Assembly: GCA_017992725.1 (NCBI GenBank)
Contig: JAGOOB010000002.1
Coordinates: 1-39,500 of the forward strand
Length of the DNA stretch: 39,500 nt
Origin: Candidatus Woesebacteria bacterium
GTDB lineage: Bacteria > Patescibacteriota > Microgenomatia > UBA1400 > PJMF01
Direction: 5' to 3'
The position numbers and the translations under genes were made by a program. The notes under the pieces were generated by a model, which ran no database searches, was not told the origin of the DNA, and was given only the letters and a program-made list of their open reading frames with translations. Below are positions 1-39,500 of this stretch, in pieces. The stretch's first letter is position 1. Each line of letters opens with the position of its first letter.

Positions 1-318
1 CTTAACCTCAAACAATTAAGTGGTATTTGGCAGAATTGCACAAATTTAGAAATTTTTTGGCAAGAAGATGCCCTTTCTCCCTTTGCCAGTCTAAGCTGCG
101 GGGTGAAAGAAAAAGAAGATCAAGAACTAACCGATACCACCACTGAAAAAAGCGAGAAAAAAATAAATTATTTAGTTTATTTTGAAGATGAAAAATCGCT
201 ACAATACAAAATTGATTTTGCCAATCAACTAGAAGTGGCTGGCATTGCTATTTGGGCTCTTGGATATGAAGGAGAAACTCGAGATCTATGGGAAGTGGTA
301 GGAAAATTAAGAAATTAA
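1..318 (+). CDS. Glycoside hydrolase family 18-like protein, C-terminal fragment (5' end lies outside the window)
   Basis: Frame 1 is open from base 1 to the TAA at 316-318. The tail ...YFEDEKSLQYKIDFANQLEVAGIAIWALGYEG resembles the C-terminal end of GH18 chitinase-like TIM barrels. The GTG at 103 in the ORF track is internal. Confidence 0.5.
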   Translation, partial: LNLKQLSGIWQNCTNLEIFWQEDALSPFASLSCGVKEKEDQELTDTTTEKSEKKINYLVYFEDEKSLQYKIDFANQLEVAGIAIWALGYEGETRDLWEVVGKLRN

Positions 319-352
319 TTTATCTGCTTAAAACTCATTCGATTTGAATTCA

Positions 353-2326
353 TTAACTGGTCTTAAATTGTTTGGCTAAAAGAAATGACCAAACTCCAGT
401 GGCTAAGAAAAACAAACCAACCATTAATAAGCTCATGGTTTCAAATACCGAACCAGCATTGTAAGTGCCACTTTCCGTGGAAACTACTGTTTCTCTAGCG
501 CTTTCGGTGGCGATGGGAGTAGGAGTTGGGCTTACACTCGGCGTAATTGACGGAACATAGGGGTTACCACTGCCATATGGTAAAGTTGTTGTATCAGCAG
601 CGGCAATAGTGCTGGTTTCCTCCTCTGCTTGCTGAACATCATCACTAGCACTTACTCTAAAATCATAACTCTCCCGAACTTCTTCTCCAGTGTTTGGATC
701 TACGTATGTGTAAGTTACGGTATGTTCACCTGGACTTAAACTTTGTTCGAGACTGGCAATGTCTAACACTAATTCACCATTAGCATCTGTTGCTTTCACT
801 GTTTCTATTGCTGTATCAGAATTAACTTCGATTTTAACGGTAACATTAGGTGGTAAATTAGTTTTAATGATTGGTTGAGTGGAGTTAATGACAATGTCTT
901 CTTCTTCCCCAACACTCGTCAAATCTAAAGTCCGATCTTGTTCGTTTAGCTCTCCAATTACAGAAGAATCTTGACTTTCTACATTTTGATTAATTGCGGT
1001 ACTCTCTGTAGACTCTTGAGCAATTAAAGAATTTTCTGTAGTACTTTCTTCCAATTCAATTTCCTCAGTATCTTCGCTATTTTTTCCAGTGTCTTGATTA
1101 CTTTCACCTAGTAATTCTTCTCTAGTGGCAGACAAATCATCCGTAGAAGCGGCTTCTTGTCCCATAATAATATCTGGCACCGGTTGAGCACTAGTTACAT
1201 TAGTGACTCTACTAGTAATTGAATTTGGTTCAATACCTTGTACCTTGATTGATAGCACACTGTCTTCATTTACTTCCGGGTAACCATTCAAACTCAAATT
1301 AAAAGCATTGGCCAAAGAAACTGCCCAACTCCCTGAAGATTTGACTAAGGTAGATAAAGTGCTAGCTCCTTCTACAGTCACAAAAACAATCGCTCCTTCA
1401 CCAGGCTGTCCATTCGCTTGACTCACCGTACCGTAAATAGTTTGATTGTTCGGGGAGACACCACCGGGGTCGCTAGCTGTTTTGATCTGAAAGGGATTTC
1501 CTCCATTATCAAAAGTTGTATTACTACCAGTGCCAAGCAGATAATAATAGGTAGTATTAGGTTCTAGACCCTTAACAGTAATATGATGAAGGCGGTAAGG
1601 TTTAATTACTCCCGACAACTGATCTCTGTCATCACTGACTTGTTTTTTTATATCGTTAGGGCTAGTGCCATATTTGATAAAAGCGATTGTTTCTTCGTCA
1701 GTATAGAAAGAGACAGTAAATGACTTATTGGTAATATTGCTATTGGTAATATTCTTGGGAGTCGTTTCTGGAGTTGCTCGAGGAGCAAATAGACCAGTTC
1801 CATTACCAAAGAAAATAACACCAATCACCAACGACACAACTAAAAGTAATATCCCTAAGATGGTTGGTATTTCTTTTTTACCAGAGCTCTTCTTTACGTT
1901 CTTTTCTGATTTATCTTTTTGCTTTTTTCCTTTTTTAGCAATTTTGCCTTCTTTTCTAATTCCAATTTGCTCGGTTGGTACTAGTTTTTGATCATTAGTT
2001 GTTGGTAAGGACCGACCTGGATAGATGCTAGATTGGCTGGATGCGCCCAGATTATTTGCAACTGGACTGACTGGTTTTTGGCCGATAGTACTCCCAATTG
2101 GCCGTTGAACAGATGTATTGGTTATTGGTTGTGGTGCAGGTGCGCCTGCTACTGCCGGTTTGAAACTTGGGCTATTGGGTGAAGCAAATTTTTGATTCTC
2201 CATCATTGGAGCCGGATTTTTTACAGGAGTGTTTGTTTGAGCAGTTACAATTGGTGGGGGCACTGGCTTAGGCAAATGTTGACTAAGTTTAGTAGCCGCT
2301 GATTGATTATTATTTACAACTTGCAT
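353..2326 (-). CDS. Large cell-surface protein with a Pro/Lys-rich N-terminal tail, a TM anchor, an FN3 (purple-acid-phosphatase-N-like) domain, beta-sandwich domains, acidic linkers and a C-terminal hydrophobic anchor
   Basis: Long ORF. ATG at 2326 (MQVVNNNQ) is preferred over the TTG at 2344. TM segment IPTILGILLLVVSLVIGVIFFG. FN3-like FTVSFYTDEETIAFIKYGTS...HHITVKGLEPNTTYYYLLG. CarboxypepD_reg-like IYGTVSQANGQPGEGAIVFV. Ig-like VTVKIEVNSD...HTVTYTYVDPNTGEE. C-terminal MSLLMVGLFFLATGVWSFLLAKQFKTS. Confidence 0.6.
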   Translation of the reverse strand: MQVVNNNQSAATKLSQHLPKPVPPPIVTAQTNTPVKNPAPMMENQKFASPNSPSFKPAVAGAPAPQPITNTSVQRPIGSTIGQKPVSPVANNLGASSQSSIYPGRSLPTTNDQKLVPTEQIGIRKEGKIAKKGKKQKDKSEKNVKKSSGKKEIPTILGILLLVVSLVIGVIFFGNGTGLFAPRATPETTPKNITNSNITNKSFTVSFYTDEETIAFIKYGTSPNDIKKQVSDDRDQLSGVIKPYRLHHITVKGLEPNTTYYYLLGTGSNTTFDNGGNPFQIKTASDPGGVSPNNQTIYGTVSQANGQPGEGAIVFVTVEGASTLSTLVKSSGSWAVSLANAFNLSLNGYPEVNEDSVLSIKVQGIEPNSITSRVTNVTSAQPVPDIIMGQEAASTDDLSATREELLGESNQDTGKNSEDTEEIELEESTTENSLIAQESTESTAINQNVESQDSSVIGELNEQDRTLDLTSVGEEEDIVINSTQPIIKTNLPPNVTVKIEVNSDTAIETVKATDANGELVLDIASLEQSLSPGEHTVTYTYVDPNTGEEVRESYDFRVSASDDVQQAEEETSTIAAADTTTLPYGSGNPYVPSITPSVSPTPTPIATESARETVVSTESGTYNAGSVFETMSLLMVGLFFLATGVWSFLLAKQFKTS

Positions 2327-2393
2327 ATCAAAACCAAGACACAAAAAGTGCCTTAATATTACTTTATACGAATTAAAAATAGATCACAAGGCG

Positions 2394-2443
2394 AAAAAAA
2401 ACCAAACAAAAAACCAATCATTTTAATAAATTTATTGAATGAT
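2394..2443 (-). terminator. Weak AT-only hairpin followed by a T-rich tract (minus strand), after the PilN/PilO-like genes
   Basis: atcatt (2417-2422) pairs with aatgat (2438-2443) around the perfect 12-bp palindrome aataaatttatt (2425-2436). On the minus strand it is followed by TGGTTTTTTGTTTGGTTTTTTTT. The stem has no GC pairs, so it is weak. Confidence 0.25.
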
Positions 2444-2475
2444 CAATTATTTTTTGATATTAATTAGCGAGTAAA

Positions 2476-2865
2476 TTAAAAAGAAGCTTCTTCCACTAAC
2501 ACTTCTTGATCGAGCATGGCACTATTGGTAGCTAAGTTGCTAATATCAGTAAACACGCCTATTTCACCTCGTTTTTCATCACCACTGACTAAATAAACAT
2601 AAATTGGAAAAATACTCAGCTCTTCATCGGTTATGGCCCGTTTTTCTTCAATCATAGAAAAAACTTCAACGTCGAGACGAGGTATCAGTGGTTTAGCCAA
2701 CTCAGTCAACTGCTGATCAATTTTAACTTGTTTTTGAGAAGTTAATATACTGACAGCCGTCCAGATTAATACCGCTACCAAAAATAATATTCCAGCCCAC
2801 AAAATGCTTTTCTGTCGCCGTAATCGGTTAAGCTCTTGTTTTAGTCTGGCTCTTTCTTTATTCAT
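2476..2865 (-). CDS. Single-pass membrane protein, function unknown (third gene of the PilN/PilO-like set)
   Basis: 129-aa ORF with a basic N-terminus and one TM (ILWAGILFLVAVLIWTAVSIL). Its ATG overlaps the stop of the upstream gene by 8 nt. Confidence 0.45.
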   Translation of the reverse strand: MNKERARLKQELNRLRRQKSILWAGILFLVAVLIWTAVSILTSQKQVKIDQQLTELAKPLIPRLDVEVFSMIEEKRAITDEELSIFPIYVYLVSGDEKRGEIGVFTDISNLATNSAMLDQEVLVEEASF

Positions 2866-3496
2866 TTTGATCCACTGTTGAACTTAACACGTAATAAGGT
2901 AAAGAAACTCTTAACGTGGCAGATAAATTATCTGTTTCCGTCATTCTTTCTACTACTACCTGATCTACTATAATTACTTGACGGATATTCATGATTTTTT
3001 CTACAAACTCTCTAATCTGCAAGTAACTACCAATCACTTCAATATTAATCGGTAAAAACTCTCTTTGATAATCTTTAAAATTATTAGTCAGTGATTCTTC
3101 TTTAACTGCTCCTGGCATTGTGGATATCGACATTGTATTAATCACAAGTTGTTCTTCTCCAGCTAGTTTTTCCAATTTTTTTAATGATTTGACCACATCC
3201 AATCGTCGAGGAATCGCTTCTTCCAGTAAATAAAATTGAGATTGATGCAGGGTATATTGTTCCTGTGCAGTAGCCAAACTAGCTAATTTCAGGTTCATTT
3301 GCTCGCTCAATTCCTTTTTATCTTCAATTTCTTTAACCAACTCAGCCATGGTGATTAGAGTCGGACGAATGGCAAAAACAGCAAAGAGAATGACAATTAG
3401 CACTGACAAAATAAGTTCTATAGAAACTCTGGCAATAGGCTTTTGATAAAAGTCCATTAAAACTGCTGTTAGTTGTGCTTGATCCGTTTTTGCCAT
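2858..3496 (-). CDS. PilO-like type IV pilus assembly protein
   Basis: 212 aa. N-terminal TM (ELILSVLIVILFAVFAI), then a coiled-coil region (EIEDKKELSEQMNLKLASLATAQEQY) and an alpha/beta C-terminal domain. This architecture and its position after a PilN-like gene are typical of PilO. Confidence 0.45.
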   Translation of the reverse strand: MAKTDQAQLTAVLMDFYQKPIARVSIELILSVLIVILFAVFAIRPTLITMAELVKEIEDKKELSEQMNLKLASLATAQEQYTLHQSQFYLLEEAIPRRLDVVKSLKKLEKLAGEEQLVINTMSISTMPGAVKEESLTNNFKDYQREFLPINIEVIGSYLQIREFVEKIMNIRQVIIVDQVVVERMTETDNLSATLRVSLPYYVLSSTVDQNE

Positions 3497-3510
3497 TATT
3501 ATCCAATTAC

Positions 3511-4101
3511 TTATTCAGTAGTTGCTGCTGTTTTAACCACTTTAGCTCTCATATCAAAGGTTAAACCAGGTAAGTTTTCTCCTCTGGATTCAATCTTATC
3601 CATAGCAATATCAGTAAAATAAGGAGAAAGTTTGACATTATTAACCAATACATTTAAGGCTTCCTGAGATAATGCAATACCTGTAAAAAGAACTTCATTT
3701 TGTTTAATCGTCAATTCATCCAAAATTACATTATCGGGAATAGTTTCATTTAAAATAGGAAAAATTTCGATTAAATTTGATTCTTGTTGTAACTGTTTGA
3801 CATCAGCAATTTGAGCTTGTACAAAAAGGAAATTCTCTTCCAAATCGTGATAAGCTTCTATAGCATTTTTTTGCTGATTAATAGTCACATTTAAGTCTGT
3901 TACTTGACGATCTAAAAAGAAACGGGTCAAAAAACTCACAATCACTACTAATTGAGTAAAAATTACTATGTAACGACCAACATTAACCGTCCATTTTAAC
4001 GACCGACCGATAGCTGTCTCAAGGAATGGATCTTTGGGGACAAGGTTGACATCTAATACAACCGGAGTTTGTTTTTTTTTCTTAGACTTGCTACTGGGCA
4101 T
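3511..4101 (-). CDS. PilN-like (fimbrial assembly) protein
   Basis: 196 aa. N-terminal VNLVPKDPF resembles the conserved INLLP motif of PilN. It is followed by a single TM (YIVIFTQLVVIVSFL) and a coiled-coil periplasmic part. Confidence 0.5.
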   Translation of the reverse strand: MPSSKSKKKKQTPVVLDVNLVPKDPFLETAIGRSLKWTVNVGRYIVIFTQLVVIVSFLTRFFLDRQVTDLNVTINQQKNAIEAYHDLEENFLFVQAQIADVKQLQQESNLIEIFPILNETIPDNVILDELTIKQNEVLFTGIALSQEALNVLVNNVKLSPYFTDIAMDKIESRGENLPGLTFDMRAKVVKTAATTE

Positions 4102-4155
4102 TATCTACATTGTAAATTAATTTTATAGAGAATAAAAGAGCTTATCAGAAAAAAA

Positions 4156-5844
4156 TTATTTAGATAATTCGTCTTCAATAGAACTATCAAGCAGTACTTC
4201 TTGAGAATCCTCGAGTACTGGACGCCACTTACCAAATTTAGCAATTAAACTATTAAAGTAACTCAATTCTTTCACATCAAATAAAATGGAAAAATAAAGA
4301 TAGACCAATAAAGCAATGGTACTGGTGGAAACAGTTAAGGCAATTAGATCAACTGTTCTCGTCGTATCAAAAACTACTTCGTCCAAGATCTTAAAGGGCA
4401 AATATAAGAAAACAGCCATAAAGAAACTGGCCAACAAGATTTTTAGCTGAGGCAGAAAGAAATCCGCAAAGGTAAAACATTGAATTTTCTTTTGTAATAA
4501 AATCAACATCAACAATAGTTCAACAAAAGCCGCTACAGTAATTGATATGCCTAAACTGAACACGCCCAGGTTAAAAACATAAATTCCCACAACATTGGTC
4601 ATTAAATATACAAGTACTGAAATAGTAGTCACCATGAAGGGCGTTCTCGTGTCTTTGAGAGCGTAAAAACCACGAATTAATAACTGCACCATCGCTTGGG
4701 CAGTGATTGAAATAGCAATCAATGCTACTACTTTCCCCGTTGCAATCGTGGTTTGCCAAGGAAAGTTAGCCGTACCAAAAACCAAACGTACTGCTGGTAC
4801 TCGCAAAATCAACAATAGCACTGAAGCTGGCATAGCTAAAAAGGAAATCTGGTTAAGTGACTGCAACAGTAATTGATTAAACTTTTTTCTGTTTGCATCA
4901 GCCGACTCCTCTGATAAAAACGGAAAAGAAGCTTGACTAATTGGGACCCCAAAAAACCGAATCGGCAAAGTCATTAATCGTCTTGCTAGATTGATAATCA
5001 CGAAACTTAAATTGCCAATACTAGTAGCAAAAAATCCCATCGCCAAATTTTGTAGTTCTCCTACTCCGACTGTCATTAAGCGAGGGGGCATCATTTTGAA
5101 TAGTTTTTTTACTTCGCTAAAGCGCCAATCAAATGAAGCTTGCCAGCGATAACCAGTTTTTAAAATTAAAGGTAATTGAATGAGCATGTGTAGCGCTGCC
5201 CCAATGACCACACCGAGTCCAGCGGCATAAATACCCAAATATTGAGCTAAAAAGATGGAGGTGATAATAATCCCCAGATTATAAACTAAGGGAGCTATGG
5301 CCGGAATAATAAAGCGTTGATAAGCCTGTAAAATTCCTGTTAAAAAATTGGAAATAGCAAAGAAGAACTGAGCAAATAACATGACTCTAGTCAAATTGAC
5401 GGCAATTTCTACCTGTTCTGGAGTAAATTCAGCCCCTGTCCGAGCCAAAGTAATTGGTCGAGCAAAGATAAAAGCGACAATTGAGAAAAAAGCAAAAATT
5501 AATAATACCAAATTCATAACTGTTGAAGTGAATGTAAAAGCTTTCTTCTTATCCTTCCTTTTTAATTCCGTAAAAAGTGGAATAAAGGCAGCGGACAATG
5601 CTCCAAGAACGATGAGTTGAAAAAGTAAATCTGGAATTTGAAAAGCGACTTGAAAAGCCTCGTAGGCCTGCTGACCCTCAATATTATTAAAAAAGAGCTT
5701 AATTAAGACCCTTTCTCTCAGCAAACCTAATAACGAAGAAGAAATATTGGCCACTGTAATAATAAAAGCGGCTGATAAAATCGAATTTTGTTTTTTTGCC
5801 ATCCAGTAAGAATTAGCTTTAAAAATTTTATTAAATGAAATCAT
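4156..5844 (-). CDS. murJ: Lipid II flippase MurJ (MviN family, MOP superfamily)
   Basis: 562-aa polytopic membrane protein. N-terminal SAAFIITVANISSSLLGLLRERVLIKLF and ...AFQIPDLLFQL...GALSAAFIPLF are characteristic MurJ/MviN motifs. Confidence 0.85.
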   Translation of the reverse strand: MISFNKIFKANSYWMAKKQNSILSAAFIITVANISSSLLGLLRERVLIKLFFNNIEGQQAYEAFQVAFQIPDLLFQLIVLGALSAAFIPLFTELKRKDKKKAFTFTSTVMNLVLLIFAFFSIVAFIFARPITLARTGAEFTPEQVEIAVNLTRVMLFAQFFFAISNFLTGILQAYQRFIIPAIAPLVYNLGIIITSIFLAQYLGIYAAGLGVVIGAALHMLIQLPLILKTGYRWQASFDWRFSEVKKLFKMMPPRLMTVGVGELQNLAMGFFATSIGNLSFVIINLARRLMTLPIRFFGVPISQASFPFLSEESADANRKKFNQLLLQSLNQISFLAMPASVLLLILRVPAVRLVFGTANFPWQTTIATGKVVALIAISITAQAMVQLLIRGFYALKDTRTPFMVTTISVLVYLMTNVVGIYVFNLGVFSLGISITVAAFVELLLMLILLQKKIQCFTFADFFLPQLKILLASFFMAVFLYLPFKILDEVVFDTTRTVDLIALTVSTSTIALLVYLYFSILFDVKELSYFNSLIAKFGKWRPVLEDSQEVLLDSSIEDELSK

Positions 5845-5918
5845 ATGAGTAGCTTAATTATAAGAAAAAATCAGAAAAAAAGGAAATCTAAGATTTAATT
5901 AGCACCAACCAGGGAAAC

Positions 5919-5947
5919 TTGTATGATCGATTCTTTTCTTGTATAAT
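5919..5947 (+). promoter_or_regulatory. Sigma-70-type promoter candidate for rpsT-lepA
   Basis: TTGTAT (5919-5924), a 17-nt spacer, then TATAAT (5942-5947), about 30 nt upstream of the rpsT ATG. An AAGGA RBS lies at about 5969. Confidence 0.4.
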
Positions 5948-5978
5948 CACGCCTTGTTAAATTGAAAGAAGGAAATCA

Positions 5979-6221
5979 ATGCCAATTTTAAAAAATGCCA
6001 AAAAAGCCCTAAGAGTTAGCGAGAGAAAAAATATTGTTAATCGCAAAGTAAAATCTCAAGTTAAAACTGCCATAGATCAAGCAATCAAAGAACCAAGTCA
6101 AGAAAATTTAGCTAAGGCTAGTAGTAAAATTGATCGGGCTGTTAAGAAAAATTTAATGCACAAAAATAAAGCGGCCCGCGTCAAATCTAGACTCGCCAAG
6201 CTCAAAAGCAAATCGTCATAA
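5979..6221 (+). CDS. rpsT: 30S ribosomal protein S20
   Basis: 80-aa basic protein. MPILKNAKKALRVSERKNIVNRKVKSQVKTAIDQ matches the S20 N-terminus. Its stop overlaps the lepA ATG (TAATG). Confidence 0.9.
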   Translation: MPILKNAKKALRVSERKNIVNRKVKSQVKTAIDQAIKEPSQENLAKASSKIDRAVKKNLMHKNKAARVKSRLAKLKSKSS

Positions 6222-8041
6222 TGGCAGAGCTCTCGAAAATCAGAAACTTTTCTATCATTGCACATGTCGATCACGGCAAAACTACTTTGACCGATGTTTT
6301 TTTGCATTTAACTAATGCTGTCAGCAAATCAAAGTTTCACGAACGAGTGATGGACTCCAACCCCATTGAACAAGAAAAAGGAGTAACCATCAAATTGGCT
6401 CCAGTACGCATGAATTATAAAGGATATATTCTAAATTTGATTGATACGCCAGGACATGTTGATTTTGCTTATGAAGTCAGTCGTTCCTTAGCAGCTTGCG
6501 AAGGGGCGGTAATCTTAGTTGACGCCAGTCAGGGAGTACAGGCCCAAACTTTAGCTAATTATCAAAAGGCTAAAGATCTTGGTTTAACCATTATCCCGGT
6601 CATTAATAAAATTGATTTGCCCTCTGCCAATGTCGAACAGTGTCTATTAGAGATGATGGAAATTTTTAATTTAAAAGAAGAGGAAATCTTACAAGTGAGT
6701 GCTAAAACAGGACAAAACGTCGAAAAAGTTTTGGACGCCATCATCGACAGAATTCCACCTCCACAAACTACCCTAATTCAAGAAAGACAAGCAAAAGCTA
6801 TTAATACTAGTGACGAGAAAAAAGCTACTCAGGCCCTAATTATTACTTCAAAATTTGATAATCATCAAGGGGCCATTGCTTATGTGAGAGTAGTGAGTGG
6901 CCAAATTAATAAAGAGAGTTTACATTTGATTTCGACTAATATTAGCTTTAATCCAATCGAAATTGGCGTTTTTACCCCTGATCCAACTAAAAAGGAATTT
7001 TTAACCACAGGTGAAGTAGGATATATTGCCACCGGACTGAAAGACACTAGTCAATTGAAGATCGGCGACACTATCACCACCGTTAGAGAAAAGAAAATCG
7101 CTAAACCATTGGCTGGTTATCAAGAACCACAAGCTATGGTTTTTATGGAACTTTATCCAATCGATAGCAAAAATTTTACTGAGCTCAAAGAAGCAATGGC
7201 CAAATTGCAATTACATGACAGTGCTTTACAATATCAAACCACTAATTCTGTAGCACTTGGCAATGGACTACGCGTCGGGTTTTTGGGGATTTTCCATGCT
7301 GAAATAGTTAGAGAAAGGCTATCAAGAGAGTTTGATTTAGAACTAATTAGTACTGCTCCTTCGATTACCTACCAGATTGTGATGGACAATCAAGAAAACT
7401 TGCTGATTCACAATCCCGCTGAATTGCCTGAAATTAGTCGCATTAAGGAAATTAGAGAACCTATTTGTCAGTTAAATATTTTTAGCCCAGAGGAATACCT
7501 TCCTTCAATTATGAAATTTTGTCAAGAAAGACGAGGACAGTTAAAAAATAGTTTACGTGCTGGGAATCGCAATCAGCTGCAATACGAGATGCCATTCGCG
7601 GAATTGGTAAACGATTTTCACGATCAACTAAAATCGATTAGTTCTGGTTTCGCTTCGATGGATTATCGCTTTAGCCATTACCAAACTGTAGACGCAGTCA
7701 AAGTTGATATTTTAATTAATTTAGTCAAAATTGAAGCCCTCAGCTTTATTACTACTAGAGACAATGCCGACAAAAAAGCGCGAGCAATTGTGAAAAAACT
7801 TAAAGAAGTGATACCTAGACATATGTTTGAAATACCAATCCAAGCGGCAATTGGCGGTAAAATCATTGCTAGGGAAACTATTAAGGCCTTCCGCAAAGAT
7901 GTCACCGCTAAACTTTATGGTGGCGATCGTACTCGAAGAATGAAACTCCTCAAGAAACAGAGTAAAGGTAAAAAGAGAATGAAACAGTTCGGCAAAGTCG
8001 AACTGAATCAAGAAGCCTTTTTAGCTGTTTTAGAAAACTAA
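6221..8041 (+). CDS. lepA: Translation elongation factor 4 (LepA)
   Basis: 606 aa. G1 motif AHVDHGKTTL, G3 DTPGHVDF, G4 NKIDL, and the LepA-specific C-terminal region (...LYGGDRTRRMKLLKKQSKGKKRMKQFGKVE). Confidence 0.95.
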   Translation: MAELSKIRNFSIIAHVDHGKTTLTDVFLHLTNAVSKSKFHERVMDSNPIEQEKGVTIKLAPVRMNYKGYILNLIDTPGHVDFAYEVSRSLAACEGAVILVDASQGVQAQTLANYQKAKDLGLTIIPVINKIDLPSANVEQCLLEMMEIFNLKEEEILQVSAKTGQNVEKVLDAIIDRIPPPQTTLIQERQAKAINTSDEKKATQALIITSKFDNHQGAIAYVRVVSGQINKESLHLISTNISFNPIEIGVFTPDPTKKEFLTTGEVGYIATGLKDTSQLKIGDTITTVREKKIAKPLAGYQEPQAMVFMELYPIDSKNFTELKEAMAKLQLHDSALQYQTTNSVALGNGLRVGFLGIFHAEIVRERLSREFDLELISTAPSITYQIVMDNQENLLIHNPAELPEISRIKEIREPICQLNIFSPEEYLPSIMKFCQERRGQLKNSLRAGNRNQLQYEMPFAELVNDFHDQLKSISSGFASMDYRFSHYQTVDAVKVDILINLVKIEALSFITTRDNADKKARAIVKKLKEVIPRHMFEIPIQAAIGGKIIARETIKAFRKDVTAKLYGGDRTRRMKLLKKQSKGKKRMKQFGKVELNQEAFLAVLEN

Positions 8042-8853
8042 AGCAAGCTTGGTTCGAATTTGAGATAACGAATATTAGCTTCACTACGCAAAGTCTCCAA
8101 CCACTCTTGTTGAGCAGCGCTGCGTTTTTCTTGAATTACTTGAGCTTCGATATCCTTCTTCATTTCCTCAAAATTAGCATCTTCTCCCAAAATTTCCTTA
8201 TTAGTTTCAAAATATTCCATTACCTCTTCGTCAGTAACTTGGATTTTATCAGCTAAAATTTTATCAACTTGTAAATTAAGTTTGATATCCTTTTCTATAT
8301 CTTCTCTGGTTAAATTCTGCATCGCCAAGATATCATCTAGATTTTGGTTTTGGGAAGCCAAAGTTGCTTCTATTTCGGCCATTTGATCAGCAATTTCTTG
8401 ATCATCAACTTTTATATCTGCTTCGTTAATAGCCTGATTAACCAATTCCATAGTCACTAGAGAATCTAAAATTTGGCTAGCTCCCTGTTTTTCTAATTCA
8501 CTAATAAGCTTAAAACGAGTAATGGGTTTACCATTTACCATGGCCACAATTATTTGACTCCGCAAAAACCATAAGGCTAGGGCAACTAATAATATAATGA
8601 TTGGCCAAATACTTTTTTTAGCGAGTTGTTCTTTTTTTACCGGCTTTTCCTGATTAACCACTTGTTCAGTTTTGTTAACAGCGATTTTTTTAGTAGCAGC
8701 GTTACTACTCAAAAGTTTAGCTTTGAGTGGTTTTTTTGCTGGCGCTTTACTAGCATTAACAGTACTAACAGTTTTTTTAGTTGTGACTTTTTTTCCCACG
8801 GACTTCTTTGTGCTTGCCTGAGACGGGGTCTTTTTTGTTTTTTTAGCTGGCAT
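8038..8853 (-). CDS. Membrane-anchored SurA-N-domain chaperone (PrsA/PpiD-like) with no obvious PPIase domain
   Basis: ATG at 8853 (MPAKKTKK) with a GAGAAAGG RBS is preferred over the 8934 start. Lys-rich tail, TM (IWPIIILLVALALWFL), then VAMVNGKPITRFKLISELEKQ..., typical of the SurA N-terminal domain. The 3' end overlaps lepA by 4 nt (convergent). Confidence 0.55.
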   Translation of the reverse strand: MPAKKTKKTPSQASTKKSVGKKVTTKKTVSTVNASKAPAKKPLKAKLLSSNAATKKIAVNKTEQVVNQEKPVKKEQLAKKSIWPIIILLVALALWFLRSQIIVAMVNGKPITRFKLISELEKQGASQILDSLVTMELVNQAINEADIKVDDQEIADQMAEIEATLASQNQNLDDILAMQNLTREDIEKDIKLNLQVDKILADKIQVTDEEVMEYFETNKEILGEDANFEEMKKDIEAQVIQEKRSAAQQEWLETLRSEANIRYLKFEPSLL

Positions 8854-9022
8854 ATCAACCTTTCTCTTAATTAAAAAATCTGACTTGTCTAGTTTATCTA
8901 TCAATAAAAAATCAGACTGTATCAAAGTTATCATTTTTTTTAAGAAAATACTAGGGGAAAAACTCAGAATTAAGAATTTTAATGTATAATGATTCTTGAT
9001 ATAATTAGCTTTGGAAAAACCA

Positions 9023-9643
9023 ATGAAGCAGAAAAGACAAGTCGAAGATTATTCAGAAGTCATGAAACATGAAACTGCAACGGATAATCCACTAAAAGCT
9101 TTTATCCCTAAACCCAATAAAATTACCTTTGAGATTCAAGACCGTGATGAAAAAATTATTTTAGTTTTGCGGCAACACCCAATTACCCAGGTGAAAAACC
9201 TTTTTATTCTACTTTTTTCATTCTTAGTTATACCTTGGTTACTAAAAACTGCTGGAATACTCGCTTTTTTTCCAAATCAATTTCGATTGGCTTTCAATGT
9301 TTTTCTAGTAGTCCTTTTTCTTGGCATGGCCCTTCGTTATTTTTTGCTGTGGTTTTTTAATGTTTATATTATTACAGACGAACGGATTATCGATGTTGAT
9401 TTCTTATCAATGATTTATAAGAACATTTCGACTGCTAAAATTGAAAATATTGAAGATATTACTAAACAAACCTCAGGCATCATGGCCTCAGTTTTTGACT
9501 ACGGTACAATTTTAATTCAAACCGCTGCCACTAAAAATGAATTTGAATTCGAACACGTACCCCATCCTGCTACCGTGGTTAAGCTATTAAATGAATTGGT
9601 GTTAGAAGAAGAACGAGAAAAAATTGAAGGGAGGGTCAATTAG
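9023..9643 (+). CDS. bPH2 (YdbT/DUF304-like) membrane-flanked PH-domain protein
   Basis: ATG at 9023 is preferred over the TTG at 9011. Two TM helices are followed by YIITDERIIDVDF...AKIENIEDITKQTSGIMASVFDYGTILIQTA, the pattern of bacterial PH (bPH_2) domains. Confidence 0.55.
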   Translation: MKQKRQVEDYSEVMKHETATDNPLKAFIPKPNKITFEIQDRDEKIILVLRQHPITQVKNLFILLFSFLVIPWLLKTAGILAFFPNQFRLAFNVFLVVLFLGMALRYFLLWFFNVYIITDERIIDVDFLSMIYKNISTAKIENIEDITKQTSGIMASVFDYGTILIQTAATKNEFEFEHVPHPATVVKLLNELVLEEEREKIEGRVN

Positions 9644-9867
9644 TGCCAGAATTAACAATTGATCAGAATTTTATCTCCACTTTGCTTAAAGTTTTTTTTG
9701 TTATTGGAGCTTCCTTTTATCTTATCTACTCTGGAGTGGTGGTGAAACAGATTATTGTCATGAAAAAAACTTTAATTACTGGCTTTAGCAGCTTAATCAC
9801 CTTGTTCGGCTTGATTAACCTAATTATTGCCACTGTGATGCTCTTGGCTTTTATTCTTTTTCTCTAA
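9643..9867 (+). CDS. Small two-TM membrane protein (hypothetical)
   Basis: 74-aa ORF with a GTG start that overlaps the upstream stop (TAGTG). It has two hydrophobic helices and no recognisable family. Confidence 0.4.
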   Translation: MPELTIDQNFISTLLKVFFVIGASFYLIYSGVVVKQIIVMKKTLITGFSSLITLFGLINLIIATVMLLAFILFL

Positions 9868-9904
9868 AAGCTAAAAGATTGCCTAGAATATAAAAAACCC
9901 TTTG

Positions 9905-10021
9905 TTCTGGCCTCGACCTATCTTCGCAAGGGGAAACCCCTAACTATTGTCAGCGCTGAGACGTTTCAAGACTCTGTTCGGGATGGGAAGAGTTGGGACC
10001 ATCTCGCTCCAGAGACCAGAA
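9905..10021 (-). rRNA. rrf: 5S ribosomal RNA
   Basis: The reverse complement reads TTCTGGTC...CCCATCCCGAACAGAGTC...GGGGTTTCCCCTTGCGAAGATAGGTCGAGGCCAGAA. It has the universal CCGAAC loop and a closing helix I. Ends are +/- a few nt. Confidence 0.9.
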
Positions 10022-10058
10022 CAAAAGGTTTTTTTAATTTAGTCTTTTAATTATACAG

Positions 10059-10109
10059 CACAACTGTGCTTTAACATGTGAAGAAGTCAACTGTCGCCCA
10101 ATAATAGTC
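10059..10109 (-). other. 3' half of the long helix bracketing the 23S rRNA (probable RNase III processing stem)
   Basis: cacaactgtgctttaacatgtgaagaagtcaactgtcgcccaataatagtc is largely the reverse complement of 13076-13132. Matching blocks are 8, 17, 8 and 11 bp. Confidence 0.6.
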
Positions 10110-10130
10110 ATTGAGAAACAACGAAAACTG

Positions 10131-13050
<2,920 letters not shown>

Positions 13051-13075
13051 AATCATTGAAGTCTTCATTTTTCTC

Positions 13076-13132
13076 GACTATTATTGAATAACAGTTGATA
13101 AAATTCTTCACATGTTAAAGAACAGTTGTTTG
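13076..13132 (-). other. 5' half of the long helix bracketing the 23S rRNA
   Basis: gactattattgaataacagttgataaaattcttcacatgttaaagaacagttgtttg is complementary to 10059-10109. Confidence 0.6.
13112..13124 (-). promoter_or_regulatory. boxA-like antitermination element ahead of the 23S
   Basis: The minus strand reads TGTTCTTTAACAT. The E. coli rrn boxA is TGCTCTTTAACAA, giving 11/13 matches. It lies inside the 5' strand of the 23S processing helix, like spacer boxA elements. Confidence 0.4.
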
Positions 13133-13230
13133 CCAACCTGTTACGTTGGTGGCTACTTATTAGCCTCTAGAAGTTCCGTTAGGAAAACATCCAAAGTCTA
13201 ATAAGCAAACACCAATGTTAATTGTGCCAG

Positions 13231-13304
13231 TGGACCCTAAGGGGCTCGAACCCTTGACCTCCACATTGCAAATGTGGCGCTCTAGCCAACTGAGCTAAGG
13301 GCCC
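13231..13304 (-). tRNA. tRNA-Ala (anticodon UGC), with no encoded CCA
   Basis: The reverse complement GGGCCCTTAGCTCAGTTGGCTAGAGCGCCACATTTGCAATGTGGAGGTCAAGGGTTCGAGCCCCTTAGGGTCCA folds as a cloverleaf. It has a 7-bp acceptor stem with the G3:U70 alanine identity pair, the anticodon loop TTTGCAA and a T-loop GGTTCGAGCC. Confidence 0.95.
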
Positions 13305-13317
13305 AATTTCAAGCCGC

Positions 13318-13329
13318 TGTCAAAGACCA
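13318..13329 (-). promoter_or_regulatory. Leader boxA-like element upstream of tRNA-Ala
   Basis: The minus strand reads TGGTCTTTGACA, a 10/12 match to the Gram-positive-type boxA core TGTTCTTTGAAA. It lies 14 nt upstream of the tRNA 5' end. Confidence 0.3.
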
Positions 13330-13416
13330 CTTTTTCTATCTAATTTTTATCTATCTAATTGAAACGGAGGGAATCCTTATGGTTAAACCGATAAAGGATT
13401 GTCGCGAAGAGATGTA

Positions 13417-13445
13417 ATTATAAAATTAAAAAACAAAGAATGCAA
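13417..13445 (-). promoter_or_regulatory. Candidate promoter of the tRNA-Ala-23S-5S unit
   Basis: On the minus strand: TTGCAT (13445-13440), a 17-nt spacer, then TATAAT (13422-13417). It starts 24 nt after the stop of the upstream ATPase gene and lies upstream of a stem-loop (13372-13400) and the leader boxA-like element. Confidence 0.3.
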
Positions 13446-13468
13446 GAGCAAATTGCCAGTTATTTTAG

Positions 13469-15808
13469 CTAAAACAACTGCGCTCGCCGCCCAATTTCTT
13501 CCTCAAGTAATTCTCGATCTTTTCCATATTTAAGACGCGATAATTTTTTAATTAATTCAGCTAATTTTGGATTCATTCTGGCTTCTTGAGCTTTCATATC
13601 CTTTAGTAGAGACATGCTAAAAGCGCTAACCGGTTGATTATCAACAATAGTTTTGACATAGGCATGATATTTTTCAACATTGGCCAAATCTGTTTCATTA
13701 AACGTTGGAGCAAATTCATGTTGCAAAAAATTGGCGTCAGTCACGCCAACACGAAATGCGACAATCGTGCCTACATTCCCAAAAACAGCATTTTTTATAT
13801 CTTCTTCAATTTGACCAATAAATTGGTTAGCTACGATCAAATTGAGGCGATATTTGCGAGCTTCGGACAAAATTGAAGCAAAATCTTCGGTAGCAAAATT
13901 CTGAAACTCATCAACATAGAGGAAAAAGTCATTGCGTTTTTCCATTGGCACATCTTGACGACTCATGGCTGCGGTTAAAATTTTCGGTACTAAAATCAAA
14001 CCTAAAAACTTAGCATCCTCTTCGCCAATAACACCTTTACTCAAATTACATAAAATAATCTTCTTTTCATCCATCGCCTGACGAAAGTCAAAGGAACTTT
14101 CACTCTGGCCAATAATATTGCGCATAGTTTTATTAGTCACAAAACGACCAAATTTTGAAACAATGTAATCCAAAACCTCTGATTTGTGAAAATCGCTAGT
14201 GTTGGCTATTTGATCAGTCCAGTAGCGCTTAACCATTGGATCTTTGACAAAGGGTAAATAATCCTCGACATATTTAGCATCAGTTAAAATTCTCACCAAC
14301 TCAATAAATGTAGCGCCTGGCTTAGACATCACAGTCAACATGCCATTGCGAATAGCATGTTCAAAACGCGGACCAACAATACCTGTACGATGTGGATCAT
14401 AAAGTTTATACATTAGACCAATCACTGCGCTGGCCATAAACTGTTGTTGTTCTTCATTGTGGGCTTCCATAATGTTCATCCCCAGTGGTCGCTCAGTGTC
14501 TGCCGGATTAAAATAAATAACATCCTCAGCTCTTTTCGGAGGCATCAATTTCAATAAATCTTCAACCAAATCACCGTGTGGATCAATCACAGCCACTCCA
14601 TGACCAGCCTCAATATCTTGTAAAGCTAAGTCTTTGAGAAACTCAGATTTACCGGTACCAGTTTTCCCAATAATGTAAGTGTGACGGCGACGATCCTCAA
14701 GTGACATATAAATACCCCGCTCAACACCCCGGTACTTAGATTTGCCCAGGTACAAACCTTTGGTGGGAATTTTGTTGGGGGCTGGGGCACTTTTAGCACT
14801 TAACCACTGGATATGATGCGTTTCCACTGTCTTATTGGGAAAGTGCATGATGGTCGCTAGCTCTTCAGTATTGAGAATAATTTTTTTGAAAGTGAGAAAA
14901 GATAAATAACGATAAATAAAATCAATCATAAATAAATGTTTGAATAAAATTTTGGCTCGTTTGAAATTGTTATAAGGAGAAGAAAATTGCGAAAAAGCGC
15001 CAATTAAATTATTAAGATGAGCTTTCGCAGTTATCTCGTTGTTGGCTGAAACCACCATCCGAATAGCCACCTTAAAACCAGGTTTACTAATTTTGGTATT
15101 AATTGCTTCAACCTCTTTGGGATCATGAGTAAAACTAGCTGTGTCTGGATCAGCTTCTTGTCTTTTTTGTTTTTGATTATAACGAGCACCTCTTTTTTGC
15201 CAACTTTTTCCAGTTGGTTGAAGCAAAATTTGCAAGGTAGCTCCCTCACCATCACCCATCTTGGATAAAGCGCTCGTGATTAACGACAAACCATCAGTGG
15301 CTAAATCCTTGTAAGTCTTAATCGGATAAAAATTAGCTTTTTCTAATTTCAACTCACCAAAAGCGACTCTCCCCGTATCATTGAAAATATTGACTTCATC
15401 GACCTCATTAATAGCCGCTGAGGGATAGGCGCCATTAATTTGCTTTTCCACTAAATCTTGAATGTCTCGTGAACAAGTGACGTAGAATGCAATATCTTCC
15501 TTCATCCCAACTATTTCAAAACCAATAGTTTCTTCTGGTTCTAAAAAAGACAAGGTGCCGACTTTTTTTAAAGAATACAGGCCAGCAAACATTTGTTCTG
15601 CTGCATCAATCTTAATTTCATTACTTTTGGGTAATTTCACCAGTAAAGTTACGAAATTAAGAGCATATTTCTCTCGGCGTCTATTTTTGATATAAGTACC
15701 TAAAAGATAAAGTAAAAAAGCTGCTATCCCCAATAGAATCAAGCCTGTAAAAAGTCTGAGCACAAACACATTGACCTGAGATAATAGTTGTTCTCCCTGT
15801 GGTGACAT
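13469..15808 (-). CDS. Membrane-anchored VirD4/TraD-type (type IV coupling protein-like, FtsK/HerA superfamily) P-loop ATPase
   Basis: 779 aa. N-terminal TM (LILLGIAAFLLYLLGTYI). Walker A IIGKTGTGKSEF. Walker B/TraG-D_C-like FFLYVDEFQNFATEDFASILSEARKYRLNLIVANQFIGQI. Confidence 0.75.
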   Translation of the reverse strand: MSPQGEQLLSQVNVFVLRLFTGLILLGIAAFLLYLLGTYIKNRRREKYALNFVTLLVKLPKSNEIKIDAAEQMFAGLYSLKKVGTLSFLEPEETIGFEIVGMKEDIAFYVTCSRDIQDLVEKQINGAYPSAAINEVDEVNIFNDTGRVAFGELKLEKANFYPIKTYKDLATDGLSLITSALSKMGDGEGATLQILLQPTGKSWQKRGARYNQKQKRQEADPDTASFTHDPKEVEAINTKISKPGFKVAIRMVVSANNEITAKAHLNNLIGAFSQFSSPYNNFKRAKILFKHLFMIDFIYRYLSFLTFKKIILNTEELATIMHFPNKTVETHHIQWLSAKSAPAPNKIPTKGLYLGKSKYRGVERGIYMSLEDRRRHTYIIGKTGTGKSEFLKDLALQDIEAGHGVAVIDPHGDLVEDLLKLMPPKRAEDVIYFNPADTERPLGMNIMEAHNEEQQQFMASAVIGLMYKLYDPHRTGIVGPRFEHAIRNGMLTVMSKPGATFIELVRILTDAKYVEDYLPFVKDPMVKRYWTDQIANTSDFHKSEVLDYIVSKFGRFVTNKTMRNIIGQSESSFDFRQAMDEKKIILCNLSKGVIGEEDAKFLGLILVPKILTAAMSRQDVPMEKRNDFFLYVDEFQNFATEDFASILSEARKYRLNLIVANQFIGQIEEDIKNAVFGNVGTIVAFRVGVTDANFLQHEFAPTFNETDLANVEKYHAYVKTIVDNQPVSAFSMSLLKDMKAQEARMNPKLAELIKKLSRLKYGKDRELLEEEIGRRAQLF

Positions 15809-15834
15809 ACTTGATTACTTCATTCTAGCAAGTT

Positions 15835-16530
15835 TTAAACGTCTGCGCTATTCTCGACTTCTTCTTTATATAATACTGCTCCAGAAAAAATCTTCTTAAT
15901 TTTTTCTGCCCATTCGGCTAACCAGCGTAAACTAAAATGAATGCCTTTTTTCTTGGCTTCCTCCTTTTGTCTCTCGGTAATCGGCAAAACCACTACCGGT
16001 TTAATTTGCTTGGGGAAAGCTAGTGCCTGACTGGCTAATTGATCAATGGTAGCTTGTTCTTTTTTAGCTAGTTTTTCTGCTTGCTCTTGATCATCTTCCT
16101 TAATTTCCACAAGTTCTTGACCAATTTCTGCCATTTCTGCTGATTCACTTGATTTCACTGCTTCAACAGCTACCGCATGTTCTGTGTTAGTTGGCTGTTC
16201 GACTTGTGGCTCTTGGTTGGCTACTACTTCCGTCGCTGATGGTTTTAAACTGTCAATATTTTGATCGAGTTTTAAATCTGGTGAATTGTCCACAACTACC
16301 TGGTTGACCTCCTTTAATTTAGAAAGGCTGGTGGGAGCAGTCGACTGAGAGCGCTGATCTTCTACTTCATCGATAGCCTCTTCAAGCAGATCTAGTGCTT
16401 GTTGATTAGACAATATCTGAGTGTCTTTTTTGGTTGCTAAAGCTTGGGCAGTAAGAAATTGACTTAATTTAGGATATTTTTTTAAATCAACGTCTTGCAA
16501 TAGAGAAGTCTTAGCTCGATCGTTAGGCAT
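15835..16530 (-). CDS. Acidic, low-complexity hypothetical protein
   Basis: The ORF-track start at 16545 is a TTG; the first in-frame ATG is at 16530 (MPNDRAKT). The centre is rich in E/Q/D. The C-terminus (GIHFSLRWLAEWAEKIKKIF) looks structured. No family recognised. Confidence 0.45.
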   Translation of the reverse strand: MPNDRAKTSLLQDVDLKKYPKLSQFLTAQALATKKDTQILSNQQALDLLEEAIDEVEDQRSQSTAPTSLSKLKEVNQVVVDNSPDLKLDQNIDSLKPSATEVVANQEPQVEQPTNTEHAVAVEAVKSSESAEMAEIGQELVEIKEDDQEQAEKLAKKEQATIDQLASQALAFPKQIKPVVVLPITERQKEEAKKKGIHFSLRWLAEWAEKIKKIFSGAVLYKEEVENSADV

Positions 16531-16572
16531 AAAACCATCATACAAGTTTTTGCTTGAAGAAAAAAGAGAGAG

Positions 16573-17085
16573 TTAAAAGAAACTAAAAAATAGCTTAGAT
16601 CCCAAAACCTCATCAGGTAAAGAATTGGGCATCGTCTCTAACACCATGTCTGTCAGAGTTGGTGATTGGTAAATTAATAAATTTTCATCACTTTGATTTA
16701 ATGCTGGTTTAGTTGCTTTTCTAGTACAGTCAATCAGTCTTTGATCTTGAAACCAACAAATATCAATAGCAAATAGCATGTCTTTCATCCAAAATTGGCG
16801 CACTCTTTCTTCTGGAAAAATAAACAACATCCCATCCAATTTTTGACCATCCACTGTGGCTAATTGAGTTCGATTTGATAAGCCTCGTTGGGTTGAAGCT
16901 TCATAGAGAACTACCTCCACTAGTAATTCTTTTTTCGGCCTTGAGAAATAATTTTCTTTTAACACCAATTTGCTCACCTGGCCATCTTTCACAAACAATC
17001 GCCAAAAAGTGGTTTGATAAAAATAAAGACATGAGGCAAGCAGTACTATTAGTAGTATAAGTTTAATAATAATTTTTTTTGTCAT
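16573..17085 (-). CDS. DUF192 (COG1430) family protein with an N-terminal signal/anchor
   Basis: 170 aa. LDGMLFIFPEERVRQFWMKDMLFAIDICWF matches the DUF192 core (M.F......WMKNT..PLDI.F). Confidence 0.6.
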   Translation of the reverse strand: MTKKIIIKLILLIVLLASCLYFYQTTFWRLFVKDGQVSKLVLKENYFSRPKKELLVEVVLYEASTQRGLSNRTQLATVDGQKLDGMLFIFPEERVRQFWMKDMLFAIDICWFQDQRLIDCTRKATKPALNQSDENLLIYQSPTLTDMVLETMPNSLPDEVLGSKLFFSFF

Positions 17086-17107
17086 TTAACGAAGCAAAAA
17101 TTGTCAT

Positions 17108-17602
17108 TTAACGGAATAAAAATAGCAATAGGAAAAAATATAGCAAAGCCACCAACTTAATTATTGAAATCTCCGCTAATGAAATCTCTTTTTTAATTCC
17201 TGGCAAAAAATATTGATTAAAAACTTGCTGTTGGGGAGCTAATTGCCAAATTTCAACCAGGATTACTAAATTAATGGCCATTATAAGTGCTATTCCAGCA
17301 AGGCTACCGGTCGACGTCAACATAAAAATACTCAAAATAGGTAATGCTAATAAAAATAAGGGACTACGAGTAACTAAAAATTTGTTGTCTAATTCCCCAC
17401 CATAAATTTTTTGCAAGTATTTTTCATCGCCCAAAATCAAAAATAGACCAAGACTATAAGCAATAGTCAAAAGTAAAATCTCTGGCCAAACTCTGGCAAT
17501 TTGCCATTGTGCTTTTGCTAACCACCACAAAATAAATAAGATTAGCCCTGCCAAAACAATAAACTTTTTAATTTTTTTTTGTTGTTGATTAAAAACACTC
17601 AT
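17108..17602 (-). CDS. Polytopic membrane protein (hypothetical)
   Basis: 164 aa with 4-5 hydrophobic helices. No recognisable motif. Confidence 0.45.
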   Translation of the reverse strand: MSVFNQQQKKIKKFIVLAGLILFILWWLAKAQWQIARVWPEILLLTIAYSLGLFLILGDEKYLQKIYGGELDNKFLVTRSPLFLLALPILSIFMLTSTGSLAGIALIMAINLVILVEIWQLAPQQQVFNQYFLPGIKKEISLAEISIIKLVALLYFFLLLFLFR

Positions 17603-17631
17603 AAACTAAAGGCAATCTATTAAAATATTAA

Positions 17632-18828
17632 TTATTGATAACCTTTTAGAGATAATATTTTTTGACTAGCTTGATTAACTAGTTTCTGAAAATCTAAAGA
17701 TTCTGCATATTGGGCTTCTAAATCATCAAGTAGACTATTTAGTTGGGCATAATCAAAATCCGCGCCAAACAATAGCACGTGATTACCCGCTTCAATAGCT
17801 TCAATCGCAATTGTTGAAAGATTTTTCTTTTCATTAGTCCCAGGTATATAGCTAGCTGATTCCATCAATAAATCATCAGTTATTAACAAAACTTCAGGAT
17901 AAAATTGAAACAGTTGATCTAAACATTGTTTACTTAAAGAACAAGCTTGACCGGCCAATTTATTCTTTAGGCGCAAATGAGCTGACATTACCCCAATATT
18001 AGGATATTGATCTAATAATCGTTCAAAAATTAAAGTGTCGTCTTGATCCAATTCAACAGTGTCCGCATATAAATACAAGTCTTTTTGACTCCCACCAATA
18101 CCAGGAAAATGTTTTAAAACAGACATTATTTGCCGATTGGAAAAAGCCACAATATATTCTTGGGCAATTTGCACAATTTTATCTGGGTTGTTACCAATCC
18201 TATCGGTTAAAATAGGGTTATTAACAGCAGAGTAATTAACCATTGGCGCCAAAACTAAGTTAATACCCACCTCAGATAATTCTTTTGCTGATTGATTGAA
18301 AAGTTTTCTTCTCTCTCTGGCATTGAGAGGATTGGTGTCTTGCTCCTCATCTATAGAACTCACTGCATTAGTTAATTGCCTCATACTGGGTAAAGGGGTA
18401 AAACCCTCACCACTGAGGCGTTGTACCCGACCACCTTCATGATCAACAGCTAATAAAGGCAAGACAATTTTTTTATTATTTGCATCTAGTAAGCTTTCTT
18501 GGTATTTTTTTGCCGTTGCAAAGTCAATCTCTTCGCCAAAGTAGACAACAAAACCTGGCTGATATTCTTGAATAAGCGCTAAATTGTCATTATCTGCTGG
18601 ATCTTGCTCATTATCTAAAACCAGAGGTAACATTAACATTTGAGTAAGTTTTTCTCTGGTGCTTAATTCGGGAAGATCTAAGTTTTGTTCAGTTTCTTCG
18701 ACTCCTTCGGTGGGTTGGTCAATTACTGGCTCCGGAAAATACTTTAAAAACGGTTGTTCAAAATAATTGTAGGCTAAAAAGCCAGCCAAAAAAAATAAAA
18801 AAACTATTAAAATATTGCGCCACTTCAT
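17632..18828 (-). CDS. Membrane-anchored glycoside hydrolase family 3 N-terminal-domain protein (NagZ-like beta-N-acetylhexosaminidase)
   Basis: 398 aa. N-terminal TM. AVDHEGGRVQRL, KHFPGIGG, GVMSAHL and ITDDLLMES match the GH3/NagZ motifs (DxEGGxVxR, KHFPGxG, TDDLxM nucleophile). Confidence 0.8.
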   Translation of the reverse strand: MKWRNILIVFLFFLAGFLAYNYFEQPFLKYFPEPVIDQPTEGVEETEQNLDLPELSTREKLTQMLMLPLVLDNEQDPADNDNLALIQEYQPGFVVYFGEEIDFATAKKYQESLLDANNKKIVLPLLAVDHEGGRVQRLSGEGFTPLPSMRQLTNAVSSIDEEQDTNPLNARERRKLFNQSAKELSEVGINLVLAPMVNYSAVNNPILTDRIGNNPDKIVQIAQEYIVAFSNRQIMSVLKHFPGIGGSQKDLYLYADTVELDQDDTLIFERLLDQYPNIGVMSAHLRLKNKLAGQACSLSKQCLDQLFQFYPEVLLITDDLLMESASYIPGTNEKKNLSTIAIEAIEAGNHVLLFGADFDYAQLNSLLDDLEAQYAESLDFQKLVNQASQKILSLKGYQ

Positions 18829-18840
18829 AAGTTCATTTTA

Positions 18841-19308
18841 CTAGAATTTTATTTTTTTCTCGCTTGTGGTTTTTTGTTTATCTACAGTAGTTGCTTTTTT
18901 CTTTTTCAATTGGTCAAGCTTCCACATAAATAATTTGGCTTTACTTCGAGCATTTTCCGCATCACTCACAAAAGCCAAGGCTCTCTCCAACAAAGCCCGC
19001 GGATAAGTTTTAGCTAATTTGATGTAAAGTGAGGTATGAGCTTGATCTCCTAACACAGCAGCCAGGTAACAGCCGAAGGCTTGAAACTCTTGACTAATAT
19101 ATTTATTGCTCTCTTTAATAGGGTGTTGGTTTAATAATTCCGCTACTGTACTAAATTGTTTTTTTCGCTGATTACTCTGCTTTTCGACAGTTTTTTCTTT
19201 ACCAAATAATTTGGTTTCATCATCATTAGAATTGTCTTGAAAAAGAGATTGTTTAACCACTGTGATTGATTGGGTTGGTTTTTGACTTTTCCGTTTTTTA
19301 ACAGACAT
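18841..19308 (-). CDS. Basic hypothetical protein, possibly DNA-binding
   Basis: 155 aa with Lys-rich termini. The helical core is FGCYLAAVLGDQAHTSLYIKLAKTYPRALLERALAFVSDAENARSKAKLFMWKL. It loosely recalls DnaD/replisome-organiser-type helical domains, but there is no firm family call. Confidence 0.4.
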   Translation of the reverse strand: MSVKKRKSQKPTQSITVVKQSLFQDNSNDDETKLFGKEKTVEKQSNQRKKQFSTVAELLNQHPIKESNKYISQEFQAFGCYLAAVLGDQAHTSLYIKLAKTYPRALLERALAFVSDAENARSKAKLFMWKLDQLKKKKATTVDKQKTTSEKKIKF

Positions 19309-19340
19309 AAATGCTGCTTCTATTTTAAGTCAAACACCAA

Positions 19341-20030
19341 TTAAAGAATAATTTGAGCTAAAATTTGGCGATTTTTTTCAACCAGTTTTGACTTAAATAA
19401 ACCCCGCTCTTCAATCAATACTTTCAACTTATTATCTCCAGCCAAAGTTTGGTAAAAATCTAATTGAGTTTGCAGTATTTCTTTGGCTTCTTTCATATTT
19501 TTTTTACCATTATTGGTAAATGCTGCCAACCAATCAGCACTAATTACGTACTGCCCTAGATTGTAAACTTCTTCACCCCCAGCAATCGTAAAACAAACTT
19601 GATTAGCCAAATGCATGTTGTGTGGCCTGACCATGTGACCTCTTACTCCAGATTTTAATTCTTTCGGATCACTAAAGGGCAAAATACCCACGTATTCGAA
19701 ATTTAATCGATCGGCCAAAGCTGCTACGTGTTGCTGAGCGCTAGCATTCGTTTCATCCCAATCATTAAGCTCAAGATTTTCTTTTAACCAAGCATTCTCT
19801 TCACTAGCAGCAAATTTCAATTTTTTATCTAACTGTTCCTTAGGAAAATTACTATCAATCACTGTCTGTAGAGAGTTGATAACTTCAGAAAAATGCGGCA
19901 AGCCAAATCCAGAACCTAAAAAAGCGAAGCGGCGACCATAATTGAGTTGGACACCTTCATCGCCATCAACTACCACTAAGGGCACAGGCTGAAAGACGGC
20001 AGGCTCAGCTGATTGATTGCTCTTACTCAT
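19341..20030 (-). CDS. Hypothetical protein (229 aa)
   Basis: ATG at 20030 (MSKSNQSAEP) is preferred over the TTG at 20117. The composition looks globular. No family recognised. Confidence 0.5.
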   Translation of the reverse strand: MSKSNQSAEPAVFQPVPLVVVDGDEGVQLNYGRRFAFLGSGFGLPHFSEVINSLQTVIDSNFPKEQLDKKLKFAASEENAWLKENLELNDWDETNASAQQHVAALADRLNFEYVGILPFSDPKELKSGVRGHMVRPHNMHLANQVCFTIAGGEEVYNLGQYVISADWLAAFTNNGKKNMKEAKEILQTQLDFYQTLAGDNKLKVLIEERGLFKSKLVEKNRQILAQIIL

Positions 20031-20053
20031 GAAATTCCTTTTGTTAATTAAAA

Positions 20054-20206
20054 CTACTGAGTCATCGCTTGCACTGCAGCTAAATATTGATTCATCTCTT
20101 TTTCTACCTGTTCCCAATCACCATTAGCTTCACGAATTGCATTAAATAACAGCTCCATGTCGATTAATAATTGGTCGTCAGTAACAATCATTCTTTGTTT
20201 TGCCAT
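20054..20206 (-). CDS. Small ORF (50 aa) below the ORF-track cutoff, the first gene of the array
   Basis: Read by hand: ATG at 20206, TAG at 20056-20054, giving MAKQRMIVTDDQLLIDMELLFNAIREANGDWEQVEKEMNQYLAAVQAMTQ. The composition is helical and acidic. It ends 23 nt before the next gene and is preceded by an extended -10 box. Confidence 0.3.
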   Translation of the reverse strand: MAKQRMIVTDDQLLIDMELLFNAIREANGDWEQVEKEMNQYLAAVQAMTQ

Positions 20207-20214
20207 AGGCCTTT

Positions 20215-20223
20215 ATTATACCA
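20215..20223 (-). promoter_or_regulatory. Extended -10 promoter element (TGGTATAAT)
   Basis: The minus strand reads TGGTATAAT, matching TGnTATAAT. The hexamer ends 8 nt before the ATG at 20206, implying a leaderless or near-leaderless transcript. Confidence 0.3.
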
Positions 20224-20230
20224 TTAGTCG

Positions 20231-20255
20231 AGAAAAAAAGCCAGTGATCGGCTTA
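20231..20255 (-). terminator. Rho-independent terminator after rpsA
   Basis: Hairpin with a 5-bp stem (aagcc/ggctt) and a 7-nt loop at 20238-20254. It is followed by TTTTTTT on the minus strand. An A-run on one side and a T-run on the other make it potentially bidirectional. Confidence 0.5.
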
Positions 20256-20320
20256 ATTTTTTATTGAAACACCAGTTAATAATCGATTAAAATGTTCAGT
20301 TTATTATAAGCAAATTGAAT

Positions 20321-21430
20321 TTATTTATAAGCAATTGGCAAATCTGTCTGCACAATCGATAAACTCATCCGTCGTTGCTCAGGCACTACATTTTCCACGT
20401 TGACCGTCACTTCATCACCCACTTTTAATTCCTTATTGGGATCAAGTTTGGTGGAATGAATTAAACCATCAACACCCTTTTCCACGTTAACAAAAACACC
20501 AAATGGTTCAATGCGAGTTACTTTACCAGTGAAAGTAGTTCCAGCAGCATAACGTTCTGCTAAGGTACTCCAGGGGTCTTCTTCTAATTGTTTAATTGAT
20601 AGATTTAATTTATTAGTTCTCTCATCAATACCAAGCACCTTGACTTTCACTCGATCACCAACCTTATGATAATCTCTGGGATGATTAACTTTTTCCCAAG
20701 AAATTTCGGAGATGTGAACTAAACCCTCGATATAACCAGTACTATCTTTGCCATTTTCGTCCTTGACAGGAACTTCAACCGTGACAAACAAACCAAAGTG
20801 CATCACTCCAGAAACAACTCCTTCATAGATTTCACCTTCTCGGACTGCTTCAATAGCCAAATCTTTTTGAGCCAATTCTTTAGCTTCACTAACGTGTCTT
20901 TCAGAGAAGATTAAACGATTTTTCTCACGATCAACCTCGATCGCTTTAACTTTGAAAGTTTCACCTTTTAAGGAAGGAAGCTTACCCATATACTGGCGAC
21001 CAAACTGGCTAGACGGTACAAAACCACGCACCCCATTAACTAAGACAATCAATCCGCCACGATTTAATTCAACGCCTTTGGCTTCTAAGTCTAAATCTTT
21101 ATCAAGTGCTTCCTCAAAATATTCCCATTTGGCATCGGAAGCGGCACCTTTAAGAGATAATAGTACTTGACCATTGTCGTAATCAGTGGAAATAACAATA
21201 CCCTTAATTTCATCACCAACTTTTAAATCTTCAATAAAATCATTGGCAAATTCAAATTCTTTATCAGCTACATAGGCTTCAGTTTTAGCCCCCAAATCAA
21301 TTACTAAATTTTTCTTATTTTTTTCAACGATAACACCAGTAACCGTGTCTCCTTTTTGGGGAACAACTAAATTATCAGCATTTGCTTTTAATAGTTCCTC
21401 CATTGTCATTTTTTTGGTACTCTTAGCCAT
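20321..21430 (-). CDS. rpsA: 30S ribosomal protein S1 (four S1 domains)
   Basis: ATG at 21430 (MAKSTKKMTMEELL) with an AAAGGAAC RBS; the track start at 21508 is a TTG. Repeated S1/OB motifs are present (G.V.G.V......G..V.L..G..G..H.SE). Confidence 0.9.
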   Translation of the reverse strand: MAKSTKKMTMEELLKANADNLVVPQKGDTVTGVIVEKNKKNLVIDLGAKTEAYVADKEFEFANDFIEDLKVGDEIKGIVISTDYDNGQVLLSLKGAASDAKWEYFEEALDKDLDLEAKGVELNRGGLIVLVNGVRGFVPSSQFGRQYMGKLPSLKGETFKVKAIEVDREKNRLIFSERHVSEAKELAQKDLAIEAVREGEIYEGVVSGVMHFGLFVTVEVPVKDENGKDSTGYIEGLVHISEISWEKVNHPRDYHKVGDRVKVKVLGIDERTNKLNLSIKQLEEDPWSTLAERYAAGTTFTGKVTRIEPFGVFVNVEKGVDGLIHSTKLDPNKELKVGDEVTVNVENVVPEQRRMSLSIVQTDLPIAYK

Positions 21431-21517
21431 ATCAAAATAGTTCCTTTCTTTTTGATCTGTGTATTGTAACACAAGTTTCCGGTTGTTTCCTCTAGAAAAA
21501 GATGGCAAAATAGAAAT

Positions 21518-22831
21518 ATGATAAACTGCCCAAAGATAAAAGACATTAAAAATAAAAAAATTTTAGTTAGAGTTGATTTTAACGTTCCTCTTAAACTTGT
21601 GGCTGGAAAAGCTGGTAACAAAAACGCTGTTTGGCGCGTGGCGGATAGCGATAGAATTAGCAGCGCTCTGGAAACCATCAATTTTTTACTTGATCATCAA
21701 GCAAAAGTAATTCTAATTTCACACTTAGGCCGAGCTGATGGTAAAAAAAATCATGATTTAAGCCTTTTACCAGTAGCTAAATTCTTAAAAAACAATTTAG
21801 ATTTACCAGTAGAGTTTGTTAATGATTGTGTGGGTTTTGAAGTTGCAGAAAAATCCAAAAAACTTGAAGCTGGTCAAGCTTTGTTACTGGAAAATTTACG
21901 CTTTTACCCTGGAGAGGAAAAAAACGATCTTAATTTTACTAAACAACTAATTAAAGACAGCGGAGCTGAAGTTTACATCAATGAAGCTTTTAGTGCTAGT
22001 CATCGAGCTCATGCCAGCATAGTTGGTTTGGCCAAACGTCTCCCTAGTTTTGCTGGTTTCAACTTAAAAAGAGAAGTAGAACAATTTAGTAAAGCTCTTC
22101 AGAATATCAAACGGCCCCTGGTGGTAGTAATGGGCGGAGCCAAAATCTCTGACAAAGTGACCACCATGAAAAATTTATCTAATCTAGCTGATGTGGTCTT
22201 GGTTGGAGGAGGAATAGCTAATGCCATGCTCAGGGCTGGCGGAATTGAAACTCACCACTCGTTCATTGGCGCCGACGAAGAAAAAGAGCCAGCAGAAGTA
22301 GAAAAAATCCTTAAACAGGCAAAAGAAATTCTCAGCGAACATGCTACTGAAAGAATTTTGTTTGAAAATGTCGGTGAGGATCGAAAAAATTTTCCCTTAC
22401 CAAAAATTATTTTACCCATTGATGTTGTCGCTGGTAAAGATCTAGATGCAACAACAAGTGAGGTAATTACCTTACTAACTGATGTGGCCGACACTGATCA
22501 TGATCGGGATATTAAATATCTAGACATTGGACCAGAAACCATTAGGCTTTACCGCTACATCTTGCAAGGAGCCAAGACTATCGTTTGGAACGGGCCAATG
22601 GGTGTGTTCGAGAATCCACTTTTTGCTAGAGGGAGCAGAGAGATAGCGCGAGCGATAGCGAGCGCCACCCAACATGGGGCTATTTCTCTTGTTGGTGGTG
22701 GAGAAAGCAATAGTGTCATTAATCGAGCTGGTTTGCACGATCAATTTACTCATATTTCCACTGCCGGCGGTGCTGCTTTAGAATACTTAAGTGGCGCGGA
22801 GCTACCTGGAATTAAGATCTTAGAAAAATAA
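21518..22831 (+). CDS. pgk: Phosphoglycerate kinase
   Basis: 437 aa. KKILVRVDFNVPL, ILISHLGR, ...LLENLRFYPGEEKND..., YINEAFSASHRAHAS, ...WNGPMGVFE... and ISTAGGAALEYL are canonical PGK motifs. Confidence 0.95.
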   Translation: MINCPKIKDIKNKKILVRVDFNVPLKLVAGKAGNKNAVWRVADSDRISSALETINFLLDHQAKVILISHLGRADGKKNHDLSLLPVAKFLKNNLDLPVEFVNDCVGFEVAEKSKKLEAGQALLLENLRFYPGEEKNDLNFTKQLIKDSGAEVYINEAFSASHRAHASIVGLAKRLPSFAGFNLKREVEQFSKALQNIKRPLVVVMGGAKISDKVTTMKNLSNLADVVLVGGGIANAMLRAGGIETHHSFIGADEEKEPAEVEKILKQAKEILSEHATERILFENVGEDRKNFPLPKIILPIDVVAGKDLDATTSEVITLLTDVADTDHDRDIKYLDIGPETIRLYRYILQGAKTIVWNGPMGVFENPLFARGSREIARAIASATQHGAISLVGGGESNSVINRAGLHDQFTHISTAGGAALEYLSGAELPGIKILEK

Positions 22832-22856
22832 TACTTGACTTAAGTTATTTCAAGAA

Positions 22857-24959
22857 TTAATAACTGTTTTCTATTTCTTGCAACAACGCCCGTTGTTCAT
22901 CATTTTTTGCTAATGCAAATAAATGATCAAGTAAATACCACTTGGCCTGTGGCTCTAATTCAAGCATATTAATCATCAATTGACGAAATTCAACCAGGCG
23001 ATTTTCTAAAAATAACATATCTAATTGTTCTCTATATAAATAAATATATCTATTGAAATCTCCAACAAAATGCGGCGAAATTTTTTTAAAATTCAAAGAG
23101 AATTGTACTAAATTATTCAAATCGCTTTCGTCTAGAAATAAAGCTCTTTCGGCAAAAAACACATATTGGTCAAACTCATATGACTTCTCATAAAAATAAC
23201 TAGCATTTGACCAATCACCTGCTTTATAAGCCTGCTGACCCAAGGCAAAAACTTGCTTAGCTAATTCTTGTCTTCGCCAATAGCTAATAAAGTAATCATT
23301 AGCAAAAAAATGATATTTCTCGACTAATTGAGTAAACTTCTCTAAAAGAATTTTGGCATCGTTGGTTGACCACTCCTGGAAATTAATTTTTGAAACAAAG
23401 GTAGCGGGATAGGTTTCTGCTAAATCTAAATATAATTGTTTTTTTAATTCTTGATCTATTTCTTCATCTAAATTCAAAAACCGTATAATAAAATCTGAAT
23501 CATAACGATATAAGTGATACAAACTTTGATAAGTAGTGTTGGTATAAACAGTATTATCATAGGCAGACTTTATTGCAGTGTTATAAAAAGGCGTATATTT
23601 GAGCCATTTTTTTGGATTGTTCTTTTGCCAGCTAATTGTCAAAAGATTTCCCACCAAGAAAATTAGACTAAGCAGGAATAAAAAAAGACTATAAATCAAC
23701 CAACTCCGATTACTTTTGTTTTCGATAATCGGTAAATCACGTTGTTCATCTTTTAAAATAAAAGCTAAAAAAATTAAAGTCAATAAAAATATTACAAAAA
23801 AATGCCAATCAAAATCAAACATGGCATTAAATAATGAACTACTGGCTCCTAAAAATAAAAAATTATTCAAAGATTGCTTAGATTTCTTAATCTTTAAATA
23901 ACTCTGGTGATAAAGATAAATAATTAAAAACACAAAGAGTCCACCAGCGATTAAACCTAATTCGGCCAAATTGTGTAAAAAAATGTTATGAGCGTAAGCA
24001 CTTTGTTGTTCAAATGGTAAAGGAAAACGTCTGGCAGCGAATTTAAAAGTATTTAAACCATAACCAACAAGAGGATAATTTTTTATCGTTAAGTATCCTT
24101 GTCGCCAATAAAAAAAGCGACTATTTTCTTTCAAAGATATACAAAAATCCTTATTATAAGTTTTTAAAAAACAATCATTGTTATCTAAAAACGGTAAAGA
24201 CAAGAAAATAAAAATTAAGGAGGCAAATAGAAAAACAAAAACCAGACTCTTGATTAGAGAATAAATAAATGTTTTTTGGCGTAAATTATAAAATTGCTGC
24301 TTGTTTAATAAAAGAATACAAAGAAACTGGGCAAGGACCAACAACACTCCTAAACGAGATAAACTAATCAATACTATTACATATGAGGAAATTAATAAAA
24401 AAATAGTCAAATATGTTGCTATTTTTTTACTAAAAAGATAATTTGTTTTTTTTCTGAATAAGCTCCACCACAACACGGGCAAAATTAAAAGTAAAAAAGC
24501 CACATAATGATTGTGACCATAACTCCGAACTAGGAGATTCATCCCTTGAAAAAAAATCCTAAAATTAGCATTAATGGAAAAAAATATAACCAAAATATTC
24601 AATACCAATGTTAATAGTAGTAAGTATTCGATAAAAGTTTCTACTTTTAAGAGTTTTTTATCTAACTTCAAAAAAAAGATAAATATGCTAAATGCAAACA
24701 GGTAAAACAAATATTTTTCTATGGTGAGTGGGAGATGATGAGAAAAAACACTAGCAATTAGAGACAATAATAAAAATAGAAAAGATAAAAAACTGATTTT
24801 CGAAAATCGTTTGATTTTTAAAAAAGGACTATAAATTACTAAAAAGAGTCCCCAAGCAGGAAATAAATAGAACTTGTAATCCGTCTCCATCAGAAAAAAA
24901 GATAATAAGAAAAGCAAAAAAAAGACTGGGTAAAACAATTTAGTTAATGAATTTCTCAT
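22857..24959 (-). CDS. O-antigen ligase/polymerase-like (Wzy_C) polytopic membrane protein with a C-terminal TPR-like soluble domain
   Basis: ATG at 24959 (MRNSLTKL); the track start at 24965 is a TTG. More than 10 TM helices. The Wzy_C signature is SLSRLGVLLVLAQF...YAHNIFLHNLAELGLIAGGLF. The C-terminal ~250 aa are helical with the TPR-like motif LGQQAYKAGDWSNASYFYEKSYEFD. Confidence 0.7.
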   Translation of the reverse strand: MRNSLTKLFYPVFFLLFLLSFFLMETDYKFYLFPAWGLFLVIYSPFLKIKRFSKISFLSFLFLLLSLIASVFSHHLPLTIEKYLFYLFAFSIFIFFLKLDKKLLKVETFIEYLLLLTLVLNILVIFFSINANFRIFFQGMNLLVRSYGHNHYVAFLLLILPVLWWSLFRKKTNYLFSKKIATYLTIFLLISSYVIVLISLSRLGVLLVLAQFLCILLLNKQQFYNLRQKTFIYSLIKSLVFVFLFASLIFIFLSLPFLDNNDCFLKTYNKDFCISLKENSRFFYWRQGYLTIKNYPLVGYGLNTFKFAARRFPLPFEQQSAYAHNIFLHNLAELGLIAGGLFVFLIIYLYHQSYLKIKKSKQSLNNFLFLGASSSLFNAMFDFDWHFFVIFLLTLIFLAFILKDEQRDLPIIENKSNRSWLIYSLFLFLLSLIFLVGNLLTISWQKNNPKKWLKYTPFYNTAIKSAYDNTVYTNTTYQSLYHLYRYDSDFIIRFLNLDEEIDQELKKQLYLDLAETYPATFVSKINFQEWSTNDAKILLEKFTQLVEKYHFFANDYFISYWRRQELAKQVFALGQQAYKAGDWSNASYFYEKSYEFDQYVFFAERALFLDESDLNNLVQFSLNFKKISPHFVGDFNRYIYLYREQLDMLFLENRLVEFRQLMINMLELEPQAKWYLLDHLFALAKNDEQRALLQEIENSY

Positions 24960-25076
24960 AATCAACTTACTTTAATTCAAATATTTAGTATGGCTGATAA
25001 AAAAAGCGAATGCAAATAGGATTTGGCCATTGAAATAATTGGGGAAATTTCGCGTGATTTAGTTTAGAATTAATTT

Positions 25077-26183
25077 ATGGTTCCTGCGCTTTTTTTTATA
25101 CTTAGCATATTTCTGCTTATAATGAATATCTCGGATCTAACACTGCCTTTTTATTGGGATACTGCTTGGTACTTGATTCCTACTAGCAAATTAATACATG
25201 AAAATGGCTTACTAAGTTTTATTTCATATCCTGGTAGCGATTACCCTCATACTTTTTTGTTACCTTCCCTACTAAGCTTGGCTTTTTATCTTTCAGAACC
25301 ACAAGCGACAATTAGTATTCATCTCATAGGAATTCTTTTATCGATTTTTTTCTTATTTGTTGCCTATAAGCTGGCAAAGATTTTTGTTGACAAAAAATTA
25401 GCAATTTTAATGCTTTTGCTCGTGGTTAGTAACCCAATTTTTCTTAGTCAAACCTTTTTAGTTTACTTTGAAATTATTGGCTTAGCTCTTCGGTTATTAA
25501 CTTTAAAATTTTTTCTTGAAAAAAAACCCAAAGCTTTTTTAATTACTAGTTTAGTAGCTATTTTTACTCGAATTGATAATTTTATTTTTATCAGTTGTAT
25601 GTGTCTAAATATTTTTTTTGACCAAAAGCAAAAGATTCAAGAAAAGATTGCTTTTTTAAAAAAATATTATTTACCTTCTGCAATAGTTACTTTTGCTTGG
25701 TTTTTATCCAATAAATTAATTAATGGCTGGTGGTTTTATTCACCTGAAAGGTATTTTGATGAACATCACCTCCAATCTTTCATCGAATCACTACGAGTTG
25801 TCTTTATTTATCAAGGCAGATGGGCTATTACTGTGGCAACTATTATTGGCTTAATTATCTTAATTTTGCAAAAAAGATGGAAATTAGTTTTTAATAAAAA
25901 ATTGTTAGTATTTTTCTCTGCCACTTTTCCAACTCTAATAATGATTGCCGTTCTTGGTTATGTCTTGAGTAGATATACGTTACCATTAATAATTTTTAAT
26001 TATTATTTTTTGATCATAATCTTAGATAAAATTCAAATTAAGAATAACAAACTTGGAAAAATTGCCTTTATCATTCTTTCTTTGGCAATTATTCAGTTTA
26101 ATCATAAAAACAATTGTTTTGCTGGAAATCGAGAAGACTGTCTACTAGTCAAAAATATAATTAGAGAACAATTAATCAAATGA
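25077..26183 (+). CDS. Putative GT-C fold (PMT_2/ArnT-like) membrane glycosyltransferase
   Basis: 368 aa, polytopic. The first loop, FYWDTAWYLIPTSKLIHENG...YPHTFLLPSLLSLAFYL, followed by ...FFLFVAYKLAKIF...VVSNPIFL, follows the PMT_2 pattern (acidic residue in loop 1, HPP/L motif, helix-rich core). Confidence 0.45.
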   Translation: MVPALFFILSIFLLIMNISDLTLPFYWDTAWYLIPTSKLIHENGLLSFISYPGSDYPHTFLLPSLLSLAFYLSEPQATISIHLIGILLSIFFLFVAYKLAKIFVDKKLAILMLLLVVSNPIFLSQTFLVYFEIIGLALRLLTLKFFLEKKPKAFLITSLVAIFTRIDNFIFISCMCLNIFFDQKQKIQEKIAFLKKYYLPSAIVTFAWFLSNKLINGWWFYSPERYFDEHHLQSFIESLRVVFIYQGRWAITVATIIGLIILILQKRWKLVFNKKLLVFFSATFPTLIMIAVLGYVLSRYTLPLIIFNYYFLIIILDKIQIKNNKLGKIAFIILSLAIIQFNHKNNCFAGNREDCLLVKNIIREQLIK

Positions 26184-26848
26184 CCAATAAAGATTTATTA
26201 ATTATTAAAAAAATGTTTACTCTACCCTGGCCTCTAAAAGATAAACTATTTTGTTTGTTGAGATATATTACTGCCCCTTTTAATGAAATGGAAAAAATGG
26301 TACCCAAAAAAGGAAAAATTTTAGATATTGGCTGTGGACACGGCTTATTTGAATTAATTCTAAAAAGCAAATCTAATAAAAGGGTCATCACTGCTATTGA
26401 TCCAGATTCAAAAAAAATTCAATTAGCTAAAAAAATTGAGGAATTATTTACAAATCTTAAATTTAGCGACTCTACTACAAATCTCACCAATAATAATTAT
26501 CAGATGGATTGCTGTATTTTATCTGATGTGGATTATCTATTAGATGGAAAAGGGAAAACACAAATTCTTCAACAAGCAAAATTTAATTTAAAAAACACTG
26601 GGACCATTATCTTTAAAACTGTAATTAATAATGGTAGCATTGGTTATTATCTTGGGTATTTGCAAGAACTAATTATTGTGTCTTTGCTTAAAAAAACCTA
26701 CAGCAAAAAAAATAATTTTACTTTTTTTACAATCGAAGAATATCTTAAATTATTTAAAGCTAATAACTTGTCTGTAAAAAAACAGAAAAAATTAAAAACT
26801 CTTTTTTATCACCCTCATTATGTGTTTTTACTAAAAAAAATTAAATAA
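26180..26848 (+). CDS. Class I SAM-dependent methyltransferase
   Basis: 222 aa. Motif I is KILDIGCGHGLFELIL. A post-I acidic residue (VITAIDPD) and motif II-like CCILSDVDYLL are present. ATGA overlaps the upstream gene and TAATG overlaps the downstream gene. Confidence 0.75.
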   Translation: MTNKDLLIIKKMFTLPWPLKDKLFCLLRYITAPFNEMEKMVPKKGKILDIGCGHGLFELILKSKSNKRVITAIDPDSKKIQLAKKIEELFTNLKFSDSTTNLTNNNYQMDCCILSDVDYLLDGKGKTQILQQAKFNLKNTGTIIFKTVINNGSIGYYLGYLQELIIVSLLKKTYSKKNNFTFFTIEEYLKLFKANNLSVKKQKKLKTLFYHPHYVFLLKKIK

Positions 26849-28458
26849 TGAAATATTTAACTAAAAAAAATTTGTCTTTTATTTTAGTTGTTCTAATTTT
26901 TTTAAGTGGTTTTTACTTACGCCTCACAAGATATAACTATTTCAATTATTTAAATGGTGATGAAGGAAATCATTTTCTTTTATTTGATAATTTTTTGCGT
27001 TTTAAAAAATTTTGGCTGGTTGGAGAGGGTAGTAGTCTTGGCGATTATGATCAAAATTTATACTTTCACAATTTGCCATATAGTCTTTATTTTGAATTGA
27101 TCATTTTCATTGTGGCCAATCAATCACCCTTAATTTACATGTTTCTTTATATGTTGATAAATTTGGCCTTGATTTATTTACTCTGGCAAACAACTAAAAA
27201 TTTCTTTGATGAAAAAATTGCTTTAATAGCTATATTTTTGGCAAGTTTTTCTAGATACTTGATCGGTATCAGTGTTTTCGCATCACAACCAACCAACGCT
27301 TTAATATTTGAAGCTGTCGGCTTATACCTACTGAGCTTGTTTAACAAGAAAAAAGACAAGAAATTCTTGATATTTAGCTTAATTTCATTTTTATTTGCTC
27401 TTCACATGTACCCACCAATGTATCTGTATTTACCCGTTAAAATTATCTTTCTTTTAATTTTTTTTCACAAAGAAATTGTCAAAAATAAAAAAATACTAAT
27501 CTATGCCCTACTAATTATCGTTATCAGTTACCTCCCCATGATCATTAATGAGATCAACTACTTTAACCAGGACTGCTCTAACATTTGGAATATTAGAAGT
27601 TTAATCAATAATGGAGGTTTTAATAACAATAACGAATCAGTCATTGTGAACGACAAAACACAACTCAACCAGTTCTTAGAAAGAATTATATCCTTGACTA
27701 GAGATGCCTTTAATAACATCAATGATAATTTTTATATTTACTGGTTATTCTTAATACCGATTTTATTCAGCGCTGTTGTTTTGAATCAAGATAGAAATAA
27801 GAAACTCCTAACGTATTATTTTCTACTTTCAATATTGACACCGATAATCATCTTAGGAGTATTCAAAATTGATAGATTGGATTATATTCGTGGCTTCAAT
27901 TCCTTTTATCTTATTTTAGTATTAGCTGTTGGCATTGGAAATTTAAGAAAAATTTCTAAAAACTTGTATTTTATAGGCGTATCTTTAACTGTGATTTTAA
28001 TTTTAGCTGGCACACCCATTAATGAGCCCATAGAACCAGAACTCAATCACATTAATTATCTTGAGAGAAACTTAATAATTGAGTTAATCAAAAACGATAT
28101 AGATCAAAACTCTCTTGCCCTCAATGAAATTGATATTAAGGTAATTAACCATAATTATCCCAACAACAGTGGCAATTGGGACAGTTCAATTTATTGGTAC
28201 TTATTACAAAAAGATAGTCCAATTCAATTAGTTGATTGCTCATATCCCTTTTTGACTCCAGAGAAAATTAATAAACAAACAACTACAACGTTTTATATTT
28301 GTGAATACAAAAATGATCAAGCAAACATTCAAGATTGTTTTAATAATATCTATCAAATTTACGATATTTCTCCAGAAGAAAAAACCCAGGTTTTGTTTCG
28401 GAATCGGAGACTAATTTTAATCAAATTTAATCATAATTTAATCCAGGATGAACAATAA
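26848..28458 (+). CDS. Putative GT-C fold (ArnT/PMT-like) membrane glycosyltransferase with a C-terminal extracytoplasmic domain
   Basis: 536 aa. TM1 is followed by YLNGDEGNHFLL (the acidic DE motif of GT-C loop 1). About 11 TM helices, with a soluble C-terminal ~130 aa. Confidence 0.5.
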   Translation: MKYLTKKNLSFILVVLIFLSGFYLRLTRYNYFNYLNGDEGNHFLLFDNFLRFKKFWLVGEGSSLGDYDQNLYFHNLPYSLYFELIIFIVANQSPLIYMFLYMLINLALIYLLWQTTKNFFDEKIALIAIFLASFSRYLIGISVFASQPTNALIFEAVGLYLLSLFNKKKDKKFLIFSLISFLFALHMYPPMYLYLPVKIIFLLIFFHKEIVKNKKILIYALLIIVISYLPMIINEINYFNQDCSNIWNIRSLINNGGFNNNNESVIVNDKTQLNQFLERIISLTRDAFNNINDNFYIYWLFLIPILFSAVVLNQDRNKKLLTYYFLLSILTPIIILGVFKIDRLDYIRGFNSFYLILVLAVGIGNLRKISKNLYFIGVSLTVILILAGTPINEPIEPELNHINYLERNLIIELIKNDIDQNSLALNEIDIKVINHNYPNNSGNWDSSIYWYLLQKDSPIQLVDCSYPFLTPEKINKQTTTTFYICEYKNDQANIQDCFNNIYQIYDISPEEKTQVLFRNRRLILIKFNHNLIQDEQ

Positions 28459-29794
28459 TTGAGTCATGAGTTTTTGCTAACACCGTATTTTTTTTCTCAG
28501 AAAAAATCAAGAAAAAAGTCAGTTGAGCAAAATAAGCAAACAGATATTTAATGGGATGTTTTTTTAGATGATATAAAGTTGACTTTCGAGATCGAATTGC
28601 TAAATTATTTGTTTGGGCAAATTGAACAATTGTTGGCCAAATTGGGTAAAAAATATGTAAATGTTGTTCAGAATCAAGACCACTACAATTAATGCCGTTA
28701 TTTTTTAGATAATTAAATTGTTGACTCAGCTCTAGTTTAACCTCATCCATATTAATTTTTGAAAAAAACATTTTGATCAAAAACTTTGGCAAAGAAAAAA
28801 ACTGTCCGTTTTTATCGACTAGTGAAGGCACGTTGGTTATTGGACTAATGGGTTGACCACATAATAAATTGAAATGTAAATTTAAGTCTAAATTTCTCTT
28901 TTTACTCAATAAATTTAAATTGCTTAATGATTTTTGGCTAACTAAGTTAGCCAAAATCGATATTCTTACTACCGACGAAGCTTGGGCTTGGGCCAAAATT
29001 ACTTTATCTGCGTGATCATTTAAGCCATAATCATCGGCGTTGATTTTAAAAGAACTAATTATTCTTTCTCCAAAATTTTTATCACGAAAAACAAAACTCG
29101 AAACAATTCTTATCAAGTCAAGCCAACATAAATAATATCTTCTTATTGCAGAATATCTACTTGTTCTGATTTCACCAGTAATAGTTGCTATTTCCTTTAA
29201 TTTAAAGGTTTTAGTTCTCATCATTCTCAGTAACAGTTCAGTATCAAAAAACTCATATTTAGTAAAAGAAGAATAGATAATTTTTTTTAGCAATAAGGAG
29301 TTTTTGATGATTTTATTACCATGAGTATCGGTTCCTGGATAATGAAAAATATATCTGGTTATTAACTGAAATAATTTAGTTCTCATTCTGTGGCGAAATG
29401 GTCGCTGATCAGAACCTTTGATTAAAGATTTTGACGCCACAATTAACTGATATTTAGTAATTGCTTTTAAACCTTTTTTCAAAAAATTTAAATTAAAAAA
29501 ATCAATATCTAAAAGTATTAAGTACTTGCCCCTAGCAAGCAAGAGACCATTTTTAATAGCAAGACCATAAGAAGCTTTGGGCAAATGATAAAACTTAATT
29601 TTTTTATTTTTTTTTGCCAAATCTTCAATTATTTTCAGAGAACAATCGTTACTGCCGTTTTCAATTAAAATAATCTCGTAATTTTGAATTTTGCTTTTTT
29701 CTAAAAAATTATTAAAAATTCTGATTTGGTTTGCTAATATTGCTTCTTCGTTATGTATGGGAAATATAAAACTAAATTCATAATCAAAATGCAT
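28427..29794 (-). CDS. Fusion protein: GT2 (Dpm1/ArnC/GtrB-like polyprenyl-phosphate sugar synthase type) plus a YdjC/ChbG-family carbohydrate deacetylase
   Basis: N-terminal half: FSFIFPIHNEEAIL..., YEIILIENGSNDCS, YGLAIKNGLLLARGKYLILLDIDF (GT-A fold motifs). C-terminal half: FKINADDYGLN, LNLHFNLLCG, LDSEQHLHIFYPIW (the three YdjC motifs). One continuous 455-aa ORF. Confidence 0.8.
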   Translation of the reverse strand: MHFDYEFSFIFPIHNEEAILANQIRIFNNFLEKSKIQNYEIILIENGSNDCSLKIIEDLAKKNKKIKFYHLPKASYGLAIKNGLLLARGKYLILLDIDFFNLNFLKKGLKAITKYQLIVASKSLIKGSDQRPFRHRMRTKLFQLITRYIFHYPGTDTHGNKIIKNSLLLKKIIYSSFTKYEFFDTELLLRMMRTKTFKLKEIATITGEIRTSRYSAIRRYYLCWLDLIRIVSSFVFRDKNFGERIISSFKINADDYGLNDHADKVILAQAQASSVVRISILANLVSQKSLSNLNLLSKKRNLDLNLHFNLLCGQPISPITNVPSLVDKNGQFFSLPKFLIKMFFSKINMDEVKLELSQQFNYLKNNGINCSGLDSEQHLHIFYPIWPTIVQFAQTNNLAIRSRKSTLYHLKKHPIKYLFAYFAQLTFFLIFSEKKNTVLAKTHDSIIVHPGLNYD

Positions 29795-29849
29795 GGGGTT
29801 ATTAGAACATAAAAAAATCTTTTTTTCTAGTAAAATGAGGTCAAGTTAA

Positions 29850-30974
29850 ATGAATAAATTAAAAAATAAAAAAGTAGCTATCATTCATGATTCTTTTACC
29901 CAATTTGGCGGTGCTGAAAGGGTTTTGTTTTATCTGATCAAAATGTTCCCCAAAGCTGACATTTATACTTCTCTGATCAGTGATAAATATCAAACGGAAG
30001 TCAAAAAGCGAAGTAGGGGTAAACTATATTTTTCAAAACTAAGTAAAATTCCCTTTGTTGTCAATCATTCAAGCTTCTTTAAACCCTACTTTTTCCATTA
30101 TTATTGGGAAAGGTTAAATCTAGATAAATATGATTTGGTCATTTCTTCTTCACATTCTTTCTGTGCTCATTTTGTCAAGGTAAAAAATAAACATTTATGT
30201 TATATGTACACTACTCCTCGATTTCTTCATGATGAGTTTAATGAAGTCTCTTGGCTAAAAACACCAATTATTAATAAAATTTTTAAACCTTATTTTAATT
30301 TGCTAATAAAAAAAAATAAAAAGAAAATTCGTCAAATCGATACTCTAATTGCTGATTCAGTCAATGTACAAAAAAGAATAAAACAATACTATGGCGCTAC
30401 AGCAAAAGTCATTTATCCCCCAGTCAAAACTTTTAACAATAGAAAAAATAGTGAAAAATTAAATTTGAATACTAAAAATTATTTATTTTTTTCCAGATTA
30501 GTTAAACAAAAAGGCATTGAGTTAGTAATTAGTACGTTTAATGAAAATCAAAAACCATTGTTGGTTGTTGGTACTAGTGGTCAAGAAAAAAAATGGCGTC
30601 GATTAGCAAACAATAATATTCAATTTTTAGGCTTTGTTACAGATAAAGCCATCGAAAATGTCCTAAAGCACAGTAAAGCATTAATCTATGCTTCCATAGA
30701 TGAAGATTTTGGGATGATTCCCGTTGAGGTTATGAGTTATGGTTTACCAATTATTGCCTACAAAGACGGAGGAGTGAAAGAAACCGTAGTAGATAATAAA
30801 ACCGGTATTTTCTTCAATAAATATGACAAAAAATCTCTGAATCAAGCTATTGAAAAATTTGAAAAAACAAAATTTAACAAAACTCATTGCATCAAACAAG
30901 CAGAAAAATTTAATGAACAAATATTTGAGAAAAACTTGTTAAAAGAAGTTAAACAATTATTTGATGACCAATAA
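29850..30974 (+). CDS. Glycosyltransferase family 4 (GT-B, group 1)
   Basis: 374 aa. KVAIIHDSFTQFGGAERV is at the N-terminus. The EX7E region is ASIDEDFGMIPVEVMSYGLPIIAYKDGGVKETV. Confidence 0.85.
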   Translation: MNKLKNKKVAIIHDSFTQFGGAERVLFYLIKMFPKADIYTSLISDKYQTEVKKRSRGKLYFSKLSKIPFVVNHSSFFKPYFFHYYWERLNLDKYDLVISSSHSFCAHFVKVKNKHLCYMYTTPRFLHDEFNEVSWLKTPIINKIFKPYFNLLIKKNKKKIRQIDTLIADSVNVQKRIKQYYGATAKVIYPPVKTFNNRKNSEKLNLNTKNYLFFSRLVKQKGIELVISTFNENQKPLLVVGTSGQEKKWRRLANNNIQFLGFVTDKAIENVLKHSKALIYASIDEDFGMIPVEVMSYGLPIIAYKDGGVKETVVDNKTGIFFNKYDKKSLNQAIEKFEKTKFNKTHCIKQAEKFNEQIFEKNLLKEVKQLFDDQ

Positions 30975-31016
30975 AACCTCATTTAATTTTCACTCGTTAA
31001 TGGCATAATAGCGAAT

Positions 31017-31766
31017 ATGGTAGTTCGACTAGCAAATTGCCAATTTATGATTGGTCAATTCGAAAAAGTGGTAAATTTTCTCGCAAAAAGAATAAATAAA
31101 AAAGCTAATTCGCAAATGGTATTACCTTGTTCTTTATATGATTTAGCTGTAAAAAATGAGCAAAAGCATTTGGCATTTTACCAAAACATTGACTATTGCA
31201 CTAGCGATAGCATGCTCATTACCAATTATTTCCGTCACAAATATCAAAAAAAGATTGACAGAGTTTACGGTCCAGATTTAATGTTGGCAATATTTGATTA
31301 TCAGCAAAAAAACAAAACCAACTTAAAACACTACTTACTCTGTCCAAATAACATCACTAAAAAAAAGATTAGCGCATTATTTAATAAAAAATACCCAAAC
31401 CAAAAAATTTTTTACGACTATTTACCAAAAAAAATCAGCCAACAACAAGAATTACTGCATTATCAAAAAATTCTTGATCATAAACCAGATTTTATTTGGA
31501 TAGGAATTGGTTCTCCAAAACAACTAGCAATTGCCGATTGGCTAAAAAACCACTCACAGGGTGTCAAAATTTTTTGTGTTGGCGCAGCTTTTGATTTTAT
31601 TAGTGGTCAAAAAAAACAAGCACCGCTATGGATGCAAAAAAATAGTTTAGAATGGTTGTTCAGACTATTAAATGAACCAAAACGTTTGTGGAAAAGATAT
31701 TTAGTTATTATTCCCAAATATTTATTAGGACAAATATTAAGCAATAAAAAAAATAACAAAACATGA
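31017..31766 (+). CDS. WecB/TagA/CpsF family glycosyltransferase (GT26)
   Basis: 249 aa. FIWIGIGSPKQLAIADWL, VGAAFDFISGQKKQAP and LEWLFRLLNEPKRLWKRYL are the family hallmarks. Confidence 0.85.
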   Translation: MVVRLANCQFMIGQFEKVVNFLAKRINKKANSQMVLPCSLYDLAVKNEQKHLAFYQNIDYCTSDSMLITNYFRHKYQKKIDRVYGPDLMLAIFDYQQKNKTNLKHYLLCPNNITKKKISALFNKKYPNQKIFYDYLPKKISQQQELLHYQKILDHKPDFIWIGIGSPKQLAIADWLKNHSQGVKIFCVGAAFDFISGQKKQAPLWMQKNSLEWLFRLLNEPKRLWKRYLVIIPKYLLGQILSNKKNNKT

Positions 31767-32752
31767 AATTAAATAAAAATCAAACAACAGTTTTAATCAC
31801 TGGGGCTGGTGGCTTTATTGGCGGTCATCTGGTCAATTATCTATTTAGACTGGGCTATAAAAAAATTAGAGCAGTTGATATTAAACCTTTAAAAAATTGG
31901 CAACAGGTCAATAAAAACGCTGACAATTTGGTATGTGATCTCAGAAAATTAAGCAATTGTCATAAAGTCAGCCAAAATATTAATGAAATTTATAACTTAG
32001 CTTCAGATATGGGTGGGATGGGCTTTATTGAAAATAATAAAGCCCTCTGCATGCTAAATGTCCTAATTAATACCAATATGCTCATCGCGGCCAAAGAGGC
32101 CAAAGTCAACCGCTATTTTTTTTCTTCATCAGCTTGTGTTTACCCACTGGAAAAACAACAAAGTAGCAAAACCAATGGTTTAAAAGAACAAGACGCTTAT
32201 CCAGCCAATCCAGAAGATGGCTACGGTTGGGAAAAATTATTTTCTGAGCGGATGTGTCGTCATTTTATGGAAGATTTTGGACTAGAAACTAGAGTTGCTC
32301 GTTTTCACAATGTTTATGGACCTTATAGTGCTTTCCAAGGCGGTAGAGAAAAAGCCCCAGCAGCCTTGATTCGCAAAACCATAGAAGCCAAAAATTCAGG
32401 AAATAAAGAAATAGAAATTTGGGGTGATGGTCAACAATCAAGAACTTTTATGTACATAGATGATTGCGTGAAGGGCATCGATCTAATTATGCATAGTGCC
32501 ATTAGAGAACCAATTAATTTAGGGACCAGTCAATTGGTAACAATTAATCAATTGGTTTCATTGATCGAAAAAATTGCCAATGTTCGACTAAAAAGAAAAT
32601 ATAAACTCGACGCACCCAGAGGTGTTAGAGGTCGTAGTAGCGATAACACTCTAATCAAAAATTATTTAAATTGGGAACCCTGTATTCCTCTTGAGGAAGG
32701 TTTGAAAAAAAATTATCAGTGGATTGAGCAACAAATGATTAAAAAATGTTAA
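31763..32752 (+). CDS. GDP-mannose 3,5-epimerase (GME) orthologue, SDR superfamily
   Basis: 329 aa. The Rossmann motif is ITGAGGFIGGHL. NLASDMGGMGFIENN, FFSSSACVYP, YGWEKLFSE, ARFHNVYGPYSAFQGGREKAPAA, WGDGQQSRTFMYIDDCV and GVRGRSSDNTLIK align block-for-block with plant GME (NLAADMGGMGFIQSN, FYASSACIYP, YGLEKLATE, GRFHNIYGPFGTWKGGREKAPAA, GVRGRNSDNNLIK). Confidence 0.85.
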   Translation: MKLNKNQTTVLITGAGGFIGGHLVNYLFRLGYKKIRAVDIKPLKNWQQVNKNADNLVCDLRKLSNCHKVSQNINEIYNLASDMGGMGFIENNKALCMLNVLINTNMLIAAKEAKVNRYFFSSSACVYPLEKQQSSKTNGLKEQDAYPANPEDGYGWEKLFSERMCRHFMEDFGLETRVARFHNVYGPYSAFQGGREKAPAALIRKTIEAKNSGNKEIEIWGDGQQSRTFMYIDDCVKGIDLIMHSAIREPINLGTSQLVTINQLVSLIEKIANVRLKRKYKLDAPRGVRGRSSDNTLIKNYLNWEPCIPLEEGLKKNYQWIEQQMIKKC

Positions 32753-33984
32753 AAAAAAAGAAATTACTGTATCTTAGTCAATGCTTTCCTCTGCCTCTGG
32801 ATGGTGGTGGTCGCATCAAAACTTTTAATACTTTGCAAACTCTTTCAAGTCAATTTGATATTTTTGCCGTTTTTGTTTCTGAAAGAAAAGCTAGTCAAAA
32901 AGAACTAGAGAAATTCAGCAAACTGGGTATTAAAGTAAAAATATTTAAAACCAAATTGATGGCGGAAAGCATTAAAGAAGATTACTTAAAGCTGGCTTGG
33001 AATTATTTGCAGCTTCGACCACATTTTGTTTATCAATATCGATATAAACCTAGTTTTACTTGGATCAAAGACAAGATTAAAGAGTGGCAACCTGACATTA
33101 TTCATGTTGACCACATTAACTCGGCGCAATTTCTGCCCAAAAAAAAGTGGTTAAAGAAAAACTGTTTAACAATGCCCATTTTGATTCTAGAAAATCATAA
33201 TTTAGATCACGTGCTATTTTTTACTCGTTTTAGAGAAACAAAGAAATTAATTAGAAAAATTTATTTATTACTAGAGGGTAGTCTCAATTTGCTTTATGGA
33301 GAAATCAATTATCGAAGGTTTGATCACATTTTCTCAATATCTGCATCAGAAACCAGTTACCTTAGTCAAAAATGCAAAAGTGTTTCCACTCAGCCATTAG
33401 TTTATCCACTGAAAGCAGTTAAACCTAGTAAACATAAAATTTATGACATTTTGTTTATTGCTTATCTAGAATGGCCACCAAATGAAGTGGCAGTACGTTG
33501 GTTCAGCGAAAAAATTTTACCCTTAATCAATCGGGAGATGCCTGAAATTAAATTTCATGTAGTGGGCAATAAAAATCCTCGATTAGCCGATTTGAAACAT
33601 AATAAAAATATCATTTTTTATGGACATCAAAAAAACATTGATCAGTTTTTGGCTAAAAGCAAAGTTTTTATTTTACCTTTCAAAACCGGAGCTGGTGTAC
33701 GGCTCAAATCTTTAACTGCCCTACAAAATGGTATCCCCATTGTATCGACCAAATTGGGAGTTGATGGTTTGAAATTAATAAATAAAAAACATTATTTACT
33801 CGCCGAAACAGAAAAAGAATTTGCTGAAAAAGTGATTGAATTACTAAAAAATGAAAAATTACGAAAAAAAATTAGTTCTGCCCAAAAGCAATATTTTCTA
33901 GAAAATCATTCTGCAAAGAATAATAAACAATTTCTAGCAAGCTACTTAAAAATCTTAAATAATATGGATCAAAAAATTAATTAA
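32746..33984 (+). CDS. Glycosyltransferase family 4 (GT-B, group 1)
   Basis: 412 aa. LYLSQCFPLPLDGGGRIKTF is at the N-terminus. The C-terminal FKTGAGVRLKSLTALQNGIPIVSTKLGVDGL is a GT4 donor-binding region. It overlaps the GME stop by 7 nt. Confidence 0.8.
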   Translation: MLKKKKLLYLSQCFPLPLDGGGRIKTFNTLQTLSSQFDIFAVFVSERKASQKELEKFSKLGIKVKIFKTKLMAESIKEDYLKLAWNYLQLRPHFVYQYRYKPSFTWIKDKIKEWQPDIIHVDHINSAQFLPKKKWLKKNCLTMPILILENHNLDHVLFFTRFRETKKLIRKIYLLLEGSLNLLYGEINYRRFDHIFSISASETSYLSQKCKSVSTQPLVYPLKAVKPSKHKIYDILFIAYLEWPPNEVAVRWFSEKILPLINREMPEIKFHVVGNKNPRLADLKHNKNIIFYGHQKNIDQFLAKSKVFILPFKTGAGVRLKSLTALQNGIPIVSTKLGVDGLKLINKKHYLLAETEKEFAEKVIELLKNEKLRKKISSAQKQYFLENHSAKNNKQFLASYLKILNNMDQKIN

Positions 33985-33990
33985 TTATTA

Positions 33991-34851
33991 TTAATCCACA
34001 ATTTCAATAATCTGAGCATCTTCAATAGCATAATCTTTAAACTGTAGCCAAATTTTTGATCCCACCTTCAAAACAGTATTATTGATGTAAAAATCTCTGT
34101 CCAAAGTATTGAATGCTTTGACTTTTAAAACTATGTCTAAATCGCTATAATCTGGATTAAATGTTTTAATCATTTCGCCTCTAATATCTGAAAATGTGTA
34201 GAAATTAGTTACCGCTTTTTTCACTTCGATTATTTCTGCAACGACGTTACCAGACGAATCATAAGCTTTATCCCCCTCTTTTATCTGATCGGCTATCGGC
34301 TTGTACACTCCATTTTTAACTACTCTGATTGTTTTAAAAAAATAATCAATTTCATCAGCTCCGGTTTGAACAATAATGCCTCTTAACTGATGTTGGGGGA
34401 AATTAATAATTAATGAAGAACCAACTGAAAGGGGTTTAAATTCATATAAGTACTGATTTTTATTTTTATCAAAATCGACTCTCAATTTTAAATCGACAAA
34501 AATCATTCTGTATGGGCCCCCCTGATCATAATTATCAATATTTACAACTTCAGCCACTGTTTGACCAAACGAGTCTTTTGCTTGATCGCCGACTGCTAAA
34601 TCATTAGCATACCAATATCTTGGCGGTGCACCACTGCCATACCACCAATCAACATTCTCGACTGCAATTCTCACATTGGTCCAAACTACACGACGTTGTA
34701 ACCGGTTGTAAATAAAAAACAGCAGAACTAAAAATAACAAAAAAAATACCAAATAATCAAAAAAGTTTAATTTACTAATAAAAACCTTCATATTCTGTAT
34801 AATACGGCTTATGAGAGATTTCTTTTTAAACAAAGATTTTCGTTTTTTCAT
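33991..34851 (-). CDS. Membrane-anchored protein with two tandem copies of a ~90-aa beta-rich module (possibly DUF4330-like)
   Basis: ATG at 34851 (MKKRKSLF); an alternative ATG lies at 34791 (MKVFISKL). The TM is FFDYLVFFLLFLVLLFFIY. Internal repeat: VGDQAKDSFGQTVAEVVNID...LKLRVDF...VGSSLIINF matches EGDKAYDSSGNVVAEIIEVK...IVLKVKAF...VGSKIWLQF. Confidence 0.4.
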   Translation of the reverse strand: MKKRKSLFKKKSLISRIIQNMKVFISKLNFFDYLVFFLLFLVLLFFIYNRLQRRVVWTNVRIAVENVDWWYGSGAPPRYWYANDLAVGDQAKDSFGQTVAEVVNIDNYDQGGPYRMIFVDLKLRVDFDKNKNQYLYEFKPLSVGSSLIINFPQHQLRGIIVQTGADEIDYFFKTIRVVKNGVYKPIADQIKEGDKAYDSSGNVVAEIIEVKKAVTNFYTFSDIRGEMIKTFNPDYSDLDIVLKVKAFNTLDRDFYINNTVLKVGSKIWLQFKDYAIEDAQIIEIVD

Positions 34852-36271
34852 GATGAATTCAATTTTTTTGTTCAGTTTACTGTTGGTAAACTCCAACAAA
34901 ATTTTATTATTATTGGCTATGGCGTATTTAATCATACTGATTAAAAAAACGCAAAATTACCGTTTTAGCCTGTTTGTCATGTTTTTTAATCTTTTGCCTT
35001 TTGTTGTTGGTAGAAATATTATTGAAAACACTTTAATTAGCCATCGAGAAATTTATGGTTTTTCAATATTTGATGTTAAATATTTCTTTCCTATTTATTT
35101 GTCAGACTTATTTCTGCTTTTGATTTATCAAAATTATTTTTCAGAAAAATTTTTTGCAAAAAAAAGTAAAAATTTAACCAAAAGTAAGGAAATAGGAAAA
35201 GAATTTAAAATCCCTTTGATCAGTTTAACCTTATTTTTCTGTTTAGTACTGATCAGAAGTCTCAGTCACGAATTATCATCTCTGTTGTTTTTTGGTTCAT
35301 TAATCATCTTAAAATATATTCTGATTTTTGCTCTTGCTATTATTTTTGATCACAAAGAAAAAACAAAAATATTCCCTCAGTTACTGGCTAGCAATCTTTT
35401 TTTTCAATCAATCATTATTTTTGTTGAACAATTAAAAGGAGGAAATATTGGCAGATTTATTGAAAATAGCCTGCCTGGGTTAGAAATGGGAACTTTAGCC
35501 GCTGAATCAGCCAGCATGCTCAGAGCCGATGGTACTTTTAACGAGCCAAATGTTACTGCAATCTATTTATTAATCAATGTTGTTGTCTTGAGCAATATCG
35601 CTACCAAAATCAAAAATAAAAAAATCAGCTACTTTTATTATCTAATTATTCTTATCACTCTTCTCGCTATAATTTTTACCGGAAGCCGTAGTCTTTATGC
35701 TTTATCATTAATTTACTTAACCTTTTTCTTCTTCAACAATAAAAAATTATTAACAACAATATTTGCGAAACTGTGGACTAATAATTTGTTAAAAATAGGG
35801 ATTATTAGTGTAATGGTTTTGATATTACCTTACTTTTTTAGTCGCATGCACACCATAAAAAACGTCTTTACTGATACCGGTAGTTTAACTTATCGGTCCG
35901 AACTCAATAAAACCGTTTTATCAATGTCTTATAAAGAACTATTGGGGTATGGCCTAGACCTCACGCCTTATTATCTGGCCAAGAACTTTAAAACTGTCGA
36001 TAGTTTACCCGTTATTTTTGATCAAGCTCCAGCCCACAATATTTTTGTACAGATTTTTGCTGAAACCGGTATTTTTGCCTTCATATTTTTTATCATTTTT
36101 GTTTATTACTCCCTTAAAATTGGACTGCAAAATAAAAATAATTATTTCAGTTTAGCTGCTCTTTTTTACTTATTAGCCGCTCAATTTCATCCAGTATTTA
36201 CCAATCATTACCAACTGACTGGATTTTTCTTTCTTTATTTAGGCATGGGGATTCATGAAAAACAAAGTTAA
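34811..36271 (+). CDS. O-antigen ligase/polymerase-like (Wzy_C) polytopic membrane protein (start uncertain: 34811, 34850 or 34919)
   Basis: Up to 486 aa, with more than 10 TM helices. The Wzy_C signature is TGSRSLYALSLIYL...PAHNIFVQIFAETGIFAFIFF. The 5' end of the ORF overlaps the divergent gene's 5' end. Confidence 0.7.
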   Translation: MRDFFLNKDFRFFMMNSIFLFSLLLVNSNKILLLLAMAYLIILIKKTQNYRFSLFVMFFNLLPFVVGRNIIENTLISHREIYGFSIFDVKYFFPIYLSDLFLLLIYQNYFSEKFFAKKSKNLTKSKEIGKEFKIPLISLTLFFCLVLIRSLSHELSSLLFFGSLIILKYILIFALAIIFDHKEKTKIFPQLLASNLFFQSIIIFVEQLKGGNIGRFIENSLPGLEMGTLAAESASMLRADGTFNEPNVTAIYLLINVVVLSNIATKIKNKKISYFYYLIILITLLAIIFTGSRSLYALSLIYLTFFFFNNKKLLTTIFAKLWTNNLLKIGIISVMVLILPYFFSRMHTIKNVFTDTGSLTYRSELNKTVLSMSYKELLGYGLDLTPYYLAKNFKTVDSLPVIFDQAPAHNIFVQIFAETGIFAFIFFIIFVYYSLKIGLQNKNNYFSLAALFYLLAAQFHPVFTNHYQLTGFFFLYLGMGIHEKQS

Positions 36272-39200
36272 AACTAAAAAAACAAATCGATTGTTATTAT
36301 TTTTAAGTATAATTTTGATTTTGTTAACTTTCTTCATATTCTCTTATAAAAGAAATCAAAATTGGCAATTTTATGTGGATAAGAGCATTGGACCTAACAA
36401 TAAATTTAATATTTTTGATAATTTAGTTTTTCATGATGAACAAGTTTTTTTTAATAGTCAAAATAACAATACTTATTCACTTAATCAAAAAAATGGCCAG
36501 GTTAATTGGATATTTAAAGCCGAAAACTACAGTCCCTTTCCTCCAACCATAGATGATGAACAAATTTATTTAGCAAATTTTGACGGGAATGTTTATTGCC
36601 TTAACAAAAATACTGGATATAAAATTTGGCAATTTAATACAGAAGAACAATATCAACCAGATACACCTGTATTTAAATCAAGGAATAAAAACTTAGTATT
36701 TTTTGGCTCAAGAAATGGAGCTTTATATGCCTTAAATAGTGATAATGGACAACTGGTCTGGAAAAGACAATTTAAAAAACTGGATACCAGCAGGGCTTTT
36801 GTTGCAGGGTCAATTCATTTTGGCAGTATTTATCTCGACGAAGAAGAAATATATGTTTTTAATGCACAAGAAAATAAATTTTTTTCCATCAATCAGTTAG
36901 ACGGTTCAATTAATTGGCAAATAGACAATCTTCTTTTTGACTACAGATCCCCAATATTTTTACAAAAAAACATAATTATTAAGCAAAATCAATATTTACT
37001 AAGCGTCGATAAAAAATCCGGATCAATGCAAAAAATTAATCGCCAGGGTCAAGAGAATGTTGCTTGGGAAGTATTCCAACTCGAAGATGATAATCATAAT
37101 CTTCTAATTTTAGACGATCATACTTTAATAAAAATTGATAGTAATCTTCATGAAGTTGAGTGGACTTCGAATAATATCGATAATATCCTCTATGATCAAA
37201 AAAATGCTGAAGCTCCAATAGTAAAAATTACTAATAATCGAATTATTGCCCAAACTTTCTCAAGAATTGAAAACCTTAATATTTTGATATTCGTTAATTA
37301 TGATAATGGTGAAGTTGTCCAAACACAAAAGGTTGGCAACTGGATTAATAATCAACTTTATACCGATGACACAATCTTTATTTCAAGTGGTACTGACCTT
37401 GTTTATTCTATAAATTTAGGCACGTCAGAAATAAATTGGCAAGTCGCAGTCGACGGGGAAACACAATCAATACATTTATTTGAAGAAAACTTACTTGTCA
37501 TATCACTTAAATCTAGCGGAAAAATTTGTTTGGAATATTTTGATCAAAAAACTGGAGAACGACAGTGGACGTATACCAGCAATTTTATTAGTAATAAAAA
37601 AGATATATATGTTCAAGATCGTTCCGTATATATTTTAAATCAAGACAATACAGTTCTGTATAAGATCAATATCACCAATAAAAAGCCACAAGATAAACAA
37701 ATAGAAAAAATAAATTTTACCTATGATCAGGTAAAAAACTTTAAAGATCCATATTTAAAAATAGCAACAAAAAATAATAGGCCATGGAAAATTAAACAAC
37801 AGTTTTCAGCCGTTGCATATTTGGTAAAAAATTTTAACAAAATTTCTTCGTTTACAATTAATGAAGAGATCAAAAATAATGTGCTGGAAATTTCAATCAC
37901 AAATGATGAAAATCTTTATCGCAATAAGTTTACAGATTTAAAAATTGAGGCAGTTTTTGAAAAAAAAGGTGAGCAAGAACAGATAAAAATTGGTGGTTTT
38001 TATTTTGATCATAACACTTGGAAAGTCCGCTTTTCTGCTCCAAGTGCTGGGGAATATCAATATCAAATTAGTATCAAAACTCCTTTTACCATTAAAAAAC
38101 ATTCTGGGGTCGTCCAGTTGCGTGCTGGGAAAGAGGAAGTTATTGGTGTTAAAGAACAGCTGTTTGTGATTAACGACAACACAGTTTTTTTCCCTCTTGG
38201 AATTCAAGATATCTTCGCAGATTGGAATTATAACGGTAATTTGATGGACATGATGAGTAATTCCTCTACCAAAGAACCTGTTTCTGACACAAAAGATTTC
38301 TCCTACCTAAACATTGATGATTATCTAGATCTATACCGAGAAGAAGCTAAAATAAATATTTTTCGTTACGGAGTTGATCATTGGACAATGCCCCTTTGGC
38401 ACTCAATCGATTCAGAAAATATTGTTTTGAGTGTTAATGGGGGAAAATTTGGTGATAGTTTAATTGAGAAATTAAGAGCTAGAGATATTAAAATTGTGAT
38501 GACTATTTTTGGTTTTTATCCACCTTACCGAACTTATGAAGAAATCACTAATCAAGATAATCAACAAGCTCTGGAATTTTATTTAGATTATGTGATCGCC
38601 CGTTTTTCACCTTATATCGATTTGTGGGAACTGACTAATGAAGCTGAAGCTCACGAACTTTGGTATGATTTTATTATTAGTTATCTGCAAAAAAATGACC
38701 CTTATCATCATCCCATTAGCACCAATTGGGAAACTAACTCGGCAGAGAATTTAGATTATCTTTCGGTTCATTGGTACAACCCCCATTCAACAGATCCTGG
38801 GTATTTATCTAATCAAATAGCCTACTTGAATCAAAAACATCTGGATCAAAAAAAGGCTATTCTGATTAGCGAATTTGGCTTCAAAAACTTTAGTTATTCT
38901 CCTAATTCGGCAGAAAGTATGAGATTACTCAGTTGGCTGAGTACTTTTCAAAATATGGGTCTAATTTTCTGGACACAGGGACAAAATGGCATTTATCAAA
39001 ATCCGGACAATGCTAATATTTATCTCGGTCCAATCGAACGATCTTACTTGTCAATACTAAGTAATTTTTTACCAAAAGACATGTTAGTACCTGTGGAAAA
39101 TGAATTATTTCTATTAAAGGACTTGCACACTCAAGTTTATTATTTAAAAAATAGTGATTATATTCTAGCTTACTTATTAAAAATTGACCAAAGTAAGGAA

Positions 39201-39371
39201 CAAAGTGGTTCTCTTCATTTGAATTTAGATCGTGATGCAAAATTAGAATGGGTTGATCCAAAAACAGGAAATGTCTTTGAAGAAAAAGTATTAAAAAGCG
39301 GTGAGCAAATTATTTTAATTCCCAATTTTAATGTAGATTTAGCCATGAAAATTAGGTATTTGAACAATTAA
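36255..39371 (+). CDS. Membrane-anchored multidomain protein: PQQ-like beta-propeller repeats, a DUF5060-like Ig domain and a clan GH-A (GH5-like) TIM-barrel glycoside hydrolase
   Basis: 1038 aa. N-terminal TM LLLFLSIILILLTFFIF. Repeated propeller blades (NGQVNWIFKA, DGNVYCLNKNTGYKIWQF, NGALYALNSDNGQLVWKRQF, DGSINWQI, TSEINWQVAV, TGERQWTY). DUF5060-like GGFYFDHNTWKVRFSAPSAGEYQYQISI. GH-A motifs IDLWELTNEAE (acid/base), LSVHWYN and AILISEFGF (nucleophile). Confidence 0.6.
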   Translation: MKNKVKTKKTNRLLLFLSIILILLTFFIFSYKRNQNWQFYVDKSIGPNNKFNIFDNLVFHDEQVFFNSQNNNTYSLNQKNGQVNWIFKAENYSPFPPTIDDEQIYLANFDGNVYCLNKNTGYKIWQFNTEEQYQPDTPVFKSRNKNLVFFGSRNGALYALNSDNGQLVWKRQFKKLDTSRAFVAGSIHFGSIYLDEEEIYVFNAQENKFFSINQLDGSINWQIDNLLFDYRSPIFLQKNIIIKQNQYLLSVDKKSGSMQKINRQGQENVAWEVFQLEDDNHNLLILDDHTLIKIDSNLHEVEWTSNNIDNILYDQKNAEAPIVKITNNRIIAQTFSRIENLNILIFVNYDNGEVVQTQKVGNWINNQLYTDDTIFISSGTDLVYSINLGTSEINWQVAVDGETQSIHLFEENLLVISLKSSGKICLEYFDQKTGERQWTYTSNFISNKKDIYVQDRSVYILNQDNTVLYKINITNKKPQDKQIEKINFTYDQVKNFKDPYLKIATKNNRPWKIKQQFSAVAYLVKNFNKISSFTINEEIKNNVLEISITNDENLYRNKFTDLKIEAVFEKKGEQEQIKIGGFYFDHNTWKVRFSAPSAGEYQYQISIKTPFTIKKHSGVVQLRAGKEEVIGVKEQLFVINDNTVFFPLGIQDIFADWNYNGNLMDMMSNSSTKEPVSDTKDFSYLNIDDYLDLYREEAKINIFRYGVDHWTMPLWHSIDSENIVLSVNGGKFGDSLIEKLRARDIKIVMTIFGFYPPYRTYEEITNQDNQQALEFYLDYVIARFSPYIDLWELTNEAEAHELWYDFIISYLQKNDPYHHPISTNWETNSAENLDYLSVHWYNPHSTDPGYLSNQIAYLNQKHLDQKKAILISEFGFKNFSYSPNSAESMRLLSWLSTFQNMGLIFWTQGQNGIYQNPDNANIYLGPIERSYLSILSNFLPKDMLVPVENELFLLKDLHTQVYYLKNSDYILAYLLKIDQSKEQSGSLHLNLDRDAKLEWVDPKTGNVFEEKVLKSGEQIILIPNFNVDLAMKIRYLNN

Positions 39372-39372
39372 A

Positions 39373-39500
39373 ATGCTAAAAAATAAAATTATTATTCTGC
39401 CCCTGGAAGGTTCGTGGGATCACAGTGCTGATTTTCTGCGACAAACTGCCTTCACCTTAAGTAAAAATAATTTGGTCTACATCTATGATCAAAACAATCA
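39373..39500 (+). CDS. 5' fragment of a further ORF (continues beyond the window), function unknown
   Basis: The ATG at 39373 lies 1 nt after the preceding stop, and the frame stays open to the window end (MLKNKIIILPLEGSWDHSADFLRQTAFTLSKNNLVYIYDQNN...). It is probably another glycan-locus gene. Confidence 0.3.
   Translation, partial: MLKNKIIILPLEGSWDHSADFLRQTAFTLSKNNLVYIYDQNN

Follow-up and report, generated by a model that had tools for sequence, protein, structure and literature searches.

Eight closely packed genes on the minus strand (g1 to g8; Table 1) probably owe their arrangement to three gene strings, each conserved independently of the others, which came to adjoin in this particular lineage, with the last two genes, g7 and g8, as the sole functional unit. 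The first string would be rpsA-g1-g2, the second a class-wide pth-(MFS)-g3-(GH3)-g5 string, which would be extended by (Lgt)-DUF192 within the own family of this genome, and the third the two-gene module g7-g8, which appears to be kept across the phylum Patescibacteria. The recognisable members of the second string (GH3, Lgt and DUF192) would be envelope-maintenance or housekeeping genes. An earlier note on this DNA had proposed one translocation machine made of all eight products. What is left of this proposal is the conserved g7-g8 module, whereas six of the seven neighbours of the ATPase g8 are unrelated in relatives: the order g1-g8 is not conserved beyond close relatives, and outside the own family the sole conserved neighbour of the ATPase is g7 or an analogue of it.

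Within the window, i.e., the whole analysed stretch of 39.5 kb, the coordinates of the eight open reading frames (20206-13469) could be confirmed, and the intergenic gaps from g1 to g8 amount to 23, 32, 12, 29, 22, 42 and 26 nt. The candidate promoter, an extended -10 box after the terminator-like hairpin of rpsA, was found where it had been described, and the earlier observation that internal terminators are missing held as well: a terminator scan yielded nothing terminator-like in the intergenic gaps, and its four minus-strand sites inside the array are weak and all lie within coding sequence (the whole region contains 11 sites, with 6.5 ± 2.3 being expected). Downstream of g8 follow tRNA-Ala, 23S and 5S. 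The borders rpsA/g1, g1/g2, g2/g3 and g4/g5 are spanned, at contig level, by contigs from RNA libraries, and in two runs such contigs end at 20200-20206. As the contig depth over the array equals the depth of the adjacent 23S rRNA, DNA carry-over is possible. One transcript for all eight genes appears plausible for this genome.

Table 1. Coordinates of the array genes, of parts of g7 and g8, and of the upstream border.
Feature	Position	Strand	Description
rpsA	20321-21508		upstream of array
Terminator-like hairpin + T-run	20254-20238	minus	end of rpsA
Extended -10 box	20223-20215	minus	TGGTATAAT; candidate array promoter, from sequence only; g1 ATG 8 nt on
g1	20206-20054	minus	50 aa, pI 4.2, acidic
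g2	20030-19341	minus	229 aa, without family
g3	19308-18841	minus	155 aa, pI 9.9, basic
g4	18828-17632	minus	398 aa, membrane-anchored GH3 (NagZ-like) beta-N-acetylglucosaminidase-type enzyme
g5	17602-17108	minus	164 aa, polytopic, ~4 hydrophobic segments, without family
g6	17085-16573	minus	170 aa, membrane-anchored DUF192 protein
g7	16530-15835	minus	231 aa, pI 4.8, acidic, mostly low-complexity
g7 C-terminal conserved module	15847..15999	minus	residues 178-228, ~50 residues; VVVLPIT...S[IV]RWL[AV]EW..K..K.FSG.V.YK
g8	15808-13469	minus	779 aa, membrane-anchored DUF8128 + coupling-protein-like ATPase
g8 N-terminal hydrophobic helix	15683..15787	minus	residues 8-42, hydropathy
g8 alpha/beta N-domain	14819..15661	minus	PF26449/DUF8128, residues ~50-330, precomputed database annotation
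g8 nucleotide-binding domain + all-alpha insert	13472..14761	minus	insert helices 452-580
g8 Walker A	14645-14668	minus	GKTGTGKS

The genes g1 and g2 are part of the rpsA string and lie outside the ATPase module. Both are limited to 13-14 loci, each with rpsA, and g1, which shows 78-92% identity across 13 loci, has rpsA as a neighbour in every one of them. In one locus (L021) 10 kb separate rpsA-g1-g2 from g3-g8. Profile searches assigned neither g1 and g2 nor g3, g5 and g7 to any Pfam or NCBIfam family.

The g3 family is present in 66 of 81 genomes of the class, and each of its more than 5,800 database clusters is annotated as hypothetical. Its members follow pth directly or one gene (MFS) later in 12 of the 14 loci examined, and g5 is close to g3 in nine of 14; in six genomes from five other families the distance between g3 and the ATPase is 16-30 kb. 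In this genome pth-MFS is located on a separate contig (C66). According to the alignment, g3 contains a conserved helical C-terminal domain (residues ~70-148), and a fold search with its AF2 model (pLDDT 77) against the PDB gave no match. From its earlier description as a basic, possibly DNA-binding protein, the basic character (pI 9.9) remains, but no match to a DNA-binding fold was obtained.

The family assignments made earlier for g4, g6 and g8 were borne out by Pfam. With its N-terminal hydrophobic segment spanning residues 1-24, g4 matches the GH3 N-terminal domain (PF00933, 8e-27, 94.9 bits, cut-off 27) and reaches 103.8 bits against a cut-off of 207 for the NCBIfam NagZ equivalog. Enzymes of the GH3/NagZ type are beta-N-acetylglucosaminidases and not muramidases, so that the former label of g4 as muramidase-type has to be corrected. 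The product of g6 is a member of DUF192 (PF02643, COG1430; 5e-14, 52.6 bits, cut-off 27). Lgt (prolipoprotein diacylglyceryl transferase) precedes DUF192 as a separate gene in L045, and L022 and L044 encode Lgt-DUF192 fusion proteins. The order g3-g8 is held in ~34 loci, and both flanks change (upstream pgk-rpsA-g1-g2 or pth-MFS, downstream rRNA or MacB/FtsX). As g3-g8 stay together within the family with changing flanks, a functional link between the ATPase and the envelope is possible within this family.

Judged by its sequence and its predicted structure, g8 is a P-loop motor that is anchored in the membrane and belongs to the VirD4/TrwB type of coupling proteins (T4CPs). It matches TrwB_AAD_bind (PF10412) with 9e-10 (38.4 bits, cut-off 20.5) as well as the Pfam families DUF87 and TraG-D_C, and its best sequence match in the PDB is TrwB (1e-5). 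Walker A and Walker B (VDEF with D633 and E634) are invariant among 22 homologues with identities down to 40%. The AF2 model (pLDDT 82) starts with a single long helix (residues 3-49), and the all-alpha insert sits between the strands 430-433 and 584-588. Foldseek returned TrwB (3e-10, TM(target) ~0.6), HerA (1e-10), DotL and Cag-beta, with 8dol (CagZ with Cag-beta) and 6sz9 being among the matches. The top matches, full-length TrwK/VirB4 chains (5e-14), suggest that the modelled alpha/beta N-domain gives g8 a VirB4-like two-domain layout, with the low TM (~0.3) keeping the equivalence of both N-domains at the level of a suggestion.

With the T4CPs TrwB (R388), VirD4, TraD and DotL, g8 shares the FtsK/HerA-superfamily domain with its all-alpha insert and also the N-terminal membrane anchor. 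Unlike TrwB, VirD4 and TraD, in which the motor is usually preceded by a two-helix transmembrane domain, g8 has one N-terminal hydrophobic helix, and its ~280-residue alpha/beta domain (DUF8128) between anchor and motor is extra to the T4CPs. Its scores with the NCBIfam equivalog models for TraD/VirD4 stay far under the cut-offs, at best 59 bits versus 366 (TIGR03743) and, for the CD1115-type VirD4 model, 38.7 bits versus 250. Moreover, g8 is, unlike T4CPs, a chromosomal core gene which is present in ~99% of Patescibacteria and is located away from relaxase and T4SS genes. With VirB4/TrwK it appears to have the succession of N-terminal alpha/beta domain and C-terminal motor in common. However, its sequence signature is T4CP-like, a VirB4-like gene is encoded separately in this genome, and as g8 scores 20 bits with TIGR00929 (cut-off 643) it is not a VirB4 member by sequence. 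Profile searches of the 39.5-kb window detected no T4SS, relaxase or pilus gene, as had already been noted for the canonical ones. Elsewhere in the genome, a VirB4-like/PrgI cluster without adjacent T4CP is located beside dnaA on contig C13, and FtsK and PilB/PilT are also encoded.

The g8 ATPase family was found in 199 of 201 Patescibacteria genomes, with 2-5 paralogues per genome. Identity to g8 is 72% in a genome of the same family and 55-62% in genomes of the same order and class, an identity of at least 65% corresponding roughly to one GTDB family. In all 47 close loci above this limit that have readable upstream sequence g7 adjoins g8. The acidic partner is fast-evolving (55-60% identity where g8 has 91%), and a model of its C-terminal motif also matches the partner of the same order (8e-7). 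Phylum-wide, with the genes of relatives being simple longest-ORF calls (table 11), 51 of 57 ATPase orthologues have an upstream gene on the same strand, which overlaps or leaves a gap of at most 15 nt in 28 of the 57. Under a strict test (at most 320 aa, no hydrophobic segment, GRAVY < -0.5, gap <150 nt), a small hydrophilic gene precedes 31 of the 57 orthologues compared to 23 of 436 control genes (Fisher p = 2.5e-19). Among the partner families, at least four carry conserved C-terminal motifs; between the families of different classes sequence similarity is not detectable, and the label "same partner" across classes rests on position, size and composition.

Fusions of partner and ATPase occur in three genomes, perhaps in a fourth. 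Their partner-like N-terminal extensions were matched with E-values of 2.5e-4 (L160), 0.02 (L161) and 0.026 (L093, a weak match of the g7 motif model), two of these three falling short of usual inclusion thresholds, and they were the sole non-family matches in databases of ~2,000-6,000 ORFs. The fused ATPases have no membrane helix. One clade holds all partner-type and fused ATPases (SH-aLRT 100), and sigma-linked, short and own-genome C23 paralogues lie outside of it. Beyond the own family, unrelated housekeeping genes adjoin the ATPase, namely SpoIID/RecF/NAD(P)HX dehydratase, PheT/Wzy_C, CysS/Dus/CorA/DnaX or BtuR. Envelope enzymes located beside g8-family members elsewhere are SpoIID (L029), Wzy_C (L051), a DUF4015 glycosidase-like protein (L060, L061) and an S11-like peptidase (L062).

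We infer that g8 is a coupling-type motor and g7 its adaptor or regulator. The ATPase would assemble at the membrane into a hexameric ring driven by ATP, and g7 would bind its N-terminal, membrane-proximal side as adaptor or regulator, possibly also as substrate; this side is proposed because the fused partner replaces the membrane helix. The pair might recruit or drive a macromolecular substrate via the Patescibacteria-type T4SS beside dnaA or via an unknown route, translocation of macromolecules being our best guess for its role. Small acidic partners are known to serve T4CPs as regulators or adaptors, for example CagZ with Cag-beta in H. pylori and IcmS/IcmW/LvgA with DotL in Legionella. 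Like these, g7, a candidate binding partner of g8, is small, acidic and encoded near a T4CP-type gene. Unlike these, it is mostly low-complexity with a short conserved C-terminal module, and the likeness lies in size, acidity and gene position.

That all eight products build one envelope-spanning apparatus for the translocation of DNA or protein appears very improbable. The tight packing, the single candidate promoter, the lack of intergenic terminators and the RNA-library contigs over rpsA/g1, g1/g2, g2/g3 and g4/g5 would fit such an apparatus, as would four membrane-anchored products together with an enzyme acting on the wall and an ATPase motor. However, g1-g2 go with rpsA, g3 and g5 go with pth at 16-30 kb from the ATPase, g3 lacks a DNA-binding fold match, DUF192 is fused to Lgt, and orthologous ATPases elsewhere have unrelated neighbours. 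It is also unlikely, though less so, that g3-g8 or g4-g8 constitute an envelope operon peculiar to this family, the ATPase having been recruited to wall and lipoprotein enzymes, for example for energising local wall remodelling or the export of surface proteins. The persistence of the g3-g8 order in ~34 loci despite variation of both flanks would agree with this, and so would the envelope enzymes adjoining g8-family members in L029, L051, L060, L061 and L062. Yet all loci with this order have an ATPase identity of at least 65%, i.e., roughly one GTDB family, so that inherited collinearity suffices for the gene order; the block includes Lgt, which has a separate, well-defined function, and the adjoining envelope genes differ lineage by lineage.

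It is conceivable, albeit rather doubtful, that g7-g8 are a classical coupling protein with its adaptor which serve only the Patescibacteria-type T4SS on C13. Some conjugative systems place T4CP genes away from virB4, and the PrgI-like and VirB4-like genes of this genome have no T4CP beside them. The T4CP fold of g8 with its AAD insert and the small acidic partners known for Cag-beta (CagZ) and DotL (IcmS/IcmW) point in the same direction. Such an exclusive role is, however, difficult to reconcile with 2-5 paralogues per genome, nor does it fit the available part of a published survey (PMC12102498), where VirD4-type genes are distributed more widely than VirB4 (2,918 versus 2,417 of 3,035 genomes) and hardly any relaxases occur in the phylum. 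The preferred reading is still that of three independently conserved strings with g7-g8 as the functional unit.

According to the same part of that survey, g8 belongs to an already published family of orphan VirD4-type genes of Patescibacteria, with 5,713 VirD4-type homologues, of which only 148 are near virB4; the orphan T4CP homologues, about two per genome, were suggested to be exapted (Quinonero-Coronel et al. 2025, PMC12102498). In the available part neither the upstream partner nor its fusions were found to be mentioned, and the same holds for the DUF8128/VirB4-like N-domain and for a division into partner-type and sigma-linked clades; descriptions of partner, fusions or paralogue clades were not found in the literature either. 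The "non-essential t4cp" of that part (PMC12102498), presumably SEML1_0293, agrees with the sigma-linked clade in its gene arrangement. For another ATPase of Southlakia epibionticum, SEML1_0142, we infer orthology to g8 from gene arrangement and elimination and not from sequence. Its layout is like that of g8, with ~380 residues preceding the P-loop domain; with 1,019 aa it is, however, the longer protein, and the authors' table (PMC10633639) gives no Pfam match for it. In the Tn-seq analysis of S. epibionticum, this TraM-recognition-domain ATPase scored as essential, and so did the 139-aa hypothetical protein SEML1_0141, which is encoded 12 nt upstream of it (PMC10633639, Table S1).

In the window, eight minus-strand ORFs (g1 to g8 in transcription order) follow one another with gaps of 12–42 nt, confirming the tight packing described in an earlier note on this DNA, and lie between rpsA and a tRNA-Ala gene. 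The source assembly is a Patescibacteria genome of 660 kb in 67 contigs with a completeness of 90.7%. The descriptions that the earlier note had given of the encoded proteins also hold, apart from the membrane-anchored GH3 protein g4 being called a muramidase, as GH3/NagZ-type enzymes are N-acetylglucosaminidases.

Coordinates of the array, its surroundings and related loci (C, contigs of the window's own genome; L, loci fetched from other genomes; all others, positions in the window)
Feature	Coordinates	Strand	Position or remark
rpsA	21508-20321	minus	first in order, upstream of array
terminator-like hairpin and T-run	20254-20238	minus	after rpsA
TGGTATAAT box	20223-20215	minus	between hairpin and g1
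g1-g8, eight ORFs	20206-13469	minus	gaps 23, 32, 12, 29, 22, 42, 26 nt
g1	20054-20206	minus	
g3	18841-19308	minus	
sigma-70-like match	15176-15203	minus	within g8 coding sequence
tRNA-Ala	13304-13230	minus	downstream of g8
23S	13047-10135	minus	after tRNA-Ala
5S	10020-9905	minus	after 23S
second DUF8128/T4CP paralogue and upstream 1,099-aa membrane protein	C23:5081-10542	minus	
T4SS cluster	C13:123-11483		directly upstream of dnaA
Lgt-DUF192 fusions	L022:7805-9205, L044:7898-9175		in relatives; the DUF192 gene g6 is at 16573-17085 in the window

The eight genes had been proposed to encode a single envelope-spanning apparatus. This idea is not supported, as only g7, or a small gene in its place, stays with the ATPase g8 outside the bacterial family of the window. 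A scan of species-representative genomes for the ATPase yielded 68 loci, in which the neighbours were sought by tblastn and iterated profile HMMs. An ATPase identity of at least 65% corresponds approximately to one GTDB family, with a same-family genome at 72% and same-order and same-class genomes at 55–62%. Within this range g7 was found immediately upstream of g8 in all 47 loci with readable upstream sequence, and g3, g4, g5 and g6 were present in 34–40 of them. Just 13–14 of these close loci included g1 and g2, each time adjoining rpsA, and in one of them (L021) 10 kb separate rpsA-g1-g2 from g3-g8. In the wider close group the block is ordered pth, MFS, g3, GH3, g5, Lgt, DUF192, g7, g8; in the window's own genome the pth-MFS pair is located on another contig (C66) and not beside the array. 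Next to ATPases of less than 65% identity no neighbour except g7 was found, neither by tblastn nor by iterated HMMs of g1 to g7 in the 68 loci. Loci which retain g7-g8 alone exhibit unrelated genes upstream (SpoIID, RecF-like, NAD(P)HX dehydratase; PheT, Wzy_C; corrinoid adenosyltransferase). Unrelated neighbours of orthologous ATPases, the outcome that the earlier note had named as speaking against its proposal, were hence found for six of the seven.

The other genes have associations of their own. The basic protein g3 is encoded in 66 of 81 class genomes. Among 14 loci taken from other families, 12 have the g3 gene downstream of pth, directly or with one gene between, and nine have g5 near g3. 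None of the 14 contained an ATPase within 7 kb of g3, and six genomes, which represent five other families, have the two on the same contig at a distance of 16–30 kb. Because the neighbours segregate separately in close relatives and beyond the family, the array appears from its gene order to be three independently conserved gene strings which are juxtaposed in one family. Not regarding the surrounding 'operon' as a machine guards against over-annotation, in which its GH3, DUF192 and unknown genes would be labelled as parts of a secretion system.

The ATPase g8 itself is a membrane-anchored, intact motor of the coupling type. It matches the Pfam entries TrwB_AAD_bind, DUF87 and TraG-D_C, its sequence relatives in the PDB are TrwB and DotL alone, and its N-terminal part is assigned to PF26449 (DUF8128) in the database's precomputed annotation. 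The AlphaFold2 model (pLDDT 82) contains a single long N-terminal helix (residues 3–49) and an alpha/beta domain (~52–320), followed by a nucleotide-binding domain with an all-alpha insert (452–580). In a Foldseek search with this model full-length TrwK/VirB4 chains ranked first (5e-14, low TM); TrwB was matched with 3e-10 and a TM of ~0.6 on the target, and HerA, DotL and Cag-beta were further matches after TrwK/VirB4. Walker A and B are invariant among homologues down to 40% identity. A function as FtsK substitute is ruled out, as a bona fide FtsK is encoded on contig C67.

Of 201 phylum genomes, 199 encode members of the ATPase family, at two to five copies per genome. Retention in ~99% of Patescibacteria at 40–90% identity suggests a central function. 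For a phylum-wide survey 60 orthologue loci were fetched, which gave 57 usable ATPase genes. The analysis as a whole excludes the loci of Gracilibacteria and Peribacteria (L063, L064), as table 11 ORF calls are uninterpretable there. A same-strand gene upstream was found for 51 of the 57, and in half of the 57 the gap to the partner, the small gene upstream of the ATPase, was at most 15 nt or stop and start codons overlapped. Under a strict definition of the partner (at most 320 aa, no hydrophobic segment, GRAVY < -0.5, gap <150 nt) one was counted for 31/57 ATPases vs. 23/436 control genes of the same loci (odds ratio 21, p = 2.5e-19). The partners vary between classes and sort into families by conserved C-terminal motifs: VVVLPIT...S[IV]RWLVEW..K..K.F.G.VVYR in family A, which includes g7, WLRILPGVN.FFLEQEAKIKTDKI in family B, DPYLLDEFHDTLVDELY in family C and DPYQEEEDSE in family D. 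The acidic g7 evolves fast, and no known family was found for it. Fused partners were sought with a C-terminal motif model for g7 and HMMER filters switched off. Three ATPases without a membrane helix bear N-terminal extensions matched by partner models, namely those of two Saccharibacteria genomes matching family C (E 2.5e-4 and 0.02; sole matches among 6,071 ORFs) and that of L093 weakly matching family A (E 0.026, best outside the family). A fourth comparable extension, in the L094 ATPase, exhibited no motif match. In the fusions the partner stands where the membrane anchor would be. A two-gene ATPase-partner module formed by g7-g8 is supported, with a small partner that looks obligate.

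In a tree of the motor domain all partner-type and fused ATPases fall into one clade (SH-aLRT 100). Short paralogues, ATPases preceded by Sigma70_r4/HARE-HTH genes and the copy on C23 of the window's own genome are placed outside of it. The tree omits one Saccharibacteria paralogue with a sigma-like gene upstream, which is cut at the contig end; two other sigma-linked ATPases lie outside the clade of g8. Within the clade of g8 a small partner gene is almost always present. A separate paralogue line (L058, L101, L165) regularly has a gene of 345–360 aa upstream, which in L165 is Sigma70_r4 plus HARE-HTH by Pfam and in L058 appears similar by eye; its arrangement resembles that of SEML1_0294/0293 in S. 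epibionticum. The paralogue on C23 has 714 aa, no membrane helix and 37% identity to g8. Its gene follows, at 17 nt, that of a polytopic membrane protein of 1,099 aa without Pfam match, possibly another type of membrane partner used by that clade.

A large part of bacterial diversity belongs to the Patescibacteria, which are epibionts with minimal genomes. In the passages of the literature considered here their VirD4-like genes figure only as orphan coupling proteins whose role is unclear, with one copy called dispensable. Quinonero-Coronel et al. (2025; PMC12102498) counted 5,713 VirD4-type homologues, spread over 2,918 of 3,035 Patescibacteria genomes and in only 148 cases near virB4; they propose exaptation, citing a non-essential copy of S. 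epibionticum. Table S1 of Wang et al. (2023; PMC10633639) lists SEML1_0293, with its sigma-like gene upstream, as non-essential, and SEML1_0142 as essential together with SEML1_0141, a 139-aa hypothetical protein encoded 12 nt upstream. By gene arrangement and elimination we infer that g7/g8 correspond to SEML1_0141/0142. The division of the family into clades, the small and sometimes fused partner found in the clade of g8, and a similarly arranged pair scored essential in S. epibionticum, the one species amenable to genetics, together provide a concrete testable unit.

At the membrane g8 would assemble into a hexameric, ATP-driven ring, and the C-terminal module of the partner may bind to the N-terminal side of this ring. 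The partner might serve as adaptor or regulator, as CagZ does for Cag-beta or IcmSW for DotL, or might itself be a substrate; a macromolecule would be passed on by the pair to a type IV secretion system (T4SS) encoded elsewhere or to another route. The gene of g8 lies outside the T4SS cluster of its own genome, of which the PrgI-like and VirB4-like genes on C13 adjoin dnaA, an arrangement published for the phylum (PMC12102498). This cluster, upstream of dnaA and a gene reading like dnaN, encodes a 1,139-aa protein, a PrgI-like protein, a 384-aa protein without Pfam match and a VirB4-like ATPase; no coupling protein was found beside it. A pure T4SS-coupling role of g7-g8 is conceivable, if doubtful. 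That the TM-DUF8128-T4CP ATPases of the partner clade and their partners constitute a T4SS-independent, essential machine specific to Patescibacteria appears unlikely, and is put forward very tentatively. Were such a T4SS-independent machine to exist, a conjugation-type coupling motor would have been re-used as housekeeping translocase at the epibiont envelope, and the reported 'non-essential t4cp' of S. epibionticum would belong to another paralogue clade.

As for the remaining genes, Lgt and DUF192 are fused in one protein in two loci. Since Lgt is a housekeeping lipoprotein enzyme, this fusion would tie the DUF192 protein g6 to lipoprotein processing and not to the ATPase, and points to a DUF192 role in lipoprotein or membrane biogenesis. 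No lgt was detectable in the window's own genome (90.7% complete). The helical domain of g3 is strongly conserved with 17 invariant columns. Its suspected DNA binding found no support, as a profile search against the PDB gave chance matches only and Foldseek of the AF2 model none with E <5 (best, a SopB fragment with probability 0.11). The family of g3 is large and unnamed (>5,800 database clusters; loci L106-L119 examined), and no Pfam domain or name occurred in the 120 clusters listed of 5,884 matched. For g1, g2 and g5 no family was found in Pfam or NCBIfam. g1 exhibits 78–92% identity over 13 genomes whose rpsA shares 63–92%, always directly 3′ of rpsA. It is a genuine and highly conserved small protein, whose mRNA may be leaderless.

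RNA-library contigs, which are assembler products, extend over every gene of the array and run across the borders rpsA/g1, g1/g2, g2/g3 and g4/g5. They are as deep over the array as over 23S and rpsA, so that DNA carry-over is possible in the libraries used; co-transcription of the eight genes is plausible. At 20200-20206, the predicted start point, the contigs break in two runs of different studies; in a third run one contig continues across it. Contig ends of different studies lie within a few bases of the g1 ATG (20200, 20205 and 20206) and of the g3 ATG (19306 and 19308), and may mark either the ends of transcripts or breaks in the assembly. The best sigma-70-like match of the region, TTGGCA-16-TATAAT (11/12), is probably due to chance in AT-rich DNA, and the dip of RNA coverage over g7 probably reflects strain divergence.

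Follow-up and report, generated by a model that had tools for sequence, protein, structure and literature searches.

A GT2-YdjC fusion protein encoded beside two GT-C membrane proteins and a methyltransferase: a candidate module for extracytoplasmic amino-sugar transfer in Patescibacteria

In the FlmF2/NaxD/FlmK system of Francisella (NaxD is also found in Acinetobacter) and the LgmA/LgmC/LgmB system of Bordetella, a GT2 glycosyltransferase of the GtrB/ArnC type puts an N-acetylhexosamine (HexNAc) on undecaprenyl phosphate. A deacetylase of the YdjC superfamily frees the amine on the carrier, and the sugar is then transferred outside the cytoplasmic membrane by an ArnT-like GT-C enzyme. FlmK and LgmB are these GT-C enzymes. 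NaxD is a YdjC-superfamily protein and deacetylates undecaprenyl-P-GalNAc (PMC11279074), and LgmABC is required for glucosamine on Bordetella lipid A (PMC4993483). In mycobacterial and corynebacterial arabinogalactan, a GT2 makes polyprenyl-P-GalNAc, the sugar is deacetylated and a GT-C transfers galactosamine (GalN) to the wall polysaccharide. The pathway includes the epimerase Rv3634c, PpgS/Rv3631 with Rv3632, and the GT-C Rv3779; its deacetylase and flippase are described as 'as yet unidentified', and in the published scheme the deacetylation step follows flipping (PMC9671496). A general scheme of three-component extracytoplasmic glycosylation has been described (PMC11127046; PMC7389260), and in the systems that Kelly et al. 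2024 describe for pentofuranoses, ORF15 joins PPPRS and PRP, so that a synthase is fused to the next sugar-modifying enzyme (PMC11127046). Here we analyze four genes which, with a probability of about 0.6, form a module of this three-component type, in which a polyprenyl-P-HexNAc would be deacetylated on the cytoplasmic face and transferred outward by GT-C enzymes.

The four genes lie in the window, the whole stretch of 39,500 nucleotides that was analyzed, and all four open reading frames were found. The gene of a compact 368-aa membrane protein with a GT-C fold (25077–26183, + strand) shares an ATGA overlap (26180–26183) with that of a 222-aa cytoplasmic class I SAM-dependent methyltransferase (26180–26848, + strand), which in turn shares a TAATG overlap (26846–26850) with the gene of a 536-aa polytopic GT-C of the PMT_2 family (26848–28458, + strand). 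The last gene converges on that of the 455-aa GT2-YdjC fusion (28427–29794, − strand), and the two overlap by 32 nt (28427–28458). The initial annotation had described this arrangement, including the methyltransferase between the two GT-C genes, and all three overlaps can be read off the sequence itself. In the fusion, both Glycos_transf_2 and YdjC are above the Pfam cut-offs. The motifs originally quoted for its two halves, PIHNEE, IENGSNDCS and LILLDIDF for GT2 and NADDYG, LHFNL and DSEQHLH for YdjC, are all present in the translation. The same two-domain architecture is found in 22 clusters of a 90%-identity collection (433–471 aa, 30–86% identity), and about 50 representatives of a 50%-identity library align to both halves, down to about 28% identity. 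Because the architecture is so shared, the ORF is a real, conserved fusion and not the assembly or frameshift artefact that had been considered at first. Its AF2 model has a pLDDT of 91.1 and a pTM of 0.90, and no TM segment was found along the 455 residues. Close homologues carry the labels Patescibacteria or Candidatus Pacebacteria, in agreement with an earlier expectation that the organism probably has no lipid A.

The GT2 domain (residues 1–247; 29054–29794, − strand) has a GT-A fold and is predicted to be of the polyprenyl-phosphate glycosyltransferase class. Pfam Glycos_transf_2 matches residues 8–164 with 64.1 bits (cut-off 23.3). In a Foldseek search of the PDB, the best 24 matches are all GtrB, ArnC or DPMS (E = 1e-10 to 5e-9), and soluble or polymer-acting GT2s rank below them. 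The model thus places the GT2 half in the GtrB/ArnC/DPMS structural class, consistent with the Dpm1/ArnC/GtrB type first assigned. Residues P12, N15, E16, N46, G47, S48, D50, D98, D156 and E186 are invariant across the fusions. The domain is followed by an Arg-rich amphipathic helix (residues 216–236), with a muH of 0.41–0.54 in most family members. Scores against NCBIfam equivalogs are far under every cut-off (ArnC 27 versus 529, PgfS 43 versus 500), and other fusion partners of this GT2 subfamily are methyltransferases and large membrane domains. At the sequence level, matches are concentrated in the N-terminal 100 residues, which bind the nucleotide, and soluble GT2s such as GalT1 are among them. 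The C-terminal TM helices that GtrB and ArnC typically have are absent. Both features would suit an ordinary repeat-unit glycosyltransferase that adds HexNAc to an undecaprenyl-diphosphate oligosaccharide made by the neighboring WecG/GT4/Wzy genes. YdjC would deacetylate the sugar there in the cytoplasm, and the GT-Cs would have no part in this pathway, working with another donor as ligases, polymerases or side-chain transferases. We consider this unlikely; the best 24 structural matches are all polyprenyl-phosphate glycosyltransferases, and the GT-Cs need a polyprenyl-P-sugar donor, while no second GT2 paralogue, that is, no other candidate polyprenyl-P-sugar synthase, was found within the window.

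Residues 248–455, with the stop codon (28427–29053, − strand), form a predicted metal-dependent de-N-acetylase domain of the YdjC/ChbG type in a short form. Pfam YdjC matches residues 251–408 with 88.1 bits (cut-off 29.7), covering only positions 4–156 of the 266 in the profile. Just past a conserved HPG motif (H449-P450-G451) the domain stops, without the C-terminal tail of about 40–50 aa that stand-alone, canonical YdjC proteins have. It also has an aromatic, hydrophobic helix inserted at residues 414–431. Thus the family, motifs and catalytic residues originally assigned to this half were recovered, but the domain is shortened at its C-terminus rather than full-length. The truncation and the inserted helix could suggest that YdjC is catalytically dead or repurposed as a docking or oligomerization module replacing the TM helices of GtrB, in which case the delivered sugar would stay N-acetylated. 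This is very improbable, since the metal-binding and catalytic residues are those of active ChbG-type proteins and are kept in 21 fusions down to 29% identity. Among fusions and stand-alone YdjC proteins, D254, D255, H307 and H449 do not vary, H378 is conserved almost throughout, and the Asp/His/His metal site is retained. Stand-alone short relatives of the same subfamily (190–220 aa) also exist, and the domain is therefore plausibly an autonomous enzymatic unit. Structural matches found with Foldseek are EF3048 (2i5i, E = 6e-9) and ChbG (7vi8, rmsd 2.7–3.0 over 163 columns). From the conserved residues we assume that the YdjC half would be competent as a deacetylase.

The two membrane proteins had both been taken for PMT_2/ArnT-like GT-Cs. 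For the 536-aa protein this agrees with the HMM, with a Pfam PMT_2 score of 31.7 bits (cut-off 26.1), and PF13231 is carried by all 11 of its 11 homologues. A G-D-E-G-N motif lies in its first extracytoplasmic loop, with G37, D38, G40 and N41 invariant and E39 nearly so, and a conserved extracytoplasmic domain of about 130 aa is found at the C-terminus. The 368-aa protein has no match in Pfam or NCBIfam, even at E = 1, and so is not PMT_2 by HMM. Its AF2 model (pLDDT 89.6, pTM 0.90), searched with Foldseek as had been proposed, finds only GT-C enzymes of the PDB among its 29 best matches (ALG12, ALG9, ArnT, Pmt4, PglB and AftB), with TMq of 0.62–0.64 for the best. When its family profile is compared by hhalign with that of the 536-aa family, the PMT_2 core aligns at E = 8.6e-5. 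This protein is nonetheless a GT-C, recognizable only by fold and profile-profile comparison. P24, W27, D28, H58, H82, R248, R299 and D354 are invariant in the family, with an invariant P-F/Y-W-D motif just after TM1, and the extracytoplasmic domain is absent. The 222-aa protein scores 35.9 bits with Methyltransf_31 and 34.8 bits with Methyltransf_23 (Pfam cut-offs 27), which bears out its assignment as a SAM methyltransferase. No TM segment was found in it, nor any characterized PDB relative, with every match at E > 0.02. Its homologues adjoin the fusion in L006 (56% identity), in L008 and L009 (32%) and in L014 (30%). In L004 a methyltransferase domain, 26% identical over 171 aa (E = 2e-13), is fused to GtrA.

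The module is surrounded by other glycan-assembly genes. A 702-aa Wzy_C membrane protein resembling O-antigen ligases and polymerases (22857–24965, − strand; Pfam 56.7 bits) is encoded divergently from the 368-aa gene. Divergent from the fusion are four glycopolymer assembly genes identified by Pfam (29850–33984, + strand): a GT4 (29850–30974), a WecG/TagA-family transferase (31017–31766), an SDR epimerase/dehydratase (31763–32752) and a second GT4 (32746–33984). A second Wzy_C-family membrane protein, of 486 aa (34811–36271, + strand; 54.1 bits), lies further downstream. Fusions are also flanked by Wzy_C proteins in L004, L006, L007, L011 and L014, and WecG homologues are near the fusion in L002, L003, L006, L007, L009 and L014. 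In most loci a Wzy-type cluster with WecG/TagA, GT4s, Bac_transf and Wzy_C surrounds the module, as would be expected if the fusion worked on repeat units. Because the four genes sit inside a general glycan-assembly cluster, part of their co-localization could be generic. However, the GT-C pair follows the fusion despite reshuffled gene order, and the methyltransferase and GtrA, joined in a single polypeptide in one lineage, also speak against a repeat-unit role.

The co-conservation suggested in the initial annotation is found, as all four genes recur together in Candidatus Pacebacteria genomes with fusions 38–39% identical, in shuffled order and orientation. In L008 and L009, two such loci, the fusion is followed by the 368-family gene and then the 536-family gene, and the methyltransferase adjoins them on the other strand. 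In L010 and L011 the fusion occurs with the 368- and 536-family pair, and in all four of these loci the 368-family gene is directly upstream of the 536-family gene. In L006 the methyltransferase precedes a 536-family gene that converges on the fusion; 536-family genes adjoin the fusion in L007 as well as in these five loci. GT2 and YdjC are split in L014, beside a methyltransferase, and more distant fusions lie next to other PMT or PMT_2 proteins (L001, L003, L004). At L002 and its 205-kb sister contig, no recognizable GT-C was found within 10 kb of the fusion. Such a locus would fit a fusion that attaches HexNAc to a membrane lipid and deacetylates it there, making a terminal cationic amino-glycolipid that tunes membrane charge rather than serving as a GT-C donor, as with HpnI/HpnK hopanoids, HexSDF of C. 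difficile or GpgSDF of P. aeruginosa. Operons of synthase, deacetylase and in some cases flippase are established for amino-glycolipids (PMC10128005, PMC12713373), and among NCBIfam models HpnK ranks second for the YdjC half, but at 44.5 bits against a cut-off of 232.6. In the known systems the glycosyltransferase is either a GT4 (GpgS) or predicted to be of the MGDG-synthase type (HexS), and their deacetylases are not reported as YdjC-type (PMC10128005, PMC12713373), while the fold class here is GtrB/ArnC/DPMS. Moreover, in 10 of 12 loci GT-C genes lie next to the fusion or close by, and orthologous pairs are conserved; a terminal glycolipid is distinctly unlikely.

In the preferred reading, extracytoplasmic transfer of an amino sugar, the fold and family suggest that the GT2 domain would dock on the cytoplasmic face of the membrane via amphipathic helices and move N-acetylhexosamine from UDP-HexNAc to polyprenyl phosphate. 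As GT2 and YdjC are fused, the product would pass directly to the YdjC half. This half, judged by its conserved residues and the NaxD precedent, would act as a metal-dependent hydrolase in which D255, H307 and H378 bind the metal. Its removal of the N-acetyl group would leave polyprenyl-P-hexosamine, with the amine free. TM segments are absent from both the fusion and the methyltransferase, in keeping with a cytoplasmic placement. The methyltransferase may tailor the lipid-linked sugar at N or O, itself a conjecture; that it acts on the amine specifically is pure conjecture. Some flippase, of the GtrA type in one relative, would carry the lipid-linked sugar outward. By fold and conserved synteny, the 368-aa and 536-aa GT-Cs would then transfer the amino sugar, and the pair may form a complex or serve two acceptor sites. 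Of the possible extracytoplasmic acceptors, the most plausible is a wall-linked glycopolymer made by the WecG/TagA, GT4 and Wzy_C genes next to the module; a surface protein is the alternative. The central proposal of the initial annotation, a carrier-linked HexNAc de-N-acetylated in the cytoplasm and used outside by GT-Cs, thus finds computational support in the GT2 class, the YdjC residues, the topology, the GT-C folds and the synteny. If true, the pathway is a compact variant, not described before, of known amino-sugar surface decoration in a Patescibacteria bacterium with a tiny genome, with synthase and deacetylase in one protein that is kept beside two outward-facing transferases and a methyltransferase.

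HpnI/HpnK and ArnC/ArnD/ArnT, the analogies originally offered, share some features with this module. HpnK is a YdjC-family deacetylase working after a GT2, the GT2 half has ArnC among its best structural matches, and the Arn order is also synthase, deacylase on the lipid-linked sugar and GT-C. However, HpnI/HpnK act on hopanoids without a subsequent GT-C, ArnD falls outside the YdjC family and takes off a formyl group, and NCBIfam scores for ArnC and HpnK are far under their cut-offs. The nearest precedents are FlmF2/NaxD/FlmK (PMC11279074), LgmABC (PMC4993483) and the mycobacterial GalN pathway of PpgS/Rv3779 (PMC9671496). Like GtrB/GtrA/Gtr*, CsbB/GtcA/YfhO and the pentofuranose systems, the module combines a predicted polyprenyl-P-sugar synthase with GT-Cs, a GtrA-type flippase occurs in L004, and ORF15 is a precedent for a synthase-modifier fusion. 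Classical three-component systems move an unmodified hexose with no deacetylase or methyltransferase step, and unlike them the window has no flippase gene. The mycobacterial pathway is a precedent not involving lipid A and has a GalE-like epimerase beside its GT2, as in several fusion loci, while here synthase and deacetylase share one chain, whose topology places the deacetylase in the cytoplasm. The Flm/NaxD and Lgm systems share the order of synthesis, deacetylation and transfer. Here, GT2 and a short-form YdjC are one polypeptide without TM helices (NaxD and LgmC were compared by description), two GT-Cs are paired, one of them a minimal 368-aa form, and a methyltransferase belongs to the conserved set. 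The host is also different; lipid A is not expected in Patescibacteria, and therefore the acceptor must differ from that of the Flm and Lgm systems.

The module consists of four open reading frames, found by ORF listing exactly where the initial annotation had placed them. The forward strand carries the genes for the 368-aa GT-C-fold protein (25077-26183), the 222-aa methyltransferase (26180-26848) and the 536-aa PMT_2 protein (26848-28458), and the reverse strand carries the gene for the 455-aa fusion of a GT2 and a YdjC domain (28427-29794). The proposed ATGA (26180-26183) and TAATG (26846-26850) overlaps are both present on direct reading of the sequence, which also gives a convergent overlap of 32 nt between the 536-aa gene and the fusion gene (28427-28458). 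The G+C content of the glycan cluster is ~27-30%, and promoter and terminator scans gave the same result as shuffled sequence. Close homologues of the module proteins are labelled 'Patescibacteria group bacterium' or 'Candidatus Pacebacteria', which places the source among the CPR/Patescibacteria.

The two domains claimed for the 455-aa protein both pass their Pfam cut-offs on the one chain. The two-domain architecture recurs in 22 clusters of 433-471 aa (30-86% identity) in a protein collection clustered at 90% identity. A search without word index of 1.84 billion representatives returned 87 proteins at E <= 1e-30, and both halves are aligned in ~50 among the matches listed. An assembly or frameshift artefact is excluded by these 22 clusters and ~50 two-half matches. 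This search also matched each half to stand-alone proteins, which are ~230-250 aa long for GT2 and 190-220 aa long for the 'short' YdjC. A pattern-based, non-exhaustive scan of 185,579 species-representative genomes gave the full-length fusion in only four loci (L008-L011) and a split one in L014; two of these genomes are named Candidatus Pacebacteria. In L014 (7989-9336) a 244-aa GT2 and a 212-aa short YdjC are encoded by two adjacent ORFs with a 26-nt overlap, which reflects a natural split or else a frameshift. The label of this MAG, 'uncultured Gammaproteobacteria', looks doubtful given its gene content. Literature searches found no description of a GT2-YdjC fusion, and its only public annotation names are 'ChbG/HpnK family deacetylase' and 'AglD'. 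The AF2 model of the fusion (21-sequence alignment) is confident along the whole chain, with pLDDT 91.1 and pTM 0.90.

Other modular fusions of YdjC or GT2 domains were also seen (P0026, P0030 and P0024). YdjC is joined to Formyl_trans_N in a 558-aa Elusimicrobia protein and to radical SAM and B12-binding domains in a 766-aa protein, and a 532-aa protein has the reverse order, YdjC-GT2. The GT2 subfamily of the fusion is also joined to class I methyltransferases (~468 aa; P0116, P0135) and to membrane domains of ~450-500 aa (P0122, P0133, P0138; 700-760 aa in total), one of which is weakly DUF6057-like.

The GT2 half shows Glycos_transf_2 at residues 8-164 with 64.1 bits, above the Pfam cut-off. 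The 24 best PDB matches in Foldseek are all polyisoprenyl-phosphate glycosyltransferases, namely Synechocystis GtrB, Salmonella ArnC and Pyrococcus DPMS (E = 1e-10 to 5e-9), and soluble or polymer-acting GT2s rank lower. The C-terminal TM helices of GtrB and ArnC are absent; there is no TM-like segment in the 455-aa protein, and its C-terminus is taken up by the YdjC domain. A conserved amphipathic helix rich in Arg (residues 216-236, muH ~0.45-0.54) comes after the GT-A domain, and the YdjC half contains an inserted helix of aromatic, hydrophobic character (residues 414-431). Both helices may serve as membrane-interface elements. As modelled, the GT-A fold and the interface helix that follows it put the GT2 half in the GtrB/ArnC/DPMS structural class. 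This fold class argues against the reading, unlikely in our view, that the GT2 is an ordinary repeat-unit enzyme and that the residue it adds is then deacetylated in the cytoplasm, and also against the two other alternatives discussed below.

The YdjC half matches PF04794 at residues 251-408 with 88.1 bits against a cut-off of 29.7. The YdjC structures EF3048 (2i5i), ChbG (7vi8) and CmCBDA follow the GT2 matches in the Foldseek list, and the superposition on ChbG 7vi8 has an rmsd of 2.7-3.0 over 163 columns. In alignments with stand-alone YdjC proteins, Asp254, Asp255, Gly257, His307, Asn309, Ser375, Arg401 and His449 are invariant, and His378 (at least 90% conserved) and Pro450 are nearly so. 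DSEQHLH of the fusion is aligned on DSHHHVH of ChbG (7vi8). From this alignment, we take Asp255, His307 and His378 to be the equivalents of the ChbG metal ligands Asp11, His61 and His125. The Asp and His ligands expected of a YdjC enzyme are therefore kept, as an Asp/His/His triad with its neighboring Asp. The invariance of the catalytic residues disfavors a non-catalytic YdjC domain, which is highly improbable and is opposed by the GT-C synteny as well, and it weighs equally against the repeat-unit GT2. The YdjC match is limited to profile positions 4-156 of 266 (the full domain is ~250-266), and the fusion ends five residues past the HPG motif, so that the ~40-50-residue tail of canonical YdjC is missing. 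This 'short YdjC' is a family-wide form, found also in stand-alone proteins. The equivalogs for ChbG (NF002559, 77.2 vs 227 bits) and HpnK (TIGR03473, 44.5 vs 232.6 bits) both stay below cut-off.

The two membrane proteins had been described as PMT_2/ArnT-like GT-C transferases. For the 536-aa protein this agrees with a Pfam PMT_2 match (31.7 bits, cut-off 26.1) and an acidic motif in the first loop; for the 368-aa protein the GT-C fold stands and the family membership does not, with no Pfam or NCBIfam match at E up to 1. PMT_2 is found throughout the 536-aa family. The motif G-D-(E)-G-N follows TM1 in the first extracytoplasmic loop, where Gly37, Asp38, Gly40 and Asn41 are invariant and Glu39 nearly so, and there is a conserved C-terminal extracytoplasmic domain. 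Profile searches against PDB sequences were unusable, being empty for the 368-aa protein and giving no usable match for the 536-aa family, so the 368-aa protein was placed by structure prediction and Foldseek alone. The 29 best PDB matches of its AF2 model (pLDDT 89.6, pTM 0.90) are all GT-C, with TMq up to 0.64, and include ALG12, ALG9, ArnT, Pmt4, PglB, AftB, STT3, ALG3, ALG6, PIG-M, AftD, PimE and EmbB. Its family, annotated as 'hypothetical protein' in Candidatus Pacebacteria, has an invariant P-F/Y-W-D motif after TM1 (Trp27, Asp28), together with invariant His58, His82, Arg248, Arg299 and Asp354. In hhalign (E = 8.6e-5), residues 56-178 align to the core of PMT_2 in the 536-aa family and share the motifs YPHT/YFHN and SQ..FE. 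On its model, the 368-aa protein is a predicted minimal GT-C that lacks an extracytoplasmic domain. A C-terminal extension is present in longer relatives (478-503 aa).

The neighborhood was surveyed in 12 independent fusion loci. With the 368-aa, 536-aa and methyltransferase proteins as queries, tblastn gave no match in the first five related loci; the membrane proteins are too diverged for tblastn, and profile HMMs were therefore needed. L006 (fusion 58% identical) resembles the window in that the methyltransferase and then a 536-family orthologue (E = 1e-223) converge on the fusion, but it has no 368-family gene. In the two Candidatus Pacebacteria loci L008 and L009 (38-39%), the fusion, 368-family and 536-family genes are co-directional, and the methyltransferase gene adjoins them on the other strand. 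L010 (38%) has the fusion with both families, and in L011 (36%) the 368-/536-family pair lies ~4 kb downstream. L007 (~40%) has a 536-family homologue two genes off (E = 7e-16). The split pair of L014 (40%) converges on a methyltransferase homologue, with only unclassified polytopic and Wzy_C proteins beside it. Other PMT or PMT_2 proteins are adjacent or second neighbors in L001, L003 and L004 (46%, 38% and 30%). In L004 a GtrA-methyltransferase fusion, a PMT_2-like protein and the GT2-YdjC fusion form an operon, and a free GtrA gene is nearby; GtrA thus occurs there once free and once fused, and the 39.5-kb window has no GtrA-like ORF or dedicated flippase. A GT-C near the fusion is missing, among the 12 loci, only in L002 (39%) and its sister contig. 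The 333-aa neighbor in L002 was considered as a 368-family GT-C and rejected, being weakly GDSL-lipase-like. The set expected to be co-conserved is thus retained while gene order and orientation change, which is the usual signature of functional coupling.

This synteny with GT-C genes, like the GT2 fold class and the invariant catalytic residues, speaks against a terminal amino-glycolipid as the product, as in HpnIK, HexSDF and GpgSDF (PMC10128005, PMC12713373), and it also disfavors the repeat-unit GT2. We regard the amino-glycolipid as quite improbable. The adjacent GT4 was considered in its support as a GlcN-PG synthase and rejected, its best NCBIfam match being 51.9 vs 480 bits.

A GalE-like SDR directly adjoins the fusion in five loci (L007:5137-6060, L010:7027-7986, L011:7061-7990, L002:2691-3635 and L003:8989-9918), and in three of these it is co-directional and overlapping. 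GalE is the top NCBIfam match of these SDRs, below cut-off and almost equal to dTDP-glucose 4,6-dehydratase; the scores against TIGR01179 are 127-204 bits (175-204 in four of the five loci) with a cut-off of 262. Their position hints that the sugar might be a 4-epimer. The typing of the SDRs is not decisive between GlcNAc and GalNAc because of the sub-cut-off scores and the near tie. L002 and L003 also encode a PIG-L-family deacetylase.

By Pfam, the 222-aa protein belongs to the class I SAM methyltransferases, and like the fusion it has no TM segment. The L004 methyltransferase domain is homologous to it (E = 2e-13, 171 aa). Against PDB sequences it gave only SAM-motif matches at E > 0.02, and its similarity to UbiG and BamL was rejected as too weak to indicate a lipid or N-methylation substrate. 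A NodU/CmcH-type carbamoyltransferase of 566-567 aa and a 47-aa DUF5989 protein are encoded near the fusion in three loci (L001:7812-9669; L002:6151-8006; L003:16586-16729 and 18774-20477), and the three carbamoyltransferase copies are 67-69% identical. The carbamoyltransferase and a methyltransferase homologue never occur together, the latter being found in six other loci, a small sample that may reflect phylogeny. The carbamoyltransferase may be an alternative tailoring enzyme. A fuller scheme, which we consider doubtful, would have the methyltransferase tailor the lipid-linked de-acetylated hexosamine at the membrane, and the NodU-type carbamoyltransferase where it is absent, giving N-methylated or carbamoylated polyprenyl-P-amino-sugar donors for an obligate heteromeric GT-C of the 368- and 536-aa proteins that puts the tailored, cationic sugar on the cell wall. 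We know of no characterized precedent for methylation tailoring of a sugar on a polyprenyl-monophosphate carrier.

The initial annotation had proposed that a HexNAc is deacetylated on the cytoplasmic face and then used by the GT-C proteins, and the domains, folds, residues and synteny agree with this. The GT2 half would use polyprenyl phosphate as acceptor and, since otherwise the deacetylase has no substrate, a UDP-HexNAc as donor. The YdjC half would then deacetylate the product on the cytoplasmic face, and the GT-C pair would use the deacetylated sugar. WecG/TagA, a pair of GT4s, one SDR and two proteins of the Wzy_C family are encoded around the module, with Bac_transf in relatives, and this gene content makes a wall-linked glycopolymer the likely acceptor. 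The 39.5-kb window contains no lipid A genes, and to our knowledge lipid A and LPS are generally absent from the Patescibacteria.

Several other features of the window were recorded. A 1038-aa protein is encoded at 36255-39371, overlapping the second Wzy_C gene at its end; it has a DUF5060 domain besides PQQ-like beta-propeller repeats, and may belong with the glycan cluster as a surface or secreted protein. The DUF4330 gene (33991-34935, reverse strand) and the second Wzy_C ORF (34811-36271, forward strand) overlap divergently by ~125 nt when the first possible start codon is used; the true start of this Wzy_C gene is probably further downstream than listed. The 5S rRNA (9905-10020), 23S rRNA (10135-13047) and tRNA-Ala (13230-13304) are all on the reverse strand. 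There is no 16S between tRNA-Ala and the next protein gene at 13469, and the 23S-5S pair appears not to be linked to 16S. An ORF of 149 aa (12588-13037) is spurious, as it falls within the 23S gene. Also encoded are type IV pilus PilO and PilN (2858-4101), MurJ (4156-5844) and, at 13469-15808, a coupling ATPase of TrwB/VirD4 type. L001 shares synteny with the window in the ATPase, DUF192, GH3 and S1 genes.

The Patescibacteria make up a large share of bacterial diversity, and their envelope chemistry is essentially uncharacterized. The module predicts a free, possibly methylated amino sugar on the cell surface of some members, and its positive charge could have consequences for attachment to hosts, recognition by phages and resistance against cationic compounds. 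Pacebacteria and relatives have a minimal GT-C family that is invisible to Pfam and that the 368-aa protein defines. The soluble, TM-free GT2-YdjC enzyme could serve as a convenient biocatalyst for polyprenyl-P-hexosamine donors. The fusion is also natural evidence for coupling of polyprenyl-P-HexNAc synthesis and de-N-acetylation on the cytoplasmic face, which bears on deacetylase-orphan systems such as the mycobacterial GalN pathway (PMC9671496).

The module fits a three-component-type extracytoplasmic glycosylation pathway (PMC11127046, PMC7389260) with added on-carrier deacetylation. NaxD of the YdjC superfamily converts undecaprenyl-P-GalNAc to undecaprenyl-P-GalN (PMC11279074). The pathway logic is already present in the NaxD systems of Francisella and Acinetobacter, in LgmABC of Bordetella (PMC4993483) and in PpgS/Rv3779 of mycobacteria, a system whose deacetylase is yet to be identified (PMC9671496). 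The GalE-like SDR beside the fusion echoes the Rv3634c epimerase beside mycobacterial PpgS. The module is a solid, testable prediction on CPR surface chemistry and is not surprising in principle. New features are a TM-free protein that covalently joins the synthase to the deacetylase, a YdjC domain of the short form, a minimal, Pfam-invisible GT-C that is conserved as a pair with a PMT_2 GT-C, the conserved methyltransferase in the set and the Patescibacteria setting.
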